Part shown: piece after piece, positions 1-64,000 of the stretch
Numbering within the stretch: the stretch's first letter is position 1
How the letters are laid out: the number at the start of each line of letters is the position of its first letter
DNA from: a bacterium
GTDB taxonomy: Bacteria > SZUA-182 > DTGQ01 > JAFGSM01
Assembly (NCBI GenBank): GCA_049472315.1
Contig: JBLIRN010000015.1
Span: 2,598-66,597, forward strand
Reading direction: 5' to 3'
Length of the DNA: 64,000 bases
Notes under the pieces: generated by a model
What the model was told of the DNA's origin: nothing
The model's database searches: none
The model's input: the letters and a program-made list of their open reading frames with translations, nothing else
Translations under genes and position numbers: made by a program

Positions 1-2227
1 TCCCTTCGTACTGCATCGGGAAATCCCCGGATATGCCGTCCCATGTATGGATGAAGTAGTTGGTTGCTGGCTCGAATTCCCTGTAGTGGATGGTGACCGT
101 TCCACCTCCATTCTCTTTCTCCACCCCCACCACCTGTTTCATATAGCTATCGAAGGTGATGACGTAGGTGCCCGGTCCTGCGGTGACCGGGTAATCGGAG
201 GGGGGATACGCCTCATCCCAGGAGTCTGCACGGTGCGAGATCTTGAACCGGGGATTGTCCGCGCCGAAGGTCTGGGTGGTCTCCCACAGCCCCTCCGCGT
301 TGAGCATCATCGGCGTGGCCCCCCAGTTGTTGGGGGTTCCCCGGAAGTACCAGATATCCTGGATGTCCACCGCATTCTCGTACGTGGTGAAGGTGCCCCC
401 GGAATCGGCATACCCGTCGATGTCACCCAGGAACACCGCCTTGGAGCAAAACCCGTACAGGGTCCCCAGGCCGTAGTCATGCCTGTTCGAGTCGGATATC
501 GCCGGATAGGTTCCCCCGCCCATGAGGGCGTGGGCCGGGGTGCCGGAGGGGATGTCAATCCCCGAGTCCCTCAGATTGACGTGGATATTCAGGGTATCGC
601 CGCTGAAGTTGTGGCTGACCAGGATCATCTCCCCATAGTATTCCCTGATGATGGAGAGGGTCTTTGATTCGCCCTGGAGCCCGTCCCACGCGTTTCCCGA
701 GCGGGTGGGCACCACGTAGATGATACCTCCCCCAAGTGCGCGGTAGGTGTTCCTCAGCCTTAGAAGCCTCCGGTAATGGTTGAAGAGGGATGCAGGGTCC
801 GTTTCCTGCTGTAGTGCCCTGGACCAGTCCATGGGCAGGCGGATGGGCTCGTCCCCATCCCCGGCCCCGTTTGCCATGCCTATCTCTTCACCGTAATAAA
901 TGGCCGGGTTGCCCGAGAGGAGCAGGTACAGGGATGCGACCCCCTTCATCTTCGCCGTGTTGCCGTTGAGCTGGGTGGCCACCCGGTCGCCGGCGAACCG
1001 GTCATGGTTGCTCAGGAATATGGTGTCCTGGGTGCCGGGGGGGAGCCTCCCCTGGATGGCGTATACCTCCTGCATGAGGTCACCGGGCCTGCGTTCATTT
1101 TTGAGGCAGGCCATGAGCTTCCCCTGGAGGTTGAAGTGGAAGGCGGTGTGGAACTCATCTCCCTCACCGTAATACGCGATCATCTGATCGGGACTCTCGG
1201 TGGGGGCCTCTGCGAGCAGGATCGCGTCCTGCTTGATGCGCCCAAGCCTCCCCCTGAGGTCCTTCCATATCCGGTGGGTTTCAGGCTGGTCCTTCTGGGA
1301 TCCCCTGCCGTTTTCCACAAGGTAGCGGACCGCGTCGCAACGGAACCCGTCCACATCCGTTTCCCTGATCCAGTGGCGCATCACGTTTTCGAACTCATCC
1401 AGGAGTTCCGCCTGCGAGGCGGGTGCATTGAAATTCAGATCCGGCATGGTGGCACCGCCGGCGTCGCCGAACACGCTGTAGTAGTAATCGTCGTCATGGG
1501 GCTCCCCGTTGTGGTTTCTGTCCAGGTCCGCCTGTGGATCGAGGAACCATGTCGCACCGGAGATATGCCCTGACCGGTTCTCCTCCCAGGGGTCCGGCCA
1601 CCCGAGGTCGGATGCGGTCCATATGAACCAGTGATCCTTGCGCACTGCGTCGTCCGGGGAGGAGAACCAGGGGTGTTCCGTGCCGCAGTGGTTCATCACC
1701 AGGTCGAGGATGACCCGCATCCCTTTGTTGTGGGCGCCGGCTACGAGATTATTGAGATCATGTGCCGTTCCGTAGCGTGGTTCGATGGCGTAGTAATCGG
1801 TGGTATTGTATCCGTGCTCGCTCATGGCCTTGAATATGGGCATGAGCCAGATGGTCTTGACACCCAGCTTCTCCAGGTAATCGAGCCTGTTGGTCACACC
1901 CTGGAGATTCCCTCCGAAGCGGTCCACAAACACCTCGTAGATACTGGTCCGGGTGACCCACGGGGATTCAAATTCCAGGGCGGCGGAAGATGCCGACGCT
2001 TCACCGGATGCAGCGGCAGGGGCTGATCGCGCCTCCGGGCGGCGGCGCTCCGCGGCAAGTGTACCGGGCTCTGAAGGAATGCCGCCGGTTTCAAGCACCT
2101 CGCTCCCGCGGGTAGCCTCACGGTGTCTGACCATTGACTGCCTGCAGGCGGTGAGGGAGACGGAAGAGACACAGAAAAAAAGCAATGCCGAAAACAGGAC
2201 AATCCGGTTTTTCCCCTTTGTTCTCAT
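1..2227 (-). CDS. alpha-amylase family (GH13) glycoside hydrolase lipoprotein, partial (C-terminal end runs off window start)
   Basis: Absent from the ORF track because it is open at the window edge. Minus-strand translation from the ATG at 2227 gives a lipoprotein signal MRTKGKNRIVLFSALLFFCVSSVSLTAC. GH13 motifs follow: DLVMNHCG, GFRCDAVRYL, LAEAP, FLSNHD. A C-terminal beta domain continues in frame to position 1. Confidence 0.85.
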   Translation of the reverse strand, partial: MRTKGKNRIVLFSALLFFCVSSVSLTACRQSMVRHREATRGSEVLETGGIPSEPGTLAAERRRPEARSAPAAASGEASASSAALEFESPWVTRTSIYEVFVDRFGGNLQGVTNRLDYLEKLGVKTIWLMPIFKAMSEHGYNTTDYYAIEPRYGTAHDLNNLVAGAHNKGMRVILDLVMNHCGTEHPWFSSPDDAVRKDHWFIWTASDLGWPDPWEENRSGHISGATWFLDPQADLDRNHNGEPHDDDYYYSVFGDAGGATMPDLNFNAPASQAELLDEFENVMRHWIRETDVDGFRCDAVRYLVENGRGSQKDQPETHRIWKDLRGRLGRIKQDAILLAEAPTESPDQMIAYYGEGDEFHTAFHFNLQGKLMACLKNERRPGDLMQEVYAIQGRLPPGTQDTIFLSNHDRFAGDRVATQLNGNTAKMKGVASLYLLLSGNPAIYYGEEIGMANGAGDGDEPIRLPMDWSRALQQETDPASLFNHYRRLLRLRNTYRALGGGIIYVVPTRSGNAWDGLQGESKTLSIIREYYGEMILVSHNFSGDTLNIHVNLRDSGIDIPSGTPAHALMGGGTYPAISDSNRHDYGLGTLYGFCSKAVFLGDIDGYADSGGTFTTYENAVDIQDIWYFRGTPNNWGATPMMLNAEGLWETTQTFGADNPRFKISHRADSWDEAYPPSDYPVTAGPGTYVITFDSYMKQVVGVEKENGGGTVTIHYREFEPATNYFIHTWDGISGDFPMQYEG

Positions 2228-2684
2228 ACACGGTGCCATCATGCCTCTCCTTTTTTGTCTGAGATTGAGCACAGTCCTGCCGCATCACCGGTGTGCATTC
2301 CTATGGCCGCTGACCCTGCACATGATGATCCGATCACCGGCAAGGGGTGGGATACCTTCACCGAAGGTACATTATCACCCGGTTGCAGCCCCTCTATAAT
2401 ATAAGAAATCCCATGTATTGCAACACCTGCCTTACACATACCCGCCTAATGTCAAACGGAGATATTCGTCATCCTACACGTGCCCGGGGTGGAGGCAGCG
2501 ATTCAAATTTTGAAATTGAATAATCGGAGTCAGAAGGTATGTCCGACCATGCTCCTTGACCAACGATACGACTTTGGAATTGGCAAGGGTGCGGTCGTTG
2601 TTATTTTGTATCGGGTTTGTTTATAATAACGTGATATCATTTTTTCATGTATCGTGCATTGAACTGCCCGGCAAGGATGGAGCA

Positions 2685-3293
2685 ATGGACATCAAGTGTC
2701 TTTTCAAGAGGATCAAGTACGGCAAACCCATCATCATTGTCTCCGGCCTGCCTCGGTCAGGGACCTCAATGGTGATGAAGATGCTGGAGGCAGGGGGAAT
2801 GAAGATCGCCTCCGATGGCATACGGGCCGCAGATGACGACAATCCCAAGGGGTACTATGAGCTCGAGAGGGTGAAGACACTGGACAAGGAAATGGACAAA
2901 TCCTGGCTTCGGGAGCTTCGCGGCAGGGCGGTGAAGATCATCTCCTACTTTCTGCGGTATCTGCCTGACAGCAATTACTACAAGGTGATATTCATCGACC
3001 GGAATCTGGACGAGGTGGTAGCCTCCCAGAACAAGATGCTGGCCAATCGGGAAAAAACCCATGATCCATGCGACGATGAATGCATCATCAAGAATTTCGA
3101 GAGCCATCTATGGAAGATACGGAATACGATTCTTGCCAAATCCTGGTTTGAGCCACTGTATCTCAACCATCGCCTTGTGCTCACCAATCCGAGGGAACAG
3201 GCCCGGATAATCAAGCGGTTTTTGGGCGGGTGCCTTGATGAGGAGCGGATGGCGAGTATCGTGGATCCCAAGCTCTACCGGAACCGCAAATAG
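2685..3293 (+). CDS. sulfotransferase family protein
   Basis: ORF 2556..3293. Likely true start is the ATG at 2685 (MDIKCLF), with an AAGGA RBS 7 nt upstream. The PAPS-binding P-loop-like motif IIIVSGLPRSGTSM and overall sulfotransferase-like layout support the call. Confidence 0.7.
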   Translation: MDIKCLFKRIKYGKPIIIVSGLPRSGTSMVMKMLEAGGMKIASDGIRAADDDNPKGYYELERVKTLDKEMDKSWLRELRGRAVKIISYFLRYLPDSNYYKVIFIDRNLDEVVASQNKMLANREKTHDPCDDECIIKNFESHLWKIRNTILAKSWFEPLYLNHRLVLTNPREQARIIKRFLGGCLDEERMASIVDPKLYRNRK

Positions 3294-3300
3294 GACGTTC

Positions 3301-4362
3301 TCAGGGGATCGGCACCAGCTCGACCCGGCGGTTTTTGGCCCTGCCGTGGATGGTCTTGTTTGATGCGACGGGCTTCGAAGAGCCATACCCTCCGGCGAAG
3401 AGCCGCGTGCTGTCAACGCCCTTGCTCACCAGATAATCCATCACCGCGCAGGCGCGCCTGTGAGAGAGAACGAGATTGTGCGCCTCGGATCCGGTGTTGT
3501 CCGTATGCCCCTGGATTTCAACCCTGAGGGAGGGATTCCCCTTCAGTATCGTAACGATTTCGTCCAGCAGCGGATACAACCCTTGCTTGATCTGCCATTT
3601 CCCCGGATCAAAATGAGCCCCGGTGATCACCCAGCAGCCTCGCTCGTTGATGGACGCCCCTCGAGGTGTGTCAGGGCATGCGTCCAGGTAATCGGGGACC
3701 CCGTCCAGGTCGGAGTCGACCGGACATCCCCTGGTGTCCACCGATACACTGGAGGGTGTCTTCGGGCAATCGTCCAGGTGATCGTAGACCCCATCCTGAT
3801 CGGAATCAGCCGGGCATCCCTTTCTGTCAACAGGGATCTCCCGGGGGGTGCCGGGACATACATCGGCCATGTCTGGCACACCGTCTGCATCCGTATCCTG
3901 CGGGCATCCGTTGGCGTTCACGGTGATGCCCGCAGGGGTGCCTGGGCAGCGATCGAATGCATCGTAGATCCCGTCACTGTCCGTATCCGCAGGACAGCCG
4001 CTCGGGCCGACCTTCATGGAGGACGGTGTTCGCGGGCACAGGTCGTGCTCGTCGGAGACGCCGTCCCCATCCTCATCCGCAGGTTTTTCTTCCCCATCCG
4101 GTAGCTGTATCCTTCTTCTGCCCCCGGCGGATAGAAGCGTCCGGTGACCTCTCTCGGTTTCTACGGGATTCTCATGCAGGGAATCGTTGCAGAAACCGCT
4201 GTTCAGGCCTTCCACGAGAGGTGGCTGCTTCTCGCCGATACGGATCTTCGAACTGGCGATACAGGCAGGGAGAGCGGTATTCTGCATGGCCCATACCCGT
4301 GCGGCGCATGCGGTGGTGACCGCACCTGTGATGATCATGGTGAGCACAAGGACCTTCTTCAT
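3301..4362 (-). CDS. OmpA family protein with thrombospondin type-3 (TSP3) calcium-binding repeats
   Basis: Signal peptide at the N-terminus. Multiple DxDxDGxxDxxDxCP repeats in the middle. C-terminal OmpA/MotB peptidoglycan-binding domain (RVEIQGHTDNTGSEAHNLVLSHRRA). Confidence 0.85.
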   Translation of the reverse strand: MKKVLVLTMIITGAVTTACAARVWAMQNTALPACIASSKIRIGEKQPPLVEGLNSGFCNDSLHENPVETERGHRTLLSAGGRRRIQLPDGEEKPADEDGDGVSDEHDLCPRTPSSMKVGPSGCPADTDSDGIYDAFDRCPGTPAGITVNANGCPQDTDADGVPDMADVCPGTPREIPVDRKGCPADSDQDGVYDHLDDCPKTPSSVSVDTRGCPVDSDLDGVPDYLDACPDTPRGASINERGCWVITGAHFDPGKWQIKQGLYPLLDEIVTILKGNPSLRVEIQGHTDNTGSEAHNLVLSHRRACAVMDYLVSKGVDSTRLFAGGYGSSKPVASNKTIHGRAKNRRVELVPIP

Positions 4363-4467
4363 GCCGGGTTCGTCACGCCTCCTTCCCTAATGTATATATC
4401 GATCCGAATCGCAAAGACCATGGGGGTGAAGGGTGCTGATGTGACGAAGGGGGGATGTGATGGATGC

Positions 4468-6039
4468 TCAGGATGGGGAGGGAGTCCCTTTTTCGGATGC
4501 CTGGCTTACAGGTTTCATCGGTTCGGGCGCATGCGGTTCATCCGGGGACCTTTTTTCAACCCCGCTCAGTTCATGGAGGTATCGGGTGAATTCCTCCTGG
4601 TCGGGGGTATTGGCAAGGGCGATCTCATCGCATGCGGCCCCGATCTCGTGTTTTCCCGGGGCATCGGAAGGGATCTGTTCGGCCCAGAGAATGAGCGCCG
4701 CAAGGAAGAGGGAGAGGTCCTGCTGCTGTTTCAGGGCGATCTTCTCCTTGAAATAGGAGGCAATCCTGTGCATGGTGTTCCTTTTTATTCCCCTCAATAT
4801 CGGGAGGAGTATCGCCGCTGCAACAAGGAAGGTGAGTGCCCCCACTTGAATCCCGGGGATACGATGCCCCATCTTTGCTGCGAACATGGCAATAGCGATG
4901 GCGAGCAATGTAAAGAAGATGAAGAGAAGGTGGATCACGCGCCGTGCGCCCCTGTCGTCCGCCTCCTCCCTCGATCCCTGGTACAGGTTGGAGAAATAGG
5001 TAAAGAGCTTGTCCTTCTGAGTTTGCAGGGTAGATGCCGCGCCGGGCGGGGGATACGTGCCGACGATATCGGATTGTGTTTCGGCAGGGACTTTTCGGCC
5101 CTCCACCTTGTCATCTGCGGTCTCCTTCACCCCTTCGGGCAGAGTGCCGGTTCCGGTGGAACTCCCAGCCGCCTGGGATGGTGATGATGGGGTCGGCCCT
5201 GTCCGGGGAGGGGTGACCTCGGTGATCTTAATCTCATCGGTTTCTGGCTCCTGCCGCACCTCTTCCTGTTTTTGCCTTTTTTTCATGAACTCTATATAGC
5301 GCGCAATGATGATGCCGCACCTGACGCATTCAGGTCCCTCCTTTTGCTCATATCCGCATTTCGGGCAGGTCATGAGGGGTGAGGGTGCGCCTGTCGGAGG
5401 GGATGCGGGTGCGGAGGGACGGGATGGGGTTGTGCCTGCCGAAGGGTGCGGAGGTGTAGACGATTGGGGCGAGGAGGCGCCTATCGGGGTTTTGGGGGGA
5501 GCGGAAGGTGATGATGAGGATGCACCTGTCGGGGCACTTGGCGGGCTGGAAGGGCGGGATGCAGGTGTATCTGCCTGAGCGCGTGGAGGTGTGGAGCCCT
5601 GTGATGGGGAAGCTCCTGCTGAAGGGTGCGGGGGGGGGGATGGTTGTGATGAAGAGGTGGAAGGTCTGGATGAGGCTGCACCCGACCCAGGGGATGGGGG
5701 TGCGGAGGGACGGGATGGGGAAGCTCCTGCGGGTGTTTGTTTCGGGCCGGCGGGCCGGGGTGAGGCCGGGGGACCGGTTGTTTTCCGGGGCTCGCCGATC
5801 CCCTTTTCCGGGCGAAAGATTTTGCATTGTGCCCCCGCTTGCTTGAACGGGCCGTAGATTTTGAGCGCGGTTTGATAATCGATGTTCTCTGCGATGGTGA
5901 TCGGGGCAAGGGAAAAGAGGTTGTCCACCCTGCTGCGGCTCCATTTGAAGATCCTGCACAGCTCGTTTTTGACCTCCTCCAGGTCGCGCCCTTGCAAGAC
6001 CTTTCCTTCAAAGATGATCTTGAAACATTTCTCAGTCAT
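4468..6039 (-). CDS. hypothetical membrane protein with Pro/Ser-rich low-complexity repeats and a zinc-ribbon
   Basis: 523-aa ORF. Long PS-rich segments carry imperfect tandem repeats (PPHPSAG...SPS). Zinc-ribbon CPKCG-x10-CVRCG. Two or three predicted TM helices (LLFIFFTLLAIAIAMFAA, ALTFLVAAAILLPIL). The overlapping plus-strand ORF 4144..5184 shows no features of a real protein. Confidence 0.6.
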   Translation of the reverse strand: MTEKCFKIIFEGKVLQGRDLEEVKNELCRIFKWSRSRVDNLFSLAPITIAENIDYQTALKIYGPFKQAGAQCKIFRPEKGIGEPRKTTGPPASPRPAGPKQTPAGASPSRPSAPPSPGSGAASSRPSTSSSQPSPPPHPSAGASPSQGSTPPRAQADTPASRPSSPPSAPTGASSSSPSAPPKTPIGASSPQSSTPPHPSAGTTPSRPSAPASPPTGAPSPLMTCPKCGYEQKEGPECVRCGIIIARYIEFMKKRQKQEEVRQEPETDEIKITEVTPPRTGPTPSSPSQAAGSSTGTGTLPEGVKETADDKVEGRKVPAETQSDIVGTYPPPGAASTLQTQKDKLFTYFSNLYQGSREEADDRGARRVIHLLFIFFTLLAIAIAMFAAKMGHRIPGIQVGALTFLVAAAILLPILRGIKRNTMHRIASYFKEKIALKQQQDLSLFLAALILWAEQIPSDAPGKHEIGAACDEIALANTPDQEEFTRYLHELSGVEKRSPDEPHAPEPMKPVSQASEKGTPSPS

Positions 6040-6063
6040 GAGACCTCCTGTGCCGGGCGATCA

Positions 6064-6726
6064 TCATTCCCCTGCCGCATCCCCATCTCGTGTTCCCACC
6101 TTTTCCCTGATTGCGTCGGCATCGAGATCCTCGATGAGCTTGACGAGATGGGTCCAGATCTTGTGATATCCGAATCCCCCGGTGGTCATCTCCGCTATCG
6201 CCTCCTGTTTTGACCAACCGCAGACAACGACCCGGTACGCCGCCACCATCACCCCGGTGCGGTCCGCCCCGTGCATACAGTGCACGAAGACCGGTGTTCG
6301 CGCCTTGTCGGTCACGATCTGCAGGAAATGAACGATATCCTTCTCGCTCGGATACCACGCGCCGACCCGGATGTGCTCGTTATCAAGCCCTGTGTCATCG
6401 ATTTCATCCTTGTCCGAATGGAACGTGCGCAGGTTTATAACGGTTTTGATCCCCATTTCCTTAAGCCGGCGCATCCCTTCTGCAGTAGGCTGGGCGCCGC
6501 GGTACAGGTCATCGCACACCTTGTGCAGGTTGGGAAGTCCCTCGTATTCGAGGGGTTGCGCCCAATGAGCAGGACGTGGCTCTATCCCCGAATCTCCCAT
6601 GGTTTCAGAAATCCCGGGAATCATGCCCACGAGGAGAACCGATACAAGTACACACCCCCATATTCCGTTGAGTCCGGGAAACCATGCCCTTGTGTGACAA
6701 TTGGCGATGATTCCAATGGATTTCAC
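6064..6726 (-). CDS. protein-tyrosine/dual-specificity phosphatase family protein (CX5R active site), membrane-anchored or secreted
   Basis: Catalytic motif VHCMHGADRTG (HCxxGxxR). N-terminal hydrophobic segment WGCVLVSVLLVGMIPGI. Same strand as, and downstream of, the glucan water dikinase operon. Confidence 0.8.
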   Translation of the reverse strand: MKSIGIIANCHTRAWFPGLNGIWGCVLVSVLLVGMIPGISETMGDSGIEPRPAHWAQPLEYEGLPNLHKVCDDLYRGAQPTAEGMRRLKEMGIKTVINLRTFHSDKDEIDDTGLDNEHIRVGAWYPSEKDIVHFLQIVTDKARTPVFVHCMHGADRTGVMVAAYRVVVCGWSKQEAIAEMTTGGFGYHKIWTHLVKLIEDLDADAIREKVGTRDGDAAGE

Positions 6727-7019
6727 CCTTGTCTGCTATCCCCTCCGCAATGCCGCCCTTGTATCATTGCCGGACGTTCTGCGCTGCCTTCACCCCTCCC
6801 CGCTCACAGGAATGACCTCACCGGGTGATGCCCCTGTGACGGGCCGTTTCGCAGGGCGCCGGAATGCATTGTGCATCCTGGATTGCATCCGGCGTCCCGG
6901 ATTAAAATTATCGCATCCTGCAATGGATTTGTAAACACGTGAGCGGCTCGTGAAGCACTTATGATTTCGGCATTGCGTCATTGTGGGCGGATATTCCGCA
7001 CCATTCGATGAACGAGACA

Positions 7020-7436
7020 TCATTTGCCCTCGATAGGGTACCGGGATCTCATCCACTCGTCCCACCCCCCGGAGAGGGTGTAGACCTTTTTGAATCCCTT
7101 CGACTTGAGCCTTTGTGCCAGTCCCGCGCTGGTCGAAATATTCGGGGATGCGCAATAGAGGATGATGGTATCCTCCTTCGGATATTTCTGTAGCCAGGAG
7201 TTTACCTTTTCGGCGGCTTCCCGCAGCGCCCCCTTGATCATGAAGCCGCTTTTTTTCCAGTCCGTTTCGGTGCGTACATCCAGAATGGTCGGATCGGTAT
7301 ATTCAATAAGCACCCTGAGTTCCTCTTTGGTGATTCTGGACTCTGCATCGGCAGCCAGGGTCGTACATGCGCTCACGGCGAGCATGAGCAGGAGGAACGA
7401 TATAACCCTGCACCGCATGAGAGTTTCGTCCAACAT
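7020..7436 (-). CDS. rhodanese-like domain lipoprotein (sulfurtransferase)
   Basis: Rhodanese fold with the active-site loop region IILYCASPNISTSAG. N-terminal signal with lipobox LAVSAC. Start may be the internal Met (MRCRV...) at 7418. Confidence 0.75.
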   Translation of the reverse strand: MLDETLMRCRVISFLLLMLAVSACTTLAADAESRITKEELRVLIEYTDPTILDVRTETDWKKSGFMIKGALREAAEKVNSWLQKYPKEDTIILYCASPNISTSAGLAQRLKSKGFKKVYTLSGGWDEWMRSRYPIEGK

Positions 7437-7439
7437 GAT

Positions 7440-8318
7440 TCATCCTCCCTCAAGGTAGTCATTATGCCGAGCGTGGACTGTTCCCTTCTCCTGCCGATGT
7501 TGATCGGTAAGCAGGAGCAGCCTCTCGCGTGCCCGATTGAGGAGTGACGGTGGATCCGGCCACTGCTCCAGTATGATGGAGCCGGAAAAACGGCGTTTCT
7601 TCAGCCGGTCGAGGAAACCCCGAAGTCCGCTTTCATCCCGGGCAGAAGGCCCTGAAAAGACAAGAAGATGGCTGTCCCTGTCCCCGAAATTTTCGTGAAG
7701 GTGGACATGGATGATGGGTATCGCCGGATCGAGCCGGTCAAAGAACCGGAGGTAGTCGTTCACCGTGGAAGGGGAGAGGTTTGCGTGCCCCAGGTCAAGG
7801 CACATGCCCACGTGAGAGGCATTCCGGGCTCGGGATGCGTGCAGGCGAGCGAATACCTCGTTAATGTCCTCGGGTGAGGTGTGGGGGGTGTTCTCGATGG
7901 AGAGACTGATCCCCATGGCAGCGGTAAGCCCTATAATGTCCTCTATTGCCGTAGCGAAACGCCCTGCCTCGGCGCTTAGATGGATGTTGAAGAGGGTGGC
8001 GCCGATTTCCCGGGCAAATGAAATCCCCTGCAGCATATGGTCATGCCCCACGGGGGTGAAGGGATCTGCTTCCCACGGTGCATGCACGGAGAGGGTTATG
8101 CCGCTGGCACGAGCAGTCTGCCCGATGGAACGGCGGGTCCGGTGGTTGATGTCGGGGATTAAAAACCCCGCGCCGGTCTCCTTCTTGTCTGGAAACCACT
8201 CGAACGCATCGAAGCCGCTGGTGACCGCATACTCGAAGGGGAGCAGGGGGTATCTGGCCGTATACGAGGTCTGGTTGCCGATCCTGAAGGGTTTCCGTTC
8301 GCTATCGATCCCTTTCAT
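7440..8318 (-). CDS. sugar phosphate isomerase/epimerase (xylose-isomerase-like TIM barrel)
   Basis: AP endonuclease 2 / xylose isomerase-like TIM-barrel signatures (HAPW, ISLSIEN, metal-binding H/D/E pattern). Start overlaps the 3-prime end of the dikinase gene by 17 nt, suggesting translational coupling. Confidence 0.8.
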   Translation of the reverse strand: MKGIDSERKPFRIGNQTSYTARYPLLPFEYAVTSGFDAFEWFPDKKETGAGFLIPDINHRTRRSIGQTARASGITLSVHAPWEADPFTPVGHDHMLQGISFAREIGATLFNIHLSAEAGRFATAIEDIIGLTAAMGISLSIENTPHTSPEDINEVFARLHASRARNASHVGMCLDLGHANLSPSTVNDYLRFFDRLDPAIPIIHVHLHENFGDRDSHLLVFSGPSARDESGLRGFLDRLKKRRFSGSIILEQWPDPPSLLNRARERLLLLTDQHRQEKGTVHARHNDYLEGG

Positions 8319-11300
8319 CCTTCCACTCCGTGAGCCCTACCTGGGGACGTGCCTGAACCACGAAACATTCCCCGCGGGCATAGGCCCCTTCGATATCCTG
8401 GGGGAGGCCCAGGGCATGCTCTGTTTCAATACCGGTCCTGGTGATCCCCAGGAGAAGGTCTCTCCTGAAATTCTCGTCCTGCACCAGTGGTTCGTGGGAA
8501 TAGTCGAGGACCACCCTGCGGGAAGGCCTCGACAGGATGCTGTCGTAGAGCCCGGCTCCCGCGTAGCCGGCAAGGTCCTCGGCGTTTGAATCCGAGCGGA
8601 AGATGAGCCCTGCGCCGAAGATTCCGGTGCCCTTGCTCGGATACGAGAGCACCTGCGGTTCGGGATGCCCCTTGTTTGAGACGAATCCCAGTGCCCTGCC
8701 AGGGTGGTTTCCGACCAGGGTTTCGCCCAACCCTACCACTACCTCCGCATAGAGTTCATGCCTGTTCCCGGTGAAGGGACTGGCGGTGTGGATCACGAAT
8801 GCGTAATCCGCTTTTACCACCTCCTGGATGAGCACCGCCATGAACAGATCCCGGTGCCTCAATCCCCATGCCCTGCGACTCAGGTATGCCCGTTCGTTCC
8901 ACTTGGATGCCCATACCCGTTTGATGCATTCCCATATATGATTCCAGTCTCCCCTGAAGCGAAGCCCCGCTTCCTCCATGGTTCCTTTGAGCGAGGGCAT
9001 GAATCCCTCAGGCTGCTCGAGAAGCATGAGGCAGGAGCGAACCTCCTGGAGGGTTTTGGCCGGATGTCTTCCGATCCTGCCGGTGAGATCCGCATAACGC
9101 TGCGCAATCACATGGTTTTTTCGATCAGAGAGCACCATGTCGAATGTACCGAAGGGAAGGGCCACGGATGCGGGGATGTGAATCCATGCAGGCAGTGCAT
9201 CGGCAAGGCGTTTCAAGTTGAAGGACTTCCCCCCTACGACCTCTCTTCTAAAATATTCCAATCCCACCGGCCGGGCACGGGTATCCACCTGTAAAGACAT
9301 ATTCGGCCGGGTAAGAAGGGTGCGCCGCATGCGAGGGGATGCCTGTTCAGCCTTTCTTTTCTTTCCTTGACCTTCCGCCATAAGCACCTCCCCGGATGCG
9401 GAGGAGGTGAGCCGGATGTATTGTCCCTCCAGGGCGGCAATACGATCCATCGTGTCCTTGTCGTAGCAGGCGGCAAAGAGAAGGCCGGTGTTGCGTGCCC
9501 GGATTGCTATGTGGGAGACACAATCGACTGTCTCGGCGGTAAGAAGGGCGTTAATTCCCTCGGGGATCTCCTCCTCGCCGGTGATGCCTCGGGCAACCAC
9601 CACGGTAGGGGTGGAAAACACCCTTCCCTGTATCGATCGGAGGCGGTCCACCACCATGACGGTTCCTTCTCCGCTGCCGGGACTGATGATCTGCCAGTTC
9701 CCGAGCTCGGCCAGGGTGCGCAGCACCGGGGTGAGATGACGCACGAATTGCGACAGGATAAAGGCGAGTCCCCCCCTGACCACCTCCTCGCTGAACAGGG
9801 TGATGCTCCAGGACTCTGCGCGGAGGGCATCGCCCAGCGATTCCGCCACGGGCTGGATGTGCTGGGAGAGGGCATCGATGAACGCGCCGAGGGCACGCTC
9901 CAGTCTCTCCAGCACGGATGCTGCCTGGAGGGACCATTCCCGGTCGAGGCGGCGGTCTTCCATGAGCCGGTCCCAATGGCGGCAGCATGCGGCGATCTCC
10001 TCATCATCCCGGGTAAGGATCATGTTTGTGAGCACCAGGCCGATGATCTCGACAAGCTGGCTCCTGTCGAAGTTATGGTGGAGGTTTCGCTCGGCAGCCG
10101 AGCGCAGAAGCCCTTCCAGTGAGAGGTCGAGGAAGAGGAGATCGCGGATCTGTTCAGGACTTTCTCCAGTGTGCAAAGACTCGTTGATATGAGTGCGGAC
10201 CATGGTGATTCGGGAGAGGAGGTCCGTCAGGGATGCGGCTGCGGTATCCCGGTGGCGCCAGATAAACCGGAGCTGGGCATTCGTCCTTTTATCGAGGTGC
10301 GGTTCGGCCGATTCCATGGCATTTTCAAGGTCGGTGGCCGAGTAAACCGATTTGAGAATCTTCAGGTAGCGCTCGAAGTCATCGATCAGCGCCTCCTGTA
10401 TATCCGGATAAAACTCCGGCTCCGTGAGAATGGGCCGCTCGAAGCCCCCCAGGCGACTTCTTCCGACCCCGCCCTCCTCGAGTGTTGCATAGAACAGGTC
10501 GAGATCCCCGCCGCTTCTGAGGAAGTCAAGATATGCCTCGCTGATGACGATGTCATCCGGCGTGGCATTGTTGTGGAGCTTCTGGTGCCACTCCTCCAGA
10601 AAATTACCGGCCACCTCCTTGATCCGGTGTCTGTGCATGATATTGAGGAACTCATCCCGTATTCGCTGCCCCTCTCCACCCCTGCCCAGTGTGGTCATGA
10701 TCAGACGGATCCATTCACGCAGCTTTTCTCCGCCCTTGCGGAAGTTGTCCGCAAGCCTCAGGGTGAGGCGGTCCAGGGCATGGCTCAGTTCCCGGGGCTG
10801 GGTGTTGTAGTGGCGTTGCCAGGTCAGTTGCCGTATGGCGGAAAGGCGCAGCCATCCGTAGAGCAGGGCCAATCCCTCGATATCCTCACCCACCCGCTCC
10901 AGGAGGTCGAAGGCAAGATTGTACCGGTGCATCAGTGACCAGGAGCCGCTCCTCGTTTCGGCATGGATGATTTCGGCGGCAATACCGGAAAGGAGCGGGG
11001 ATGCGCCCCACGACGACTGATACGATATATCACGGAGGGGCATAGAGAAATTGCGGCCGTTGTTCCTGATCCAGTATCCCGTATCGGGCTGCCACAGCAG
11101 GAAGGAGATGCCCTGTGGAGCATGTGTCCTTCCAAATTCCAGGCGGATTCGATTGATCCCCTCCCGCTCGGAAAAGGGGGTGCGGGCTGCGGATCGTTGA
11201 AATACAATGGTGCCGGGAGGGCGTATGGAGGGAGCGGGCAGGGACCATTCATCTCGACGGTTCTGCCGCGTTACGCCCCAGTGGAGAATAAGGGGGCCGG

Positions 11301-11823
11301 GCACGTTGGTCACCAGGGTTACCCGCAGGACGTCCTCCTCCCGGGTGACCGCACCTGCCAGAAGGCCATTCTCGAACCGGTAGAGGTGCTCGAACATCAC
11401 GGTTTTCTGAGCGATCTCCCCTTTAAGGACATTGGATGGGGAGGACGGCACCTTGAGGGCGGGCAATTCGATACGGTAATTCTCTCCGTTGTTGTTATCC
11501 CAGGATTCCTCCTCCGGAAAGAAGAGGACAAAATCGATGAGGGAAAAGTCCGGGGACAGGGGGAGCCGAATGTGGATACGCCCCTCGCCGTCATCGAGAC
11601 TGAAGGGGGTTTGTACCGCGTCCGGGCCGATCTGCCGTGTGCCCTCGGGCCAGTATGTGCGTGGCGGAATTCTCCATGGTGCTTTGGGGTAGCGGCTGAG
11701 CCCCCAGTGAAGGAGACAGCGCCTCCTGGGATTCAACCGCAGGAATACCTCGATCCCATGGGCGGCAATGTGCTTTTCCACATGGAGCCTGAGCCCCTTT
11801 CCTGTTTCTATTTCCTCAGTCAC
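8302..11823 (-). CDS. alpha-glucan, water dikinase (GWD/R1-like; starch/glycogen phosphorylating dikinase)
   Basis: ORF 8302..11985. Probable start is the GTG at 11823, preceded by an AGGA RBS (MTEEIETGK...). The phosphohistidine domain (TAETVDCVSHIAIRARNTG) is followed by a C-terminal nucleotide-binding domain; this is the GWD order, not the PEP-synthase order. Long C-terminal block is near-identical in pattern to plant GWD: WASKWNERAYLSRRAWG, MAVLIQEVVKADYAFVIHTASPFTGN, YAEVVVGLGETLVGN, FRSDSNAEDLAGYAGAGLYDS, LPQDIEGAYARGECFVVQARPQ. Confidence 0.85.
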   Translation of the reverse strand: MTEEIETGKGLRLHVEKHIAAHGIEVFLRLNPRRRCLLHWGLSRYPKAPWRIPPRTYWPEGTRQIGPDAVQTPFSLDDGEGRIHIRLPLSPDFSLIDFVLFFPEEESWDNNNGENYRIELPALKVPSSPSNVLKGEIAQKTVMFEHLYRFENGLLAGAVTREEDVLRVTLVTNVPGPLILHWGVTRQNRRDEWSLPAPSIRPPGTIVFQRSAARTPFSEREGINRIRLEFGRTHAPQGISFLLWQPDTGYWIRNNGRNFSMPLRDISYQSSWGASPLLSGIAAEIIHAETRSGSWSLMHRYNLAFDLLERVGEDIEGLALLYGWLRLSAIRQLTWQRHYNTQPRELSHALDRLTLRLADNFRKGGEKLREWIRLIMTTLGRGGEGQRIRDEFLNIMHRHRIKEVAGNFLEEWHQKLHNNATPDDIVISEAYLDFLRSGGDLDLFYATLEEGGVGRSRLGGFERPILTEPEFYPDIQEALIDDFERYLKILKSVYSATDLENAMESAEPHLDKRTNAQLRFIWRHRDTAAASLTDLLSRITMVRTHINESLHTGESPEQIRDLLFLDLSLEGLLRSAAERNLHHNFDRSQLVEIIGLVLTNMILTRDDEEIAACCRHWDRLMEDRRLDREWSLQAASVLERLERALGAFIDALSQHIQPVAESLGDALRAESWSITLFSEEVVRGGLAFILSQFVRHLTPVLRTLAELGNWQIISPGSGEGTVMVVDRLRSIQGRVFSTPTVVVARGITGEEEIPEGINALLTAETVDCVSHIAIRARNTGLLFAACYDKDTMDRIAALEGQYIRLTSSASGEVLMAEGQGKKRKAEQASPRMRRTLLTRPNMSLQVDTRARPVGLEYFRREVVGGKSFNLKRLADALPAWIHIPASVALPFGTFDMVLSDRKNHVIAQRYADLTGRIGRHPAKTLQEVRSCLMLLEQPEGFMPSLKGTMEEAGLRFRGDWNHIWECIKRVWASKWNERAYLSRRAWGLRHRDLFMAVLIQEVVKADYAFVIHTASPFTGNRHELYAEVVVGLGETLVGNHPGRALGFVSNKGHPEPQVLSYPSKGTGIFGAGLIFRSDSNAEDLAGYAGAGLYDSILSRPSRRVVLDYSHEPLVQDENFRRDLLLGITRTGIETEHALGLPQDIEGAYARGECFVVQARPQVGLTEWKDERDR

Positions 11824-12006
11824 ATCTTTTATCCTAATGATTCCTTGGAGTTTTTGACATGCGGGAGCACACCACACATATCCCGGATGACGGCCGTGCA
11901 AGGGTATACGGGGTCCGAGGAATGACGGAATCGCATTTATTCTATAGCAGCGGAAAAGGAAAAGTCCAGCATACACAAAATGCATGAAACAGCCGGCGAG
12001 GATGGG

Positions 12007-12215
12007 AAATGGGGTCAGGTCTTGAATTGACAGTTTTTTCCCGGGTAAAGATTTTTATTTTTTGTTGCGAAAATAGATTTTCATGCTTCGTGGTGCCACA
12101 AAGTGGCATGAGCGTTTGCTCCGAAAATAGAATCATATTTTCATGCTTCTTGGTGCCACAAAGGGATATGAGCGTTTGTTGTTAAAAACTGTCAATTCAA
12201 GACCTGACCCCATTT
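12007..12215. repeat. MITE-like element: 32-bp perfect terminal inverted repeats (AAATGGGGTCAGGTCTTGAATTGACAGTTTTT) flanking a ~145-bp core with two tandem ~50-bp hairpin-containing direct repeats
   Basis: IR-L at 12007..12038 and IR-R at 12184..12215 are perfect reverse complements. The core holds DR1 at about 12068..12118 and DR2 at about 12121..12178. Both copies share GAAAATAG...TTTTCATGCTTC.TGGTGCCACAAAG.G.ATGAGCGTTTG, with an embedded GCCAC-AAA-GTGGC hairpin in DR1. Located between tsaC and the dikinase gene. ORFs 11942..12136(-) and 12143..12364(+) are artefacts of this repeat. Confidence 0.6.
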
Positions 12216-12284
12216 TGTTATGTCTGATTATTTACTATTTCGCCCGGGCACCCGGATGCGGGGCCAAAATGCACAGAGAGGCCC

Positions 12285-12905
12285 CTAGAGAAAAGGAAAA
12301 GGAATGCCCTTCCCCTCCCGCAGCACCTTCACCTCTTCGCCTGAGAGATCCACCAGGGTGGTAGGCTCGGTCCCGCAGAATCCACCATCGATGATGAGAT
12401 CCACCTGCCTGTCCAGCCGCTCCCGTATCTCCTCCGGGTCCCTCATGGGGGATTCGTCTCCCGGGATGATCAGGGTGGTGGTGAGCATCGGCTCGTGCAA
12501 CTCGGCAAGCAGGGCTTGAACGATGCGATGGTCGGGGATGCGTATCCCGATGGTCTTTCTCTTCGGATGCAGCAGCCTTCGGGGCACTTCTTTGGTGGCC
12601 CTGAGGATGAAGGTGTAGGGACCGGGGGTATTCGTCCTGAGGAGGCGGAAGACCGGGGTATCGAACCGCGCGTATATCCTGGCCTCCGAAAGATTCCTGC
12701 AGATGAGGGTGAAATTGTGTTTTTCGGTAAGGTTGCGAATCTGGCAGATCCTCTCCTGTGCGGCCTTGTCTCCGATGTGGCATCCGAGCGCATAGGTCGA
12801 GTCGGTGGGATAGACCACCACCCCGCCGTTGCGTATGATCTCCACCGCCTGATCAATGAGCCTTATCTGGGGAGTGTCAGGGTGGACCACCAGGAACTGA
12901 CTCAT
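12285..12905 (-). CDS. tsaC: L-threonylcarbamoyladenylate synthase (YrdC/Sua5/TsaC family)
   Basis: YrdC-domain motifs VVVYPTDSTYALGC and K..R..P.....LL. Length ~206 aa, typical of TsaC. Confidence 0.85.
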   Translation of the reverse strand: MSQFLVVHPDTPQIRLIDQAVEIIRNGGVVVYPTDSTYALGCHIGDKAAQERICQIRNLTEKHNFTLICRNLSEARIYARFDTPVFRLLRTNTPGPYTFILRATKEVPRRLLHPKRKTIGIRIPDHRIVQALLAELHEPMLTTTLIIPGDESPMRDPEEIRERLDRQVDLIIDGGFCGTEPTTLVDLSGEEVKVLREGKGIPFPFL

Positions 12906-13104
12906 CTTCTGACCTCATCCCTTTCATCTGAACATCTCCCGTCTTTTCTTTATCGTAATCCGGGGATTGCTCCGCAAGCACGCCGGGCATCATAACGGCT
13001 TGTGGTCCGATCGTGCTGGTGTAAGCTGTATCCCCCGGTTATGGCCTCTTCAGCGAATGCAGCGATGATTCTCCGCCTGTGTGCCCACGGGTGGATGCGG
13101 ATGC

Positions 13105-14112
13105 TCAGGTCTTCCCTTTGGACCCCAAGGCAGTACAGAGGGACTCCGCTGCAACAGAGATCCGGTTGCGCCCACCGTTTTTTGCCTGATAGAGGCCGTG
13201 GTCCGCATCAGCAATGACCTCTCTCCAGGAACCCTTGGCTGTGCAGTCGGCGATGCCTCCGCTTATGGTAACAACCTTAAAAGGGGTTTTGCAATGGGGA
13301 ATGGCAAGAAGCTCTATATCCTTGATGACCCGTTCGGCAAAGGTAACGGCGCCTTCCGGCAGGGTTTCCGGCAACAGGAGGAGAATTTCGTCACCGCCGT
13401 AGCGGTAGAGGCGGTCGACCTTACGGGTGTTGACCTGAAGGAACTCGGATATTCGTTTGAGGAGACGGTCCCCAGCGGGATGTCCATAGTGGTCGTTGTA
13501 GAGCTTGAAATTATCGATGTCGAAGAGCACCACGGAATAAGGGCGCCTGTACCGAAGGTTCAGGGCATGGGTAAGTTCCAGGTCCACCTCCATGGCACGG
13601 CGGTTTCCGATATGCAGGAGGGAGTCTTCAAGGGAGAGGGCCTTGAGTTTTTCATTTGCATCCATGAGTTCCCGTATCCGCTGCTCGATGGATTCCTCGA
13701 TGGAGGTTCGCTGTGTATCCAGTATGTGGAAATAGGCCTTGACCAGATCCGACTGGGTGATGAGCCCTGCAAGCTCACCCTTTGAGTCCACCACGATGAG
13801 GTGCCTGATCTTCTGTACCCGGGTGATGGAAAGGGCATTGAAGAGCGTTTCGGTATCGTTGATGGTTATGGGAGGCGATGACATGACGTTGTATGCCTTC
13901 TTGGTGGGTTTTTTTGCCTTGTCGACCACATCCGTGAGAAAGCGCACCAGGTCCCTCTCGGTGATGATGCCCAGGGGGACGTTTCGCTCCTCGATCACCA
14001 CGCACGAGCAGTTCTTTTCCCTCAGGACATGGAGGATATCCTGTATGGAGGTGTCCGGAGAAACGGAGACGACCTGGCAGGTCATCAGGTTTTTTATGAG
14101 AATATCCTGCAC
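13105..14112 (-). CDS. CBS-pair domain-containing diguanylate cyclase (GGDEF)
   Basis: N-terminal tandem CBS domains (VVSVSPDTSIQDIL..., VMSSPPITINDTETL...). C-terminal GGDEF domain with RYGGDEI active site and VVLFDIDNFKLYNDHYGHPAGD. Confidence 0.85.
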   Translation of the reverse strand: MQDILIKNLMTCQVVSVSPDTSIQDILHVLREKNCSCVVIEERNVPLGIITERDLVRFLTDVVDKAKKPTKKAYNVMSSPPITINDTETLFNALSITRVQKIRHLIVVDSKGELAGLITQSDLVKAYFHILDTQRTSIEESIEQRIRELMDANEKLKALSLEDSLLHIGNRRAMEVDLELTHALNLRYRRPYSVVLFDIDNFKLYNDHYGHPAGDRLLKRISEFLQVNTRKVDRLYRYGGDEILLLLPETLPEGAVTFAERVIKDIELLAIPHCKTPFKVVTISGGIADCTAKGSWREVIADADHGLYQAKNGGRNRISVAAESLCTALGSKGKT

Positions 14113-14218
14113 CTTCTCCTCTCCTCGCTTTACATTGCAGTGTCGAGGTGCCCTTGATCATTGATAGGGCTCCACTTCTTGTTTCGGCCATTTCACGCGG
14201 AATGGACGAGGGGGGGGA

Positions 14219-14725
14219 TCATCCGGGGATTATTCTTCTCCGGATCAGGCAGAAGAGGAGGAGCATCAGGACGGCGATCGCAGAGGGCCAGAGATGGAAG
14301 AGGCGCTTCTTTTTATAGATGATAACGAGCGCATGGGTGGTGAAGATAAAGGATACCAGGAGGATGGCATAGCTGAGGTATTTCATCGACAAGTCGGCGG
14401 TGGCGGTGTTGGCCTGCAGCATCAATGCGCGTTCGGCGCACCATATGAAATAGAGTGTGGTGATCCCTTGTGCCGACAAGGGGATGAGGAAGTGCCGCCT
14501 GCCCCATCCTGCCCTGTAAAAGTGCGCCAGGAAGATGCCGAATGCAACCCAGGGCACCATCAGGGCGAGTCCATAGCACAGGGCGATTCCCCATGGGGAA
14601 TGCGCGAGGGAGCCGACCACAAGCATGACGACAATGGTCGCGGCAAGAAAGGGAAGGGTATCCCACGCCTCCTTCGCGTACGTCATATCCATCTCCTGCA
14701 TTCTGAACCTTTCCGGAGCATGCAT
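14219..14725 (-). CDS. hypothetical integral membrane protein
   Basis: Four to five hydrophobic helices. True start is probably an internal Met near 14701..14686. No recognisable family. Confidence 0.5.
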   Translation of the reverse strand: MHAPERFRMQEMDMTYAKEAWDTLPFLAATIVVMLVVGSLAHSPWGIALCYGLALMVPWVAFGIFLAHFYRAGWGRRHFLIPLSAQGITTLYFIWCAERALMLQANTATADLSMKYLSYAILLVSFIFTTHALVIIYKKKRLFHLWPSAIAVLMLLLFCLIRRRIIPG

Positions 14726-14783
14726 GAATCGATTGTGCCACTATACCCCATCCCCCACGATAAATAAAGGTGGTGATGCCGGA

Positions 14784-15164
14784 TCATTCCTCGGCATAAT
14801 ATACACCAGGGATCCAGCTCTTGCGTATCCTCACCGTCTTTTCTTCTTCAGCAGCGGTCTCTTCTACGAATTTGAAGGTGTTCCATCCTATACGAATCAG
14901 ATCTCCGTTTCGCAGCAGGGCCCGGGTGACCTTGTTGCCGTTTACATAGGTGCCGTTCGTGCTTCCGAGATCCTTGAGGCAATATAATGTGCCCCGTTCC
15001 CGGTCGGGGTCTTTTGTTGATTCAATCACTGCATGTTCGATGCTGACCACCGTGTCGTCGATGAGGATCTCACTATCCGCCTTGCGGCCTATGCGCAGGA
15101 GGGGCTTGTTGATGGGGAACCTCTTTATCGCCACGTCATCGTTTAAGAGAATGATGCTCGCCAT
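14784..15164 (-). CDS. FHA domain-containing protein
   Basis: FHA signature segments: IGRKADSEILIDDTVVSIEHAVIE, YCLKDLGSTNGTYVNGNKV, DLIRIG. Confidence 0.7.
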   Translation of the reverse strand: MASIILLNDDVAIKRFPINKPLLRIGRKADSEILIDDTVVSIEHAVIESTKDPDRERGTLYCLKDLGSTNGTYVNGNKVTRALLRNGDLIRIGWNTFKFVEETAAEEEKTVRIRKSWIPGVYYAEE

Positions 15165-15289
15165 GGTAAATCCCCCTGTACAAGAGTTGGTGTCTATTAC
15201 TTTGATCGGAATATGCCCCTCTTTTAATCTTGGTGAGGTAATCCCCTCTTCGACCTGTGCGGTGGGGAACCTTGTGAGCGGGCCGAGCC

Positions 15290-16030
15290 CTATCGTCCGA
15301 ATACCCTCCTGAGGAGATCGGTGGTCCGCGCAGTGGGGTCTTCGCGAATGCGTTTTTCCTCCTGCCCGAGGATGGTGAAAAGGCCGTCCAGTGCCCGTTC
15401 GGTGACATATGCGTTCAGGTCGATGGCCGGTTTGGTCACGAAGGGAAGGGTGTTGTAGCGGTTGGCGAGGTTCTCATAGATCCGGTAGAAACCCACCTCG
15501 CCCATCTTTGCGGTGACGATAGGCTGAAAACGGGAGCGAAGCATCTCTCCCGTGTGTTCCCGCAGGTAGTCAGTGGCTGCGGTATCCTTGCCCCTCAGAA
15601 TGCCGAAGGCATCAGCGAGGGTCATCTGTGTGATGGCATCCCAGAAGACCTCCCTTGCCTCGCCGGCAGCCTTCTCCGCAGCCCGGTTCATTGCCGTCTC
15701 CAGCGCATCCACCTGGCTGTCAAGGCCGATACTCCTCAATGAACGTGTCATTGGCCGAAGCTGATCAGGAAGCGCGATCCGGATCAGTGCGTTTGCAAGG
15801 TATCCGTCCACCCTGGAGGTGACATCAACCGATCGGGTCGTTCCGATTCGGAGGGCCTCCTTCAGCCCGGCTGCAACCGTTTCTTGGTCTAACGGGGAAT
15901 CCATTACGCCCTTGGCGGAGCGAAGAATTGCATCAAGAGAGTCTCCCTGTATTTCGGCGCAGCCGCAAGCCAGGATGGGAAGCAGGAGCAGGATGCAGCC
16001 GGCCTGCAGGATCATTCGGTTTTTTCTCAT
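15290..16030 (-). CDS. DUF4197-family lipoprotein
   Basis: ORF 15290..16048. Likely start is MRKNRMIL at 16030. Lipobox ILACGC. The GLKEALRIGTTRSVDVTSRVDGYLANALIRIALP pattern is typical of DUF4197. Confidence 0.65.
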   Translation of the reverse strand: MRKNRMILQAGCILLLLPILACGCAEIQGDSLDAILRSAKGVMDSPLDQETVAAGLKEALRIGTTRSVDVTSRVDGYLANALIRIALPDQLRPMTRSLRSIGLDSQVDALETAMNRAAEKAAGEAREVFWDAITQMTLADAFGILRGKDTAATDYLREHTGEMLRSRFQPIVTAKMGEVGFYRIYENLANRYNTLPFVTKPAIDLNAYVTERALDGLFTILGQEEKRIREDPTARTTDLLRRVFGR

Positions 16031-16353
16031 GGTATTCTCTCCATGCATTGAATTGACTCACATGACAATGCGGGAATGCGATGCATCATCCTAATCCATT
16101 CCTTGGTCGTTGTCCACCGGCATTGGATAGGGTGGGATATTCAGGGGGACATTTTTCCCTCTGCTATGCGTATTGGCTGAGGTTTCCCTCCCACGAGGGA
16201 TTCCGAGCAAAGGGTATGCTTATGTCGATAAAGGAAGTAACGTCACCATTCATCGACTGTACACACGGCAACGCTTGTTACTTCATGGCAGTCGATTTTT
16301 TTAGATGAGCGGGAAACCTCAGTCGGGATCGAACATTCAAAAAGATATTCGGT

Positions 16354-19300
16354 ATGGGCAACGGGGGTAAAGGAAAGGGTTCCGATCGTAGTGAATTGAC
16401 TGCATTGTGCCGACGGGTCGCTGCACGCCAGGGTAACGTAGGGGCACGTCGACAGGCATTGAAGGAACACGAGGAGCCCCGCAGGCCTATCAATGAAGGA
16501 ATCCCCGTGTCGGGCATCGAGGATATCGCTGCACGACGGCAGGCCGAGGAGCGACTGAGGGTGAGCGAGGAAAAGTACCGCAGCCTGGTGGAGAACTCCA
16601 ACGACGGCATCTGTATCCTGCAGGACGGCGTGGTCAAATTCGCCAATGCGCATCTTGCCGGTCTTCTCGGGTACACCATGGAAGAGGGCATTGGCAGTTC
16701 CTTTCAGCGGTATGTGTCCCCTGAGGAATTGCCCAAGGTCCAGGAGAGATATGTCTCCCTGGTGAAAGGGGAGAAGGATGAGGCGCGTTTCGAGACCACA
16801 CTGGTGAGCAGGGATGGCCGACGCATCGAAACGGAGCTCAATATAAGTGTCACCTACTACGAGGGCCGCAGATCGATACTTGTTTTCATACGGGATATCA
16901 CCGAACGGCATAGGGCGGAGGAGGCCCTGCGGCAGTCGGAGCGGAAATACCGAGAACTGGTTGAAAACATAAACGATGTCATCTACCGTGTGGATGAAAG
17001 CGGCACCATAGCCTACGTGAGTCCAGCCGTCGAAATCATGTTGGGATACACCCCCGCAGAGGTCGTCAACCACTCCTTCGCCAGGTTTATATACCGGGAG
17101 GATCTGCCGCGGTGTATGAAAAATTTTCAGCATACCCTCGAGGGCAACGTCACCTCGGGAGAATACCGGGTAGTTACGAGAGCCGGATCGATCCGGTGGA
17201 TCAGGACATCCACCAGGCCGGTCATGCAGGGTGAGCGTGTTATTGCCGTAGAAGGGGTGTTGACCGATATCACCGAGAGCAGGGAGGCAGAGGAACTGCT
17301 CAGGGAAAGCGAGGAACGGTACCGTACATTCCTTCAGAATTTCCAGGGGATCGCCTTCCGCCAGCACTTCGATTTTGCCCCGGTTTTTTTCCATGGAAAC
17401 TGCGAAGGGATCACCGGATACCGGGAGAAGGATCTTACGGGCGGGAAGATCAGGTGGAATGACATCGTGCATCCCGAAGACCTCGCCATGTTCTATGAAA
17501 CCGGTATCAGGCTGCATGGAACCCCTGATCAGGCCATCGAGCGACAGTACAGGATTATACGCAAGGACGGGCGGGTTGTATGGGTGCATGAATTCATTCG
17601 GAATATCTGCAACCACAAGGGCAGGCCAGTCATGCTCCAGGGCTCCGTCTATGACATCACCGATCACAAACTGGCTGATCAGGCACTTCAACAGTCCCAA
17701 AACGAGCTGAGCATCCGAAACAGGATCGCCAACATCTTTCTCACCCTCTCCGATGAGGCGATCTATTCGGAAGTGCTCAAGGTGGTGCTCGATGCAGTGG
17801 AAAGCCCCCTGGGATATTTCGGATATATCGATGAAGGCGGGAACCTTGTGTGTCCCATGCTGTCCAGGCACATCCGGGAGCGCTGTCGCATGCCCGGGAA
17901 GGACATCCGGTTTCACAGTGAATCCTGGCGCGGATTGTGGGGCAAATCACTTGCAGAAAAGGGTTCCTTCATCATGAACACGCCTCTTACTGTCCCCGAG
18001 GGGCATCCCCCCATCAACCGGACCCTCATCGTCCCGGTTATTCACAAGGGTGAGGTGATCGGACAGATCGTCGCTGCCAACAGGGACCAGGATTACTCCG
18101 AGGCGGACCTGGGGCTTCTGGAAACCATTGCCCACAGCATCGCCCCCATACTCCATGCCCGGTTACAGGTTGAAAAACAGGAGAAGGAGCGCAGCAGGGC
18201 GGAGACGGAACTCTTCCTGACCAAGTCCCACCTGGAATACCTTCTTCGCTCAGTGCCCGCGGTCATTTACAGCCGCAAGGCGCATGAGGATTGGTCTCCC
18301 ACCTTTGTGAGCGAGAACATCCTCGCACAGATCGGGTATACCCAGGAGGACCTTCTTGCGGATCCCAAATTTTGGATCAATCACGTCCACCCGGAAGACG
18401 TTCAGAGAGTCCTCGTTGGTCTCGAACGGATCATCGATGAGGGGGTGCTGATTCACGAGTATCGGTTTCTTCACCATGATGGCGTATATCACTGGCTGCG
18501 GGACGATTGCAGGCTGGTGCGAGATGCTGCGGGGGCACCCCTTGAAATCGTCGGCTCCCTGATCGATATCACCGAGCACAAGCGTCTGGAGGAACAGTTT
18601 TATCATGCCCAGAAGATGGAGGCCATCGGGATTCTGGCAGGGGGAATTGCCCATGATTTCAATAACCTCCTGCAGGCCATCATGGGATATAGCGACTCCA
18701 TCCTTCTGGATGGTGATGATCCCCAGCAGCACATCCGGGATGTCGAGCAGATAAAGAAGGCGACCGCAAAGGCGGCCTCCCTCACCAGGCAACTCCTTGC
18801 ATTCAGCAGGAAGCAGTCGACTAATCCCGGATTGCTCGATATAAATGCGCTGATTTCGGACATGGGTGCGATGCTCGGGCGGATCATAGGAGAGGACATC
18901 GAGCTTACGGAGATGCTTCAGTCTGATTTGAGGAGTGTGAAGGGGGACCAGGGGCAGATGGAGCAGGTCATCATGAATCTCGTGGTGAATGCACGGGACG
19001 CCATGCCCAAGGGGGGAAGGCTTATCCTTGGTACGGAAAATGTCACGGTGAGGAAGGAGGACTGCCAGGGAATCCCCCATGCGGAACCAGGGGAGTACGT
19101 ATGCCTTTCGGTTGAGGATACAGGGACAGGCATCGACAGGCAGATTATGGATCGTATCTTCGAGCCGTTTTTCAGTACCAAGCATCAGGCGGAGGGTACC
19201 GGCCTGGGGCTTTCCACGGTTTACGGGATCGTCAAACAGCATGGTGGATGGATAACCGTCGAGAGTACCCTAGGAGAGGGGAGCAGGTTCAGGATCTACC

Positions 19301-19743
19301 TGCCCTGTTCCGATTTGAGTGCGAAGGATTCATGGCCGGAGACGGCATCGGTTGCCGATTTGAAGGGAAACGGAGAAAGGATCCTTATTGTGGAGGACGA
19401 GGTATCGGTGCGGGAGCTGGCCAAAAGGGCGCTCTGCAATGCAGGGTATGTGGTCTTTGACGCATCCTGTGTGCAGGATGCCTTGGGCATATTCGAAGGG
19501 GAGGGCGGGAGGTTCGATCTCGTGCTGAGCGACGTGGTCCTCCCTGATCAGAGCGGGCTCTTTTTGACCCGTTGCCTGAAAACCAACGCCGCTTCCTTGA
19601 AGATCATCCTGAGCAGTGGTTACACGGATGAGAAATCACAAAGCAAGATCATCCTGGAGGAGGGGATCGATTTTCTTCAGAAACCCTACACCCTGCGAGA
19701 ACTCCTTAAATGTGTAAAACATTCTATTCAGTCGCCCTCTTGA
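16354..19743 (+). CDS. hybrid sensor histidine kinase/response regulator with multiple PAS domains and a GAF-like domain
   Basis: Four or more PAS/PAC repeats (e.g. ERHRAEEALRQSERKYRELVENINDVIYRVD). HisKA H-box HKRLEEQFYHAQKMEAIGILAGGIAHDFNN. HATPase_c blocks (NLVVNARDAMPKGG, DTGTGID, GTGLGLS). C-terminal REC domain (ILIVEDEVSVRELAK...DLVLSDVVLP). Antisense ORFs 16243..17916 and 18250..19242 are rejected. Confidence 0.9.
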   Translation: MGNGGKGKGSDRSELTALCRRVAARQGNVGARRQALKEHEEPRRPINEGIPVSGIEDIAARRQAEERLRVSEEKYRSLVENSNDGICILQDGVVKFANAHLAGLLGYTMEEGIGSSFQRYVSPEELPKVQERYVSLVKGEKDEARFETTLVSRDGRRIETELNISVTYYEGRRSILVFIRDITERHRAEEALRQSERKYRELVENINDVIYRVDESGTIAYVSPAVEIMLGYTPAEVVNHSFARFIYREDLPRCMKNFQHTLEGNVTSGEYRVVTRAGSIRWIRTSTRPVMQGERVIAVEGVLTDITESREAEELLRESEERYRTFLQNFQGIAFRQHFDFAPVFFHGNCEGITGYREKDLTGGKIRWNDIVHPEDLAMFYETGIRLHGTPDQAIERQYRIIRKDGRVVWVHEFIRNICNHKGRPVMLQGSVYDITDHKLADQALQQSQNELSIRNRIANIFLTLSDEAIYSEVLKVVLDAVESPLGYFGYIDEGGNLVCPMLSRHIRERCRMPGKDIRFHSESWRGLWGKSLAEKGSFIMNTPLTVPEGHPPINRTLIVPVIHKGEVIGQIVAANRDQDYSEADLGLLETIAHSIAPILHARLQVEKQEKERSRAETELFLTKSHLEYLLRSVPAVIYSRKAHEDWSPTFVSENILAQIGYTQEDLLADPKFWINHVHPEDVQRVLVGLERIIDEGVLIHEYRFLHHDGVYHWLRDDCRLVRDAAGAPLEIVGSLIDITEHKRLEEQFYHAQKMEAIGILAGGIAHDFNNLLQAIMGYSDSILLDGDDPQQHIRDVEQIKKATAKAASLTRQLLAFSRKQSTNPGLLDINALISDMGAMLGRIIGEDIELTEMLQSDLRSVKGDQGQMEQVIMNLVVNARDAMPKGGRLILGTENVTVRKEDCQGIPHAEPGEYVCLSVEDTGTGIDRQIMDRIFEPFFSTKHQAEGTGLGLSTVYGIVKQHGGWITVESTLGEGSRFRIYLPCSDLSAKDSWPETASVADLKGNGERILIVEDEVSVRELAKRALCNAGYVVFDASCVQDALGIFEGEGGRFDLVLSDVVLPDQSGLFLTRCLKTNAASLKIILSSGYTDEKSQSKIILEEGIDFLQKPYTLRELLKCVKHSIQSPS

Positions 19744-21544
19744 GGCGATATCCCCCGTAGTACAATACCTCTTCACCCCTGTCATCGCGTAAGGCGCGAA
19801 TCGTCTCCCCCATGAAGCGGCCCAGCCCATGAATGACCGCCTCATCCTCTGAAATGGGATCGAGTGCCATGGTCATCTTGGTGTCCGGCATATGGTAGAG
19901 GAAGTACTCGATCAGGAGGAGGCCGTCCCTCTCGATGAGGCGAGGCTCCTTGAACAATTCCGCATCATCCCCCAGATTGGTGATATGGTAAGGTCCCAGC
20001 CGATCCAGCCAGGCGGGCGGGATGCTCACGGGCTGAATCTTTGGGCCGAGAAGATATCTCTTGTTGTTGCGAACGAGCGCCAGGAGTTGCCGTCCGTCGA
20101 TACGCTCGAACGTAAAGGTGATGCCTGCGAGCTGCTTGACCGTTAGGGGAAAGAGACCGAATACCCGATATTTCATGGAGTATAACCCGTTGGTCATGGG
20201 CACGAGATCATATACCTTGTCCCAGAGGTGGACCCGCCTTCGCTCCCCGCATGTGTCGACCGTCAGCACCCCCAGGCACGTGGCATAGGTCCCTGTCAAC
20301 TCCTGCTGCTCTTCGTCGGCCAGGGAGACGATGCCCGGTTCGTTGTTTTTCTCCGGTGACGGTTCCTTGATGCCGGTCTTCGTCTCCAGGGCGAGCATCA
20401 GCCCGGTGCGGGCGATTTCGTCAACCGCCTTTCTCACGGGCGCCATGATACTGTTGGCGATCACCACGATCCCCAGCTTGTGATCGAGCAGGGTGACCAT
20501 TTTGCTGTATGTGCCCAGGGTGGCCCCGCCATGTCCGGCTACGCGGCCGGCATAGGCAAGCCCCTCGTCGTCCAGCCACCAGCCGAGACCGATCCGGAAA
20601 TCCATATCCAGGGGTATCGCACTGTTCTGGCACCGGAGGATTTCCTGGAGCGTTTCCTGGCCAAGGATTGTTTCCCTTCCTGCAGTGCCTTCTGCAAAGA
20701 TCATGTTCATGAATCGGGCAAGATCTCTGACTGTGGTGTACAATCCTCCGGCAGGAACCTCGCGCAGCCTATAGGGATTCAGCTCTCGATCCCCCTCGTA
20801 CTCCTTTGCCAGAAAGGGCTTCAGCTCAGGGGACAAAGAAAACGCAGAATGCGTCATACCGAGCGGATCCAATACGCATTCCTCGATATACGACTCGTAG
20901 GGCGTCCCACTCACCCGCTCTATGGTCAGGCCAAGGAGCGAGAATCCGACGTTCGAATATGAGAACACGTAGTCGGGAGGATGGGCCGTGTATGCATCCC
21001 GTAGCATCTCGACCACCATCTCGTAGGGTCCCGGATGTTCGGTCCACATTCCCTTCATGATGTCGGAGGGGAGTCCCGAGTGATGGGTCATGAGGTTGCG
21101 GAGGGTTATGGCCTTTTCGCCTTGAAAACGCGTCTTAACTTGGAATTCAGGAAGACAGGTGTTCAGGGATTCATCGATGTCAAGCCTCCCCTGCTCGGCG
21201 AGATGCATGATCCCGGTGACGGTGAACACCTTGGTGATTGATCCGACCTGATAGATGGTCTCCTCCGTTGCCGCGATTTTACCGGAGACGTCGGCAAGGC
21301 CGAATCCCCTGGACCATACCTCCTCCTGGTCGTCCACGATGGCGATGCTGAGCCCCTTTATATTGTGTTTCTTCATCTTCTTCTCGATCTTCCACGTGAG
21401 ATATTCTCCCGTGTACGCATAATCATCGGTCAGGACGGGAGGCCTTGGGGGCTCCGATGAACAGCCTGAGAACACAAAAACGATGCAGACCAGCAGACAT
21501 AGGAACTGTAGAAAAATAGCGTGATCGCCCTTCGCTGTGCTCAT
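19724..21544 (-). CDS. serine hydrolase, beta-lactamase/transpeptidase-like family lipoprotein
   Basis: Lipobox FSGCSS. SxxK active-site motif VGSITKVFT. YSN-like motif FSYSNVGFSLLG. Extra C-terminal domain. Confidence 0.85.
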   Translation of the reverse strand: MSTAKGDHAIFLQFLCLLVCIVFVFSGCSSEPPRPPVLTDDYAYTGEYLTWKIEKKMKKHNIKGLSIAIVDDQEEVWSRGFGLADVSGKIAATEETIYQVGSITKVFTVTGIMHLAEQGRLDIDESLNTCLPEFQVKTRFQGEKAITLRNLMTHHSGLPSDIMKGMWTEHPGPYEMVVEMLRDAYTAHPPDYVFSYSNVGFSLLGLTIERVSGTPYESYIEECVLDPLGMTHSAFSLSPELKPFLAKEYEGDRELNPYRLREVPAGGLYTTVRDLARFMNMIFAEGTAGRETILGQETLQEILRCQNSAIPLDMDFRIGLGWWLDDEGLAYAGRVAGHGGATLGTYSKMVTLLDHKLGIVVIANSIMAPVRKAVDEIARTGLMLALETKTGIKEPSPEKNNEPGIVSLADEEQQELTGTYATCLGVLTVDTCGERRRVHLWDKVYDLVPMTNGLYSMKYRVFGLFPLTVKQLAGITFTFERIDGRQLLALVRNNKRYLLGPKIQPVSIPPAWLDRLGPYHITNLGDDAELFKEPRLIERDGLLLIEYFLYHMPDTKMTMALDPISEDEAVIHGLGRFMGETIRALRDDRGEEVLYYGGYRLKRATE

Positions 21545-22461
21545 GACATTCCCTCGATTGTTTGTATCTCGCAGAGGACACCGCGATGGTCGGATACCTG
21601 GTCTTCAAGGACTCTATAGGCAGTGAATTCCAGGTCCGAAGAGATCAGTACCCAGTCAAGCCTCTTTCCAAGCAAGGGAAAGGTCTCCATGCCTGCCTGG
21701 CGGGTCTGGTATCCCTTGAGCCGGCATTGTTCCGCAAGCATGTGCAGGGCTGAGTCCCTGGCCTGCCACTCACAGTTGAAATCGCCCATGACGATTGAAA
21801 TCCTGTTGCGGGAGGAGAGGCGGTCGATGAGGTCTTCCATCTGCCGTTGACGCACGGAATTGCGTGAAAAATCAAGGTGAAGGGAGATCACATCGATCTC
21901 TATTGCGGGATCTCCCGGCCATGTCACGGTGGCCACAACGAATCCCTTGGAAAGTGTGGGTGGGGAAGGGGAGAAGGTGACCGAAACGGGCTCTCTGAGG
22001 GGTATCCTGGACAGCAGCGCGGTGCCGTAGGAGAGCTTCATCCCCTTTACATGCTCTCCCCTCACCGAGTAAGGGAAACCCCCTTTATGGGCGAGATATT
22101 CCACCTGGTCCCTCATGCCGCTCCAGATCGACGGCCCGTCGGCCTCCTGAAGGGCGACGATATCAGGGGCTTCACGCCTGAGCACCGCCGCGATATCATC
22201 CAGATTGACCTGGATGTCGCGGCCTTTCTGAAATACCCGGTAGGCATCGTTTCCTCTCCCGTGGGCCATGTTCAACGTCATCAGCCTTAGGGAAGGAAGG
22301 CGAACATGATGCCCTGCCTCCGATAAGGGAATAGGCCCCTCGTGCTCGAACACCGCGGGCTGCATCACCCTGCTTCCACTCATCATCGGGGGCAGGGCAA
22401 AGGCGGAGGTGACCGCGAGAATGCCTAACGAAAAACAGAGAATACGTTTTCTCCTTTGCAT
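21541..22461 (-). CDS. endonuclease/exonuclease/phosphatase (EEP) family protein, secreted
   Basis: ORF 21541..22737. Probable start is MQRRKRIL at 22461, followed by a signal peptide. EEP motifs LRLMTLNMAHG, DIVALQEAD, MGDFN, SDHRGV. Four-nt overlap with the downstream serine hydrolase gene. Confidence 0.8.
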   Translation of the reverse strand: MQRRKRILCFSLGILAVTSAFALPPMMSGSRVMQPAVFEHEGPIPLSEAGHHVRLPSLRLMTLNMAHGRGNDAYRVFQKGRDIQVNLDDIAAVLRREAPDIVALQEADGPSIWSGMRDQVEYLAHKGGFPYSVRGEHVKGMKLSYGTALLSRIPLREPVSVTFSPSPPTLSKGFVVATVTWPGDPAIEIDVISLHLDFSRNSVRQRQMEDLIDRLSSRNRISIVMGDFNCEWQARDSALHMLAEQCRLKGYQTRQAGMETFPLLGKRLDWVLISSDLEFTAYRVLEDQVSDHRGVLCEIQTIEGMS

Positions 22462-22609
22462 AATCACATGTGATTGAAGGTGCGTGTGCGGTAAAATCTT
22501 GGTGACTGGCTGCGCAGTGACAGGAGCCGGATCTTTCCGGAAAGAATAATCCAGATCGGTCGCGTTGTCAATACGGATCCTTGCCTGTGTCAACGAGCGG
22601 ACCTTATGG

Positions 22610-22945
22610 TTAATAGGGTATCTTCTCAGCGGGCCTTCGCTCCGGCACATACCGGTGAGGGATCCTTCCCTCGTTCCATTCCTTGGATACATAGAGATTG
22701 CAGTAACAGCTCCCGTATTCCTCGACATCCGGGGCACGGTACTCGCAGGGGCAGATGATGTCCTTGTCCTTATCGCGATCTCCGGACGCGAGCCTGCACG
22801 GGCAGCACATGTATCCGTAGCGCTTCTTGTTTACCAGCAAGCCCTCCAGGAGCTCGAAGGTCCGCTGCCTATCCTTGTTAAAAAGGTATCCCTTGGGCTT
22901 CTGGACCCGTTTCAGCATCTCATGGAGTTTTTCGACGTCGCTCAT
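22610..22945 (-). CDS. ferredoxin-thioredoxin reductase catalytic subunit-like protein
   Basis: ORF 22610..23026. Likely start is MSDVEKLHE at 22945. FTR-type Cys pattern CCPCR...CPCEY...CYC (two CPC motifs plus CxC). Confidence 0.75.
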   Translation of the reverse strand: MSDVEKLHEMLKRVQKPKGYLFNKDRQRTFELLEGLLVNKKRYGYMCCPCRLASGDRDKDKDIICPCEYRAPDVEEYGSCYCNLYVSKEWNEGRIPHRYVPERRPAEKIPY

Positions 22946-23193
22946 AGTCCCAGGGCCTCCCTGATCGCTTCTTCGTGAAATCCCACAATGACCTTGTCCC
23001 CGATGAGGATGGTGGGAAAGGTGCACCTGGGATTCATCCGTTTTACCTCATCGATGACGGCCTGTCTTTCCTCTCCCTCCAGTAGGTCCACATCCGTATA
23101 GTCGTAGCGCACATTGCACTCGTTCAGGAACTTTTTGGTTGCATTACAGTGGCTGCAGGTGCTGAGGGTGTAGATCCTTACCGGTTTCTGCAT
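22942..23193 (-). CDS. glutaredoxin-like protein
   Basis: Thioredoxin-fold with CSHC active site (IYTLSTCSHCNATKKFL). TFPTI cis-Pro loop. Four-nt overlap with the FTR-like gene. Confidence 0.8.
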   Translation of the reverse strand: MQKPVRIYTLSTCSHCNATKKFLNECNVRYDYTDVDLLEGEERQAVIDEVKRMNPRCTFPTILIGDKVIVGFHEEAIREALGL

Positions 23194-23305
23194 ATCATGG
23201 CCTCCGTTATCAACGAATCGGTGAATCCAACACGCGGTTCAGTCCGGACCAACCGGATTCGTACCCTTATTCATCAGACGGTCCTCGATGGGATTCCTTT
23301 TTTGT

Positions 23306-23488
23306 TTACCCTTTCTTCACGAGCGGTTTCCCACAGCATTCGATTGCACAGGTGCCCCCCGCATCGTGGCAGGCGCATTCCTCTTCGGGGGTTCCTACAT
23401 CCTTGCATTCCTTGACGACCTTGAGCTCGAGGCCGCAATCCTCGCACATGTAAATCTCCCCCATTCTCATATCATGACAACTGGACAT
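23306..23488 (-). CDS. desulforedoxin-like small iron-binding protein
   Basis: IYMCEDCGLELKVVKE resembles the desulforedoxin N-terminal CxxC strand. ECCGKPL resembles the C-terminal CC motif. An insertion with extra Cys lies between the two motifs. Confidence 0.55.
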   Translation of the reverse strand: MSSCHDMRMGEIYMCEDCGLELKVVKECKDVGTPEEECACHDAGGTCAIECCGKPLVKKG

Positions 23489-23910
23489 AATGGTCCCCCT
23501 TTCAGGATGTTAAGGATAGACACTGTCTTACGCATGGAAACATACGCTGGTGATAAGGACCCGAAGTCTGACCTGGATCCGGAAGAATCATTCGTGGATT
23601 CGCGCTGTATATACAATATATATACTATTTCAAATGAAATTCCTTTTCAACCCGGTAGTGGGAGAAATCAAGGAGCAGGGCATGTAATCCGACCGCCTTT
23701 TTCCCCGTCTTTACTATTGGGTATTCTTTGTATATTATTTCCATAATGGTTCGATTCCTTGACATTGCGAATCATTATGGTATTATGTAAATGAGCATTT
23801 ACTAACAATATTTTGTATCGAGCCTACTTAAGCATAGGGGGATTGTTTGGATCAGATAGCCTGAATACATGATCGTGCTGAATCAACCGAGAAGAACAAT
23901 AGGAGCAATA

Positions 23911-24564
23911 ATGCAAATACATGAGGAATTTCTTATATTCCTGGGTCAATGCGTAGACAAGGAGAGAGACGCCTGGGACGGTTTTGTCAAGAAATACAGC
24001 AACCTTATGTACCTTTACATTATAAGGACACTGAAAAGGTACTCCCATCCGGTGCAGTATGAGGAGGTCGATGAAATCTTCAACTGTATCTTTCTGGCAC
24101 TTTTAGAGAATGACTGTAAAAGGATGCGGAGTTTTCGCGGCCGCAACGAGCAATCCTTTGTGGCGTATCTGCGCGAGATCTGCTTTCATATGACCATTGA
24201 TTTTTTGAGGAGACAGAAGCCATTCGTCGACCTTGAGAAGATGCAATATTGTGTTTCCGCCCGTGACAACTATAATGGGATTGATTACCGTGACCTGAAA
24301 CAGCTCATCGGCATAATCAAGAATGATCTCCCGGAGCGGCACAGGTACCTGTTCACGTTGATGTATGAGGAGGACCTTTCGTCATCCGAAATCGCATCCA
24401 TCATGGGCATAAACCTCAACGCCCTCCACCAGTTGAAGTTTCGGATGATGAAGAATTTTGTCAAGATCGCAAAACGCAAGCGATTGTACCATGAGCTGAA
24501 GACATTTATTCACCAGCAGGTACCTCTTATGGTGGGGCTCAATGAAATCGGGTCGGTGATTTGA
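23911..24564 (+). CDS. RNA polymerase sigma-70 family ECF-type sigma factor
   Basis: ORF 23869..24564. Start is the ATG at 23911, after an AGGAG RBS. The region-2-like segment has a non-canonical aromatic core (SNLMYLYI). Region 4 HTH: LSSSEIASIMGINLNALHQLKFR. Sits in an AT-rich island. Confidence 0.7.
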   Translation: MQIHEEFLIFLGQCVDKERDAWDGFVKKYSNLMYLYIIRTLKRYSHPVQYEEVDEIFNCIFLALLENDCKRMRSFRGRNEQSFVAYLREICFHMTIDFLRRQKPFVDLEKMQYCVSARDNYNGIDYRDLKQLIGIIKNDLPERHRYLFTLMYEEDLSSSEIASIMGINLNALHQLKFRMMKNFVKIAKRKRLYHELKTFIHQQVPLMVGLNEIGSVI

Positions 24565-24759
24565 TGTATGGTGAAGGGCGTCATGGGATCAGCGGTTTTT
24601 GCCTCTTCCATTTCTTGCGCAGGGCTGAAGCGGTAATAAGCGGTCATAATACGGTTTCGGTCGATATGATCAAGCGGGACGAGGATACCCCCCGGGATGT
24701 GGATGTGAATCGATTGGGATGACATGTTCCTCCAACCAACCACGCCAAGGAGACGGTAG

Positions 24760-25359
24760 ATGGAAAGGAAACCCACCCAGATACGCAGGGCGGAGATTGT
24801 GCAGGCTGCGTGGGAGCTCATCATGGAAGAAGGGGTTCATGGGCTCACCATCAAAAATATCTGCAGGAAGAACAATATAACGGAGGCTGCCGTATACCGG
24901 CATTTTGCAGACAAGCACGCCATCCTCATGGCGCTCATCGACAGCTTCGAGGTAAATCTCATGCAGGCCCTGGACAACCCCATACGAAATTACCGGAATC
25001 CCCTGCAGCGGCTCAAGGAGGTCATGAAGACACACATGGCCTTTACCGAGGAGAAAAAGGGGATCCTCTTTGCCGTCACCGCCGAGTCCATCCACTTCAA
25101 CGACGACGAATTGCGCCGGCGGATCCTTGATGTTATCAATAGATACAGGGACAGGATCAAGGAGATGCTCAAGGAGGCGAAGAACGAGGGATTGCTGCGG
25201 GAAGACACCAATCTGGATGCAGCGAGTCTGACCTTCTTCGGCCTCATTCAGGCCGCAATCGTTCAATATGCATTAACCAGCTATACCATTCCACCCATTT
25301 CGAAGTTCAATACCCTCTGGGATATCTTTCTGAGGGGGGTTCAAAGGTGCGGGGCATAG
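24760..25359 (+). CDS. TetR/AcrR family transcriptional regulator (paralog 1)
   Basis: N-terminal HTH LTIKNICRKNNITEAAVYRHFADKH. About 55-60% identical to the minus-strand TetR at 29723..30337. Confidence 0.9.
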   Translation: MERKPTQIRRAEIVQAAWELIMEEGVHGLTIKNICRKNNITEAAVYRHFADKHAILMALIDSFEVNLMQALDNPIRNYRNPLQRLKEVMKTHMAFTEEKKGILFAVTAESIHFNDDELRRRILDVINRYRDRIKEMLKEAKNEGLLREDTNLDAASLTFFGLIQAAIVQYALTSYTIPPISKFNTLWDIFLRGVQRCGA

Positions 25360-25372
25360 AAGGCGTAACGAA

Positions 25373-26329
25373 ATGAAAGGGACATCTTACTCCAGCATCA
25401 TTGCATGGCTGACGGCCCTTTTCATATGCCTGTTTCCTCTCACCGGCCATGGAAGCGGGGCAAGGATTGCGATGTTTCTCTGGAGCGGTGAAACGAAGGC
25501 GGAAGAGGGCTTCAGGGATGTGCTTGCGGAGGAATTTCCCGAGCAGGCACCGACCTATACCCTTTTTGACGTAACAAAGGATATGGACTGTCTGGAACGC
25601 CATCTGGAGGACTTCGACGAGATTCAGTATGATCTTATCTACACGTTCGGCTCGAAGGTAACCTCTGAGATCGCAGGGCGATATACGAAGCCCCCCATTG
25701 TCTTCGATATCGTCTTTGATCCGGTGGGTTATGGGATCATTGAATCCTGGGACATGAAGCAGCCCAATCTCACCGGGGCATCAAACGCCGTTCCCGCGGA
25801 TATACAGATAGAGAAGATGCGGGAGGTCTTCGGCGAAGGGGCGATCGGTTTTATTTACAATCCCGCGGATGAGAAATCTGTGCAACTCAAGGAGGCCATG
25901 GAGCGATACCTCGAACAGGCCGGGAGTATCCTGCTCCCCTTCGAGTTCCGCAACAATTTTCGTCCCCTGCGCTCATATCTGGAGCGGGTGAGCAACCAGG
26001 CGGTGTGCATCTATCTTCCATCCGAATGGAGTATATCGAAATACGTCTCCCGCATCATTTCCGAGGGTACCCGGCGAAAGATCCCCACCTGCGTCACCAG
26101 CATATCCTACCTGAGAAAGAAGGCGCTCCTGTGCATAAGCGCGGAGTACTACAATGTAGGCAGAATGGCCGGGGCGCTTGCCGCACGCATCCTCAAGGGG
26201 GATGATCCGGCAGACCTGCCTGTCCGGCGCCCCTCGGCAACGGACGTGAAGCTCTACATCAATTCCTCGACCGCCAAGCGACTCAGGATGCAATTTCCCC
26301 CGGAGCTGGACGTAACCTATATAAAATAG
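25373..26329 (+). CDS. ABC transporter substrate-binding protein (ABC_sub_bind/PF04392-like) with signal peptide
   Basis: N-terminal signal IIAWLTALFICLFPLTG. Periplasmic binding-protein-like layout. Starts 14 nt after the TetR paralog 1 stop. Confidence 0.65.
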   Translation: MKGTSYSSIIAWLTALFICLFPLTGHGSGARIAMFLWSGETKAEEGFRDVLAEEFPEQAPTYTLFDVTKDMDCLERHLEDFDEIQYDLIYTFGSKVTSEIAGRYTKPPIVFDIVFDPVGYGIIESWDMKQPNLTGASNAVPADIQIEKMREVFGEGAIGFIYNPADEKSVQLKEAMERYLEQAGSILLPFEFRNNFRPLRSYLERVSNQAVCIYLPSEWSISKYVSRIISEGTRRKIPTCVTSISYLRKKALLCISAEYYNVGRMAGALAARILKGDDPADLPVRRPSATDVKLYINSSTAKRLRMQFPPELDVTYIK

Positions 26330-26629
26330 CCCCGGTACACTGTCCTGGGAGGGCGTTTCAATATTCGATGATCACCAACGATACGTACATGCCCGATAAC
26401 GTATAGTCGTCTTTCGGCAATCACCTATTCCCCGCAGGAGACCTTACAGGTGAAGGCATCCGTGAAAACAGGGGGCATCGGTCTTGGGCTGTTTTCCCCC
26501 TGGATTGCATCGGCCCTGAAGGATCGAGGTGTGCACGCGAAGCAGTGCGGAAGCCGCTGTCCGTTGGCATGGATGCGGAAGGCATTGTGAAGAGGCGTTG
26601 CGTATACCAAGGAGCATAAGGAGGAAGGG

Positions 26630-27241
26630 ATGAAGGTACTCATTGTCTTCTATTCGATGTATGGCCATACGCACCGCATGGCCGAGGCCGTTGCTGAAGG
26701 GGCACGGGAGGTCGGCGGCGCCGTTGTGGAGTTGCGTCGTGTCCCGGAGACACTTCCCCAGGATGTATTGACGAAGATGGGGGCAGTGGAGCCGCAGAAG
26801 GGATTCTCCCATATCCCCGTCTGCACCCCTGAGGAGCTTGAATCGGCGGATGCGATCATATTCGGCACTCCTACCCGGTTCGGCAACATGTGCGGTCAGA
26901 TGAGGCAATTTCTTGACGCCACCGGTTCGCTCTGGGCAAAGGGTGCACTGGTGGGCAAGGTGGGGAGTGTCTTCACGAGTTCGGCCACCCAGCACGGGGG
27001 GCAGGAGTCCACCATTCTCAGCTTCCACATCACCTTGCTTCATCATGGGTGTATCATTGTGGGCCTGCCCTACACCTTCCAGGGACAGATGCGGATCGAC
27101 GAGATTACGGGCGCCTCACCCTATGGGGCGTCCACCATCGCAGGCGGAAAGGGTGAGCGAATGCCGAGCGGGAACGAGTTGGAGGCGGCTCGGTACCAGG
27201 GTAGACATGTGGCAGCCATTGCATCGGGGCTTGCACGCTGA
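26630..27241 (+). CDS. wrbA: NAD(P)H:quinone oxidoreductase, WrbA (flavodoxin-like)
   Basis: [39 protein letters not shown] upstream. Strong similarity to WrbA along the whole length. Confidence 0.9.
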
Positions 27242-27381
27242 GTTTTCTTGTATTTCAGCCCTTATGAGGCATTTGGGTGACATCGACGGTGCATCCGTAT
27301 ACCGAATCGGTAAGCCCCTCATAATAGGGGCAGGGATTGCACCGTTCTCGGCGCAGCGATAGGCAATGAAGGCGTTCGCCG

Positions 27382-29574
27382 CTATATCCGGGGAGGATGG
27401 ATCTGCGTCCGAGGCGGTTCCTTTTTTGTGGGCCTTCCGGGCCGGGCACCCTCGGAGAGGGAGTAGGAATGGAATCCCCCCGAGAGGATGTCAACCCTGC
27501 CGTCCGGATTGGATACCACCGCGTCGTAGTCACCCGCGGGGAGGGTGGCGGGTATCAGGACCTGAAGCTCTCCGGAATTGATGTACCGGGCTGCCAGGCA
27601 GGGGGTAGGAAGCATCCGCATGATGTGGATGCCGCTGTACCCATCCGCCACGAAGATACATCTGCCGTGCACAGCTACGCCCAGTGTCTCGCCCACGGTG
27701 GGGTAGGTGCCCACCTTCTTCGGATAGGCCGGGTCGCTCACGTCGATCACCACAATCCCCAGCCCGGCCACTGCTGCATAGGCGTATCTGCCTGCCGCCG
27801 CAACATCGATGGCGCTTCCCGGCGTGTCAAAGCTTCCTGATAGACGTGGATGGGTGGGGTCACTGATATCGATGATGCGGACTCCCCTTTCCCCGTTTGC
27901 CAGAAAGGCGAATCCACCGCTCACCGCTGTCCCGTATATCCTTCCGTATGCAGGGAGTGCCCCCGCCAGCCGGGGCCGGGACGGGTTACTGACGTTGATC
28001 ACCTTCAGCCCGGTTTCCCCGTCTGCCACGTAGGCAAAGGCACCGTCTATGACCACATCGATGGCGCTTCCCTCGGTGTCGAACCGGCCGATCTCCCGCG
28101 GGGAACGAGGATCGCTCACATCGATGATGTCCAACCCCTCCCGGCCGGCGGCGACATATGCGCATGTCCCGCTCACCGCCACCCTGACGGCGCTCCCCTG
28201 GATAGCGAATGAGCCCGCACGGCGGGGTGCCCGCGGATCACTCACCTCCACGATGAGGAGGCCCTTGTCGCCGTCCGCAACGAAGGCGAACCTGCCGCTC
28301 ACTGCAACCCCGAGGGCATTTCCCGGGGTATCATACGCGCCTGTCTTCTTCGGATGCGGAAGGTCCCCGATATCGACGATGTGCAGGCCCTTGGCGAAAT
28401 CGGCGACATAGGCATAGGTACCGCTTATGGCAATATCATGGGCCCTCCCCGGTGTCTTGAAGTCCACCACCAGACGCGGGTTTGCCGCGTCACTCAGGTC
28501 GATGATACGTAATCCCTGGTTGAGGTCGGCGATATAGGCATACCTGCCGCGCACCGCGACATCGTAAGCCGTGCCCGGTGTCGGATATATCCCCACCTGC
28601 TTCGGTAGTCCGGGATCGCTTACATCCACGATGAGGAGTCCCTTTTTCGAGTCCGCCACATAGGCAAACCTGCCGCCTGCCACCGCTCCAAAGGCCTTCC
28701 CTGGGACCTCCAGCACACCTACACCCCGTGGATGCGCGGGATCGCTTACATCAACGATATGGAGCGCATCGGTTGCGGCGATATATGCGTATCGTCCGTT
28801 CACGGAGATGTCATTCGCCGTGCCGGACGTCGAAAATATACCTATCTCCTGTGGATGCGCGGCATCGCTTATATCGATGATATGCATTCCCTCCTCCCAA
28901 TCCGTGATATAGGCGTATCCACCCTCCACCGCGATACCCGATGCCGTACCTTTCATCGCGAGCGCACCCGTACGCTCGGGTTTGGACGGATCGCTGACAT
29001 CCACGATCACGAGCCCCTCCCCTCTATCCGCCAGATAGATCCGGTTTCCACTCACCGCCAGGTCGTAGGCCTCACCCGGTGTGCCGAAATGCCCAACGGA
29101 CACGGGGCGGCCCGGCTCGCTCACATCGATGATGCGCAGCCCCTTTTCGAAGTCGGCGACATAGGCGTATCTGCCGCTCACTACCACCCCGTAAGCCTTG
29201 CCCGGGGTATCCTGGGCACCCACCAGCCTCGGTGCCGAGGGGTCGCTGATGTCGATGATCTGCAATCCCCTTCCGAAGTCGGCGACATAGGCATATCTGC
29301 CGCTCACTACGACGCTGTAAGCCTTGCCCGGGGTCTTCTCTCCTGCCGTCAGATTTGAACCCACCCGGTACAGATGCACCTCGGTATCGGGGGTAAATCC
29401 CGTACCATGGATGGAAATCCCTGCGGATGAGGCATTTCGGTAGGAATCGGGAACCACGCCGGTGATGCGCAGGGGCTCGAAATACTCGCCGCGGGCACGA
29501 GTACTGATCATTATCGGGAGGAGCAAGACACAAGAAAGACAACAGGTCAAAATTGTGTATAGGAATCTATTCAT
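27382..29574 (-). CDS. LVIVD-repeat beta-propeller protein with IPT/TIG-like domains, secreted
   Basis: ORF 27382..29757. Probable start is MNRFLYT at 29574, with a signal peptide. More than 12 repeats of the pattern G.AYGVAVSGRYAYVAD...GL.IVDVSDP...P. Ig-like IPT segments at both ends. Confidence 0.85.
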   Translation of the reverse strand: MNRFLYTILTCCLSCVLLLPIMISTRARGEYFEPLRITGVVPDSYRNASSAGISIHGTGFTPDTEVHLYRVGSNLTAGEKTPGKAYSVVVSGRYAYVADFGRGLQIIDISDPSAPRLVGAQDTPGKAYGVVVSGRYAYVADFEKGLRIIDVSEPGRPVSVGHFGTPGEAYDLAVSGNRIYLADRGEGLVIVDVSDPSKPERTGALAMKGTASGIAVEGGYAYITDWEEGMHIIDISDAAHPQEIGIFSTSGTANDISVNGRYAYIAATDALHIVDVSDPAHPRGVGVLEVPGKAFGAVAGGRFAYVADSKKGLLIVDVSDPGLPKQVGIYPTPGTAYDVAVRGRYAYIADLNQGLRIIDLSDAANPRLVVDFKTPGRAHDIAISGTYAYVADFAKGLHIVDIGDLPHPKKTGAYDTPGNALGVAVSGRFAFVADGDKGLLIVEVSDPRAPRRAGSFAIQGSAVRVAVSGTCAYVAAGREGLDIIDVSDPRSPREIGRFDTEGSAIDVVIDGAFAYVADGETGLKVINVSNPSRPRLAGALPAYGRIYGTAVSGGFAFLANGERGVRIIDISDPTHPRLSGSFDTPGSAIDVAAAGRYAYAAVAGLGIVVIDVSDPAYPKKVGTYPTVGETLGVAVHGRCIFVADGYSGIHIMRMLPTPCLAARYINSGELQVLIPATLPAGDYDAVVSNPDGRVDILSGGFHSYSLSEGARPGRPTKKEPPRTQIHPPRI

Positions 29575-29722
29575 GACGTAGCAGCGATGATTATGGTATC
29601 CGATAACCTCCCTGACTGCCTTTGGCTTCCCCTGGGTCTCCTGTGTGCTGAGTTTTTCCAGAGTCTTGAAGTCAGTTAAAGGATTTTTCTTAGAGTCCAT
29701 GACGGCACTCCTCCTGATGATG

Positions 29723-30337
29723 CTATTTACCCTCAGTATGATCGCCGTCCTCGGCAATCCCCTCCAGAAAGATGTTCCAGAGTTTGCTGAATTTTTTCAT
29801 GGGCGAGACCGTGTAGTTGGTAAGGGCGTACTGCACGATTGCCGTATGAACCATGCCGAAAAAGAGCAGGCTCGCCGAGTCCAGGTTGATATCCCCTCTA
29901 ACCAGACGGCGCCGCTTCCCCTCCTCCAGTATCCCGCGTATCTTGCTGGTGTAGGTGTAGATCACCTCCAGTATCTTGCGGCGCAGTTTGTCGTCATTGC
30001 TGTGGATGGATTCCGCGGTAATGGCGAACAGGATGCCTTTTTGCTCTTCCGTAAAGGACATATGGGCCTTCATGATCTCCTGCAGTCTCAGCAGCGGGTT
30101 CTTGTGGTTTCGGATGGGGTACTCGATGACCCGCATCAGGTTATCCTCGAAGTCATCGGCAAGCGCCATCAAAATGGAGTGCTTGTCCATGAAGTGACGG
30201 TATATCCCGGCCTCCGAGATATTGATCTGCCTGGAGATATTCTTTATGGTAAGATTCTGTATCCCTTCCTGCGCAATCAATTCGATCGATGCATTGATGA
30301 TCTCGTTCCTTCGTTCCTCCGTGGTCTTTCGTTCCAT
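29723..30337 (-). CDS. TetR/AcrR family transcriptional regulator (paralog 2)
   Basis: HTH LTIKNISRQINISEAGIYRHFMDKH. Paralogous to 24760..25359. Leads the LVIVD propeller gene on the minus strand. Confidence 0.9.
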   Translation of the reverse strand: MERKTTEERRNEIINASIELIAQEGIQNLTIKNISRQINISEAGIYRHFMDKHSILMALADDFEDNLMRVIEYPIRNHKNPLLRLQEIMKAHMSFTEEQKGILFAITAESIHSNDDKLRRKILEVIYTYTSKIRGILEEGKRRRLVRGDINLDSASLLFFGMVHTAIVQYALTNYTVSPMKKFSKLWNIFLEGIAEDGDHTEGK

Positions 30338-30366
30338 ATATCATCACCTTGAAATCTCAACGATTG

Positions 30367-30382
30367 TACCGATGACACGGTA
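30367..30382. promoter_or_regulatory. candidate TetR operator: perfect palindrome TACCG-ATGACA-CGGTA 30-45 nt upstream of the TetR paralog 2 start
   Basis: Inverted repeat read directly from the sequence, in the promoter region of the regulator gene. Confidence 0.4.
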
Positions 30383-30395
30383 TCATCCCGTGCAA

Positions 30396-30722
30396 TCAGG
30401 TCCAGTATTTCGGCCTCCCGTAATAGTCATAGATTATCTCTTCCGTTTCCCGGTTCACCGGTGAGGAGGGATCGTACTCTGGATAGTTTTTGAGGGTCTC
30501 CCGGGTAAGATCCACATGCACCTTCGATCCCGCCCAATCGACCTCGGTGATCCATTGAATCGGGACCAGCACCTTTTTGCCGGGAAGCCAGTTGCAGGTA
30601 TCCACGACCAGGTACCGGATGGTCCACTGCTGGTCATCGAAGAAAAAATCCCTCACTGAACCGATTGTGCCGTCTTTGGCCTTTATGGAATAACCCTCCA
30701 ATCCCTTGACGCTTCTGAGCAT
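30396..30722 (-). CDS. PRC-barrel domain protein
   Basis: ORF 30396..30839. Likely start is MLRSVKG at 30722, with an AGGAGGG RBS. PRC-barrel-like GYSIKAKDGTIGSVRDFFFDDQQWTIRYLVVD. Confidence 0.65.
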   Translation of the reverse strand: MLRSVKGLEGYSIKAKDGTIGSVRDFFFDDQQWTIRYLVVDTCNWLPGKKVLVPIQWITEVDWAGSKVHVDLTRETLKNYPEYDPSSPVNRETEEIIYDYYGRPKYWT

Positions 30723-30857
30723 GAATATCCCTCCTTCGGATCGACTGGAATCATTTTGCCCTGTCGCGGGCAATGGCAAAGCAATCATCAAGTCTCTTCC
30801 AAGGACTTGCCGCTGCACTCGGTAGGCTGATTCAGGCATAGGAAAAGCCGATATAAC

Positions 30858-30877
30858 GTAAGTTAATATTTACTAAC
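30858..30877. promoter_or_regulatory. 20-bp AT-rich near-palindrome GTAAGTTAATATTTACTAAC (site A of a recurring motif)
   Basis: Lies between the polX 3-prime end and the PRC-barrel gene. Same motif as sites at 33525..33544 and 41272..41291. Confidence 0.45.
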
Positions 30878-30931
30878 ATTATATCACGCATCAGTCATAT
30901 GTCAAGGAACGCTGGACCCGGCGGCATGGCC

Positions 30932-32653
30932 CTATTTCCTTCTCAGGAGTCTCTTCACCTGTTTCCATGATCGGCTATTCAGGACGTCTTCCGGCTCCAG
31001 CCAGCCCCGCCGGGCCTGACCGACGCCGAAGGCCATGAAATCGAGGTCCCTGATGCTGTGGGCGTCCGTGGATATAACGATCTTCAACCCCTTCTCCTTG
31101 GCCATCTTGCAGTGGATGTCGTTGAGATCCAGCCGCACCGGATGGGCGTTGAGCTCAAGGAGGCACCCACGTTCCGCTGCCGCCTGCATGATCTTCTCCA
31201 TGTCCACCTCGTAGGGCGGGCGCTTCTTGATGAGCCTGCCGGTGGGATGACCGAGGATGGTGAAATACGGATTATCCATGGCCCGGATGATGCGCTTGGT
31301 CTGTTTTTGCCTGGAAAGCTTGGCATTGTAATGCACCGAGCAGACCGTGAGGTCGAGCTCCTTGAGGATGTCGTCCGGCAGGTCCAGGGAGCCATCCTCC
31401 AGGATGTCCACCTCAACCCCTTTCACAATAAAAAACGCCTTCTGTCTGCCATTCAATGCATCGATCTCCTTGATCTGCGTGGCAAGCGCCTTTTTGTCCA
31501 GGCCGTGCGCCATGGTCACCCGCTTGGAGTGCTCGGTGATCGCCATGTATTCGTAACCCCTCTCCTTGGCCGCCTTTACCATCTCCTCCAGGCTGAAGTG
31601 CCCGTCGGTGCGATTGGTGTGGGTGTGCAGGTCCCCCTTGATATGATCGAGGGTGATCAGGTCCGGCAGCCGTCCCTCCCGCGCCGCCTCCACCTCTCCC
31701 CGGCCTTCCCGAAGCTCCGGGGGGATAAAGGGAAGCCCCACCTGCACGAACACATCCTCCTCCCGTTTCCCGGCGATTCGCTTCTTTCCCTTGAATATGC
31801 CGTATTCGTTGATCTTGAGCCCCTTTTTTACCCCGATCTTCCGGATGGCGATGTTGTGGGCCTTCGACCCGGTGAAATAGTGGATGGCCGCGCCGTAGCT
31901 TTCCTGGGAAAACACCCGCAGATCCACCTGGGTCCCGGAGCGGAGTATCACCGTGGAGCGCATATCTCCGTGGGACACCACCGTGTCCACGTCCTCGTAT
32001 TTCACGAACCGATCCATGACCGGAGACCCCTTCGTGCAGGTCACCAGGATGTCCAGGTCCCCTACCGTTTCCTTGTGGCGCCGGTAGCTCCCCGCCACCT
32101 CGACATCCTTTACTCCGTCCACCTTCTGCAGGTAACTCCGGTAGTCCTCGGCGATCTCCCTGGCCACCAGCAGCCGTATGCGTCCCTTTTCCTCCTTGAC
32201 TCCCTGGATGCCCTCCAGTATGGACTGCTCCGTCTTTTCCCCGAACCCGGAGATCTCCCTGATCTTCCCATTCTCTGCCGCCTTCTTTAAATCGGAGATT
32301 GTGGTGATCCCCAGTTTCTCGTGGAGCGTCTTTACCCGCTTGGGACCCAGCCCGGCTATATTGAGCAGTTTGCTCAACGCGGGAGAAACCTCCTTTTTGA
32401 GATCCTCCAGGAGGGGAAGTTTACCGGTTTCCACGATCTCCTTGATCTTTCCGGCAAGGTCCTTGCCGATCCCCGACAGGCGTGAGAGGTCCTCGTTCTT
32501 TTTCACCATGTCAGCGGCGCTGGAGGAAAGGCCCCCTACCGTCCGGGCAGCGTCCCGATATGCACGAACCCGAAATGCGTTCTCCCCCTTGATCTCGAGA
32601 AGGTCCGCCACCTGGTTGAATATGGCGGCAATATCCGTGTTGTGAACAGGCAC
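30932..32653 (-). CDS. polX: DNA polymerase X family protein with C-terminal PHP phosphoesterase domain
   Basis: ORF 30932..32782. Likely start is the GTG at 32653, after a GGAGG RBS (MPVHNTDIAAIFNQVADLLEIKGENAFRVRAYR). Pol beta-like HhH and nucleotidyltransferase motifs (GSYRRHKETVGDLDILV). PHP motifs (HTHTNRTDGH, ITEH, TDAHS). Confidence 0.9.
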   Translation of the reverse strand: MPVHNTDIAAIFNQVADLLEIKGENAFRVRAYRDAARTVGGLSSSAADMVKKNEDLSRLSGIGKDLAGKIKEIVETGKLPLLEDLKKEVSPALSKLLNIAGLGPKRVKTLHEKLGITTISDLKKAAENGKIREISGFGEKTEQSILEGIQGVKEEKGRIRLLVAREIAEDYRSYLQKVDGVKDVEVAGSYRRHKETVGDLDILVTCTKGSPVMDRFVKYEDVDTVVSHGDMRSTVILRSGTQVDLRVFSQESYGAAIHYFTGSKAHNIAIRKIGVKKGLKINEYGIFKGKKRIAGKREEDVFVQVGLPFIPPELREGRGEVEAAREGRLPDLITLDHIKGDLHTHTNRTDGHFSLEEMVKAAKERGYEYMAITEHSKRVTMAHGLDKKALATQIKEIDALNGRQKAFFIVKGVEVDILEDGSLDLPDDILKELDLTVCSVHYNAKLSRQKQTKRIIRAMDNPYFTILGHPTGRLIKKRPPYEVDMEKIMQAAAERGCLLELNAHPVRLDLNDIHCKMAKEKGLKIVISTDAHSIRDLDFMAFGVGQARRGWLEPEDVLNSRSWKQVKRLLRRK

Positions 32654-32655
32654 CG

Positions 32656-33393
32656 TCAGCCTCCCTGAATCATGGATTGGAGCCGCAGGGCATTCCGAGC
32701 CGCATACCCTGCCTGGTCGTTGTCGAAATAGCAGTAGACGGTCCTTCCCCCCTTGGACCACGTGGAAAGGGCGCCCGCCCATCCGGCCAGTTCCTCTGTT
32801 TTGTATGATCCCTCATAAGGGCCTCCCGGGCCGTGGAGGCGGATATAGACGAAATCCGCAGTGATCTCCTTGGGTGATATGCTGCCGTTCAGGTCGAAGA
32901 TGCAGAAGGCGGCATTGCGTTTTTCCAGGGCGTGGTACACCCCTTCGTTGAACCAGCGGGGATCACGGAATTCGAAGGCATAGCGGTGGTTTACGGGCAA
33001 TGTATCGAGGAATGCATCCAGCCGCTCCAGGTTGGAACGCCATCGGGGGGGCAGTTGAAAAAGCACCGGGCCCAGTGTTGACCCCAGCGCCTCCACCCGG
33101 TCCAGAAAGGTGGACACCGGCTCCTTCGGGTCCTTGAGCCGCTTTATATGGGTGATGAAGCGACTCGCCTTGACCGCGAAGATGAACCCCTCCGGTACGG
33201 TTGTGCTCCATATCTTCAGTGTCTCCGTATCAGGGATCTGATAGAAGGTGTTGTTGATCTCCACCGTTCGGAAGCGATCGGCATAGTATTCCAGAAAGTC
33301 CCTGGATCGCATCTCCCGGGGATAGAAACTTCCCTTCCAGTGTTGATAGTGCCATCCTGATGTCCCGATATGTATGCTGCCCTTCCTGTTCAT
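32656..33393 (-). CDS. DUF72 (YecE-like) domain protein
   Basis: HIGTSGWHYQHWKGSFYP. TVEINNTFY. GPVLFQLPP. Stop abuts the polX start, suggesting translational coupling. Confidence 0.85.
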   Translation of the reverse strand: MNRKGSIHIGTSGWHYQHWKGSFYPREMRSRDFLEYYADRFRTVEINNTFYQIPDTETLKIWSTTVPEGFIFAVKASRFITHIKRLKDPKEPVSTFLDRVEALGSTLGPVLFQLPPRWRSNLERLDAFLDTLPVNHRYAFEFRDPRWFNEGVYHALEKRNAAFCIFDLNGSISPKEITADFVYIRLHGPGGPYEGSYKTEELAGWAGALSTWSKGGRTVYCYFDNDQAGYAARNALRLQSMIQGG

Positions 33394-33524
33394 TGTTCTC
33401 CTCTGAGGCGGCTTTTACCGATGCATTCGCATTTTCCCGGCGCGGTCATGAAAAGTGGCCCATGGGCGCCGCAGGCTGTCTCCGCACTTGCACAATGGAA
33501 AGGTGCGGTGTATACTGTTAAATT

Positions 33525-33544
33525 GTTAGTAAATATTCACTAAC
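33525..33544. promoter_or_regulatory. 20-bp near-perfect palindrome GTTAGTAAATATTCACTAAC (site B of the recurring motif)
   Basis: About 130 nt upstream of the DUF72-polX operon start. One mismatch from a perfect palindrome. Confidence 0.5.
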
Positions 33545-33750
33545 ACTACCATGATACCATGAAATTGCATCTTGTCAAGGGGGGCAAACGGGAGCAGCAA
33601 TTCTAATTTTGATGTTCCATCGTCGTGAGCTGACATGTTTGACTATACTCTCGACCCGAAGGTCAAAAATGAGCATTGCTGAAACGGCAGGCCCTATGGC
33701 CGGCAGGATGGTGAGCCAATGCATTTTGGCGCAGGTTGTGTCGAAGGCAT

Positions 33751-34440
33751 TTACCTATCGGCGGGTTTGAGGAACGTACTCAGGTGGTCGTAGAGAACCG
33801 GAAGGAGAAAGAACAGCGCGAGTGAGATGAATGCGATCCATGCCTTCCATGAGAAGATGTCATCCGGACTTTTGATGTGTGCAAGCTGCTGGCCGGCAAA
33901 GGTGCAGATGAACGAACCGGGAAGTGCCCCTACCGATGTGGTCCACACGAAGGTCTTCAGGGGGATACCGGTGATGCCGGCAAGATAATTGATAAGGAAA
34001 AAGGGGAGAAGGGGAATCAGGCGCAGGCTCAGCATATAGTTGTGGCTGTGGTCGCGTATCCTTTCGTTGAACAATCGCAACTGGTCACGGAACCGGTGAC
34101 GAACCCATCCCCCTATCAGATACCGGGCGCTCAGGAAGGCCAGGGTCCCTCCTATCACCGTGGCAAGGTTGATATATATCATGCCAAGAATCACCCCGAA
34201 GAGGAAGCCTGCGGCTACGGAAAGGATCAGGGCGCCCGGCAGCAGGAAGGCGGTCATGATATACATAGCGATAAATGCAAGCAGGGAAGGAACATAGTGA
34301 CGATCCACGAATTCCTTGATCTTGGAGCGGTTATCCTTGAGCCTCTGGAAGGCCAGATCCTGGCCGGTCCTGGAGGTCCATACGAAAAAAATCGTCACTG
34401 CGACCAGGATGATTATGAGTCCGAGGGATTTGATTTTCAT
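33751..34440 (-). CDS. TVP38/TMEM64 (DedA/SNARE-associated) family membrane protein
   Basis: ORF 33751..34497. Likely start is MKIKSLG at 34440. Multiple TM helices. DedA core FLLPGALILSVAAGFLFG ... ARYLIG ... INYLAGITGIPLKTF. Confidence 0.8.
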   Translation of the reverse strand: MKIKSLGLIIILVAVTIFFVWTSRTGQDLAFQRLKDNRSKIKEFVDRHYVPSLLAFIAMYIMTAFLLPGALILSVAAGFLFGVILGMIYINLATVIGGTLAFLSARYLIGGWVRHRFRDQLRLFNERIRDHSHNYMLSLRLIPLLPFFLINYLAGITGIPLKTFVWTTSVGALPGSFICTFAGQQLAHIKSPDDIFSWKAWIAFISLALFFLLPVLYDHLSTFLKPADR

Positions 34441-34561
34441 GATACTGATACATCCTTCCCCAACATGCCATGCCAGCGCTGCCGATCCAATATACACGGT
34501 ATCACAGGAGGGTCAGCTGTAACAAGCAGTGCCTCTGCAATGCATGGGGGGGAAAAATCGT

Positions 34562-35311
34562 ATGAGCGAACCGACATTCAGGGTTATGACCTACAATGTC
34601 CACAGTTGCATCGGCAGTGACCGGAAGGCGTCGCCTTTGAGAACAGCCGAGGTGATCCGACAGCACTCCCCGGACATTGTGGCGCTGCAGGAGCTCGATG
34701 CGGGTCAGGAACGAAGCGGGGCGCAGTTTCAGGCCCATGTCATCGCACAGAGCCTGAATATGACCTATCGGTTTCATCCCTCCGACATTGTGGGAGGGGG
34801 AGAGTACGGAAACGCCATCCTGAGCCGCTTTCCCATCCGGTTGGTAAAGGCCGGGGATCTCCCCGGATATGTGTATTCCGGACGTGTCCCTGAGAAACGA
34901 GGTGCCCTATGGGTGGAGGTGTACCTGGCCGACCGGGGGGTGCAGGTCGTCACCACCCACCTGGGGCTTACCCGCAGGGAACGGCTGGTCCAGGCACACG
35001 CCCTGCTCGGCCCGCAATGGTTCAATCATCCGGAGTGCCGTTGCCCTCTGGTCATCACCGGCGATTTTAACGCACTCCCCTGTTCACAGGTATATCGTCT
35101 TTTCCGGCGGGTGCTGCGTGACATACAGTGCCACGGGGGAAACGGGAATCGACCCCGGAGTACATGGCCGAGCCGCTGTCCGGTATTTCGCATCGATCAT
35201 GTGTTTGTAACCCCGGACATCGTGGTGCATGGCGTACGGGTCCCCCGAACCAGGCTGGAGCGCACGGCATCGGATCACCTCCCGCTGGTTGCTGATCTGG
35301 GATTCTTGTGA
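34562..35311 (+). CDS. endonuclease/exonuclease/phosphatase (EEP) family protein
   Basis: ORF 34529..35311. Start is the ATG at 34562. EEP motifs FRVMTYNVHS, DIVALQELD, ITGDFN, SDHLPLVADL. Confidence 0.8.
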   Translation: MSEPTFRVMTYNVHSCIGSDRKASPLRTAEVIRQHSPDIVALQELDAGQERSGAQFQAHVIAQSLNMTYRFHPSDIVGGGEYGNAILSRFPIRLVKAGDLPGYVYSGRVPEKRGALWVEVYLADRGVQVVTTHLGLTRRERLVQAHALLGPQWFNHPECRCPLVITGDFNALPCSQVYRLFRRVLRDIQCHGGNGNRPRSTWPSRCPVFRIDHVFVTPDIVVHGVRVPRTRLERTASDHLPLVADLGFL

Positions 35312-35349
35312 TGTCGGGAGGAAAAAGTGCATGACCGGAGAGACCAATA

Positions 35350-37053
35350 ATGGAGAAAATTCTCGCCCCCGGGCGTAATTGCTGGGGAAACTTTCAGGTC
35401 CGGGATAGCGGGCTTCTCATTGACGGCCGCAACTATTACCGGGCCTTTTATCATGCCGCCCGGCAAGCGCAGCGCTACATCCTCATCGCCGGATGGCAGT
35501 TTGACAGTGACGTGCGGCTGCTTCGAGGCGCGGACGCGGCAGAGGCCGGCGGGGACGTGCGCCTGCTCCCCTTTCTCAAGGGGCTTTGCCGGGGTAACCC
35601 GGACCTCGCCATCTATATCCTGGCATGGGATTTCAGCATGCTCTTTTCCATAAAGCGCGAATGGTTTCAGGAGTGGATCTTCAACTGGACCACCAACCGG
35701 CAGCTTCGGTTTCGCTTCGACAGCAGGCATGCGGTGGGTGCCAGCCATCATCAGAAGTTCGTGGTGATCGACGGGGTGCTCGCATTCGTGGGTGGCTTTG
35801 ATATCTGCGCCGAGCGGTGGGATGATCGTGATCACCGGCCGGAGAATCCCGATCGCGTCAACAGTGCGGGCAAGGGGTATGAGTTGTATCACGATATACA
35901 GACCTATCACGTCGGGCCGGCGGCGATGAGGCTGACGGAGCTTTTCAAGGATCGATGGGCGCATTCCGATGGAGGAACGCTCGATCTGCCTCCCCCTCCC
36001 CGCGGGTATCATTTTGACGTGGAAGGGGGTATCGCCATTGCCGCCGACCGGGTCGCCATAAGCAGGACCCAGTCAAAAACCCTGGTGCCTGCCTGGAAAT
36101 CGATCCGTGAGATCCGCCGGCTTTTCACAGATGCCATCCATGGTGCGGAGCGGTTGATTTATATAGAGAATCAGTACTTCAGCTCCCAGGCTGTTTACCG
36201 GGCACTGCTCGACCGGATGCGGAAGACGAGTGGGGAATCCCTCCAGGTGATCGTCATCCTCCCCCAAAAACCCCATGCGCTGATCGAGGAGATTTCCCTG
36301 GGGATCGCCCAGATGAGCATGATCCATTCCCTTACGGAGGCGGCGGCCGGACAGGGGCATTCGCTGGGATTCTATTATCCTGCATCCGTATCGAGCAAGG
36401 ATACATCGGCTTCGGTATACGTGCATGCGAAGCTGCTTCTGGTTGACGACCGTTTTCTTACCGTGGGATCGGCGAACATCTCCAACCGGAGCATGGGGCT
36501 GGATACCGAGCTGAATGCCTCCTGGGAGGCAACAACCGGTGATCAGCGCGCAGTCATTCGTTCCATCCGGCGGACCAGGGTGAGCCTCCTCGCCGAACAT
36601 GCCGGTATAAAGTCCCGCCGGGACCTTCGGCGGTTGTGCCGCACGGATGGTATCGTTCGTTTCCTTGACGGTCTTGCGGATCGCCCCCGTTCGCCCCTGC
36701 GTCACCACACCACGGAGACCCTTTTCAAGAATGCATCATGGCTTGAGGAGATAAAGATCGAGGACCTTTCCCTGGACCCGGAGAGACCCATTGTGGAGGA
36801 GAACATCTACGAGCTTATCTCCCGGGACACCTCCGGCCTTTTCGCCAAGGGTATCACCCTGCTGCGTACAATGAAACGCGGACACCCCTCGAATTCCGAC
36901 GGGAAGCCCAGGCGGGGACGGCAATTCCACTTCCCGTTATGGGGGCGCTTTATGGACACTACCAGCCTCGTCGGTCATACCCGGCATTTAAAATGGATCA
37001 CCCTCTTCCTCATCATGCTCCTTGCGGCAGCGGTGGTTCTGTTACTCATGTGA
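35350..37053 (+). CDS. phospholipase D / cardiolipin-synthase-like protein (two HKD motifs) with C-terminal TM anchor
   Basis: HKD-1 HHQKFVVIDGVLAFVGGFDI. HKD-2 VHAKLLLVDDRFLTVGSANISNRS. C-terminal hydrophobic tail ITLFLIMLLAAAVVLLLM. Confidence 0.9.
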   Translation: MEKILAPGRNCWGNFQVRDSGLLIDGRNYYRAFYHAARQAQRYILIAGWQFDSDVRLLRGADAAEAGGDVRLLPFLKGLCRGNPDLAIYILAWDFSMLFSIKREWFQEWIFNWTTNRQLRFRFDSRHAVGASHHQKFVVIDGVLAFVGGFDICAERWDDRDHRPENPDRVNSAGKGYELYHDIQTYHVGPAAMRLTELFKDRWAHSDGGTLDLPPPPRGYHFDVEGGIAIAADRVAISRTQSKTLVPAWKSIREIRRLFTDAIHGAERLIYIENQYFSSQAVYRALLDRMRKTSGESLQVIVILPQKPHALIEEISLGIAQMSMIHSLTEAAAGQGHSLGFYYPASVSSKDTSASVYVHAKLLLVDDRFLTVGSANISNRSMGLDTELNASWEATTGDQRAVIRSIRRTRVSLLAEHAGIKSRRDLRRLCRTDGIVRFLDGLADRPRSPLRHHTTETLFKNASWLEEIKIEDLSLDPERPIVEENIYELISRDTSGLFAKGITLLRTMKRGHPSNSDGKPRRGRQFHFPLWGRFMDTTSLVGHTRHLKWITLFLIMLLAAAVVLLLM

Positions 37054-37071
37054 AAAGGGCAACCATCTGTT

Positions 37072-37242
37072 TCACCATTCTCTTTCAGGAACACCAAGAC
37101 GCTTCAGCCACCAGGTCATGCCCATGGCGGCAGCGGTGGTGACCATGATAACGGCCGCATGCAATGCGAATCCCAGAGGGGTGGCATTCCGGATAATCGG
37201 CCCTGCTGGAGCAGCATATACATGGGTATCACAGGAGGATAT
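37072..37242 (-). pseudogene. remnant of a DedA/TVP38 C-terminal end: degenerate copy of the 3-prime end of the PLD-DedA fusion gene
   Basis: Minus-strand frame reads ...AAPAGPIIRNATPLGFALHAAVIMVTTAAAMGMTWWLKRLGVPEREW*. The C-terminus of gene 38262..40394 reads ...ADRAGAIIRNPAPLEFVLLAAAIILTATAALGVVWWLKRLGVSGSER*. About 70% nucleotide identity over ~115 nt. No start codon; an in-frame stop lies upstream. Confidence 0.55.
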
Positions 37243-37455
37243 CCTTTAAGGCATGAATATGGAAGGGAATTTATAAAGGACACGTTAAGGTGGGGATTTT
37301 TATAATCTCACGAGGGGGACATGCAGGCTAATTTCAGTTCCATCAAAATCATTATCAGTGCCGGTTATGGTCAGATGGTGTTTTTCGGCTGCTACGTACT
37401 GCATTGCATTCTCTTGACAAGACCATGGCTATTCCATTTCCCCCGTATCAAGGAG

Positions 37456-37779
37456 TTAATAAAGCCCCAATTGAACCTTGATCGCCTCCCCGATCTTGAG
37501 CATGTCATCTTCAGAGAGAATCCCCGCAGGTTTAAAGAGCCGTAATTTACTCACCGTGGCCAGTTGATCGGCCATGGCCTTGCTTTCCCTGCCGTCAAAC
37601 ATGACAATCGCTTCACTTGGATATTGACGGCCTGTCTTACTCGTCAGGGGAACAACCTGAACGCGATTGAGGAATCTATTGGAGGCATCATTGCTGACGA
37701 TTACGGCAGGACGCCTTTTTTTGATCTCACCGCCCACGGAGGGATCAAAATTGACCCACCAGACCTCACCCCGCTTCAT
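37456..37779 (-). CDS. mazF: type II toxin-antitoxin system PemK/MazF family toxin (mRNA interferase)
   Basis: ORF 37456..37911. Start is the ATG at 37779 (MKRGEVWWVNFDPSVGGEIKKRRPAVIVSND...VVPLTSK). Classic MazF/PemK pattern. Confidence 0.85.
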   Translation of the reverse strand: MKRGEVWWVNFDPSVGGEIKKRRPAVIVSNDASNRFLNRVQVVPLTSKTGRQYPSEAIVMFDGRESKAMADQLATVSKLRLFKPAGILSEDDMLKIGEAIKVQLGLY

Positions 37780-37996
37780 GGGTGATGTCCCTGAAGGTGG
37801 CCTCTGCCCACTCCAAGGCCTCCTCTTCGCGCTTTTTGTCCTTTGACATTTGGGAATAGGCGGATTCCAGATTGGGGCGAACGACATGGGGACGCACGAG
37901 ATTTTCAACAAATTTGCTGATTCGACGAGGACCTATAACCTTATGAAGACCCTCGTAAACTTCCTCATCCACGGTTATGGTCAGCTTTTTCTGCAT
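37766..37996 (-). CDS. type II toxin-antitoxin system antitoxin (RHH/MazE-like), cognate of the downstream MazF
   Basis: 76-aa ORF. Overlaps the toxin start by 14 nt. N-terminal beta-strand KKLTITVDEEVYEGL is typical of ribbon-helix-helix or swapped-hairpin antitoxins. AGGAGG RBS. Confidence 0.7.
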   Translation of the reverse strand: MQKKLTITVDEEVYEGLHKVIGPRRISKFVENLVRPHVVRPNLESAYSQMSKDKKREEEALEWAEATFRDITHEAG

Positions 37997-38016
37997 GTCA
38001 GATCCTCCTTCACGTT

Positions 38017-38037
38017 TATACGTATAGTATACGTATA
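38017..38037. promoter_or_regulatory. candidate TA operator/promoter: two tandem copies of the 10-bp palindrome TATACGTATA immediately upstream of the antitoxin RBS
   Basis: TATACGTATA-G-TATACGTATA at 38017..38037. The RBS (RC AAGGAGG) is at 38003..38008 and the antitoxin start at 37996. Confidence 0.5.
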
Positions 38038-38261
38038 ATGCTGCATGATGTCAAATATGAATAACTTAAGAAAAAATACTCCATAACCTACCCATTGGAC
38101 CGACTTTTGGCGCATTCACGGCGAGGATGATACGGAAGGCCCGGCGTGCCGCTTGGTTTCCCACCACCGGTCGAGGTGAAACATACGGCTTGCATGAGAG
38201 AGGTTCAGCGATGTATTCATGGTGCCTGAGGGTGTTTGGAATGATTGCCGCTTTTACGATT

Positions 38262-40394
38262 TTACCGTTCACTTCCGGAGACACCGAGACGTTTCAGCCA
38301 CCACACCACGCCGAGGGCGGCAGTGGCGGTGAGTATGATCGCTGCGGCCAGCAATACGAATTCCAGGGGTGCGGGGTTGCGGATAATGGCCCCCGCCCGG
38401 TCTGCAACGATGGCAACAATCAGAAGACCCGGCAGCACACCGAGGATGGTGCCCGGCAGGAAATGGCGGAAACGGGTGTGTGATGCCCCGGCCACAAGAT
38501 TCACCAGTGTAAAGGACGCCACAGGCACCACCCGTACCGCCAGGACCGAACGCACCCCGTTTCGAGCGATGAGCCGGCTGACTATATTGAGCCGGGGACC
38601 GGCGATCCGCCGGATGATCCCCCGGCCGAGGAGGCGGCCAAGCCAGAAGGTGAACACGGCGCCTGCCAGTATCCCCGCATAGGCGTAAGCGAAACCGGTA
38701 AATGGGCCAAAAATCACCACGGTGGCCACGATGAGCAGGGTGACCGGCAGGGCGATAAGTGAGAAAACGGCGTATACGAGCATGACCCACAGGGACGTGA
38801 GCTTGGAGCTCCTGATTATTGCAGCAAGTTGTTTCAGGGCCTCCACGTCGATCCATTCCCCGAAAGGCGACCACCGCCAGGCGGCGACGAGCCCTGCAAC
38901 GGCTGCAAGAATGAGGGTGACCACAACGATGCGCTGCCTGGCGGAACGGCGGTGCTCGGAGGGAAGCATCTCCCGGGCCAGACGATCGGGATCGATGGGC
39001 ACCTCCGGATCGATAACCACCGCCTCGGGCACCATGGCGTCAACGGCAAGCGGGATGTCCGCAGGAATGGGCCCCATGCTCCGTTCGCCGCCCTGAAGCT
39101 GTTGAATTGCCCTGATCAGCGATCCGGTCCCCGAATGCACCTCTGCAACCCGTTCCGGGGTCGCCCCCAGGTGCTCGGCAAGAAGCCGGCAGCGCAGGCT
39201 GGCAATGGCTGCGGCATGGGTTTCGGTGAGGGCCTCCATGGCCAGATCGCACTCCGTGTCATATCCCATGGACCGGTTGTTGAGATTGGCCGAGCCTATG
39301 CGCACGAACCGGTCATCGACGATCATCAGCTTGCTGTGAAGATTGATCTGCGCTGCCTCCAGTGCCGCATGACGCGGATAGCACACCAGAAGTCTTTCCC
39401 GTTTATCCACCTCCCTCAACCTTTTGACGAGCCGTGCCCGCAACACCTCCATGGTCACCTCCTCCAGCCAGCCTCCTCCGGACAGGCGGGAGACAATGAC
39501 TACCTCCGGTCCTTTCGCCTCCTGCAGGCGCGTTGACAGTGCCTCTGCAATCTCCGCTGAGGTGAGGTATTGATTTTCGATATAGATGAACCGGCGGGCC
39601 GCGGCAATGGCGTCAAGGTAGAGCTGTTTCACCTCCCGCACCTCCGGGTGTTGTTTGTACCGGGGCTCGGTGCGGGCAATGGCCACCTCTGCATCGCGTA
39701 TATCCGGTGAAACCCCGGCGGGCCATGGATCAGGGCCTTCCGGGGCATGTGATGAGGGAGGCCGGTGGCCGGTGGCACGGCGCCACCGCTCCCCGGCCAG
39801 TTCACCCAGGGCGGCTGCGGCCTTCCCGTCGACCAGCATCTGTATGTCGTGAAAGGGCGGATAGGGGTTCCCTTGCGGATTGATACGGCGTGGGTCACCG
39901 GGGAGATGCTCGGGGGTGTCCCATCGTCCCCTGGTGAGATCCAGTCCCCCCACAAAGGCCACGGCATCGTCGATCACCACGATCTTCTGATGGTGGGACC
40001 CACCCACAGGATGGGCGGCGTCCAGGCGGAAGCGGAGTCTGGGATGGGAGGTCCATGCAGGCCGGAAAACGGGAAACAACTCGCGGTTGAATGCGTAGAC
40101 CATGGCAAAGTCCCAGTCCAGCAGATACACCTGAAGGTCCCTGCGCTGCGAGACCAGGGCGTCGAGGAATTCACCAAGCCGAACCGGCAGGTCGTCCTGA
40201 GGCGTGTCCCGCACCATTCGGACCTGGCTGTGCATATCCCAGCCGACGATGAATAGGGAACGCTGTGCACGGGCCGCTGCCTCCCTGAAGGCCGCGAAGT
40301 AGGATGCGCCGTCTATCAGAAAGGCCACCCTGTCCGACCTGAAGATACGCCAGCAGTTGCGGCCCGGACGAAGGATGCGGTCACTCATCTTCAT
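38262..40394 (-). CDS. phospholipase D-like (two HKD motifs) fused to a C-terminal DedA/TVP38 membrane domain
   Basis: HKD-1 HHQKIVVIDDAVAFVGGLDL. HKD-2 LHSKLMIVDDRFVRIGSANLNNRS. C-terminal ~230 aa with multiple TM helices and DedA-like pattern (FGPFTGFAYAYAGILAGAVFTFWLGRLLG...). Long antisense ORFs 38269..38874(-) and 38829..39536(+) are rejected. Confidence 0.9.
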   Translation of the reverse strand: MKMSDRILRPGRNCWRIFRSDRVAFLIDGASYFAAFREAAARAQRSLFIVGWDMHSQVRMVRDTPQDDLPVRLGEFLDALVSQRRDLQVYLLDWDFAMVYAFNRELFPVFRPAWTSHPRLRFRLDAAHPVGGSHHQKIVVIDDAVAFVGGLDLTRGRWDTPEHLPGDPRRINPQGNPYPPFHDIQMLVDGKAAAALGELAGERWRRATGHRPPSSHAPEGPDPWPAGVSPDIRDAEVAIARTEPRYKQHPEVREVKQLYLDAIAAARRFIYIENQYLTSAEIAEALSTRLQEAKGPEVVIVSRLSGGGWLEEVTMEVLRARLVKRLREVDKRERLLVCYPRHAALEAAQINLHSKLMIVDDRFVRIGSANLNNRSMGYDTECDLAMEALTETHAAAIASLRCRLLAEHLGATPERVAEVHSGTGSLIRAIQQLQGGERSMGPIPADIPLAVDAMVPEAVVIDPEVPIDPDRLAREMLPSEHRRSARQRIVVVTLILAAVAGLVAAWRWSPFGEWIDVEALKQLAAIIRSSKLTSLWVMLVYAVFSLIALPVTLLIVATVVIFGPFTGFAYAYAGILAGAVFTFWLGRLLGRGIIRRIAGPRLNIVSRLIARNGVRSVLAVRVVPVASFTLVNLVAGASHTRFRHFLPGTILGVLPGLLIVAIVADRAGAIIRNPAPLEFVLLAAAIILTATAALGVVWWLKRLGVSGSER

Positions 40395-40512
40395 TGCATC
40401 CCATCTCCCTTCGCCGCCTCACCCTGTTTGGGGTGGATTCTTGATCCTTGCAGGTCTCGGATGGGAGGGGATCTGATTGAAAGGACCCCTTCGGGATCAT
40501 CGGCCTGGCTGA

Positions 40513-40803
40513 TTACTTGAATCTGGACAGGGCCGACTTGACCGCCTCGCCCATGGAATCCCAGGCGCTCTCAACGCCTTCCTTGAGGTCCTCCCAGGCA
40601 TCCCCGCCGGCATCCTGAAGGGCCTTCAACCGTTCCTCCAGTTCCTTGCGTTTGGCCTGCAGATTCTCAATCTGCTCATGGAGCTTGATCTTCCTTTCGG
40701 CCTCCGCCTGATCCATCTTTGCCCTGAACTTGTCGATCTGGGCATTCCATTCGTCCAATTTGGCCTTCAACTGTGCCACATAGGCGTCCCTTTTTTCGCT
40801 CAC
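40513..40803 (-). CDS. hypothetical coiled-coil protein
   Basis: ORF 40513..40884. Likely start is the GTG at 40803, after an AGGAGG RBS (MSEKRDAYVAQLKAKLDEWNAQIDKFRAKMDQAEAERK...). Heptad-rich, about 96 aa. Confidence 0.5.
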   Translation of the reverse strand: MSEKRDAYVAQLKAKLDEWNAQIDKFRAKMDQAEAERKIKLHEQIENLQAKRKELEERLKALQDAGGDAWEDLKEGVESAWDSMGEAVKSALSRFK

Positions 40804-41271
40804 GTCGTTTTCCTCCTGTGCATAGGGATACGATGTTCGGTGACTGATGTGTCGAGTGCCTCCTCGAGTTCTGCCCATGGGCACCGCTTGCTAGGGTTGC
40901 CCGCAATGTCCCCGTTTCCGGATAACATTATCGGTCAGGCAAACGATGCGCTGGTGAAGGATAAACGCGGTGTATCGTGTCATGTGTTCGCTGCGGCGAA
41001 TATCGTCATGAAGGAGTCGCGTCCGAATTTATAAGAAGCAGAAGGATCAAAGGAAAAAGGCAAGACAGCGTGTCATTACTAGTTTACAGCACCCTGAAAT
41101 CCCTTGTCAATATGGGCGTTCGGATATCCGGGCACATTTCAAGGGCCGCCGCGATTATCCGCTGGCTGACCCGCATGTGCCGGCTACATCGGTATGCCTT
41201 GGAACATGCCATGTGCCGAAGTCATGGGGAGCGGGGCATCAACTTGACACGCAACAACGATCTGATAATAG

Positions 41272-41291
41272 ATATGCAAATATTTACTAAC
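41272..41291. promoter_or_regulatory. site C of the recurring AT-rich motif (half-palindrome ...CAAATATTTACTAAC)
   Basis: The 13-mer AATATTTACTAAC at 41279..41291 is identical to site A. Lies about 380 nt upstream of the AI-2E transporter gene in a 630-bp non-coding gap. Confidence 0.4.
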
Positions 41292-41671
41292 TATACAACC
41301 TCGTTTATTCACTTTGTCAAGGGAAAACAACCGGCAATTTTTTTTGGCTGATGTACTTCATTTGCACGAATCCGTCCTCCCTCTCAATTCGCGGGCCGGA
41401 GGCCAAATCCAATACAGATGGCCTGATGCATTACCGCGCCTTGTTCCATACCGTTCACCGTATGCCCGGTCGGGCCGTCCTTCATGATAATGGGGCGTGA
41501 CGGTGCCAGCGGGAGTGGACATAATTCCATTAACCGCCGCTCGGATGGATGGGTGATTTGATTCGGGAAGGGGTTTCTGGTATCAATGAGCATAGCCTCG
41601 CGCCTACCCATGCTTTGGGACTCAAGGACCATACTTGGAATTGCCGGTAATGACTCTGGGGGGATTGTGCC

Positions 41672-42736
41672 ATGGAATTCAAACGGTATAATATCTATTT
41701 TCTCTTTCTCCTTCTGGCTGCAAACGGGATTTTGATCTATCTCATCTTTAAGCCCTTTCTCATTGCGATACTCACCGCAGCGGTGCTGGCGGTCGTTTTC
41801 AGCGGCCCCTATCGATTTTTCCTCAGGATTCTCCGCAAACGCATGGCCATCGCATCCCTGCTCACCTGCATCCTGGTTGCGGTCACCATCATCATCCCTG
41901 TATCGGCCATCCTTGGCCTGGTGATGAGGGAGGCGAACAGCCTGTATCAGGGGATATCCTCTGAGACCGGCGTGTACCAGAAATACATAGTGGAAGCCAT
42001 GTCTTACCTGAAAAACCTTCCCTTTGCATCATCACTGAAGCCCGAGGAAATCCTGGGACAGAAGTGGGTCTTGGACGCACTCAGGAACCTGAGCCAATGG
42101 CTGATCCTGATCGTGAGGAAGACCTACGAGAATGTCATGGGGATCGGCATTGGCACCTTTGTGATGTTCTTCACCCTTTTTTACTTCTTTATGGATGGGG
42201 AGCGGCTGGTGGAAAGGCTCCTGTATTTGAGCCCGTTGAAAAGCAGCCAGGAGGAAATGCTGCTCGGAAAATTCGTGTCCATCAGCAGGGCCACCCTCAA
42301 GGGTGCCCTTATCGTAGGCATCATCCAGGGACTCATCGGAGGGATCATCTTCGCGGTCACGGGTGTTCCTTCGCCTGTCATCTGGACGATCGTGATGATC
42401 ATCCTCTCCATGGTCCCCCTGCTGGGATCGGGTCTGGTATGGTTTCCGGTGGGGGTGGTGCAACTGCTGACGGGTAATATATGGCAGGGTTTCGTGGTGC
42501 TGGGCGTGGGCCTCGGCATTATCTCCACCATCGACAACCTGCTCAGACCCCGGTTGGTGGGACACGACATTCAGATGCACCCCTTGCTGGTCTTCTTCGC
42601 CACCCTGGGCGGTATTGTGGTTTTCGGGATTGCCGGGTTCATTCTCGGCCCCATACTCACCGCATTTTTTCTGACCCTCCTTGAGATCTATGCAATAGAG
42701 TTCAAGCATCAACTCGATAACACGGACAATGCATGA
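41672..42736 (+). CDS. AI-2E family transporter (PerM/YhhT, UPF0118)
   Basis: Eight TM helices. Family pattern ...GALIVGIIQGLIGGIIFAVTGVPSPVIWTIVMIILSMVP..G..VW.P. Confidence 0.9.
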   Translation: MEFKRYNIYFLFLLLAANGILIYLIFKPFLIAILTAAVLAVVFSGPYRFFLRILRKRMAIASLLTCILVAVTIIIPVSAILGLVMREANSLYQGISSETGVYQKYIVEAMSYLKNLPFASSLKPEEILGQKWVLDALRNLSQWLILIVRKTYENVMGIGIGTFVMFFTLFYFFMDGERLVERLLYLSPLKSSQEEMLLGKFVSISRATLKGALIVGIIQGLIGGIIFAVTGVPSPVIWTIVMIILSMVPLLGSGLVWFPVGVVQLLTGNIWQGFVVLGVGLGIISTIDNLLRPRLVGHDIQMHPLLVFFATLGGIVVFGIAGFILGPILTAFFLTLLEIYAIEFKHQLDNTDNA

Positions 42737-42840
42737 TCGGTCTTCCGGGGGGTCGGTTCGCCATCGACATGCCAGGAAAGGCAGAAGAGGAGAATTGATG
42801 ACTCCCAGGATCGGGATTTGAAGATGCGCCCTTCGCACAA

Positions 42841-43803
42841 TCAATATCCGATTCCTTTCAGCACCTGTTTCAGGCTCTCCGCCGAATGCCTGAACCCATC
42901 CTGTTCCTGCTCGGAGAGCGTTAGTGCCAAGAATCGCTCCACACCGGTTTTATTCACCAGGGAGGGGATGCTCAGGCACACGTCGTTTACACCGTAATAG
43001 TCGTTGATCAGGGTGGAAATGGGGAGCACGGAGTTTTCGTCCCGCAACAGCGCCTCGGTGATCCGCACCAGTGCAAGGGCGATCGCATAGTAGGTCGCCC
43101 CCTTGTCCTCTATGATCTTGTAGGCGGCGTTCTTTACCTCTTCGAAGATATGCTCGCGGTTTCGCTCCATGTCGCATTGCCTCTGCTGGACGCAGTGCGT
43201 GCAGTAAGACTCGAAGTGCATGCCGCCGATGCTCGCGTTGCTCCAGACGGGGAGCTCCGTATCACCGTGTTCACCGATGATGTAGGCGTGCACGTTCCTG
43301 GGATCCACATTACAGTGGTCGCTGAGCAGATACCGCAGTCTCGATGTGTCCAGGACCGTTCCCGATCCCAAGACCCTGTGGGAGGCATACCCGGATACCT
43401 TCAGGGTGACATAGGTGAGGATGTCCACGGGATTGGTGACCACCAGGATCACGGAATCCCCGGCGTACCTGGTGATCTGGGGGATCATCTCCTTGAATAT
43501 TCCGACATTCTTTTCCACCAGATCGATCCGGGTCTCTCCCGGCTTCTGGCTCGCACCGGCGGTAATAACCACCAGGTCCGAGCCCACGCACCCTTCGTAT
43601 CCTGCATCGTAGATCCTTGCCGGCTGTGCAAAGCTCAGGCCATGGTTCAGGTCCATACACTCACCGGCGGCCCTCTCCCGATTCAGGTCAATGAGCACGA
43701 TCTCCCGGGCCAGCCCGCTGAGCATCAGGGAAAAGGCAAAGGTGCTTCCCACGTTTCCTGCGCCTACGATGGATACCTTGGGCCTCATTGCAGTCATGCT
43801 CAT
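42841..43803 (-). CDS. ldh: L-lactate dehydrogenase
   Basis: NAD-binding VSIVGAGNVG. Substrate loop AGASQKPGETRIDL with Gln at the LDH-specific position. Catalytic IIGEHGDTELPVWS. Alternative starts at 43797/43788. Confidence 0.85.
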   Translation of the reverse strand: MSMTAMRPKVSIVGAGNVGSTFAFSLMLSGLAREIVLIDLNRERAAGECMDLNHGLSFAQPARIYDAGYEGCVGSDLVVITAGASQKPGETRIDLVEKNVGIFKEMIPQITRYAGDSVILVVTNPVDILTYVTLKVSGYASHRVLGSGTVLDTSRLRYLLSDHCNVDPRNVHAYIIGEHGDTELPVWSNASIGGMHFESYCTHCVQQRQCDMERNREHIFEEVKNAAYKIIEDKGATYYAIALALVRITEALLRDENSVLPISTLINDYYGVNDVCLSIPSLVNKTGVERFLALTLSEQEQDGFRHSAESLKQVLKGIGY

Positions 43804-44236
43804 CCCCCTTTCGGTCTTTCGTTATGTTCGGAATGCCGGCTTGTCCTGACCATACCGGATTGTGATCATGATTTTGTATGAAGTTTTATAATGAATTATT
43901 TGTTTTTATGAGTTCTCATCCCTCGTTGCGATCGAAGGATCATGATGGCTATTGTGCAATCATGGTCTATTATGTAATCGTAGCCATGCCGAGTAATCGT
44001 AGCCTGAGTATGTATGTGAGAAGCCTATTATATTATAAAAAGAGGTGTGAGGGGATTGCCTTTTTCGCCTTCTTTATGGCCATTTCCCATTACGTGGCCG
44101 GTAATGATGAATGGAACAGCGGTATCAGACTCGGGAAGCAGGGCTTTTGATGATCATGCCTTCAGGATCAGGCGACTGTGCCTCGATATCCGGTTGCTTA
44201 TATGATGCCCCGCCCTTGAATAAACGAAGACCTACC

Positions 44237-44692
44237 TCAAAAGGGGTAAAAAGGCAGCAGCCCTCCGGCAATGATCGCTGAAAGGAAGAGTGCTTCAGGG
44301 GTGTAGTCTTCAGGGTAGAGATAGATCGTGAAGGGCGCCTCCAGTTCCTCAAGTTTAATGGTATCCAAATCCGGCGGTTTGATGAGGACCTTGATATCCG
44401 TAATCGCCGACGGTGGCAGAAAGATGGTGGTGGTACCCGCGATACGGGCCAGAGGACTCTGCAAAGGCGAAGGAACGGCAAAGGTCGGGGGATTGGAGAA
44501 AACGGGGTTCAACCACGCCTGGCCATAGAGAGGGCTCAGGGGCGGCAGGAACGGGCGAAATGGCCCCCAAACGGCATAGGGATTTATCCACTGCGCTGTT
44601 GATGTCTGTCCAATGCCTATACCTGCCAGAATGATTATCGCAATAACCAACCATCCGAATCCCTTGACCGGAAACCGTGCCTTCATTTCCAT
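44237..44692 (-). CDS. hypothetical secreted protein
   Basis: 151-aa ORF with signal peptide KGFGWLVIAIIILAGIGIG. Pro-rich. No recognisable family. Lies between AT-rich spacers. Confidence 0.4.
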   Translation of the reverse strand: MEMKARFPVKGFGWLVIAIIILAGIGIGQTSTAQWINPYAVWGPFRPFLPPLSPLYGQAWLNPVFSNPPTFAVPSPLQSPLARIAGTTTIFLPPSAITDIKVLIKPPDLDTIKLEELEAPFTIYLYPEDYTPEALFLSAIIAGGLLPFYPF

Positions 44693-45302
44693 CCCCCCAA
44701 ATCATCGTAAATAACGGCTGCAAGACCGTGTCGACGCCTTTCGGCACCTTTAATTACCGTTTTTATATAAAGCATTATTAATACCACGGTGAGCCCTGCA
44801 CGATGGACATTACCTCTCATCGTATATTCGAATTAAACTAATTGAAAAATAGAAGATACCAGACCAATGCCAAAAAAGAATATTTTTTCATATTGTTAAA
44901 AATATATAATGCTCTATGCATAGTTGCAAATTTTTTCATATACCCTGTGCCCTTTTCCACTGACATTCCGTCCGATGACCAAGGGAGATATCCTTGTGCC
45001 TGATCGGGAGGTGAGTGGCCCGGTTTCGAGGCCCTGTCCGGGGTGAGAAGAGAGCCCGACCGCAGCACGTGTGTATGAGCTGCCCAGGCAATCACAACGG
45101 GGTGCACGATTCCGCCTTCCACGATGATAGATGAAAAGATGCGGCATTGTGCGGCGGCTCGGCGGGCGGGCACCACCGGGAACGTTTTGACGGGCGGGCA
45201 AGGCTATGAGAAAATAACCTGAAGGCATGAAGGCGTTTACATGACCCAGCGTCCCTAACAATTGGAATGGATTATCATTCACTCGAAAGGAGGTAGGTCC
45301 CA

Positions 45303-45698
45303 ATGGCCACATTCAGGGATTTATTACAATCTGCTGACTGGAAGCAGGAAAAGCACGTTCCCATCATCGTGTGTCCGAAAAGGATCAAGAAGGGTGAATT
45401 CTTCAGGATCGAGGTGAGCATCGGCAAGGAGGTGGCCCATCCCAACACCACCGGGCATCACATCCGATGGATCGCGGTTTATTTTAAACCAACGGAGGAG
45501 AAGTTCCCCTATCAGATAGGACGGGCGGATTTCACCGCACACGGCGAGTCCAGTAAGGGTCCGGACACCAGCACGGTATATACGCATCACGAGGTGGTCT
45601 TAAGCTTCAAAACCGACCTGCCGGGCACCGTTTTCGCCGCAAGTTATTGCAACATTCACGGATTGTGGCAGAACGCACAGGAAATAGACGTGGAATAA
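45303..45698 (+). CDS. superoxide reductase (1Fe-SOR, neelaredoxin/desulfoferrodoxin catalytic-domain family)
   Basis: Ligand pattern (E)KHVPII ... HP....HHI.WI ... C.IHGLW, matching the SOR center II His4Cys site. AAAGGAGG RBS 6 nt upstream. Confidence 0.85.
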   Translation: MATFRDLLQSADWKQEKHVPIIVCPKRIKKGEFFRIEVSIGKEVAHPNTTGHHIRWIAVYFKPTEEKFPYQIGRADFTAHGESSKGPDTSTVYTHHEVVLSFKTDLPGTVFAASYCNIHGLWQNAQEIDVE

Positions 45699-45811
45699 GG
45701 GAGTGTGCCGAAGGGTTCCTGCTCACCGACCTCTACCGGCTTACCTTGGCCCAGCCCTGGTAACGGATAAGGCTTCATGAGCGGGGTGGGCAGTTCGACT
45801 TCTTCCGCCAG

Positions 45812-46438
45812 TCACTGACCCAGCGTTTTCACCACCGTATCGCTTGTGATGATACGCGCCCCCTTGTGCTCCATTTCCTTGAATGCCCTGTCAACATCCC
45901 CGAGGTTCAGGTCGACGCCGCGAACACCGTCCTTAACCACTGTGACGCTATACCCGAGTTCCAATGCATCCAGGGCGGTGAACTTGACACAATAGTCGGT
46001 GGCCAGGCCGGCAATAAAAAATTCACCGATGCCTTTGTCATGCAGGTAGTCGTCAAGGGGTGTCTTGTTGATTCTCCGATTGTCGAAGAATGCGCTGTAG
46101 GAATCCACCCCGGGATCGGTTCCCTTGTGCAGGATGAAATCGCCCTCCCTTACTATGAGCCCCTCGTGCAGGCGGGCGCCCCATGTGTTCTGGATACAGT
46201 GGTCAGGCCAGAGGATCTGAGGGATGGCGCCGACATCGATGACCTCGCCGGGCTTTCTGCCGTGTGTTGAGGCGAAACTCACATGATTTTTTGGGTGCCA
46301 GTCCTGGGTGAAGACCACATCATCGAATAGGTCCCTTATCCTGTTTATTACCGGGACTATCTGATCCCCTTCATTCACCGGAATCGCCCCTCCGGGGCAG
46401 AAATCGTTCTGAACGTCCACGACGATGAGAGCATGCAT
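45812..46438 (-). CDS. pncA: nicotinamidase/pyrazinamidase (isochorismatase family)
   Basis: ALIVVDVQNDFCPGGA. Catalytic triad context D..K..C with GLATDYCV. Confidence 0.85.
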   Translation of the reverse strand: MHALIVVDVQNDFCPGGAIPVNEGDQIVPVINRIRDLFDDVVFTQDWHPKNHVSFASTHGRKPGEVIDVGAIPQILWPDHCIQNTWGARLHEGLIVREGDFILHKGTDPGVDSYSAFFDNRRINKTPLDDYLHDKGIGEFFIAGLATDYCVKFTALDALELGYSVTVVKDGVRGVDLNLGDVDRAFKEMEHKGARIITSDTVVKTLGQ

Positions 46439-46787
46439 CGTTTACCTCCTTTGTGGGATTTTCACGGGATATTGTCTTCGGACACCCTGAGAAAGGGGGC
46501 ATGAGGATGGTCACAATGGGCGTCCCATTGTTGATTCCACTGTGGATATGTCGAGATTCTCGTGCCCACTGCAGGCTGTATCCCAGGATCTGATGAAAAT
46601 CCACGATCAACGAAATTTCCCACGAGCGTTACATGTGACAGCCTTTATACAGGCGGATTGACAGGAAAACGGGTTTGCTACTAAAGAGTATAAACCAAGG
46701 CATGTTATGAAATCAATTGTGATTCCATGGCGCTGGCACTGATGCCCGGGCAGAGGCTCTGTCGGGTAAAGGGTAGGATGGGGAGGA

Positions 46788-48953
46788 TTAGGAGGATGTA
46801 TGTATCCGTGAGGAGGATTCCTTCAATTCGATCTTTCGGATTGCCGCACTATCGCGGAGCAGCTTCCTGACACCCCTTTTCCGCCAGATTTGCTCCAGTG
46901 GATAGCGGGTTTTCCTCCTCCAGTTAGGCCGCTCCTCTATGGTCCCGGGAACATTCTGGGGAAGGGTTTCCTGCCAGAGGTCCTCCAGGTTCACCAGCAC
47001 AATCCTCACCGGGCTTTCGCACAGATAGAAAAGACAAGCCTGAAGGACAGCAGGGAGGTCGCCGCGGCTGTTCAGCCATGTCCCGTGTCGAAGAAGACGC
47101 ACGCAGAACTCCCTGATTCGTTTTCGCCGCTGTTTTTCCTTCCTGGCACCCTGGTGATCGAGAAGGCCCAATTTCACCCGGTCGTCGATGTCCAGTCCCC
47201 GCCAGAAGGCGGTGAAGGTGGGCATATCGTGGGTGTTGAGCCCGGCCAGGGCGTTGGCAGGAGCCCCTTTGATTACCTTATGGGGGTTATCGGGGAGCTC
47301 AAATTGAAGGATGTACATGTGTAGCAGGTTGTGGCGATCCATATCCCTGTTGACATAGAAGGGTACGGTTCCCAGGTTCTCACCGATGATGAGGGAATCA
47401 TGGCGGTGGGATTCAATGCTCAGGATGGCGTAGAACTCATCCGCATGGTAGTGCACGTATACCCCCTGATCGGCCTCCAAGCCTTCCGGTATCCAGAAGA
47501 GCCGATGAAGGCCCATCACGTGATCGATTCGAAGGAGCGATGCATGCTCGAGTTGCGTGCGGAGCGAGGCTATGTAGTAGGCATAGCATTGCTCCCTGAG
47601 CCGATGGGGGTGGAGCGGCGGAAAACACCAGTTTTGCCCTTTGGAGAAGAAGGGATCGGGTGGGGCGCCTGCCGAGACCTCCGGGCAATAAAGCCCCTGG
47701 TCATGCCAGACATCGAAACTGTGGCGATGGACCCCCAGAGGCATGTCAAGGCAGAGCCCATGACCTAAGTCCTCCGCCTTTCGGGCTACCGATGCGAGTT
47801 GCTCCTGCATGACCCACTGCGCGTATAGATGGTACTGCATATCGGTGCGTTCAAAATCATGGCTTGACAGGCTTCCTTCCCGGAGAGGGCTGGGCCATTC
47901 GGGCCATGGGCGGCCTTGTGCCTCACAGGTTGACTGGAACCGGGCATATTCCTCTGCCAGGGGATGTGCATCGAGATAGTGGAGGTATTCTTCGTAGCGG
48001 GAGGGGGGCCTTTCTGAAAAGAAGAAGGCGGCCAATCGCTCCATGATCCCTCTTTTCTGGGTAGCGTGACGGCGGTAGTCCACCAGGGGGGATGTCTGCA
48101 GGGCTTTTAGCTCCCTTTTGAAATCGGAGGACCCAAGGATCGTTTGCGCCTCGCTGCAGTGTGCCAATTCCGGTACCCGTGAGATATCGATATACAGCTC
48201 GTTCCAAAAGAGGCGGCTTGCAGGTGCATAGGGGCTCGGATCGAACACGCCGTTCAGGAACGAGGCGAGGATTGGGGTGGTGGCGGTTATCTCAACCCCT
48301 GCTTCGGCGACCTTTGTAATAAGGGCCTCAAGGTCGGTGAGGTCCCCCGTACCCCAGCTCCGTTTGCTATGCAAGGCATAAATAGGGGCAAATACCCCCA
48401 ACTGTTTATTAAAAGAGTTGCTGGAAGAGCCAAATGCCTTGATTGGAGAGGCGATGACCATCACCCGGAACAGGTCCCTTCCCATCTCCACGGTAAGTTG
48501 ATGATATCCGATTGGGAGCCTGACAGGAATGGTGAATATTGTGACTACATAAGGGATTCCATCAATTTTCCTTAATGCTCGTGAAGAAATATGGGAAGGT
48601 GTGAAGATGAAGTCATTCACCCCCCCATCCTCGGTCACGAGATGGCACCGGATAGGCTCTTCAGCTCGGTCATGGGGAATGCGCAGCTTCAGGCGTGCCG
48701 GTACGCCCTCCCACGCAACAACGACCGGCTCCACAAAACGGCCATACAGGAATCGTCTGCGGGACGCAAGCATGTCTGGCACGTCTTGAAGGTCGTGTAT
48801 ATGGGCGCTTAGGGTCCGGAGCACTCGTATAAGGGCCTCCGGAGAGGCGTGCCTGCAATTGCCCTCCACATCATAGTAGGCAAGCTGTATTCCATATAAT
48901 CTGGCCAGCTTGTGTAACTGTTTGATCAATGGATCGGTCATGATGCGCGTCAT
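46788..48953 (-). CDS. malQ: 4-alpha-glucanotransferase (amylomaltase, GH77) with N-terminal extension
   Basis: GH77 blocks: GVFAPIYAL.S...WG.GD, LRIDHVMGLHRLFWIP, YVHYHADEF, IIGENLGTVP, NTHDMPTFTAFW. Confidence 0.85.
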   Translation of the reverse strand: MTRIMTDPLIKQLHKLARLYGIQLAYYDVEGNCRHASPEALIRVLRTLSAHIHDLQDVPDMLASRRRFLYGRFVEPVVVAWEGVPARLKLRIPHDRAEEPIRCHLVTEDGGVNDFIFTPSHISSRALRKIDGIPYVVTIFTIPVRLPIGYHQLTVEMGRDLFRVMVIASPIKAFGSSSNSFNKQLGVFAPIYALHSKRSWGTGDLTDLEALITKVAEAGVEITATTPILASFLNGVFDPSPYAPASRLFWNELYIDISRVPELAHCSEAQTILGSSDFKRELKALQTSPLVDYRRHATQKRGIMERLAAFFFSERPPSRYEEYLHYLDAHPLAEEYARFQSTCEAQGRPWPEWPSPLREGSLSSHDFERTDMQYHLYAQWVMQEQLASVARKAEDLGHGLCLDMPLGVHRHSFDVWHDQGLYCPEVSAGAPPDPFFSKGQNWCFPPLHPHRLREQCYAYYIASLRTQLEHASLLRIDHVMGLHRLFWIPEGLEADQGVYVHYHADEFYAILSIESHRHDSLIIGENLGTVPFYVNRDMDRHNLLHMYILQFELPDNPHKVIKGAPANALAGLNTHDMPTFTAFWRGLDIDDRVKLGLLDHQGARKEKQRRKRIREFCVRLLRHGTWLNSRGDLPAVLQACLFYLCESPVRIVLVNLEDLWQETLPQNVPGTIEERPNWRRKTRYPLEQIWRKRGVRKLLRDSAAIRKIELKESSSRIHTSS

Positions 48954-49679
48954 GGGTCTTCCATATCGATGCTCAGGAGAATTTACTTGTCAACCTCAGG
49001 GTAAGGCATGCCCTCCTCATCCACGGTATGAAGACATGAATCATCTTATCCGGTCGGCTCAAGGATGATTGAATCATTGCAACCGATTTCTCCCAGCCTG
49101 GATAAAATCCGCTCCCGCTCAATTGCTCCCTTGCCGTGGGGAGGGGGGTACCGTTATCTGCCTCGTTATAGCTAACGCGAGTCGGACCTGGGTGCCAGCA
49201 AGATGTGCCACCCAGGTGAAGACATTTCCGGTACTTGGCCATTCCCCCATAGCCAAGGTCACACTGTTCCCTTGTTGACCGTACACAATCCATTAAGGAT
49301 ATCATTGGCCTGTCCGAACATCAAATGGGTGGGCACATTTCCCAATGCCGAAGGCATGCTCAACGACAAAAATGTTTCGCTATCCGAGCGAATGCCTTTC
49401 CTTTCCCCTTTTTGTTATTAAGTGATCCAGAATGCTTCGCGTATATGTAAGTGTATAGTTACTTCAAAAATGGGTGTATTTCATAATACCAGGTATTACT
49501 TCGAAGCGAAAGAAACGAAGGAATGCATGCTGACTACAATGGAACGTCAGAATTGGAATTGCAGCAGGGACAGGGAGTGAATTTTCTGCAAGGGTAAGAT
49601 ATGATATAATTATAATCGTAATTGGTGTATTCAGGGAAGGGATGCAGTTGGAGTACATGGTGAGGAAGGGGGGCGCAGG

Positions 49680-50936
49680 ATGTCGGAAGAATTGATGCAC
49701 GAGATGTCCTATGAGATGGAGGGGGTAGTGCCCATCGCCGGGCTCATTATATTGAGCCCCAGGGAACGGGCGTGCGTGGTCACGGTGGCACGGATGATCA
49801 CCCCCCATACCCATGATTTGACCAGTGCATGGTCCACCATCTTTTTCAGCCACCTCAGCACGCAAAAGGGGGTCCCCCTGGAAGAGATAATGAAACACCC
49901 CGAAAACATCTCCCTTCAGGCGCACCTCATCAGCCTCGTCGACGATCTTGCCCGGAATATCGGGGAGGATGATCTCGAAGGGTATGTAAGGCAGGTAGTG
50001 GAGTTGGGTGTGTGCATGGCCAAAGAGGATCTGCCCTTTGAAACCGTGGTGCAGGGGTTTCATTTTTTCGAGGTGGTCACCGACACCTTTTTGAGTGAGC
50101 GTTTTTCGGACAGCGCCGAGCTCTTCGAAACCCTCAAGTCCATGGATACCCTCTGCCACGCCACCCTGGCGGTTATCGCCAAGGAGTATTTCAATGAAAA
50201 GAACCGGCGGATAAACCTGCTGCAGGTTTCCCGGGCCGAAATGGTCACCGGACTTGTCCATGACGTGAGGGACAAGCTCTCCTTCGGCAAGACCCTGCCT
50301 GATATGTATCGCAGCGGGGTGTTCGAGAAGAACCCCGAAAAGCTCGGGCATTATATGGACATGCTCAAGGATATCATGGAGGAGGCCCTCGAGGTCATCA
50401 CCCATGCCCTCGACTATGGCAAGATCATCGACGGCTCCTACAAGATTAAGGCGCGCAAGACGGACCTGGTGAGCCTGGTGAGAAGGATCGTGGAGCCGTT
50501 TATCAAGATCCTGGAGGATGAACATAAGAAGGTGTTCATCAACGGGCAGCTCTACAAGGGAGGACCTGTTGACCTGAAGGCCATGGCGTATGTGGACACC
50601 AAACAGATCGGCCGCGTGTTCGGCAGCCTTTTCGCGAATGCGGTGAAATACACACGCGATGAGATACGATTTACCTTCGAGGAGCGGGAGTGCTGTATTT
50701 GGTGCTCGGTTACTGATAACGGCATAGGGATCGCCGAGGAACACAAGAAAAAGATGTTTCATTCAGGGATTGCAGGGATACAGATCCCCGGTGACCACAT
50801 GGAGGTGAATTACGGCATCTGCACCGATACGGTCAAAAGGATCGTCGAGTTGCACGGCGGGTCGATCGGTGTGGATTCATCGCCCGACACAGGGACCACC
50901 TTCTACTTCTGCATCCCTAAAAGCCCCAGCAGATAG
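49680..50936 (+). CDS. cytoplasmic sensor histidine kinase-like protein (HATPase_c domain; divergent H-box)
   Basis: C-terminal GHKL ATPase blocks (FANAVKYT, VTDNGIGIAEEH, GTTFYF). Possible H-box LVHDVRDKL. No TM segments. Competing antisense ORF 49464..50762 has no recognisable domains. Confidence 0.65.
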   Translation: MSEELMHEMSYEMEGVVPIAGLIILSPRERACVVTVARMITPHTHDLTSAWSTIFFSHLSTQKGVPLEEIMKHPENISLQAHLISLVDDLARNIGEDDLEGYVRQVVELGVCMAKEDLPFETVVQGFHFFEVVTDTFLSERFSDSAELFETLKSMDTLCHATLAVIAKEYFNEKNRRINLLQVSRAEMVTGLVHDVRDKLSFGKTLPDMYRSGVFEKNPEKLGHYMDMLKDIMEEALEVITHALDYGKIIDGSYKIKARKTDLVSLVRRIVEPFIKILEDEHKKVFINGQLYKGGPVDLKAMAYVDTKQIGRVFGSLFANAVKYTRDEIRFTFEERECCIWCSVTDNGIGIAEEHKKKMFHSGIAGIQIPGDHMEVNYGICTDTVKRIVELHGGSIGVDSSPDTGTTFYFCIPKSPSR

Positions 50937-50944
50937 GCTGTTTG

Positions 50945-53302
50945 CTACATCCCCTTCTTCATGATCTTTTCCATAAGGGTGTGGGCCCTGAGAAAATCGG
51001 GCCGAATCCGGGTGGCCTCCCTGAGAAGCTGCATCGCCCTAGTAATATCTCCTTCGGTTGCATAGATGACCGCAAGGGAATAATAGGCATCCGTGCATGA
51101 CGGATCGACCGCGATGACCTTCCGGAATCCCTCCTTCGCCGGTTGAAAGTCCTTGCGCTCGTAGTTGATTACAGCCAGGTTATAGTGGGGCGCTGTCAGG
51201 TCCGGGTCGAGACGGAGTGCCTTTTCGAACTCTTCGATGGCATTGCCGGTTCTGCCCATCTTTGTATACACGAGCCCCAGATTGTTGTGGAACTCCGCCT
51301 GGGTCGGGTCGAGGGCGATGGCCCTGGAAAGGCACGACACCGCATCGTCCGTCATCCCGACGGTCCCGTATGCATGGCCGAGATGGTTCCATGCCTGCGC
51401 ATGGCCGGGAAGGAGGTCGAGGGTGGTCTGGTACTCCTTGATTGCGCCCTCGATATCACCGCTTTGTTCCAGCGCCACTCCGAGGTTGAAGTGGAGCTCG
51501 TGGCTGCCGGAATCGATGGCGGTTGCCTCTCTCAGGGCACTGATTGCCTTTGCATACTCACCCCGGGAGAAGTATACCGCACCCATGGAGTTCAACGCCT
51601 CGGTCCTGCCGAGATCGACACGTGCTGCCTGCATGAATTCCCGCAGGGCCCTTTCATGGTCTCCCAGGTTGAGATAGATCTCGCCCAGGTGCTGGTGGAT
51701 ATCGAGATAATCCGGGTTGTTGCGTACCACATGACGGAATGCCTCAAGGGCCCTGCCGAAATCCCCTTCTTCCTGGTATACGGAACCCAACAGGAAATTG
51801 GCCAGAAGGTTCCCGGGGTCTTCGGTGAGAACCGAGCGCAGGCGTTTTCTGGCTGCCATGAGATCACCCTCCACATAGGCGGCCATCCCCAGATCCAATG
51901 CGGCCACCACCGATGCCTTATCCTTGGGGTCCGGGAGATTCTGCACCTCCATTCGGTCGCCTCCCTTAATATCGTCTCCGGTGACCACATATCCAAGGGA
52001 GAGGAGACGTTTACGGGTGAGGTCATCGACGGCAACAGGCTTCACGTGGTGGGTGCGGTCGACAAGGTCCTCCCTGGCCTCGTTGAGCCGGGCATGGAGT
52101 GCGGCAGCCTGCTGCGGCGCCCTGCGAAAAAGATTCTTCCGTTCCCCGGGGTCCTTGTGTAGCTCATACAGTTCGGGTCGCGGTGCATGGATATACTTCC
52201 ACCCCTCGGTCCTGATTCCCTCCAGGGGTGCCCACCCAAATCCCCGGTACGGATATTCGCTCGCGCAGAGAAGATCGAGTCCTGCCTCCCTTTTGCCATA
52301 TACATAGGGAAGCAGGGTCTCGCCGTCGCAGGAGGCGGCGTCGCAGCCCAGCACATCCAGTATCGTGGGGAAGATGTCGATGGTCCTGACCTGGGGGGAG
52401 AGCCTTTTCCCCTGGGGGAGGTGCCCCGGATACCTCATAATGAGGGGGATGTGGAGAGTGGCGTCGTAGATGAAAAGCCCGTGGGTCCGTTCGCCGTGCT
52501 CTCCCAATCCTTCTCCGTGATCGGCGGTGAGCACGATCAGGGTGGAGTCCAGTTTCCCATTCCGTTCGAGGGCATCGAGCAGTTCCCCGATGCACGTGTC
52601 GGTGTATGCAATCTCCCCATCGTAGGGGGCATGTTCGTACGATTTCCGGTAAAGACCGGGTGGATCGTAGGGGATGTGGGGATCGAAGTAGTGCACCCAG
52701 GCAAAGAAGGGATCGGGTGTGTCATCATCCAGGAATCGAATCGCCGCCTGGGCTACCGTTTCCCCCTTCCTCTCCTGGTACAGGGAGGTATCCTGCGATC
52801 CGGCAGGTGCCATGCGGTCGTTGTAGATATCGAAGCCCTGCGCAAGACCGAATCGCGCATCCAGGATAAACGATCCCACGAATGCCCCGCACCGGTATCC
52901 CTTGCCGTGGAGTACCTCCGCCAGGGTCAGAAAATCGTCCTCCAGCATGAATATACCGTTGTCCTTCACCCCGTGAACGGCAGGAAGCAGCCCGGTCATG
53001 ATGGATGCATGGGAGGGGAGGGTGATGGGCACCGGCGTGAATGCCTGGAGAAACTGCACGCCCTCGCGCGCAAGGCGGTCGATTGTCGGCGTCCGGATCT
53101 CCTCGTATCCGTAACACCCAAGGTGATCCGCCCGCAGGGTATCCACGGTGATCAGGAGTACGTTGCACTGATTACCATGGGGTGAAATCCTCGAATCAGG
53201 TCGGACCCTGCACCCGACCAGGCAGAGCATCCCCAGGAGGAGGGTACACAAAACGAGACTGTCTTTATAGAAGGATTTTTTCAACTGCATAGACACTTCC
53301 AA
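50945..53302 (-). CDS. sulfatase-like (alkaline-phosphatase superfamily) lipoprotein with C-terminal TPR repeats
   Basis: First codon of the ORF is TTG. Likely start is MQLKKSF at 53290, with lipobox LVGC. Sulfatase N-domain LLITVDTLRADHLGCYG. The formylglycine motif is replaced (TLPSH instead of C/S-x-P-x-R). C-terminal TPR repeats number eight or more. Confidence 0.85.
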   Translation of the reverse strand: MEVSMQLKKSFYKDSLVLCTLLLGMLCLVGCRVRPDSRISPHGNQCNVLLITVDTLRADHLGCYGYEEIRTPTIDRLAREGVQFLQAFTPVPITLPSHASIMTGLLPAVHGVKDNGIFMLEDDFLTLAEVLHGKGYRCGAFVGSFILDARFGLAQGFDIYNDRMAPAGSQDTSLYQERKGETVAQAAIRFLDDDTPDPFFAWVHYFDPHIPYDPPGLYRKSYEHAPYDGEIAYTDTCIGELLDALERNGKLDSTLIVLTADHGEGLGEHGERTHGLFIYDATLHIPLIMRYPGHLPQGKRLSPQVRTIDIFPTILDVLGCDAASCDGETLLPYVYGKREAGLDLLCASEYPYRGFGWAPLEGIRTEGWKYIHAPRPELYELHKDPGERKNLFRRAPQQAAALHARLNEAREDLVDRTHHVKPVAVDDLTRKRLLSLGYVVTGDDIKGGDRMEVQNLPDPKDKASVVAALDLGMAAYVEGDLMAARKRLRSVLTEDPGNLLANFLLGSVYQEEGDFGRALEAFRHVVRNNPDYLDIHQHLGEIYLNLGDHERALREFMQAARVDLGRTEALNSMGAVYFSRGEYAKAISALREATAIDSGSHELHFNLGVALEQSGDIEGAIKEYQTTLDLLPGHAQAWNHLGHAYGTVGMTDDAVSCLSRAIALDPTQAEFHNNLGLVYTKMGRTGNAIEEFEKALRLDPDLTAPHYNLAVINYERKDFQPAKEGFRKVIAVDPSCTDAYYSLAVIYATEGDITRAMQLLREATRIRPDFLRAHTLMEKIMKKGM

Positions 53303-53559
53303 TCATACTGCGGGGTTATCATTCATTCCTTATCGGACACTGTGCAACGTGCTGCCGGAATCTCACCCGGCCCACGCCATGCAGGTGTTTCTCGCGTGCA
53401 GATCGTGTAAGCCCCTCAAGGCCCTTTATTTGGCGCAAAATCGTCGTTTTCCTTATGCAAGGCCGGGTTTTTACCACCGGGCAGATACTCCTTTGCATAC
53501 CGTAACCCACATCCCAATACAAGGAATTACCTCTGGGGCACTCAGGGATCTTCAATGCC

Positions 53560-55515
53560 CTATGCAATGATCCTCTTCAGCGCCGACTTCAGTTCCTGTG
53601 CGGTCGAGGGGGGAAGGTCCGTCCTTCCATAGCGCACGTCACAGAAGCAGAAGGTGATCAGGCGGATGTCATCCATCCGTTCATGCCCGTTTTCCTCGAG
53701 GAAACGGAGGAATTCCAGAGGTGTCTGTGAGGGGGACCGAATCAGATGCTGCCTGGCCAGGACCCGGAGCATCCGGCCATAGAAGTGATGTGCCTCCTGA
53801 GCCGTCCAGTCGCGTGGTTTTCTGGGCATGACAGGCCTTTTCACGAGAGGCGCCAGGGATCGCAGCAGAATCAGCGCAAATATCCCGCCCAAGGCGATCG
53901 CCAGCACATTCCAGCCCTTTCGTACGGCTCTCACCACAGCCGCGATGCCGCCGCCGATACCGGATACGAGCCGTATCTGGTCGGAGGAGCCGAAGTCCAC
54001 GATCTTCGAATACCACACATACTCGATCCATTCATAGAACGTCTGGACGAAGCGCCCATATTCAACGTCAAGGCCGGTCCCGAAGGGGGTGGCGTCCAGG
54101 GTGATCCAGCCTTTCCCCTCAAACCACGCCTCGGTCCAGGCATGGGCATGCCGGGCCCTCACATTGTAGAAGCCCCCGAGGGGATTCCTTTCCGTGGCCA
54201 CATATCCGATCACCACCCTGGCCGGGATGCCCGATCCCCGCAGCAGGAGGGTCAGGGCGGAGGCAAAGCGCTCGCAGTGCCCTTCCCGTTTTTCAAAGAG
54301 AAATTCCTCCAGTGCGGAGTGGCGATTCAGATCGGGTGCACCGATCGTATAGTTGAATTCCGTAAGGAAGTAATTCACCAGGATAGTAGCCCGCCGCAGG
54401 GGGTCTTCCTCGTGCCCGATGAGCTGGTCGAGCCATTGGTCGATCTTCGGGCCGAAGGGGGGGTGGCGGAGGTATCGTTCCTTCTGGTTGGGGTGGAGGT
54501 CGTCCGCCAGGGGGCCGGGCACGGTCCAATACTCGTAGGTGAATGGCTGATTGCGGTTGAAGGGAAGGATAAACCCGCCGAATTCCGCAGGGTAGGGCTT
54601 TCGATACCGGAATCCCTCCATATCCACCACCTGGCCGTCCACCGGAAGCATGGACCCCACCAGGTCCGGAGCGGCGACGGTCACCCGCCTGTATACACTG
54701 CCTGTCCCTTCTCCGGAGACCGGCTGTTTACGAAACTGATAGATGGCCTTTCCCGCGCGCCACGTGTTATCACGGAATGTGTCCAGGGCAAGGCATCGCA
54801 GATATGTTACGTCCCTTCCCTCGATCCTTAATACGAGCTGATGTGTCCCTTGATTGCCCCCCCTGGCGCTGTTCAATTCAGGAACGAAACCACGCCTTCT
54901 CAGGCCGAATCGCCCGGAGAAGGGCGAAAGCTGCCATCGGGGAAAGAACAGAAAGAAGACCATCATGAAGGCGAATACCCCTGCTGTCCTCTGCCAGTTT
55001 ATCAGGTCCGGGGGCCTCGTGTATGTCCCTTTGAAGCGGCGGACCTCCAATTCATTGAGCGTGGTGGGGATGAGAATGATTGCAGCGATCAGGATGAGGG
55101 CAAAGGGGTAGTTGAAGACCACCTGTGAACCAACGGCGACATGGGTGATGGCCATGGCGGTGGAGAGGATCCTTTCGCGGCGGTTCGAAGGCCAGGTCAT
55201 ACGAATGAGCTGGGTAACGGCCAAGGCGTTTCCCAGGGCGGTAAACCAGATATGCCCGGACGAGGGCTTGATTTTGAATCCGCCCACCAGGACGAGGAAG
55301 AAGATCACGGCCTCGGCCGTCTGGGAGAGATACCGCTTGTCTCTTTTGACCATGATGGCCACCATCCAGAGGCCGGTCATTATGAGCGGCATGAACCAGA
55401 GTTCCCAGACGAAGCCGTGGCAGATCAATCCGAGGAGGATCAAATAGTGCCTGATCTCTATCCCGGGTTTCCGATCCTTCATGTGTGCTTCCCTATGCCG
55501 ATCCGGTTTCGTCAT
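53560..55515 (-). CDS. transglutaminase-like membrane protein (TgpA-like: DUF3488 + transglutaminase core + DUF4129)
   Basis: N-terminal multi-TM region. Transglutaminase core GHCERFASALTLLLRGSGIPARVVIGY. C-terminal TM plus DUF4129-like tail. Confidence 0.85.
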   Translation of the reverse strand: MTKPDRHREAHMKDRKPGIEIRHYLILLGLICHGFVWELWFMPLIMTGLWMVAIMVKRDKRYLSQTAEAVIFFLVLVGGFKIKPSSGHIWFTALGNALAVTQLIRMTWPSNRRERILSTAMAITHVAVGSQVVFNYPFALILIAAIILIPTTLNELEVRRFKGTYTRPPDLINWQRTAGVFAFMMVFFLFFPRWQLSPFSGRFGLRRRGFVPELNSARGGNQGTHQLVLRIEGRDVTYLRCLALDTFRDNTWRAGKAIYQFRKQPVSGEGTGSVYRRVTVAAPDLVGSMLPVDGQVVDMEGFRYRKPYPAEFGGFILPFNRNQPFTYEYWTVPGPLADDLHPNQKERYLRHPPFGPKIDQWLDQLIGHEEDPLRRATILVNYFLTEFNYTIGAPDLNRHSALEEFLFEKREGHCERFASALTLLLRGSGIPARVVIGYVATERNPLGGFYNVRARHAHAWTEAWFEGKGWITLDATPFGTGLDVEYGRFVQTFYEWIEYVWYSKIVDFGSSDQIRLVSGIGGGIAAVVRAVRKGWNVLAIALGGIFALILLRSLAPLVKRPVMPRKPRDWTAQEAHHFYGRMLRVLARQHLIRSPSQTPLEFLRFLEENGHERMDDIRLITFCFCDVRYGRTDLPPSTAQELKSALKRIIA

Positions 55516-55673
55516 CCGTTCTCATTGTGCATGCGTGGTTCCAATGCCTGGTCAATTATCCTTATTCCGTTTGCCGGACAGCCTTTTTCATGATGCTTCC
55601 GACTCCATGCATAAGCAGGGGGCCCGATGCCGGGTGATCGTATAGATTTTTCATGCATGGATGGATTCCCCCT

Positions 55674-56807
55674 TCAACGGCCATGATATATCTGGTGCGC
55701 CGAATAGCGACAAATCGGATACCCCTTCAGCCATGCCGTATTTTCGACAAAGTCCGGGAGGTACACGAAGATGAGCCGTTTAGCGCACGCGGGATTTTCC
55801 TGCAAGAATCCAGGGAGATCCCGGTCTTCACCGATGAGCACAAAGCAGAGGCTCGATTTTTTTGGGACATGGGCGAGGATGTCCTCCAGATGCGTGATCA
55901 CGGTCGCTGCCTGATGCTCCTCCATTCTGGCCATGATCTCCAGCACGATATCGGAGCCGTTAAAGGGGGATACATGGGAGATCTCTCCCGTTCCCAGGTT
56001 CGCCAGGGAGATCTGGTTCCCCTTGTCCAGGGCAGCCAGGGCCAGGGAGCCTGCAGCGCGAGCCGCCCAATCAAGCGCAGGGCTGTCCTCGGGCGTCGAG
56101 TTCCGGCGGCTGTCAACGAGCACGCAGACCCGTCCGGACAACTCCTCGTCGAACTCCTTGACCATCATCCCTTGTCCCTTGGAGGAACTGGGCCAGTGGA
56201 TGAGCTTCACCGGATCCCGCTCCTGCATCGGACGAACCCCATGGAACTGATCCCCCATGCTCGTCCGGTATTTCCCTTTCATCTGCCCCCCCAGCATGGG
56301 GATAAAACCACCGGCATGCGGCGGGTCACAGTGGTACACCGAGGGATAGACCAGGATCTCCCCGGCCCGGTCAAACGGTCTTTGATAGCGGATCAATCCG
56401 AACGGGAAACCACAGGAAACGGTCAACCCTGTATAGGGGTACACCCCCCGTTTAACCAGGGTGAGTTCAGGTGACCGGCGGATGCACTCTCCGGGAGGAA
56501 TCGCGCCGACCCTGAACAGCGGTCCCCATGTGCTTTTGATCTCGATGAATCCGCGCATGCGCGAGGTTGGATTACGGAAGGTCCAGGTTCCCCGGACCGG
56601 TTGACCCTCGGTGGCGGTCAGCGTATTGGCCGGTGTGATGCGGAGGGACGAGAGGTGCCTGATTGCGGCTATGAGATTGTATATATAGCAGCCGATGATG
56701 ATACCCAGCACCAGAAAGAGCAGGCCGCTCAATTCCTGCATGGAGGCGATATACATGAGGAGCGCAAGGCAGGCCAGACCGTATCCGAATTTTGTGGGGA
56801 AAATCAC
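55674..56807 (-). CDS. DUF58 domain protein (vWA-like, MoxR-associated)
   Basis: Two N-terminal TM helices. DUF58 pattern G...FRPG.....G..F.GVR.Y..GD..R.IHW..SAR. Four-nt overlap with moxR. Confidence 0.8.
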   Translation of the reverse strand: MIFPTKFGYGLACLALLMYIASMQELSGLLFLVLGIIIGCYIYNLIAAIRHLSSLRITPANTLTATEGQPVRGTWTFRNPTSRMRGFIEIKSTWGPLFRVGAIPPGECIRRSPELTLVKRGVYPYTGLTVSCGFPFGLIRYQRPFDRAGEILVYPSVYHCDPPHAGGFIPMLGGQMKGKYRTSMGDQFHGVRPMQERDPVKLIHWPSSSKGQGMMVKEFDEELSGRVCVLVDSRRNSTPEDSPALDWAARAAGSLALAALDKGNQISLANLGTGEISHVSPFNGSDIVLEIMARMEEHQAATVITHLEDILAHVPKKSSLCFVLIGEDRDLPGFLQENPACAKRLIFVYLPDFVENTAWLKGYPICRYSAHQIYHGR

Positions 56808-57775
56808 ACAGGGACCTCTATCTCGGCGAGGATACTCTCAATGACGTGACGCATATCGAGGTGTGTCTGGGGGGTACCTTTCCTGACGATCAGGCGATGG
56901 GCCAGGACAAGGGGGGCGGATGCCTTGATATCATCGGGCAGCACATAATCACGGCGATTGATCAGGGCGGTTGCCTGGCTGAAACGCACCAGATCCAGGC
57001 CTGCCCGCGGACTGGCGCCATGCTCTATGCCAGGGGTGGATCGTGTCTTCTGGACGATGGCCACGGCATAGTCGATCAGCTCCTCGGTGATCCGGACCTG
57101 TCTCACTGCATGCTGCAATTCCAGGAGCTCTTGACAATCCAGGACAGGTTCCAGTGTGTCTATGGGAGAGGCGCCGATCTGTTCCTGGATCATGGTCCGT
57201 TCCTCCAGCGGTCCCAGGTACCCGAGCCGCAGCCGGATGATAAAGCGATCCAGTTGGGCGAAGGGCAGGGGATAGGTGCCCTCCAGTTCGATGGGATTCT
57301 GGGTGGCGATCACAAAGAATGGCTTGGGAACCGGATAGAACGTGCCGTCTATGGAGACCTGGTTTTCCTCCATGGCCTCCAGAAGGCTCGATTGCGTTCG
57401 GGGGGTGGCCCTGTTGATCTCATCCCCCAGCAGTACATTGGTGAACAGGGGACCGGGCCGAAACCGGAATTCGCCCGACTGCTGGTGATAGATGTTGACA
57501 CCCGTGATGTCTGAGGGCAACAGATCGGCGGTGAACTGTATCCGTTTGAACTGCGCATTCACCGACTTGGCAATGGCCTTGGCGAGCATGGTCTTCCCGA
57601 TTCCGGGGACATCCTCGATGAGCATGTGCCTATCGGCGAGGAGTGCCGATATCGCCCAGATCACCTCCCGGTTCTTCCCGATGATGACCTTCTCTATATT
57701 GGATACGAGCCTGGAGGCCCGATCCACAATGGTCATCTCCGCACAGGCCTTTTCTATATCATCGATCTTTTTCAT
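56804..57775 (-). CDS. MoxR family AAA+ ATPase
   Basis: Walker A EDVPGIGKT. Walker B LLGDEINRA. Typical MoxR length and order. Heads the moxR-DUF58-tgpA operon. Confidence 0.9.
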   Translation of the reverse strand: MKKIDDIEKACAEMTIVDRASRLVSNIEKVIIGKNREVIWAISALLADRHMLIEDVPGIGKTMLAKAIAKSVNAQFKRIQFTADLLPSDITGVNIYHQQSGEFRFRPGPLFTNVLLGDEINRATPRTQSSLLEAMEENQVSIDGTFYPVPKPFFVIATQNPIELEGTYPLPFAQLDRFIIRLRLGYLGPLEERTMIQEQIGASPIDTLEPVLDCQELLELQHAVRQVRITEELIDYAVAIVQKTRSTPGIEHGASPRAGLDLVRFSQATALINRRDYVLPDDIKASAPLVLAHRLIVRKGTPQTHLDMRHVIESILAEIEVPV

Positions 57776-58297
57776 ATCCTACCCATTTAATCGGTCATTC
57801 CGGGATTATGGTCAGAATTTTTCCTTCACCACCCGGATCATCATCTTTCCCTGTCTGGATTATATCCCGGCTTTATAGCTGCTCCTTGCATGCGGGCATG
57901 GTGAAAAATAGGGCTGTTCTGTGCGGCATGCCTGCCCGAAGGCGCAGCACCAGCGGCACTACAAGCAGTATATCATCAAGCCCCTGGTAAGCCAAGAAAA
58001 GACGGTATATAAGAAAGGTGAAATCTCAATGCACCATGTGAGGGGTGATCCATATCGTAGTACCCCATAAGGAACATAATACATTGTTTTTATCCCCAAC
58101 AAGGTATTGGCGTCGCATACTGATGTGCCGGATTTGACTTATGTCAATGCATCGTACGTGGAAGTATTTATAATTACGTGTAGAATGCAATGATTGGAAA
58201 GACGAATTTAAACACTATAGAGATCAGCGATTCAGGATGCATGGCAATACAACAGGGATGCCGGGAAGATCGACCATACCGATGGGAGGAAAAAATC

Positions 58298-58636
58298 ATG
58301 AGGATCATAGAACTGAAGGATGCGGCATTGAGCCCGAATCCGCATCAAGTCGATGCAAGAAGGCTTTACGACACGGATAACGCCCAGGTTGTCCACATCA
58401 TGTTGAAGCCCGGGGAGTCTTTAAAGCGGCACATCACCCCTGTGGATGTGTTCTTTTATGTGCTTGAAGGACAAGGGATCGTGGAGATAGGGGATGAAAG
58501 GGAATCGGTCGGCCCTGACACCCTCATTGAAAGCCCGGCGCGTATACCGCATTGCCTGCATAATGAGGGTGCGGGGATATTCCGGGTGCTCGTGGTCAAG
58601 GTGCCGAGGCCCCAGGAATCGACAAAAATCCTATAG
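58298..58636 (+). CDS. cupin domain protein
   Basis: ORF 58190..58636. Start is the ATG at 58298, after a GGGAGG RBS. Cupin motifs G.S..H.H.....FYVLEG.G and P...H...N.G. Confidence 0.7.
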   Translation: MRIIELKDAALSPNPHQVDARRLYDTDNAQVVHIMLKPGESLKRHITPVDVFFYVLEGQGIVEIGDERESVGPDTLIESPARIPHCLHNEGAGIFRVLVVKVPRPQESTKIL

Positions 58637-59014
58637 GATTGACACAAGGCCCGGCAGACGTCGCACACAAACCCGGGCTTCAGTATCCGATCAATCGCAT
58701 CTATATCAGTATCATACCTTCCCTGATGACGTGGTTGATGATATCCTTGATACTGTTCCTTCGAGTCTCTTGAATCTGAATGCGCTCCATCAATGAAGGT
58801 ATCGAATAATCGACAACAGGGTCAGGTTTGCAGGTGAACGGCATCTGTTGTCCGAAGGATCGCTTCAGTGGTCAACCCCACGCCGGCCCGGGTTAGTCAT
58901 CCTGTCATGGGGTTTCATGGGCCTGTGCGATCCGTATCTTTGAGAAAGATCAAGGCCCGCAGGCAGAGTGTGTGCAGAGGATGATAGGTGAATCGGATGA
59001 ATGGGGGTACGGTT

Positions 59015-59962
59015 ATGAAGAATGAAGCTCAGCATGTGATCGAAATCGATCAACTCACCAAGAGGTTCGGTTCGATCTATGCGGTCGATGCAATTTCATT
59101 CCACGTGAACCATGGTGAATTATTCGGTTTTCTCGGACCGAATGGGGCGGGAAAGACCACCACCATCAGGATGCTCACCGGCCTGCTCTCCCCGGACTCC
59201 GGAGATGTCCGTATCGATGGGATTGATATCACCAAACACCCCATTCAGGGGAAACTGAAGATGGGGGTCATCCCTGAGATGGGAAATATCTATATCGACT
59301 TGACTGCACGACAGAACATTACCATGGCGGGCAGATTTTACGGGATTCCTAGAAGGCAGTTGGATGAAAAAACGGATAGCCTTTTACAGCGGTTTAAACT
59401 GGACGACAGGAAGGACAATCCCGTGAAGACCTTTTCAAAAGGGATGCAACAAAGGGTGAATATCGCCAGTGCCCTGGTTCATGATCCCGAGATCCTGTTT
59501 CTGGATGAACCGACATCAGGGTTGGATGTCCAGAGTCAGCGACTGATCAAGAATATTATCAAGGAGATGAATCAGAAAGGGACCACCATTTTCTTGACCA
59601 CGCACAATATCGAGGAGGCGAATATACTCTGCGAGAGGTTAGCGATCATAGACCGGGGAAGGATCGCCACCATCGACACCCCCGAGAGATTGAGGAGGAC
59701 CTTTCAATCCACGCAGTCGGTGGAAATCGCCTTTGATCGACCGGTTGACGAGCATTGGATCGAGAAAGAGGGATTGACCGGCACGATAGAGAAAATGGGA
59801 GACAAGAGAAAAATCTATACGGATGATCCCGACACGCTGGTGAAGTATCTGGTCGGGCTTGCCCGGGATCGGGATCTGAAGATCATCTCTCTGGAGATAT
59901 GCAGGGCCAGCTTGGAGGATGTATTCCTGAAATTGACCGGGGGTGACAGCCATGAACATTAA
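59015..59962 (+). CDS. ABC transporter ATP-binding protein (ABC-2 exporter type)
   Basis: ORF 58988..59962. Likely start is MKNEAQH at 59015. Walker A GPNGAGKTT. Signature FSKGMQQR. Walker B ILFLDEPTSGLD. H-loop TTH. Confidence 0.9.
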   Translation: MKNEAQHVIEIDQLTKRFGSIYAVDAISFHVNHGELFGFLGPNGAGKTTTIRMLTGLLSPDSGDVRIDGIDITKHPIQGKLKMGVIPEMGNIYIDLTARQNITMAGRFYGIPRRQLDEKTDSLLQRFKLDDRKDNPVKTFSKGMQQRVNIASALVHDPEILFLDEPTSGLDVQSQRLIKNIIKEMNQKGTTIFLTTHNIEEANILCERLAIIDRGRIATIDTPERLRRTFQSTQSVEIAFDRPVDEHWIEKEGLTGTIEKMGDKRKIYTDDPDTLVKYLVGLARDRDLKIISLEICRASLEDVFLKLTGGDSHEH

Positions 59963-60707
59963 GGATATCAACAGGCAGTTTTTCCGCGGCTTATTCATGA
60001 CCACGGAAAAGAATATACGGATCTATTACACCAAGCCCCCGGTGATCATATTCGGTCTCCTGTTTCCCCTGTTCATATTTATGGCCTTCTATCTGGGAAG
60101 GGCGATCGATTTTCATGTCTTTTTTCCCGGACTTTTCGCCATGTCCGTTTTCTTTATCGCCTCGTCGGTGGGACCGCTCATTACCCCCTGGGAAAAACAG
60201 GCCCGGACCTATGAACGGCTGTTATCCTTCCCGGTGGATATTAATGTGATCATCCTGGGGGATACGGTGGCAGGGATGATTTACGGCATTCTGATAAATC
60301 TGGCCGTGCTCGTTCTGGGGTTGGTATTCCTGCAGTATCATCTGCGCATCCTGCTTCTGGTGGCCAGTTTATTTCTGGGGGCATTCTGCTTTTCCTCCAT
60401 CGGTGTCTTATTGGCGTCTCCTTCGGTTCCCAATCCATCACATATCATGATGCTTTCCAGCCTGGTGCGTTTCCCCCTGATTTTCATCAGCGGCATATTC
60501 ATTCCCTTGGGGGATCTGCACGGCATGGGCAAGGCACTGGCCTATTGCTCACCCCTGACCTATCTGGTGGATATATTCAATTTCAGCTTTCGGGGCGAAT
60601 CCCATATCTCCCTGTGGGTTGATTTCATCATGTTATGTGTATTCAGTGCGATATTCCTGTTCTTTTCCAATCGATTTCATACGAGGAATTTGATGAGGGG
60701 ATTGTAA
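59943..60707 (+). CDS. ABC-2 type transporter permease
   Basis: Six TM helices. Overlaps the ATPase stop by 20 nt. Confidence 0.8.
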   Translation: MTAMNIKDINRQFFRGLFMTTEKNIRIYYTKPPVIIFGLLFPLFIFMAFYLGRAIDFHVFFPGLFAMSVFFIASSVGPLITPWEKQARTYERLLSFPVDINVIILGDTVAGMIYGILINLAVLVLGLVFLQYHLRILLLVASLFLGAFCFSSIGVLLASPSVPNPSHIMMLSSLVRFPLIFISGIFIPLGDLHGMGKALAYCSPLTYLVDIFNFSFRGESHISLWVDFIMLCVFSAIFLFFSNRFHTRNLMRGL

Positions 60708-60886
60708 ATGGACAGAAGGAATGCGTTCATCCATTTCCTCCGGCCGGGATCGGGATATTATTGAGACGTGAATGGCCTTCATGGATCGTTCGGCTGTCGG
60801 CCGGGGAGCGTGATGTTTGATGCTCAGGCATGCAGGCCTCTATATGGGGGGCGAAATATTGTAGGCTGATGAGGAGATATGCAAGA

Positions 60887-61051
60887 ATGGAAAATGAAAG
60901 TGATCTCCATGAAGAGATAGTAATGCTCGAAAAGGAGATAGCGGAATTAAAGGCCAGGATGCCTGCTCATTCAATACCTGTAGCGATGCTTCAGCAACTC
61001 GAAGACCTGGAAGAGGCGCTCGATTCAAAAAAGAGGGCATGTGAGCCATGA
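60887..61051 (+). CDS. small hypothetical coiled-coil protein (54 aa)
   Basis: ORF 60830..61051. Probable start is the ATG at 60887, after a GAGGAG RBS. Sequence MENESDLHEEIVMLEKEIAELKARM.... Stop overlaps the next ORF start (ATGA). Confidence 0.35.
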   Translation: MENESDLHEEIVMLEKEIAELKARMPAHSIPVAMLQQLEDLEEALDSKKRACEP

Positions 61052-61230
61052 TCTGTGTCAATCATCCCGAGAGAGAAGCCCCTCTTATCTGCCAGAAGCA
61101 TGGGATAGCATACTGCCATGAGTGTTGTATATGCCCTCAGCCCAAGACCTTTTGTGAATTCAGAGCGAATTGCCCTATATGGGTGCACTGCGTGAAGGAA
61201 TCCGGGGATTTGATCGGACAAGAGGGATAG
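61048..61230 (+). CDS. small Cys-rich protein (9 Cys in 60 aa), B-box-like zinc-finger pattern
   Basis: CVNH-x8-C-x7-CHECCIC resembles the C-x2-H-x7/8-C-x7-C-x2-C B-box arrangement. Translationally coupled to the upstream small ORF. Confidence 0.4.
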   Translation: MICVNHPEREAPLICQKHGIAYCHECCICPQPKTFCEFRANCPIWVHCVKESGDLIGQEG

Positions 61231-61300
61231 GCATTGGCAGGATATGGGAGAATTATATCAAAAAGTCTCCGTTAATCAGTCTATCAAATAAAGGAGATTG

Positions 61301-61411
61301 AGAAACGGCGATTGATGTCAATGACACCACCGTTAAGGAGGAGGTATTGGCCTCTGAAACACCCGTTTGCGTGGATTTTTGGGCACCATGGTGTATGCCA
61401 TGTAGAATGTA
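61301..61411 (+). pseudogene. thioredoxin N-terminal remnant (truncated after the active site)
   Basis: Frame reads [36 protein letters not shown] then stop (TAG at 61409..61411). A TGA lies immediately upstream and there is no start codon. The downstream frames do not continue a thioredoxin. Confidence 0.55.
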
Positions 61412-61476
61412 GCCCGGCACGGCCATTGAAAACCGGAATGCATTGTGATGACGGGCGTTCTTTGGAGGCGGAACAC

Positions 61477-61821
61477 ATGTTCGGCAGGTCCTTGAGAAGG
61501 AAACGAGAGGAAAGGACAATTGAGAGGATGATACGGATCTACTGCTCCGGGAGGCACAATACCGATACCGGCCTCTGCCCTGAATGCGAAGGGCTTTTGC
61601 GGTATGCCCTGGAACGTATTGATCGTTGTCCCCTGAAGGGGCGGAAGACAACCTGCGCACGGTGTACAATTCACTGCTACGCACCTGCTATGAGGCAAAG
61701 GATACGGGAGGTCATGCGGTATGCGGGTCCCCGCATGGCATACACACACCCCCTTTTGACCCTGCTTCATCTTTTTGATGGGTTGCGGTTACGAGGTTCA
61801 TCAAATATCAAAGAAGAATAA
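61477..61821 (+). CDS. nitrous-oxide-stimulated-promoter (YgbA-like) family Cys-rich protein
   Basis: ORF 61312..61821. Likely start is the ATG at 61477, after a GGAGG RBS. Pattern MIRIYCSGRHNT..GLCPECEGLLRYALERIDRCPLKGRKTTCARCTIHCY. Confidence 0.55.
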   Translation: MFGRSLRRKREERTIERMIRIYCSGRHNTDTGLCPECEGLLRYALERIDRCPLKGRKTTCARCTIHCYAPAMRQRIREVMRYAGPRMAYTHPLLTLLHLFDGLRLRGSSNIKEE

Positions 61822-61834
61822 GGAGAGCCATCAC

Positions 61835-62224
61835 ATGCTGCTGAGAATAATCCTTGTGTCATTTTCCTGTCTCCTCCTGGGGGCACATTTTTTAAGAGGC
61901 GGCAATTTTGTACTGACGCTCCTGTGCCTTTCGCTCCCGTTTCTGCTTGTAATAAAGAAACGCTGGAGTCTGGCTGTCGTACAGATATCCCTGTTTATAG
62001 GGGCATGGATCTGGGTGCGCTCGATCGTCATTATACTGCATACGCGGATCACCAACGGCCTCCCCTGGGCAAGGGTGGTAACGATCCTTGGGGCGGTGGC
62101 CATGCTTACCCTTTGTTCGGGCCTGCTATTGTTTGCACCGGCGGTGAAGAAACGCTATCCTCGATGCAATCAAGGGATAGAGAATTGCGAGCATGATCCG
62201 GAGGGTGGGGAACAGGTTCGATAG
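61835..62224 (+). CDS. hypothetical membrane protein
   Basis: ORF 61775..62224. Start is the ATG at 61835, after an AAGGAG RBS. Four predicted TM helices. Confidence 0.55.
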   Translation: MLLRIILVSFSCLLLGAHFLRGGNFVLTLLCLSLPFLLVIKKRWSLAVVQISLFIGAWIWVRSIVIILHTRITNGLPWARVVTILGAVAMLTLCSGLLLFAPAVKKRYPRCNQGIENCEHDPEGGEQVR

Positions 62225-62283
62225 GGATATTCAGGGTGCTTGTGGTCAAGGTGTCGAGGCCGCAGGAGTCAACTGATGCCTGA
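62224..62283 (+). repeat. orphan copy of the cupin gene 3-prime end (encodes GIFRVLVVKVSRPQESTDA*), direct repeat of 58574..58625
   Basis: About 85% nucleotide identity to the last ~50 nt of the cupin CDS. Reading frame preserved. Begins at the stop codon of the preceding membrane-protein gene. Confidence 0.55.
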
Positions 62284-62458
62284 GGAGGGATGAACGGCAC
62301 GGGTGTATCCATGCTTATCCGCGCACGACAAAAGGGGTACGAAACGAAAGTGACATTGCCTCTCCACGTGATTCGGTCTATAATTGATATAGACCTGATT
62401 CCTTTGACCCCGGAGGGTCAGAATCATTAGGTGTTCTTCGGGCTGCGGGCAAAAGGCC

Positions 62459-64000
62459 ATGAACACGATGACGATAGTGTATGAGAAGTTTTGGACGTCG
62501 AAGGGCATCGTGGCATGCCTTATCGTTCTCATGGTGCTTGCCGGAGTCTCCTCATTTCCCTGTGCCCAGACCATTTGGCCTGGGCCACATTGGAGTGAAC
62601 TGCACGATCCACCACTCGTCTACAAGGTTCTTGAATCCGGCGATATCCTTATCGATGACTTTGAATCCGGCAGCCTTAAGGATAATGGCTGGGGGGATTA
62701 CGTTTATGGCAATGGGTTGGGGATTCCGGTATACCCCCCCGAATATCCGGTAGAAATACTGTGGGATTCATCGAAAAAGAGCAATGTCCTTTCGATAGAG
62801 TTTTATGAATCGATATTTCTTTTGGGAACCCCGGGACCTTCAATGTCCAAGCCGATACCTTGCATAGATGTTTCCACACATTCGAATCTATCCTTTGACC
62901 TGCGCTTGCCTTATAGTGTGGACTGGGATGAAACCGATTATTTTAGGTTCGCGGCTTACGGGAAAAATGCAGCAGGTGACAAGCAGATTATCGTTAAATT
63001 CTTCGCCTTGCCGCAACCGGATACCGCTTCTTCAGTGCCCGTTAAATCCTTTATTGACCCTGTCACTAAAGACAAATGGAATTGCACGGTAACGCACTAT
63101 GAATCCGATTCTATAACCATCTCAGTAAGCCCTGCCGGTAGAATAGATTACTTCTCCGCCTGGCACAAGGTACATCTGAATCTTGCAAAGGCGGTCACAA
63201 AGGCTGTCGATGCGTACGAGGAAATTCCCTGTCCCTCTGACTGGTATTTGGACAGGATCGAATCATTTCGCATATTTTGCTATTGTTTTCGTTTGGATGC
63301 CCTCATGTTCACCTGTGCCCCGCCTCCGCCCCCGCCCCGGCATCCCGTTCTCTTTGAGATGGGGGATCTCTCTGCGCAGATGTTCGAGCCTTATAGGTAC
63401 CTGTTCATCGCGGACTGTACGGGTGCGGGCATCGTGGCCCACGATGTTTTTGGTCACGTGAGCACGTGTGATCGCATTGCCGACCTGATGCTCAACCCTG
63501 ACAACTTCATCGTCGCCGAGGATCCCAACGATCCCAACGACCCTGTCGTGAAGTACTGGACCGATCTGGGCGCCGATCCCGACCTGTTCGGGAGGGATAA
63601 CGATCCCGTCATCAGCGATATTTTGGGCAGGGACTTCAAGGTGGACCTGACCCTTCCCATCTTTGCGGATCCCGATCTACGTCTTACCCAGTCCGGACCA
63701 GGACCCATGGCGAAGCACATCATCAACCTGGGCACCCTGGAATGGAACGCCACGCTCGATGGATATGGCGAATACGGCATCCAGGCATTCCTGCTCCAGC
63801 CGCTTTGGCTCTATCCCTATGACGGCATGCCGACCTATATACCGGTTTACTACAACGCCTTGCATGTCAAGAAGGAAACAGGCAAACCATACTTTGGGCC
63901 CGACATGGTATACGTGCTGGAATCCGCCTTGTGGAATGCGGGGATTACGGTATGGCCCAATATCGCGGCCCTTGAGTACACGCCAATGTACTTTGAGGAC
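62459..64000 (+). CDS. hypothetical secreted protein, partial (continues past window end); possible N-terminal carbohydrate-binding-like domain and poly-Pro linker
   Basis: Not in the ORF track because it is open-ended. Verified codon by codon: 514 sense codons from the ATG at 62459 to 64000 with no stop. Signal peptide IVACLIVLMVLAGVSSFP. DDFESGSLKDNGW motif. PPPPPPRHP linker. Local GC is clearly lower than the window average. Confidence 0.7.
   Translation, partial: MNTMTIVYEKFWTSKGIVACLIVLMVLAGVSSFPCAQTIWPGPHWSELHDPPLVYKVLESGDILIDDFESGSLKDNGWGDYVYGNGLGIPVYPPEYPVEILWDSSKKSNVLSIEFYESIFLLGTPGPSMSKPIPCIDVSTHSNLSFDLRLPYSVDWDETDYFRFAAYGKNAAGDKQIIVKFFALPQPDTASSVPVKSFIDPVTKDKWNCTVTHYESDSITISVSPAGRIDYFSAWHKVHLNLAKAVTKAVDAYEEIPCPSDWYLDRIESFRIFCYCFRLDALMFTCAPPPPPPRHPVLFEMGDLSAQMFEPYRYLFIADCTGAGIVAHDVFGHVSTCDRIADLMLNPDNFIVAEDPNDPNDPVVKYWTDLGADPDLFGRDNDPVISDILGRDFKVDLTLPIFADPDLRLTQSGPGPMAKHIINLGTLEWNATLDGYGEYGIQAFLLQPLWLYPYDGMPTYIPVYYNALHVKKETGKPYFGPDMVYVLESALWNAGITVWPNIAALEYTPMYFED

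Follow-up and report, generated by a model that had tools for sequence, protein, structure and literature searches.

What does a plant-type glucan, water dikinase do in a bacterium, and which gene, if any, encodes its opponent? In the literature, the phosphorylation of glucan by GWD and PWD is a hallmark of starch-accumulating eukaryotes. The window analyzed here (the whole stretch of 64,000 nucleotides) encodes a GWD homolog, and a first-pass annotation proposed that a dual-specificity-type phosphatase (DSP) encoded downstream reverses its action, by analogy with the plant enzymes SEX4 and LSF2. Our analysis upholds the dikinase and points to a different partner. We estimate at roughly 0.6 the probability that the dikinase gene and the TIM-barrel gene overlapping it form a two-gene cytoplasmic glucan-phosphorylation cassette, with the TIM barrel as the predicted counter-enzyme. 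The conserved link between these two genes appears to be the new element, bacterial GWD homologs themselves having been known before. The latter were already noted in a 2018 phylogeny and are mentioned in passing in PMC6260743, the only mention found in a literature search (of incomplete coverage) on bacterial GWD and KEGG K08244; as recently as 2025, bacterial glycogen phosphorylation was still termed speculative or left open (PMC13011383).

The features considered below are the following, in window coordinates:

8302..11823, minus strand: GWD-family alpha-glucan, water dikinase gene (assigned from Pfam, the plant GWD1 alignment and an identical NCBI MAG protein)
11449..11766, minus strand: first CBM45-like Ig domain of the dikinase (approximately aa 20-125, limits approximate; PF23166 stretch)
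11035..11340, minus strand: second CBM45-like Ig domain (aa 162-263; best PF23166 stretch)
9709..11004, minus strand: GWD central helical domain (aa 274-705; PDB match)
9373..9699, minus strand: phosphohistidine domain (aa 709-817; PF22973)
8329..9276, minus strand: C-terminal nucleotide-binding (ATP-grasp) domain (approximately aa 850-1165; PF01326)
7440..8318, minus strand: Endonuclease-IV/MJ1311-like TIM-barrel protein, candidate phosphoglucan phosphoesterase (292 aa; PF01261)
7020..7436, minus strand: rhodanese with a lipoprotein-type signal (PF00581), starting 3 nt past the TIM-barrel stop codon
6064..6726, minus strand: TpbA-like, apparently exported dual-specificity phosphatase (220 aa; Pfam DSP/PTP families)
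12007..12215, no strand assigned: 209-bp element, located 184 nt upstream of the GWD start, whose terminal inverted repeats (32 nt) are perfect
2..2227, minus strand: GH13 gene, truncated at the window edge, whose N-terminus resembles a signal peptide
46788..48953: GH77 gene, 35 kb from GWD

The dikinase gene

To judge by its domain architecture and alignments, the gene at 8302..11823 encodes a true, full-length member of the GWD family. Its mechanically called open reading frame extends to 11985, and the start was set at 11823, at a GTG codon, because an identical MAG protein at NCBI has 1173 aa and homologs have about 1160 aa. The coordinates given in the first-pass annotation thus hold, its length of 1174 aa being corrected to 1173 aa plus the stop codon.

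Pfam detects Ig_N_CWD1 (PF23166) in two stretches (2e-47), GWD1_pHisD (PF22973; 3e-34) and PPDK_N (PF01326; 3e-21), with the phosphohistidine domain ahead of the nucleotide-binding domain, in agreement with the order first read from the sequence. Both plant CBM45 regions are aligned, the first Ig domain corresponding to residues 134-219 of plant GWD1, including LLHWG and W..NNG.N, and the second to residues ~460-540. Each domain contains three tryptophans (W40, W50 and W108 in the first; W182, W193 and W251 in the second) that are invariant in 20 bacterial homologs, as is the catalytic H771, whose CAC codon lies at 9511..9513. The motif SHIAIRARN pairs with SHVSVRARN in plants (conserved form SH[IV][AS][IV]RARN). 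The central domain (residues 274-705) matches the solved plant GWD fragment 9ha9/9qvi with E=2e-76, and the nucleotide-binding domain follows the C-terminus of plant GWD1 block for block. The C-terminal motifs quoted previously (WASKWNERAY, DYAFVIHT, YAEVVVGLGETLVG, FRSDSNAEDLAGYAGAGLYDS and QDIEG) are all found in the protein and align with cotton (Gossypium) GWD1, to which the dikinase is 39% identical over 1075 aa. Membership among PEP synthases or rifampicin phosphotransferases, against which a profile check had been suggested, was rejected: the NCBIfam PEPS and Rph models cover ~77 residues and score 32-63 bits, for cut-offs of 600-1000.

The order of modules, namely tandem CBM45-like, central helical, phosphohistidine and nucleotide-binding domains, is common to the dikinase and plant/algal GWD1 (SEX1/R1; EC 2.7.9.4). 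In contrast to the plant enzyme, the bacterial protein is ~300 residues shorter, lacks a transit peptide, has a shorter linker between the CBM45-like domains and comes from a bacterial operon that also encodes a TIM-barrel partner. A signal sequence was looked for in both the GWD and the TIM-barrel proteins, and neither has one. At the redox-pair position, the dikinase reads LFAAC (LFATC in the bacterial consensus), with a single cysteine where plant CFATC forms a disulfide near the catalytic histidine; the CFATC plastidial redox switch is a trait of the plant enzymes and does not define the family.

Distribution and glucan gene context

Relatives of the dikinase are encoded by 294 species genomes of the GTDB set, and the relatives retrieved at E<1e-30 form 549 clusters at 50% identity. 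The neighbourhoods of 80 GWD-homolog loci were surveyed, including 56 loci for which 3 kb or more of downstream sequence is available. At least one alpha-glucan enzyme family was present in 40 of the 61 loci with a flank of at least 5 kb. Locus L010 shows, in order, GWD, a TIM::dikinase fusion, an unknown gene, GH13/hDGE_amylase, DUF4912 and a GH57 branching enzyme, and further loci contain a GT5 synthase, isoamylase, GH77 or GH57-DUF3536. These neighbourhoods support a tie between the dikinase family and alpha-glucan metabolism across bacteria. Because of this genomic context, an alpha-glucan substrate is supported for the window enzyme, which most probably works on such a glucan.

No other alpha-glucan genes were found within 10 kb of GWD in this window. 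The GH13 and GH77 genes had been put forward as glucan-degrading partners; since the former looks exported and the latter lies 35 kb away, neither is a demonstrated partner of GWD, and both were set aside as dedicated ones.

In many relatives, a second, divergent dikinase follows GWD and mirrors the plant GWD/PWD pair (PWD/GWD3; EC 2.7.9.5). With 25% identity to the window GWD, it comprises a central domain, a phosphohistidine domain with SHLAIRAR, and PPDK_N; one fragment of such a protein bears the JGI label 'phosphoglucan, water dikinase'. The N-terminus of this bacterial paralog is an Endo IV-like TIM barrel, whereas that of plant PWD is a CBM20. No second dikinase was found in this window, which differs from the relatives with GWD and a fused PWD-like enzyme in having the TIM barrel as a separate gene.

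The TIM-barrel gene as conserved partner

The TIM-barrel gene overlaps the dikinase gene by 17 nt on the same strand, as reported in the first-pass annotation, where it was called an isomerase. The gene is indeed there and proves to be a conserved partner, but its product looks more like a phosphoesterase. A TIM barrel is located directly downstream of GWD, on the same strand, in 53 of the 71 informative loci, and an adjacent one is absent from 17-18 loci that have downstream sequence. The 53 cases divide into 29 standalone genes, 19 fusions, two genes with a separate second dikinase after them and three truncated genes; in the fusions, the TIM barrel is N-terminal to a second, PWD-like dikinase, usually within alpha-glucan gene clusters. 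The TIM-GWD loci span at least seven phyla, with representatives in Nitrospirota, Desulfobacterota, Verrucomicrobiota, Planctomycetota, Acidobacteriota, Deferribacteres and Chromatiales. Reciprocally, the three TIM homologs sampled on long contigs all adjoin a GWD- or PWD-like dikinase. The TIM homologs are 53-61% identical, a level comparable to that of the GWD homologs. A functional coupling of the TIM barrel to the dikinase is, in our view, very likely.

Nine His/Asp/Glu residues (H79, H113, E142, D175, H178, H208 (or H206), D215, H217 and E251) are invariant in 35 TIM sequences. In an hhalign comparison with E. coli Nfo, they align with the metal residues of E. coli Endo IV (probability 82%, E 1e-5), which we take to be H69, H109, E145, D179, H182, H216, D229, H231 and E261. 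The five ligands that set the Endo IV center apart (the equivalents of H69, H109, H182, D229 and H231) are thus invariant in the TIM family. Metal roles have been confirmed for H69, H109, H216 and D229 of Endo IV (PMC11621827). In profile searches, the TIM barrel retrieves MJ1311, then AP endonucleases and Endo IV, the epimerase UlaE reaching just E 0.56; the sole NCBIfam match is the phosphodiesterase CbiR.

The window protein accordingly appears to have in common with Endonuclease IV (Nfo) and MJ1311 (PDB 3wqo) the TIM fold together with the full set of nine trinuclear-center ligands. In the MJ1311 structure of Uechi et al. 2014 (Acta Cryst F), the nine zinc ligands of Endo IV are reportedly conserved and the DNA-binding groove is lacking. 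The TIM barrel is nevertheless just ~18-21% identical to Nfo and MJ1311, displays invariant aromatic motifs of its own (FEWFPD and LEQWP) and, unlike Nfo, belongs to a family genomically tied to glucan dikinases and not to DNA repair. This genomic context argues for a glucan-linked substrate for the TIM family. That the protein is specifically a phosphoglucan phosphatase is a more tentative proposal, to which we give somewhat less than even odds; to our knowledge, Endo IV-type centers act by cleaving phosphodiesters, not monoesters, and a phosphatase fused to a dikinase would create a futile cycle unless regulated. A literature search of incomplete coverage found no report of a GWD/TIM-barrel or GWD/Endo IV link.

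Rhodanese and flanking sequences

The rhodanese scores 146 bits against NCBIfam rhodanese_LYCAU (NF041203; cut-off 115), its LYCA[U/C] motif reading LYCAS, and LYCAC in the orthologue of locus L046. Its N-terminus shows a hydrophobic stretch and the lipobox VSAC. As a neighbour of GWD, it recurs among the 80 loci in L046 and in the sister MAG L001 only, and we judge it to be a lineage-specific neighbour, outside the module. The four genes had been described as co-transcribed. This probably holds for GWD, the TIM barrel and the rhodanese, which are tightly packed; the DSP gene follows after a gap of 293 nt that harbors the region's best promoter-like match (6935..6907, 10/12 with TG). The scan returned five such sites for 3.6 expected by chance, so this site is weak evidence for or against co-transcription, and promoter and terminator predictions were overall at chance level.

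Upstream of the dikinase, the 209-bp element at 12007..12215 is possibly a MITE or a regulatory region. A degenerate copy lies at the same position in L001. An Rfam scan of 5900..12400 gave no match above chance.

Competing readings of the locus

In the cycle first proposed, GWD would phosphorylate an alpha-glucan and the CX5R phosphatase at 6064..6726 would reverse the reaction, like SEX4/LSF2 in plants. The rhodanese and phosphatase genes do follow as described, and several points speak for the latter: a genuine DSP fold (Pfam DSPc and PTP families), an intact HCX5R(T) catalytic loop (HCMHGADRTG), a position ~1.6 kb downstream of GWD on the same strand, and the same arrangement in the 88%-identical sister MAG L001. 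In a verrucomicrobial locus (L036), a gene of weak DSP similarity lies near GWD and the TIM barrel, on the opposite strand. The suggested survey for a conserved CX5R phosphatase nevertheless yielded only these two, one orthologue and one weak match, the DSP being missing from the other 78 of the 80 loci (56 with a downstream stretch of 3 kb or more), an outcome of the kind that the first-pass annotation itself had named as refuting. Locus L046 retains the flanking genes but has a MIF-like ORF in place of the DSP, and three DSP homologs (52-55% identical) reside in unrelated gene contexts. The gap and promoter-like site ahead of the gene also count, weakly, against the cycle. In each of the 25 family members aligned, the N-terminus is rich in K/R and leads into a hydrophobic stretch, with a lipobox in some, and the window protein has a KD hydrophobicity of 2.6 over residues 22-36. 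In a PDB profile search, the closest structure is TpbA (4r0s; 3e-32; profile positions 14-196), the periplasmic Pseudomonas aeruginosa enzyme with a 28-aa signal peptide, which the window DSP matches over the whole catalytic domain and likewise resembles in its N-terminal signal sequence. The same search lists SIW14 and PFA-DSPs, and neither SEX4, LSF2 nor laforin matches at E<=0.01. No TpbB/YfiN-type periplasmic partner was identified for the window DSP. The compartment predicted from its N-terminal signal and its periplasmic nearest relative differs from that of the glucan and the dikinase. The glucan phosphatases SEX4, LSF2 and laforin belong to the cysteine-dependent DSPs and bear CBM48, CBM20 or surface glucan sites; no carbohydrate-binding module was found in the window DSP, whose 220 aa are a signal sequence and a DSP domain alone, and it has the general CX5R DSP fold in common with them and nothing more. 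The conserved bacterial partner, a metal-dependent TIM barrel, is unrelated to all three. The DSP looks like an exported signalling enzyme, the proposed cycle is very unlikely, and in all probability neither the DSP nor the rhodanese has anything to do with the module.

Other readings retain the dikinase and question its partner or its origin. The TIM barrel could be a sugar(-phosphate) isomerase, epimerase or dehydratase, as annotated, processing a small molecule released when phosphoglucan is broken down, for instance a 3- or 6-phospho-sugar, or else a non-hydrolytic phosphate-ester recognition module that targets the PWD-like dikinase to pre-phosphorylated chains. The fold match to the sugar isomerase/epimerase branch (D-tagatose 3-epimerase-like) is equally good, the single-metal E-D-H-E site being a subset of the nine ligands. 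The invariance of the five extra Endo IV ligands argues against that branch, as do the rank of the AP endonucleases and Endo IV right after MJ1311, ahead of UlaE, and the CbiR match; we regard this reading, in either form, as unlikely. Still far less probable is a recent transfer of GWD from a eukaryote (alga or plant) with no integrated bacterial role, or a non-glucan substrate. The suggested phylogeny, a neighbour-joining tree (822 trimmed columns, rooted on the TIM-fused paralog, several 'bacterial' labels being assumed from length only), does set the bacterial clade among eukaryotic GWD1-type lineages, but weakly: over 100 bootstraps, monophyly of the bacterial clade reached 42% and the grouping of bacteria with eukaryotic GWD1-type sequences 49%, so that the tree does not settle whether bacteria or eukaryotes were the donor. 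The GC content across the region is unremarkable and thus offers no compositional signal for transfer in either direction. A recent transfer is hard to reconcile with a presence in those 294 species genomes across many phyla, with a conserved operon of bacterial type, gene fusions and a partner gene that is itself bacterial, or with bacterial sequences that are 45-54% identical to one another and ~39-42% identical to eukaryotic ones, do not fall within any single eukaryotic lineage and include deep-branching members in Auribacterota and Margulisiibacteriota. The catalytic and CBM45-type residues are, moreover, all invariant.

A proposed phosphorylation cassette

In our preferred reading, the genes at 8302..11823 and 7440..8318 would constitute a cytoplasmic cassette with a wide distribution among anaerobic and sediment bacteria. 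By homology, the dikinase would bind an intracellular alpha-glucan via its two CBM45-like domains and transfer the beta-phosphate of ATP, through His771, to glucosyl residues, with release of AMP and Pi; we infer both a storage glucan as the substrate and the position phosphorylated. The TIM-barrel gene would be translationally coupled to GWD through the 17-nt overlap, and its product, with a predicted full three-metal Endo IV-type center, may strip the glucan-bound phosphate. Phosphate removal would let exo-acting degrading enzymes proceed, which is the role of SEX4 and LSF2 in plants and of laforin in animals. Where the TIM barrel is fused to a PWD-like dikinase, as in many relatives, the result would be a GWD, PWD and phosphoesterase set within alpha-glucan clusters. 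The rhodanese and DSP downstream would be exported envelope proteins that adjoin the cassette by chance in this lineage.

Implications for glucan metabolism

A broader claim, that many anaerobes run a full reversible cycle with GWD, a PWD-like dikinase and an Endo IV-type phosphoglucan phosphatase, the last two often fused, is possible but rather doubtful. If true, the TIM phosphatase would be a metal-based counterpart of SEX4, LSF2 and laforin that evolved independently, the MJ1311-like family of orphan Endo IV-like proteins would gain a function, and the bacteria concerned would store a phosphorylated, possibly semi-crystalline, alpha-glucan. A widespread cassette with a conserved candidate phosphatase of a different mechanism, and with a GWD/PWD-like pair located in gene clusters of glycogen and starch type, makes bacterial glucan phosphorylation testable with small, soluble proteins. 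Such proteins would also serve as simpler models in structural and mechanistic work on GWD, an enzyme that according to reviews still lacks a full-length structure (PMC12892837). The bacterial GWD cassette bears on the origin of starch metabolism: if the cycle is real, it would raise anew the possibility that Archaeplastida owe their GWD/PWD pair to bacteria and not to a eukaryotic invention.

Gene layout of the dikinase locus

Every gene in the finding lies on the minus strand. The first-pass annotation had described a dikinase gene overlapped over 17 nt by a TIM-barrel gene and followed by rhodanese and CX5R phosphatase genes, and this set, its order and the overlap were all recovered in the window.

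Features of the locus (coordinates, strand, description)
8302..11823, minus: α-glucan, water dikinase (GWD), 1173 aa, GTG start at 11823 preceded by AGGA
7440..8318, minus: TIM barrel, 292 aa, 17-nt overlap with the GWD gene
7020..7436, minus: rhodanese, 138 aa, begins 3 nt past the TIM-barrel stop codon
6064..6726, minus: dual-specificity phosphatase (DSP), 220 aa, GTG start, motif HCMHGADRTG, 293-nt gap after the rhodanese
4468..6039, minus: Pro/Ser-rich membrane protein, 523 aa, no Pfam family, kept in the sister MAG (L001) and in locus L046
3301..4362, minus: OmpA-family protein with thrombospondin type 3 repeats
between the OmpA-family and GH13 genes, minus: sulfotransferase-like gene
2..2227, minus: GH13 amylase, signal-peptide-like N-terminus, cut by the window edge
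46788..48953: GH77 amylomaltase, a real gene, 35 kb from GWD

A mechanical call extends the GWD open reading frame to 11985; the start was placed at 11823 because the resulting product is identical to a deposited MAG protein and homologs measure about 1160 aa.

A 209-bp element (12007..12215), single-copy in the window, is found 184 nt ahead of the GWD start codon. Its ends are perfect 32-nt terminal inverted repeats and it holds two internal 51-nt direct repeats, each with the palindrome TGCCAC-N3-GTGGCA. A degenerate one-unit version occupies the same place in L001 (~9695..9825). The element had no Rfam match; a MITE is one possible identity, a regulatory region with operators another.

Identity of the dikinase

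On sequence evidence, the window dikinase is a genuine GWD. Its Pfam architecture comprises two Ig_N_CWD1 (CBM45-type) stretches followed by GWD1_pHisD and PPDK_N, in agreement with the proposed order of a phosphohistidine domain before a nucleotide-binding domain. Cotton GWD1 aligns over 1075 positions at 39% identity (BLASTP); this alignment reaches from the second CBM45 through to the C-terminal residue, and the first CBM45 aligns as a separate stretch. All the plant-like motif blocks quoted in the first-pass annotation were found in this comparison. Two entries for the chloroplast GWD central domain (9ha9, 9qvi) match residues 274-705 (2e-76), and a PDB search gave no other solved relatives extending beyond the ATP-grasp core. 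The catalytic histidine motif is kept (SHIAIRARN versus SHVSVRARN in cotton GWD1); across 20 aligned bacterial homologs there is no variation at His771, at the arginines of RARN or at three tryptophans in each CBM45-like domain. The redox pair of plants, CFATC, is replaced by LFAAC in the window protein. Profile comparison with PEP synthases and rifampicin phosphotransferases placed the protein on the GWD side; the NCBIfam models of those two enzymes cover ~77 residues and score far under their cut-offs.

Distribution and phylogeny

In a 90%-clustered protein database, 1376 relatives were detected at E<=1e-10. The best 120 of these are all bacterial-type proteins of ~1030-1190 aa, many labelled 'alpha-glucan, water dikinase' by JGI, and those with a named source belong to Nitrospirota, Deltaproteobacteria and Verrucomicrobia. 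Among 1.84 billion cluster representatives, 549 clusters matched at E<1e-30; their eukaryotic members, identified by look-ups, include cotton GWD1, Nymphaea GWD2, Picocystis, Cyanidium, Gloeochaete and ciliates. Scanning one genome per GTDB species yielded 294 GWD loci, of which 80 were retrieved with flanks for neighborhood analyses; these belong to Nitrospirota/Thermodesulfovibrionia, Desulfobacterota, Verrucomicrobiota, Planctomycetota (Scalindua, Gemmatales), Acidobacteriota, Deferribacteres, Nitrospinota and Chromatiales. One GWD homolog (L052, 45% identity) sits on a 4193-bp contig with a coverage of 0.29 in a Promethearchaeota (Asgard) MAG bin; this placement, which bears on the debate over where eukaryotic GWD came from, is probably a binning artefact.

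In a neighbor-joining tree, the main bacterial clade adjoins the eukaryotic GWD1/GWD2 lineages with a bootstrap below 50%, so that neither bacteria nor eukaryotes can be named as donor or recipient. Two deep bacterial sequences (Auribacterota, Margulisiibacteriota) and a second algal paralog clade fall outside. The latter (P0437, P0441, P0433, P0442, P0443; 99% bootstrap) groups GWD-like proteins of ~1020-1190 aa from cryptophyte, glaucophyte and green algae.

The existence of bacterial GWD homologs is already known: they are mentioned in passing in PMC6260743, which also says that GWD had been known only from starch accumulators, and JGI/KEGG annotation names them. Recent reviews continue to present GWD as an enzyme of plants and algae, and the phosphorylation of bacterial glycogen as an unknown (PMC13011383, PMC12892837). 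Literature searches turned up no work on the function, structure or gene context of bacterial GWD homologs, nor any mention of a link between GWD and a TIM barrel or endonuclease IV.

A TIM barrel is the conserved partner of bacterial GWD

The TIM barrel is a conserved partner of bacterial GWD, lying directly 3' of it on the same strand in 53 of the 71 loci with at least 300 bp downstream. It is standalone in 29 of them, as in the window, and fused in frame to a second dikinase in 19; two loci have a separate second dikinase after the TIM barrel and three are cut at a contig end. The fusions measure ~1150-1200 aa (e.g. L007, L010, L011, L016, L017, L025, L044, L077). That of L010 (13482..17006, 1174 aa) carries the TIM barrel at 24-267, GWD1_pHisD at 711-819 and PPDK_N at 874-1168, and over 955 residues its dikinase portion shares 25% identity with the GWD of the window. 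The catalytic histidine is kept (SHLAIRAR) and SSANLEDL...GAGLYES occurs early in the nucleotide-binding domain, which we take to be the arrangement of phosphoglucan, water dikinase (PWD) and PEP synthase; one fragment of a second dikinase bears the JGI name 'phosphoglucan, water dikinase'. A conserved ~360-aa ORF with no Pfam family follows the fusion in 18 loci.

Conversely, each of the three TIM homologs inspected on contigs of 0.77-3 Mb lies next to a dikinase resembling GWD or PWD, with GT5, GlgB, GH57, hDGE_amylase and small CBM48-only proteins around it. TIM homologs share 53-61% identity with the window protein, similar to the ~50% seen for GWD.

Predicted chemistry of the TIM barrel

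Twelve residues are invariant in 35 TIM homologs (H79, H113, E142, D175, H178, H204, H206, H208, E209, D215, H217, E251). Aligned by hhalign with E. coli endonuclease IV (Nfo; probability 82%, E 1e-5), H79/H113/E142/D175/H178 correspond to Nfo H69/H109/E145/D179/H182, and H208/D215/H217/E251 to H216/D229/H231/E261. Hosfield et al. are said to have listed in 1999 all nine of these Nfo residues as ligands of the three-zinc centre; metal roles are confirmed for H69, H109, H216 and D229 (PMC11621827). The top PDB hit of the family profile is the Endo IV-like protein MJ1311 (3wqo, 3e-12), in which the profile alignment reveals the same nine residues. Its structure paper reportedly describes the nine ligands as present and the DNA-binding groove as absent. 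MJ1311 also appears in an older list of predicted Endo IV homologs (PMC2770678).

A sugar-phosphate isomerase, or else a phosphate-recognition module, is an unlikely identity for a barrel whose profile ranks AP endonucleases and endonuclease IV (6khy, 5zhz, 1qtw) next after MJ1311 and retrieves the epimerase UlaE at only E 0.56. Together with the nine-ligand match, this ranking leads us to read the TIM barrel as a putative three-metal phosphoesterase rather than an isomerase. Its linkage and fusion to glucan dikinases suggest a phosphoglucan as substrate.

The adjacent phosphatase and rhodanese

The first-pass annotation had also proposed that the adjacent DSP reverses GWD phosphorylation, by analogy with SEX4 and LSF2. 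The CX5R motif and the position of the gene agree with such a cycle, which we nevertheless regard as very improbable, as the DSP is not kept beside GWD homologs across the 80 loci, 56 of which have at least 3 kb downstream of GWD. Searching the window proteins against these loci (tblastn) retrieved an orthologue only in L001, an 88%-identical sister genome, and one verrucomicrobial locus has a weak match, 26% identical and on the opposite strand; no additional candidate emerged when every flank ORF was scanned for the CX5R motif. In L046, the TIM barrel, rhodanese, membrane protein and sulfotransferase keep their order, with a MIF/tautomerase-like ORF in the DSP slot. Of the earlier proposal, the GWD identification stood, by Pfam and by alignment to cotton GWD1, and the phosphatase partner did not.

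The DSP family is very large (5670 matches, the best at 55-70% identity; ~200-220 aa), and no dikinase or glucan gene was found near three homologs on long contigs. All aligned members have a K/R-rich start followed by ~20 hydrophobic residues (KD 2.6 at residues 22-36 of the window DSP), with a lipobox in some. With the family profile as query, Pseudomonas TpbA matched at 3e-32 and SIW14 and plant PFA-DSPs at only ~1e-6; none of SEX4, LSF2 and laforin was listed at E<=0.01. TpbA itself, a dual-specificity phosphatase of the periplasm, has a signal peptide of 28 residues (PMC4409338).

The rhodanese, found beside GWD only in L001 and L046 among the 80 loci, carries a signal sequence whose lipobox is VSAC; signal or lipoprotein-type N-termini occur in both the window and L046 proteins. 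It passes the NCBIfam rhodanese_LYCAU (seleno)protein cut-off, but its motif is LYCAS, Ser taking the place of Sec or Cys; in the L046 orthologue (13853..14389) the motif is LYCAC. The DSP, rhodanese, GH13 and OmpA-family proteins give the impression of a block of envelope proteins that borders a cytoplasmic cassette; on the minus strand, 3' of the cassette, 2..6726 encodes a series of proteins that seem to be exported or to belong to the envelope (DSP, membrane protein, OmpA, GH13). Upstream of the cassette lie a CBS-GGDEF diguanylate cyclase (13105..14112), with no evident periplasmic domain, and a large PAS/GAF hybrid histidine kinase (16354..19743). Pseudomonas TpbA targets a GGDEF protein.

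Glucan context and proposed mechanism

Flank ORFs were clustered without bias and then assigned to Pfam families, which identified recurrent GWD neighbors: GH13/hDGE_amylase (23 loci), GT5 glycogen/starch synthase (19), GH57 branching enzyme (17), GH57-DUF3536 (10), DUF4912 (10), short GH57 (9), GH77 (8) and isoamylase (4). At least one recurrent α-glucan family occurs in 40 of the 61 loci having at least 5 kb of flank; the window is an exception, with none within 10 kb of GWD. These neighbors are strong contextual evidence that the substrate of the GWD family is a storage α-glucan. A recent transfer of GWD, not integrated in the bacterium, is a reading to which we give hardly any credence.

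Small stand-alone CBM48/AMPK1_CBM (glycogen-binding) proteins beside GWD/TIM cassettes in two loci (L087, 8827..9339; L089, 365..679 and 1979..2584) may be glucan-targeting subunits.

Judging from homology and conserved catalytic residues, GWD would dock onto an intracellular α-glucan via its CBM45-like domains, and His771 would take the β-phosphate of ATP and pass it to glucosyl residues. Gene context suggests that, in genomes having one, a PWD-like paralog would add a second phosphate, and that the TIM-barrel metalloenzyme would hydrolyse the glucan phosphate esters and so clear the way for phosphorylase, amylomaltase and debranching enzymes. We would class the finding as a bacterial GWD cassette with, as its conserved partner, a predicted metal-dependent, Endo IV-like TIM barrel. 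The hypothesis is specific, would come as a surprise to the field and is inexpensive to test.

Follow-up and report, generated by a model that had tools for sequence, protein, structure and literature searches.

Architecture and setting of the element

The stretch of DNA that we analysed, 64 kb long and hereafter called the window, carries a 209-bp repeat element in the spacer between a Sua5/YciO/YrdC (TsaC-type) gene and a gene for alpha-glucan water dikinase (GWD). Two arms enclose an AT-rich core of 145 nt, which holds a linker and two related internal units (Table 1). The hairpin of the first unit is intact; its counterpart in the second is degenerate (TGCCACAAAGGGATA). By dinucleotide-preserving shuffles of the window, no inverted repeat of this kind is expected by chance. 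The units also emerge as direct repeats, two 51-nt copies (12077-12127 and 12137-12187) that are 84% identical and spaced 60 nt apart. A 17-nt lead-in repeat recurs at a spacing of 54 nt instead of 60 nt because unit 2 carries a 6-nt insertion. The GC content of the element is 38.8%, against 55.4% for the window, and the window holds a single copy.

Table 1. Features of the element and of the spacer in which it lies (window coordinates).
Feature	Position	Strand	Remarks
GWD gene	8302 to ~11823	-	flanks the element; start taken from an annotated, 100%-identical NCBI MAG protein
GWD promoter-like site and leader	11824..11970	-	TGGACT-18-TAGAAT (11968..11939); context, outside the element
Small ORF, mirror-image	11942-12136	-	within the element region; without support as a gene
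Outer left flank GGATGGGAAAT	12000..12010	+	resembles the family left-flank motif GGTGGYTT directly 5' of GGGG
Left terminal arm	12007..12038	+	32 nt, 100% complementary to the right arm
AAAT	12007-12010	+	lengthens the arm pairing in the window copy only
Small ORF, mirror-image	12009-12185	+	within the element region; without support as a gene
Conserved 16-nt TIR core GGGGTCAGGTCTTGAA	12011-12026	+	inside the left arm; followed by linker TTGACAG-TTTTT
AT-rich inner linker TCCCGGGTAAAGATTTTTATTTTTTGTTGC	12039..12068	+	from left arm to unit 1; most other copies have TTTTTGTTCC only
Internal unit 1, 50 nt	12069..12118	+	GAAAAT..ATTTTCATGCTTC-GTGG-TGCCAC-AAA-GTGGCA-TGAGCGTTTG; unit HMM (nhmmer) E=1.7e-15
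Unit 1 hairpin TGCCAC-AAA-GTGGCA	12094-12108	+	intact, 6-bp
Internal unit 2, 56 nt	12123..12178	+	6-nt AATCAT insertion; unit HMM (nhmmer) E=4e-12
Right terminal arm	12184..12215	-	exact reverse complement of the left arm; core at 12196-12211
Outer right flank ATTTTGTT	12212..12219	+	kept beside family right ends and in the orthologous copy; unlike the left flank
Sua5/YciO/YrdC (TsaC-type) gene	12285-12905	-	flanks the element

No Y1 transposase is encoded anywhere in the 64-kb window (tblastn), and Pfam searches of the window genes and of the syntenic genes of a related genome found no transposase or recombinase within ~8 kb. Much of what an earlier note had read from the letters alone is borne out here: the perfect 32-bp terminal inverted repeats, the two core direct repeats of ~50 bp, the hairpin in the first of these, the position between tsaC and GWD, the lack of a transposase nearby and the spurious nature of the two mirror-image ORFs that the element creates. 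A scan for tRNA and tmRNA genes found none, and promoter- and terminator-like matches in the region are no more frequent than in shuffled sequence. The GWD promoter-like site lies ~40 nt from the element, and this site and its leader of ~100 nt are conserved across all three genomes compared and undisturbed by the element. Placed between the 3' end of tsaC and the undamaged GWD promoter, the element is most likely neutral. For annotation, the feature should be entered as a repeat element, its small ORFs as spurious, and the GWD promoter and leader as separate from it.

The window GWD has an 88% identical orthologue on scaffold JBLIRP010000049.1 of a related metagenome-assembled genome (MAG), 'bacterium MF1_202303_bin_233' (JBLIRP01; GCA_049472355.1; hereafter bin_233), and the gene order is the same in both genomes: GGDEF, tsaC, GWD, AP endonuclease, rhodanese. 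The bin_233 tsaC-GWD spacer holds the element at the same position and in the same orientation (locus L039, 3695-3828), with one unit against two in the window; the difference is a clean 60-nt indel, and unit 2 is the one that is missing. As the spacer is occupied in both, the insertion is older than the split of the window and bin_233 genomes. The window copy thus goes back a long way and has passed down by vertical descent, and the arrays of the two genomes now differ by exactly one unit. In a third relative (L040, GWD 79% identical), the spacer has no terminus and is longer and unalignable; we did not accept it as a clean empty site, as the insertion boundaries cannot be fixed there. No filled-versus-empty polymorphism was seen between close strains.

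The arms of the bin_233 orthologous copy differ from each other outside the 16-nt core (GAAATATCAG versus GAACTGTCAG). Perfect 32-bp arms are peculiar to the window copy, and the family strongly conserves only the first ~16 nt. The perfect pairing in the window may reflect conversion between the two arms or from another copy.

A dispersed family with shared termini

We scanned one genome per species for exact matches to a 21-mer of the terminus, GGTCAGGTCTTGAATTGACAG, and obtained 15 loci. Ten of these lay on nine scaffolds of bin_233, on which the exact 21-mer occurs 12 times; the others were found once each in Vicinamibacterales, Thermoanaerobaculia, Desulfobulbus alkaliphilus, Acetomicrobium hydrogeniformans and Aminicenantes UBA2190. 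The 21-mer was additionally present in 15 metagenome contigs. Within the bin_233 loci, 21 termini could be recognised with up to four mismatches, and a further scaffold contributed two more. This MAG therefore holds at least 23 termini on 10 scaffolds, arranged as eight doublets, several solo ends and nested groups. Doublets and solo ends (8 versus at least 5) were counted at seed-selected loci only. The window does not derive from bin_233 itself; the element aside, its DNA matched the bin_233 loci in only one gene, at 67% DNA identity. One Logan contig (L016) ends within the right arm. We did not take this end as a sign of multiple copies, because a 32-bp inverted repeat would by itself break a k=31 assembly graph.

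The copies share a modular layout that begins at the left end with GGGGTCAGGTCTTGAATTGACAG-TTTTTGTTCCGAAAAT, continues with the units and closes with the right terminus. The number of units is one in four copies (L001, L002c, L015 and the orthologous copy in L039), two in the window, L013 and L002a, and three in L006; taken together, doublets of bin_233 and the window hold one, two, or three or more units, each 50-78 nt long. Some copies carry optional extra modules, namely a 'tail' module, a heptanucleotide microsatellite or a variant unit. Solo ends with 0-3 units were found at L007 (twice), L010, L011 and L002b. We considered whether L007, where inverted ends of TIR plus unit enclose 3.7 kb, could be an autonomous element, and rejected this: the segment consists of ordinary genes (a PCC-domain protein, Ni-SOD and the like) and contains no transposase. 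Solo ends are often directed into the adjacent gene, and some units carry a perfect TATAAT.

A hidden Markov model of the unit recovered 23 good copies, all of them within such elements and all from bin_233 or the window, which makes the unit a feature peculiar to this lineage. Elsewhere, in other genomes and in soil metagenomes, the termini occur in unit-free forms, either as bare hairpins of 43-50 bp (L005, L008) or as nested inverted doublets of 57-121 bp. Taken over all forms, non-coding doublets with these termini measure from 43 to ~490 bp. The modules sit at many unrelated loci and in either orientation relative to the neighbouring genes. The copies appear extragenic, and the reading frames that cross them are short and spurious-looking. 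Conservation is 90.6% identity in the termini (non-seed copies) versus a mean column identity of 84% in the units.

The sequences just outside the termini are also conserved, and they differ between the two sides. Unit-proximal (left) ends are preceded by ..GGTGGYTT, with T at position -1 in all 14 cases and TGG[CT]TT in eight of the 14. The sequence beyond the right ends is ATTTTGT; read inward, it gives CAAAAT in six of nine right ends. Every complete copy has its units pointing from the GGTGGYTT flank towards the ATTTTGT flank. No target-site duplication (TSD) of any length is consistent across the nine complete copies. In IS608-type (IS200/IS605) logic, one flank is target sequence and the other is the end of the element. 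Distinct conserved outer flanks with no duplication do not suit a MITE moved by a DDE transposase and would agree with such logic. The outer left flank of the window copy is either target sequence or genuine element DNA.

Tyrosine transposase genes between the same termini

Genes that resemble RAYTs and are flanked by long TIRs, not by REPs, were described by Di Nocera et al. (2013; PMC3733652), who named the units TIRtrons and their enzymes TIRYTs. We find the termini of our family in this arrangement. In an Aminicenantes contig (L014), inverted termini at 11-33 (+) and 920-942 (-) surround an ORF of 285 aa (39-896). Its product passes the NCBIfam model NF047646, REP-associated tyrosine transposase, with 88.8 bits against a curated cutoff of 80, matches Pfam Y1_Tnp at 1.5e-13 and shows weak HTH_23 and HTH_38 matches at its C-terminus (residues 248-284). 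Over 8000 relatives of the protein are found in public data; many bear the label RayT, and on many of them precomputed annotation places HTH domains.

All relatives of this protein that we fetched (53-90% identity; L017-L023 and L041) are bracketed by the same motif or by one that has diverged together with the gene. In total, seven fetched contigs carry six distinct TIRYT genes, all from lineages other than the window's own, between inverted copies of the core or of a co-diverged version. The relatives on the fetched contigs are 88%, 85%, 67%, 58%, 58% and 53% identical to the L014 protein, and the bracketing 16-mers, unchanged or co-diverged, are AGGGTCAGGTCTTGAA, GGGGTCAGTTCTTTCA, GGTGTCAGGTCTTACA and GGGGTCAAGTCTTGCA. 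In the Omnitrophota case (GGGGTCAAGTCTTGCA), the flanks of the gene are themselves 87-bp inverted doublets. The span from core to core is exactly 932 bp in five contigs. Since TIRYT genes are bracketed by the core, the 'TIR' of the window is the repeat with which a compact tyrosine-transposase unit ends, and the element in the window amounts to two such termini minus the transposase gene. A tblastn search of the ~8-kb loci at which bin_233 carries exact-match termini found no TIRYT or other Y1 gene. The closest genome-derived TIRYT, P0012, is in a different assembly, at a contig end.

Many TIRtron TIRs share the motif GGGGWSAS; some form moderately abundant repeat families of singles, dimers and groups, and an especially well-defined TIRYT group belongs to the Acidobacteria (Di Nocera et al., 2013; PMC3733652). 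TIRYTs were later assigned to subclass 2.1 of TnpA-Y1, with a C-terminal HTH of the Bac_DnaA_C, HTH_23 or HTH_28 type (Quentin et al., 2018; PMC6006769). The start of the window terminus, GGGGTCAG (12011-12018), fits GGGGWSAS at 8 of 8 positions. The family described here shares several traits with the published repeats: the motif marks the outer end of its terminus, inverted copies enclose Y1_Tnp genes whose products carry a C-terminal HTH, the repeats are scattered as singles, dimers and groups, and relatives are strongly represented in Acidobacteriota. Thus, on every point that can be checked by sequence comparison, it appears to belong among the TIRtron/TIRYT repeat families. In contrast to the published bare TIRs and dimers, the dimer spacer here is a variable array of hairpin units with optional modules. 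A string search found the window terminus in no paper of the searched literature.

Collectively, we judge it probable, at roughly 0.78, that the window feature is a non-autonomous, extragenic copy from a repeat family built of TIRtron terminal inverted repeats. The parent TIRtron would span a compact 932 bp, with inverted GGGGTCAGGTCTTGAA termini on either side of a gene for a TIRYT. Enzymes of this type are RAYT-like tyrosine transposases (Y1/HUH, IS200 superfamily) that carry a helix-turn-helix at the C-terminus. In the element, the transposase gene would have been replaced by a short AT-rich core with a variable tandem array of 50-78-nt hairpin units. On single-stranded DNA, the arms would pair into a long stem, which a TIRYT supplied in trans could recognise and cut, and the element would be moved or copied without target-site duplication, much as has been proposed for REPINs and RAYTs. 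We infer such trans mobilisation, with single-stranded DNA as the substrate, from the parallel with IS608 and TnpA-REP. To our knowledge, no biochemistry on TIRYTs exists. Slippage or unequal recombination would be the simplest way for the array to change length. In many copies, pairing between the arms is imperfect beyond the core, which weakens the case for a required long stem.

The element is a fairly ordinary relic of selfish DNA, notable mainly for its variable hairpin-unit array. It does bear on a question that the literature leaves open, namely whether TIRYTs, a large and biochemically unstudied branch of the IS200/RAYT enzymes, build repeat families as RAYTs do with REPINs. Three observations support the idea: the 932-bp TIRtron itself, the occurrence of identical termini on bare hairpins and doublets in several phyla, and a lineage whose doublet has taken up a variable modular core. 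As a natural example, it is useful for the TIRYT question and will not surprise a specialist. The 16-nt core with its defined flanks makes a compact substrate for in vitro work.

Folding, alternative readings and known repeat systems

Folded whole as single-stranded DNA, the element reaches -53.4 kcal/mol (z = -10.1), a trivial consequence of its long stem. For the core by itself, the advantage over shuffles is marginal (z = -1.82 and -1.83 for the two strands). In the alignment of 23 units, one pair of the 5-bp unit hairpin covaries (AU in 8 units, GC in 5, CG in 2, GU in 2, unpaired in 6), and the observed covariation score was reached in only 1 of 500 shuffles, a comparison in which related sequences can beat every shuffle with no structural constraint acting on them. 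The units probably keep a small hairpin, for which this alignment is modest evidence.

Other candidate features of the units and stems were considered and set aside. A palindrome in double-stranded DNA, TTCGTGGC|GCCACGAA, pairs in 83% of cells and covaries as shuffles do (260 of 500). On inspection of the alignment, the outer TCATGC/GCATGA stem has variable columns without covariation. A sigma-54 promoter in the units, TGGCAT-N6-TTGC, is by inspection one base too long, and its TTGC is not conserved. A DnaA-box-like site, an idea that came from the DnaA_C-like HTH of TIRYTs, lacks conservation of CCACA, many units having CCGCG. In a permissive Rfam scan of 11900-12320, the sole match, to the plant miRNA precursor MIR2619 (32 bits versus a threshold of 113), is spurious and arises from the long stem.

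The earlier note had offered a structured regulatory RNA cassette as an alternative, and in a wider form this reading holds that the element is a host cis-acting or RNA element kept for its function in the tsaC-GWD spacer, whether as a paired small-hairpin RNA cassette, a stabiliser or terminator of an mRNA 3' end, or a stem-bounded array of protein-binding sites. Occupation of the same spacer in two genomes whose GWD proteins are 88% identical speaks for it, as do the covarying pair of the unit hairpin and, in the unit-forward direction, a long stem followed by the U-rich tail of ATTTTGTT; REP and BOX elements, moreover, affect the expression of neighbouring genes (PMC3733652; PMC3049150). 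Nonetheless, the stem and U-tail cannot terminate tsaC, because the element is antisense to both flanking genes in the window. No Rfam family (Rfam 15) reached its gathering threshold anywhere in the window, the core is not significantly structured, and promoter- and terminator-like matches do not exceed those in shuffles. Unit number varies between the orthologues, the hairpin of unit 2 is broken, and the same modules occur at many unrelated loci in both orientations to their neighbours. The covariance analysis suggested in the earlier note thus yielded one covarying pair, with no covariation in the rest of the 5-bp hairpin, and the RNA cassette finds little support. We regard a host element as improbable. 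The same note had reasoned that an element single in its genome and conserved only at the syntenic position would more likely be cis-regulatory than mobile; this criterion is badly posed, as the element is conserved at the syntenic site in bin_233 but is multi-copy elsewhere in that genome, so both synteny and multiplicity hold.

The note's preferred term, a non-autonomous miniature inverted-repeat element, stands insofar as the element is dispersed, extragenic and bounded by transposase-type termini, but fails in the usual MITE sense, since TSDs are absent and the termini are of Y1/HUH and not DDE type. The copy count and TSD search that it had proposed divided in the same way, with multiple copies in the related bin_233 but no duplications. 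A classical MITE would be an internally deleted derivative of a DDE-transposase IS that moves by cut-and-paste through its TIRs and leaves TSDs. Perfect 32-bp TIRs, a small size (<~300 bp), a non-coding sequence that is AT-rich relative to the host and a multi-copy family all agree with such an origin. Against these stand the lack of a consistent TSD across the nine complete copies, the differing consensus of left and right flanks, and the genes themselves: at no locus examined was a DDE gene found between the TIRs, and the sole gene between the termini is a Y1 tyrosine transposase (seven contigs, six genes, 53-100% protein identity). Accordingly, we hold a DDE ancestry to be very unlikely. 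More improbable still is an inverton, in which a site-specific recombinase would use the 32-bp repeats to flip a promoter-bearing segment and so switch GWD. Inverton families with one inverted-repeat consensus are known in Bacteroides, and here a gene does lie immediately downstream of an AT-rich 145-bp segment enclosed by perfect inverted repeats, with one weak promoter-like match in unit 2 directed at GWD. However, in every complete copy, and in the two orthologues, the units keep one orientation with respect to the asymmetric flanks; a recombinase gene is absent within ~8 kb; outside the element, GWD retains a conserved promoter-like site and leader of its own; and the number of promoter-like matches is not above that in shuffles.

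A further reading keeps mobilisation by a Y1 enzyme or TIRYT and assigns a function to the internal units, which would then be cargo spread by the miniature element. They could be sites for the C-terminal HTH of the TIRYT or for a host regulator, or small RNA or promoter modules. We consider this unlikely. If true, it would make the element a BOX-like regulatory cassette of tunable copy number, delivered by a tyrosine transposase and long co-inherited with the host.

Under the preferred reading, a TIRtron-derived repeat, the nearest parallels are other extragenic repeats. REPINs (Bertels & Rainey, 2011; PMC3116915), which RAYTs mobilise, are likewise non-autonomous, extragenic inverted doublets with a spacer that form a hairpin as single-stranded DNA, whose sequence flanks a single tyrosine-transposase gene, which are inherited vertically over long periods and from which singlets plausibly arise as decayed doublets. 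Unlike in REPINs, inspection of the 16-nt core shows neither an imperfect palindrome nor a GTAG or CGTC tag; the spacer is far longer and modular (145 nt here and up to ~450 nt), and the enzyme clade is that of TIRYTs and not one of the RAYT groups of classical REPINs.

In architecture, the element also resembles the boxA-(boxB)n-boxC repeats of pneumococci and S. suis (BOX; Croucher et al., 2011; PMC3049150). Both have end modules of inverted-repeat type around a tandem module of ~45-60 nt, a module copy number that varies between loci and between orthologous loci, optional extra modules, and an inner module that folds largely independently of the outer stem. BOX elements, however, are reported with TSDs and an IS-like TIR of DDE type (PMC3049150), whereas the family here has Y1 termini and lacks TSDs. 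The phyla are unrelated and there is no sequence relationship, so the resemblance is architectural only.

The BIMEs of E. coli are mosaics of REP sequences and linker motifs in which REPs of opposite orientation are joined by short linkers. Like the present family, they combine extragenic, transposase-recognised repeats with several kinds of intervening motif. In the present family, by contrast, a single inverted pair encloses non-REP units in direct tandem array.

Conserved sequences on either side of the element

Upstream of the gene for alpha-glucan water dikinase (GWD), we find a promoter-like TGGACT-18-TAGAAT followed by a non-coding leader of ~100 nt (..GCCGTCATTCCTCGGA..CGTATACCCTTGCACGGCCGTCATCCGGGATA..). 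Both are strongly conserved in three genomes, namely the window, the orthologous locus (L039) of the related metagenome-assembled genome bin_233, and a third relative (L040) whose GWD is only 79% identical. The leader matched no Rfam family at the gathering threshold, and it may be a cis-regulatory leader. On the other side of the element, a GC-rich stretch 3' of tsaC (GGCCCCGCATCCGGGTGCCCGGGC) is common to the window and L040, and in bin_233 it falls inside a 46-nt deletion. This stretch may be the stem of a terminator for tsaC.

Coordinates of the features in the window and in related contigs
Feature	Location	Strand	Detail	Counterpart
Promoter-like site and leader upstream of GWD	window 11824-11970	-		L039 3862-4000; L040 about 1082-1300
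GC-rich stretch	window 12239-12264 (+ strand coordinates)	minus-strand reading	just downstream of tsaC stop	L040 about 800-820
Logan contig L016 (SRR14699991)			100% identical	window 12191-13276
Downstream termini compared	L018 3359-3420			L019 2603-2660
Two solo left-type ends, inverted orientation	L007 1985-5684 (bin_233 scaffold_19)		terminus followed by 2 units at one end and by 3 at the other
Extra modules in bin_233 copies	L002 1660-1740, L003 1440-1530; L003 1260-1330, L009 560-660

Units bearing the TIRYT transposase gene

The unit bearing the gene for TIRYT, a Y1/HUH tyrosine transposase, has one and the same core-to-core length, 932 bp, in five contigs (L014, L017, L018, L019 and L041). 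As the proteins share 67-100% mutual identity, this length is unusually rigid for such sequence divergence. L018 and L019, which come from two samples, have identical TIRYT proteins and upstream flanks, whereas directly past the downstream terminus the former carries ATTCACT repeats and the latter ATTCTTGCTCT repeats. The comparison suggests a variable microsatellite or a rearrangement at this end.

Variation in termini, modules and layout

In soil bacteria (metagenome contigs L030-L032 and L038), the terminus takes the form of nested double inverted repeats in which GGGGTCAGGTCTTGAA-TTGACAGTTT-GGKGCCAGGTCTTGA is paired with its mirror image, and each arm therefore holds two related 16-mers in tandem. 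Some bin_233 copies of the element contain further optional modules, among them a GC-richer 'tail' (..CCTATGCTCTTAATA..GGGTACGGGGG..) and a heptanucleotide microsatellite, (TTCTACA/TTCGACA)n, which adjoins a variant unit with the hairpin GAGCC-GAA-GGCTC.

At another bin_233 locus, L007, two inverted solo ends enclose ~3.2 kb in a layout resembling that of a composite transposon. The genes in this segment encode a PCC-domain protein, a Ni-superoxide dismutase and others, with no transposase among them.

Finally, the short-read contig L016 stops within the right arm of the window's element, an illustration of the break that the inverted repeat causes in k-mer assemblies.

Follow-up and report, generated by a model that had tools for sequence, protein, structure and literature searches.

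A recurrent 20-bp palindrome as the predicted autoregulatory operator of SlmA/FadR-like TetR regulators

We analyzed a 64,000-nt stretch of bacterial DNA (hereafter, the window) in which an AT-rich palindrome recurs in several intergenic regions. Comparative sequence analysis indicates, with a probability of roughly 0.85, that this palindrome is the autoregulatory operator of an SlmA/FadR-like subfamily of TetR regulators, which has two paralogues in the window, and that it governs a small local regulon. The best copies of the motif lie immediately downstream of strong promoters, TetR genes are located in the adjoining operons, and motif and TetR genes are conserved together across phyla. The initial annotation had interpreted the palindrome as an operator in intergenic promoter regions marking a small regulon, which our results support, and had left the regulator unnamed; two candidates are now apparent in the window itself, both SlmA/FadR-like TetR genes, each in an operon headed by a copy of the motif.

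Motif architecture and promoter context

The 13-mer AATATTTACTAAC occurs exactly at 30865-30877 (+), 33525-33537 (-) and 41279-41291 (+) in the window. Three exact copies had been considered unexpected, and this assessment holds: 100 dinucleotide-preserving shuffles of the window yielded 0.00 expected copies. The G+C content, first given as ~59%, was measured at about 55-56% (range, 49-61%). Extended to 20 bp, the first two copies read GTAAGTTAATATTTACTAAC (site A, 30858-30877) and GTTAGTAAATATTCACTAAC (site B, 33525-33544), the latter being, as originally noted, a nearly perfect palindrome that deviates at a single base. The proposed division into two 7-bp arms around an AATATT center had to be replaced: the motif follows the pattern GTnA-GTnA-N4-TnAC-TnAC, that is, 20 bp comprising four quarter sites, which pair into two inverted repeats of 16 bp (GTnA-N8-TnAC) that overlap at an offset of 4 bp.

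When the window was scanned with the 12-position quarter-site pattern GTNAGTNANNNNTNACTNAC, two perfect sites were found vs 0 expected, and three sites at ≤1 mismatch vs 0.09 expected (maximum of 2 in 300 shuffles). The full 20-bp sites are A and B, and the third, with one mismatch, is site D (23787-23806). At ≤3 mismatches, the 9 sites observed do not exceed the background of 18.5, and the weak matches at 38050 and 49447, with 3 mismatches each, were accordingly dropped. Site D corresponds to the related copy GCATTTACTAACAATATT that had been reported at 23796..23813; the copy is present, but its true position is 23795-23812, one base away, and its motif-aligned frame is 23787-23806, GTAAATGAGCATTTACTAAC, with an imperfect left half.

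Sites A, B and D are located 0-6 bp downstream of the -10 boxes of the strongest sigma-70-type promoters of the region, and in a promoter scan of 23-42 kb, the motif immediately followed the -10 box in 3 of the 4 best promoter matches (Table 1). Site A directly abuts the -10 box of a promoter with 12/12 matches (30905..30878), and site D adjoins its -10 box (promoter at 23759..23786) in the same way; at site B, the motif begins 6 bp past the -10 box (promoter at 33578..33551). Another strong promoter, at 38054..38026, was considered and rejected: it is that of a toxin-antitoxin pair, which has a different palindrome of its own.

Table 1. Predicted operators, promoters and genes of the window, and motif copies at TetR-homologue loci from other metagenomes
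Feature	Position	Strand	Details
Site D, predicted operator	23787..23806	+	GTAAATGAGCATTTACTAAC; one mismatch to the quarter-site model
Sigma/TetR-2 operon promoter	23759..23786	+	TTGACA-16-TGnTATTAT; 11/12 matches, extended -10 TG
Sigma-70-family (ECF-like) factor gene	23869..24564	+	Pfam Sigma70_r4_2, E 9.6e-8; region 4 only detected
TetR-2, second candidate repressor	24760..25359	+	199 aa; TetR-1 paralogue, 61% identity
ABC_sub_bind-type substrate-binding protein gene	25373..26329	+	Pfam PF04392; directly after TetR-2
Choice-of-anchor B / LVIVD-repeat protein	27382..29700	-	772 aa; gene call; NCBIfam TIGR04312
TetR-1, SlmA/FadR-like TetR regulator, proposed repressor	29723..30337	-	204 aa; Pfam TetR_N + SlmA-like_C
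PRC-barrel protein gene	30396..30722	-	108 aa; Pfam PRC; gene call; first gene downstream of site A
Site A, full operator (predicted)	30858..30877	-	reads GTTAGTAAATATTAACTTAC on the - strand; 4/4 quarter sites
PRC-barrel/TetR-1 operon promoter	30878..30905	-	TTGACA-16-TGnTATAAT; 12/12 matches, extended -10 TG
PolX, family X DNA polymerase with PHP domain	30932..32782	-	Pfam DNA_pol_B_thumb, HHH_8, PHP; second gene of site B operon; start codon uncertain
DUF72 gene	32656..33393	-	Pfam DUF72, E 1.9e-75; first gene downstream of site B
Site B, full operator (predicted)	33525..33544	.	GTTAGTAAATATTCACTAAC; 4/4 quarter sites, nearly perfect palindrome
DUF72-PolX operon promoter	33551..33578	-	TTGACA-16-TGnTATCAT; 11/12 matches, extended -10 TG
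sll1863-family stress-protein gene	40513..40803	-
Site C, half site	41272..41291	.	ATATGCAAATATTTACTAAC; right half perfect, left half poor; 3 mismatches
AI-2E transporter gene	41672..42736	+
L005 homologue locus site			GTTAGTTAGTATTAACTAAC
L012 homologue locus site			GTTAGTTAATACTCACTAAC
L014 and L018 homologue loci site			GTTAGTGAATATTAACTAAC
L016 homologue locus site			GTTAGTGAATACTAACTAAC
L011 homologue locus site			3 mismatches; heads FKBP-secretin-TetR operon
L017 homologue locus site			variant GTAAGTAAACAAATACTTAC

These positions alter the assignment of sites to genes. Sites A and B had been described as bracketing the DUF72-polX operon, which does not apply in a functional sense, site A being the predicted operator of the next promoter, that of the PRC-barrel/TetR-1/choice-of-anchor B operon, the last gene of which begins 23 nt past the end of TetR-1. 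Site D does lie upstream of the ECF-like sigma factor gene, as reported, but its target appears to be the entire sigma/TetR-2 operon rather than the sigma gene alone; no second operator was found immediately upstream of TetR-2 (24565-24759). Site C, flanked by the genes for the sll1863-family stress protein and the AI-2E transporter, precedes the latter by ~380 bp, in agreement with the original description, but it is a half site at a long distance from either gene, and its target is uncertain: TTGACA hexamers flank it on both sides (41244-41249, +; 41315-41320, -), and no promoter passes in the scan around it. Given the 9 sites observed vs 18.5 expected at ≤3 mismatches, site C is not above background by the quarter-site model, and the exact 13-mer is the sole feature that sets it apart.

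The occurrence of three identical 13-mers inside 11 kb, each near a CCTTGACA hexamer, could also be explained without any regulatory protein, by a dispersed repeat or miniature mobile element that ends in the motif or by duplication of a promoter cassette. We consider this extremely unlikely. In an alignment of the flanks, similarity was confined to the 20-bp motif and the promoter hexamers, with variable spacing between the two; since only the TTGACA-type promoter hexamers are shared, there is no longer repeat unit of which the motif could be the terminus, the outcome that had been named as one that would undermine the operator interpretation. Moreover, the same 20-mer is conserved beside TetR genes across unrelated phyla, in flanks that are likewise unrelated; in actinomycetes, this AT-rich site stands inside GC-rich intergenic regions. 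No RNA family was identified when the entire window was searched against Rfam at gathering thresholds, indicating that the motif does not belong to a known riboswitch or leader.

Co-conservation of the motif with TetR genes

The PDB sequences nearest to TetR-1 are SlmA (E 1.6e-17), followed by Bacillus subtilis FadR, and a fold search with the TetR-1 structural model (pLDDT 92) retrieved FadR and SlmA at TM scores of 0.79-0.82, with FadR (3whc, TM 0.81-0.86) as the top Foldseek match. We then analyzed TetR homologues with 44-61% identity from other metagenomes, chosen without reference to the motif. A palindrome of the motif type was present in the promoter of the TetR-holding operon in all 7 homologue groups, in two of them as a diverged variant, with one site per 5-10 kb locus (Table 1). 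In the reverse direction, scanning 185,579 genomes with GTTAGTNARTAYTNACTAAC produced at least 120 matches; those listed include Bacteroidota, Spirochaetota, Bacillota, Actinomycetota, Omnitrophota and other phyla. A homologous TetR gene starts 0-150 bp (mostly 0-30 bp) downstream of the motif in 64 of the 120 matches listed, and a TetR homologue is encoded within 1.5 kb in 18 further loci. The 8-kb locus contains no TetR homologue for 36 of the 120; these could be remote members of the regulon or, in AT-rich genomes, matches arising by chance. The recognition helix SE(A/P)A(I/L)YRHFxSK is common to the 64 motif-adjoining TetRs, both window paralogues and SlmA.

It is also conceivable that another, unlinked factor, such as Rex or a MarR/GntR-type protein, binds these sites, the TetR genes being mere members of its regulon: the operons behind sites B and C include no TetR gene, and the assignment to TetR is drawn from sequence comparison. 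Nevertheless, this appears unlikely, given that a TetR homologue is the only consistent neighbor of the motif, both in the genome scan (64/120 matches listed) and at the homologue loci (7/7), whereas the other neighbors differ, and that the motif agrees with the published operators of the closest characterized TetR proteins and not with the Rex consensus. The initial annotation had likened the palindrome to a Rex box; both are AT-rich inverted repeats near promoters, of the kind bound by a dimeric repressor, but sites A-D do not fit the quoted TTGTGAA-N-TTCACAA, the half sites being GTTAGTnA/TnACTAAC as opposed to TTGTGAA/TTCACAA, and Rex belongs to a different protein family. No Rex gene linked to the motif was seen at the sites examined.

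The conservation of the motif with TetR genes does not extend to the DUF72-PolX operon. Across 80 DUF72-homologue loci from metagenomes (53-66% identity; 422 kb in total), the motif was absent at ≤1 mismatch, and among the 77 loci with usable upstream sequence, none had the motif or a TetR of this family, nor was there anything convincing in the 400 bp upstream. Thus, membership of DUF72-PolX in the regulon looks lineage-specific, or else the homologues are too distant. PolX is linked to DUF72 in only 11 of the 80 loci. The DUF72 homologues compared possibly do not come from related organisms.

Relationship to characterized TetR operators

Among documented sites, the motif is closest to the SlmA-binding site (SBS), the FadR box of Bacillus and the operator of BkaR, each of which is bound by a TetR-family protein. 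The SBS consensus GTAAGTGAGCGCTCACTTAC / AAGTAAGTGAGCGCTCACTTACGT and the individual site SBS17 GTTAGTGACCATTTACTTAC (PMC4423959) share with site B, GTTAGTAAATATTCACTAAC, the 20-bp GTnAGTnA-N4-TnACTnAC design, differing in the central 4 bp, which are GC-rich in the E. coli consensus and AT-rich in the window sites. The proteins are similarly close: SlmA is the best sequence match to TetR-1 and among its two closest folds, and the SEAxxYRHF recognition helix and the DNA-binding residue T33 of SlmA are kept in the window TetRs. SlmA has been shown to repress an SBS-bearing promoter in vivo, using a Psbs::lacZ reporter (PMC3573117).

With a motif that is nearly an SBS, and SlmA as the best match in both PDB and NCBIfam, the sites might be regarded as chromosomal landmarks of the SlmA type, and the TetR homologue as a nucleoid-occlusion factor that is switched on by binding them and then opposes FtsZ, not as a transcriptional repressor. 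However, the score against the NCBIfam SlmA model NF007015 is 89.8 bits, below the 120-bit cut-off, and of the six SlmA residues required for FtsZ antagonism, F65, R73, L94, G97, R101 and N102 (PMC3573117), neither paralogue retains any (F65->D/S, R73->V/A, L94->A/T, G97->S/A, R101->E/E, N102->Q/K). Furthermore, all strong sites in the window are promoter sites, predicted to be autoregulatory and found ahead of the operon encoding the regulator. E. coli SBSs, by contrast, have been reported outside promoters (PMC3020112), and no SBS-like site occurs within 6 kb of E. coli slmA. SlmA-type function was therefore rejected on the grounds of residues and site positions, and we hold it to be very unlikely.

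Bacillus FadR (YsiA) is an autoregulated, ligand-released repressor, as proposed for the window TetRs. The FadR box GATGAATGAATACTCATTCAT accommodates two dimers on a pair of 16-bp repeats shifted by 4 bp relative to each other (PMC5397183) and has the same length and 4-bp period as the motif (ATGA ATGA ATAC TCAT TCAT vs GTTA GTGA ATAC TCAC TAAC). The quarter sites differ, however, being GTnA rather than ATGA in the window, with one ATGA in site D only, and the window sites do not fit the FadR box ATGAATGA-N4-TCATTCAT. The NCBIfam FadR model NF053878 gave 72.7 bits and did not reach its 200-bit cut-off. No genes for beta-oxidation or fatty-acid degradation were seen beside the window sites; the genes behind them encode PRC-barrel, choice-of-anchor B, DUF72, PolX, sigma factor and substrate-binding proteins. 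When the literature was searched for the motif in connection with TetR, and for SlmA-like regulators outside gammaproteobacteria, mycobacterial BkaR (Rv2506/Fad35R) was the only documented relative of the motif to emerge. The 16-bp core of its operator, GTTA(N)T(N4)A(N)TAAC, as in GTTAGTGACGATTAAC (PMC3920632), equals one of the pair of overlapping 16-bp repeats in our motif, and BkaR is likewise an autoregulatory TetR, but it occupies a 16-bp site as a single dimer and controls another regulon, whereas the window motif spans 20 bp with four quarter sites.

Proposed regulation and implications

From these comparisons, we infer binding of the TetR proteins to the motif, its stoichiometry, repression, cross-talk between TetR-1 and TetR-2, and a ligand. 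By analogy with the way SlmA binds the SBS and Bacillus FadR its box, each full site would hold a pair of TetR dimers, one on either face of the helix. As the sites start 0-6 bp after the -10 hexamer, a repressor occupying them would lie over the transcription start and obstruct RNA polymerase. Through site A, the PRC-barrel/TetR-1/choice-of-anchor B operon would be autoregulated, and through site D, the sigma/TetR-2/substrate-binding protein operon; site B would bring DUF72-PolX under the same TetR control, and site C would accept at most one dimer, its role being doubtful. A small ligand at the C-terminal domain would release the repressor, and the similarity of the fold to the acyl-CoA-binding FadR leads us to guess that this ligand is hydrophobic or acyl-CoA-like.

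A broader evolutionary scenario, which we put forward tentatively and rate at somewhat below even odds, is that GTnAGTnA-N4-TnACTnAC is the ancestral autoregulatory operator of a large, pan-phylum TetR clade and not a gammaproteobacterial speciality of SlmA. SlmA would then be derived, having lost autoregulation and gained FtsZ antagonism, and in the window the two paralogues would share the operator and might cross-regulate the sigma factor, PolX and possibly the sll1863-type stress protein, a set that, should this scenario hold, would amount to a small stress regulon.

The proposed system is an ordinary type of gene switch, noteworthy only for its close resemblance to the E. coli SlmA site, and it leaves the understanding of how TetR repressors work unchanged. 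It would provide a ready-made, portable operator/repressor pair. In an uncultured, genetically inaccessible bacterium, it also links a previously anonymous motif to its candidate regulators in a form that can be tested: the two TetR repressors would govern the operons that encode them, the DUF72-PolX repair operon and an ECF-like sigma factor. The same 20-bp operator before homologous TetR genes in many phyla, together with its near-identity to the SBS, also offers a picture of the ordinary repressor type from which the nucleoid-occlusion factor of E. coli probably arose.

A probable palindromic operator in promoters of the window

The 13-mer AATATTTACTAAC, which the initial annotation had described as recurring three times, was present in exact copies at 30865-30877 (+), 33525-33537 (-) and 41279-41291 (+), against 0 matches expected by chance in dinucleotide-preserving shuffles of this window of approximately 55-56% G+C. 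Searching with the 20-mer recovered sites A and B, two copies of the full palindrome, which, together with the three exact 13-mers, shows that the palindrome is real and far beyond chance; we take it, at the level of sequence, to be a genuine cis-regulatory motif. A fourth related copy had been placed at 23796-23813; it exists, but one base away, at 23795-23812, and the motif abutting the -10 box of the adjacent promoter fixes the alignment of this site D (Table).

The sites show a 4-bp periodicity, GTnA GTnA NNNN TnAC TnAC, and scanning the window with this quarter-site model (12 fixed positions) yielded two perfect matches, sites A and B, with 0 expected, and one single-mismatch match, site D, with 0.09 expected at one mismatch or fewer, whereas site C did not rise above background. 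Alignment of the flanks in both orientations revealed no longer repeat unit, the sites having in common only the 20-bp motif and, at variable spacing, the hexamer CCTTGACA, which is shared because it is part of sigma-70-type promoters. Three of the four best such promoter matches in the 23-42 kb region run directly into the motif, each of them with an extended -10 TG.

Table. Sites, promoters and neighboring genes (window positions)
Feature	Position	Strand	Details
Site A	30858-30877		GTAAGTTAATATTTACTAAC
Promoter at site A	30905..30878	-	TTGACA-16-TATAAT, 12/12; site abuts -10 box
PRC-barrel protein	30396-30722	-	downstream of site A
TetR-1, TetR-family regulator	29723-30337	-	downstream of site A
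Choice-of-anchor-B/LVIVD protein	27382-29700	-	772 aa; downstream of site A
Site B	33525-33544		GTTAGTAAATATTCACTAAC
Promoter at site B	33578..33551	-	11/12; -10 box 6 bp before site
DUF72 protein	32656-33393		downstream of site B
PolX polymerase	30932-32782		PHP domain; downstream of site B
Site D	23787-23806		GTAAATGAGCATTTACTAAC
Promoter at site D	23759..23786	+	11/12; motif abuts -10 box
Sigma-70-family protein	23869-24564		downstream of site D
TetR-2, TetR-family regulator	24760-25359	+	downstream of site D, after sigma-70-family gene
ABC_sub_bind-type protein			directly after TetR-2
Site C	41272-41291		ATATGCAAATATTTACTAAC; right half perfect, left half poor
sll1863-family stress protein	40513-40803	-	one flank of site C
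AI-2E transporter	41672-42736	+	other flank of site C
VTT/DedA protein	33751-34497		membrane-lipid-type cluster
Endonuclease/exonuclease/phosphatase-family protein	34529-35311		membrane-lipid-type cluster
PLD-like protein	35350-37053		membrane-lipid-type cluster
PLD-VTT fusion protein	38262-40394		membrane-lipid-type cluster

TetR-2, found with a profile (HMM) of TetR homologues, is 61% identical to TetR-1, and the 195-bp gap separating it from the sigma-70-family gene contains no further site. The predicted membership of the DUF72-PolX operon in the regulon is not conserved: of the DUF72-homologue loci, 77 had upstream sequence, and neither the motif nor a TetR of this family occurred in any of these. 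The function of site C is doubtful: it lies about 470 bp from the start of the sll1863-family gene and about 380 bp from that of the AI-2E transporter gene, and no promoter in its surroundings passed the promoter scan. Site C is overlapped in public gene calls by an ORF of 93 aa (41070-41351, +), which would make the site intragenic if the ORF were real; having no Pfam match and containing promoter-like sequence, the ORF is probably spurious.

The interval between sites B and C (33751-40394) holds a cluster of membrane-lipid-type genes. Within it, at 38017-38037, lies a perfect 21-bp palindrome, TATACGTATACTATACGTATA, composed of two tandem 10-bp palindromes. It overlaps the -10 box of the strong promoter (38054..38026, -) from which a small antitoxin-like ORF and a gene for a PemK/MazF toxin (37766-37996 and 37456-37911, -) are expressed; it has the look of an operator by which a toxin-antitoxin pair regulates itself, and it is unrelated to the TetR motif. 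Separately, a weaker promoter-like match (33489-33516, +; TGCACA-16-TATACT, 9/12) is directed to the right, towards and into site B; no ORF faces it, the VTT gene being convergent, and it could be the start of an antisense or small RNA, or nothing.

Relationship to SlmA, FadR and BkaR

The core idea of the initial annotation, an operator defining a regulon, was right. Its proposal of a Rex-like family was mistaken, and the regulator that it could not name has candidates in the SlmA/FadR-like TetR genes located in the operons behind sites A and D; we predict that the palindrome is the autoregulatory operator of this TetR subfamily. The solved proteins closest to TetR-1 in sequence are SlmA (E 1.6e-17) and Bacillus subtilis FadR/YsiA, and an AlphaFold model of TetR-1 (pLDDT 92) has its best fold matches in FadR and SlmA (TM ~0.8). 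Among NCBIfam families TetR-1 comes nearest to SlmA, with 89.8 bits against a cut-off of 120, and FadR, with 72.7 bits against one of 200, and is thus a member of neither.

The window motif closely fits the published DNA sites of SlmA, FadR and BkaR. The SlmA-binding sequence (SBS) has the consensus AAGTAAGTGAGCGCTCACTTACGT, with GTTAGTGACCATTTACTTAC within SBS17 (PMC4423959); the B. halodurans FadR operator, GATGAATGAATACTCATTCAT, comprises a pair of 16-bp inverted repeats, shifted by 4 bp relative to each other and each bound by one dimer, and the same paper counts SlmA with those TetR proteins whose binding mode is a dimer of dimers (PMC5397183); BkaR, an autoregulatory mycobacterial TetR, binds as a single dimer to the 16-bp core GTTA(N)T(N4)A(N)TAAC (PMC3920632). 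The motif thus follows the same four-quarter-site design, with GTnA as the quarter site, and, by analogy, we infer two TetR dimers per full site. To judge from the FadR-like fold, the effector may be hydrophobic or of acyl-CoA type; fatty-acid degradation genes are absent from the genes behind the window sites.

We rejected the possibility that the paralogues are SlmA itself. Both retain the SlmA DNA-binding residue T33 and the recognition helix, but none of the residues that SlmA needs to antagonize FtsZ, namely, F65, R73, L94, G97, R101 and N102 (PMC3573117), is kept in TetR-1/TetR-2 (D/S, V/A, A/T, S/A, E/E and Q/K, respectively). Moreover, whereas E. coli SBSs were reported outside promoters (PMC3020112), every strong site in the window is on a promoter, two of them on the candidate regulators' own operons. 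[quoted passage not shown] Nevertheless, a promoter given an inserted SBS is repressed by SlmA (PMC3573117), which shows that, for a protein of this type, the arrangement found in the window is enough to bring about repression.

Association of the motif with TetR genes across phyla

The protein collection contained 58 homologues of TetR-1, mostly from uncultured bacteria, the names given being Candidatus Omnitrophota. Seven groups of homologues, with 44-61% identity to TetR-1 by alignment, had their genomic contexts fetched without reference to the motif, and in all seven a palindrome of this type was found in the promoter of the TetR-holding operon, with exactly one site per 5-10 kb locus. 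The operators were GTTAGTTAGTATTAACTAAC (L005-L010), GTTAGTTAATACTCACTAAC (L012/L013), GTTAGTGAATATTAACTAAC (L014/L015 and L018/L019), GTTAGTGAATACTAACTAAC (L016), a 3-mismatch site heading an FKBP-secretin-TetR operon (L011) and, at 3920-3945 of L017, the variant GTAAGTAAACAAATACTTAC. The other operon genes vary (acetyltransferase/deacetylase, FKBP, CarD, aldehyde dehydrogenase, glycosyltransferase), leaving the TetR gene as the only constant neighbor. The L017 variant, which belongs to the most distant homologue fetched (P0057), hints at protein-operator co-variation; its arms read GTAAGT, which also occurs in one arm of site A and in the SBS consensus of E. coli.

In the converse, DNA-first test, scanning 185,579 species, one genome each, with GTTAGTNARTAYTNACTAAC matched at least 120 loci, those listed coming from Bacteroidota, Ignavibacteria, Spirochaetota, Bacillota, Actinomycetota, Omnitrophota, Cloacimonadota, Latescibacterota, Kuenenia and others. 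Searching the ORFs of the 120 listed loci with TetR-1 and the family HMM placed the motif 0-150 bp (mostly 0-30 bp) upstream of a homologous TetR start in 64; a further 18 had a homologue no more than 1.5 kb away, the motif often lying just beyond the 3' end of that gene, and 36 had no TetR homologue by this search. The 64 motif-adjacent TetRs share with TetR-1 and TetR-2 the N-terminal consensus GIQGLTIKNLAKKIGISEPAIYRHFESK. In oriented sequences the motif directly follows TTGACA/TATAAT-type promoters or, in Bacteroidota, TAnnTTTG-type elements, and in GC-rich actinomycetes it is a lone AT-rich stretch within the intergenic regions of divergent genes. Five actinomycete loci (L036, L054, L064, L133 and L136), where the 20-mer lies about 20-30 bp from the TetR start and about 20 bp from that of the divergent gene, clearly exemplify an operator that selection has preserved in spite of the base composition.

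Other recurrent neighbors were RND/MMPL transporters, TolC-like and membrane-fusion proteins, Fe-S/cupin proteins, hybrid-cluster protein and cyclase-like proteins, a variety implying that the TetR clade as a whole controls diverse functions. One Prolixibacteraceae contig, JARKOX010000117.1, carries two perfect sites (L023 and L024), of which one abuts a TetR homologue and one precedes, by 44 bp, a gene for an adenylate-cyclase-like membrane protein, a family that adjoins the motif in 8 of the loci listed; multi-site regulons of this clade thus occur in other phyla too. The switch itself is of a well-known kind, and we found no description in the literature searched of an SBS-type sequence as a cross-phylum TetR operator; the sole wider interest of the finding lies in the apparent use of such a sequence as a widespread TetR operator across phyla.
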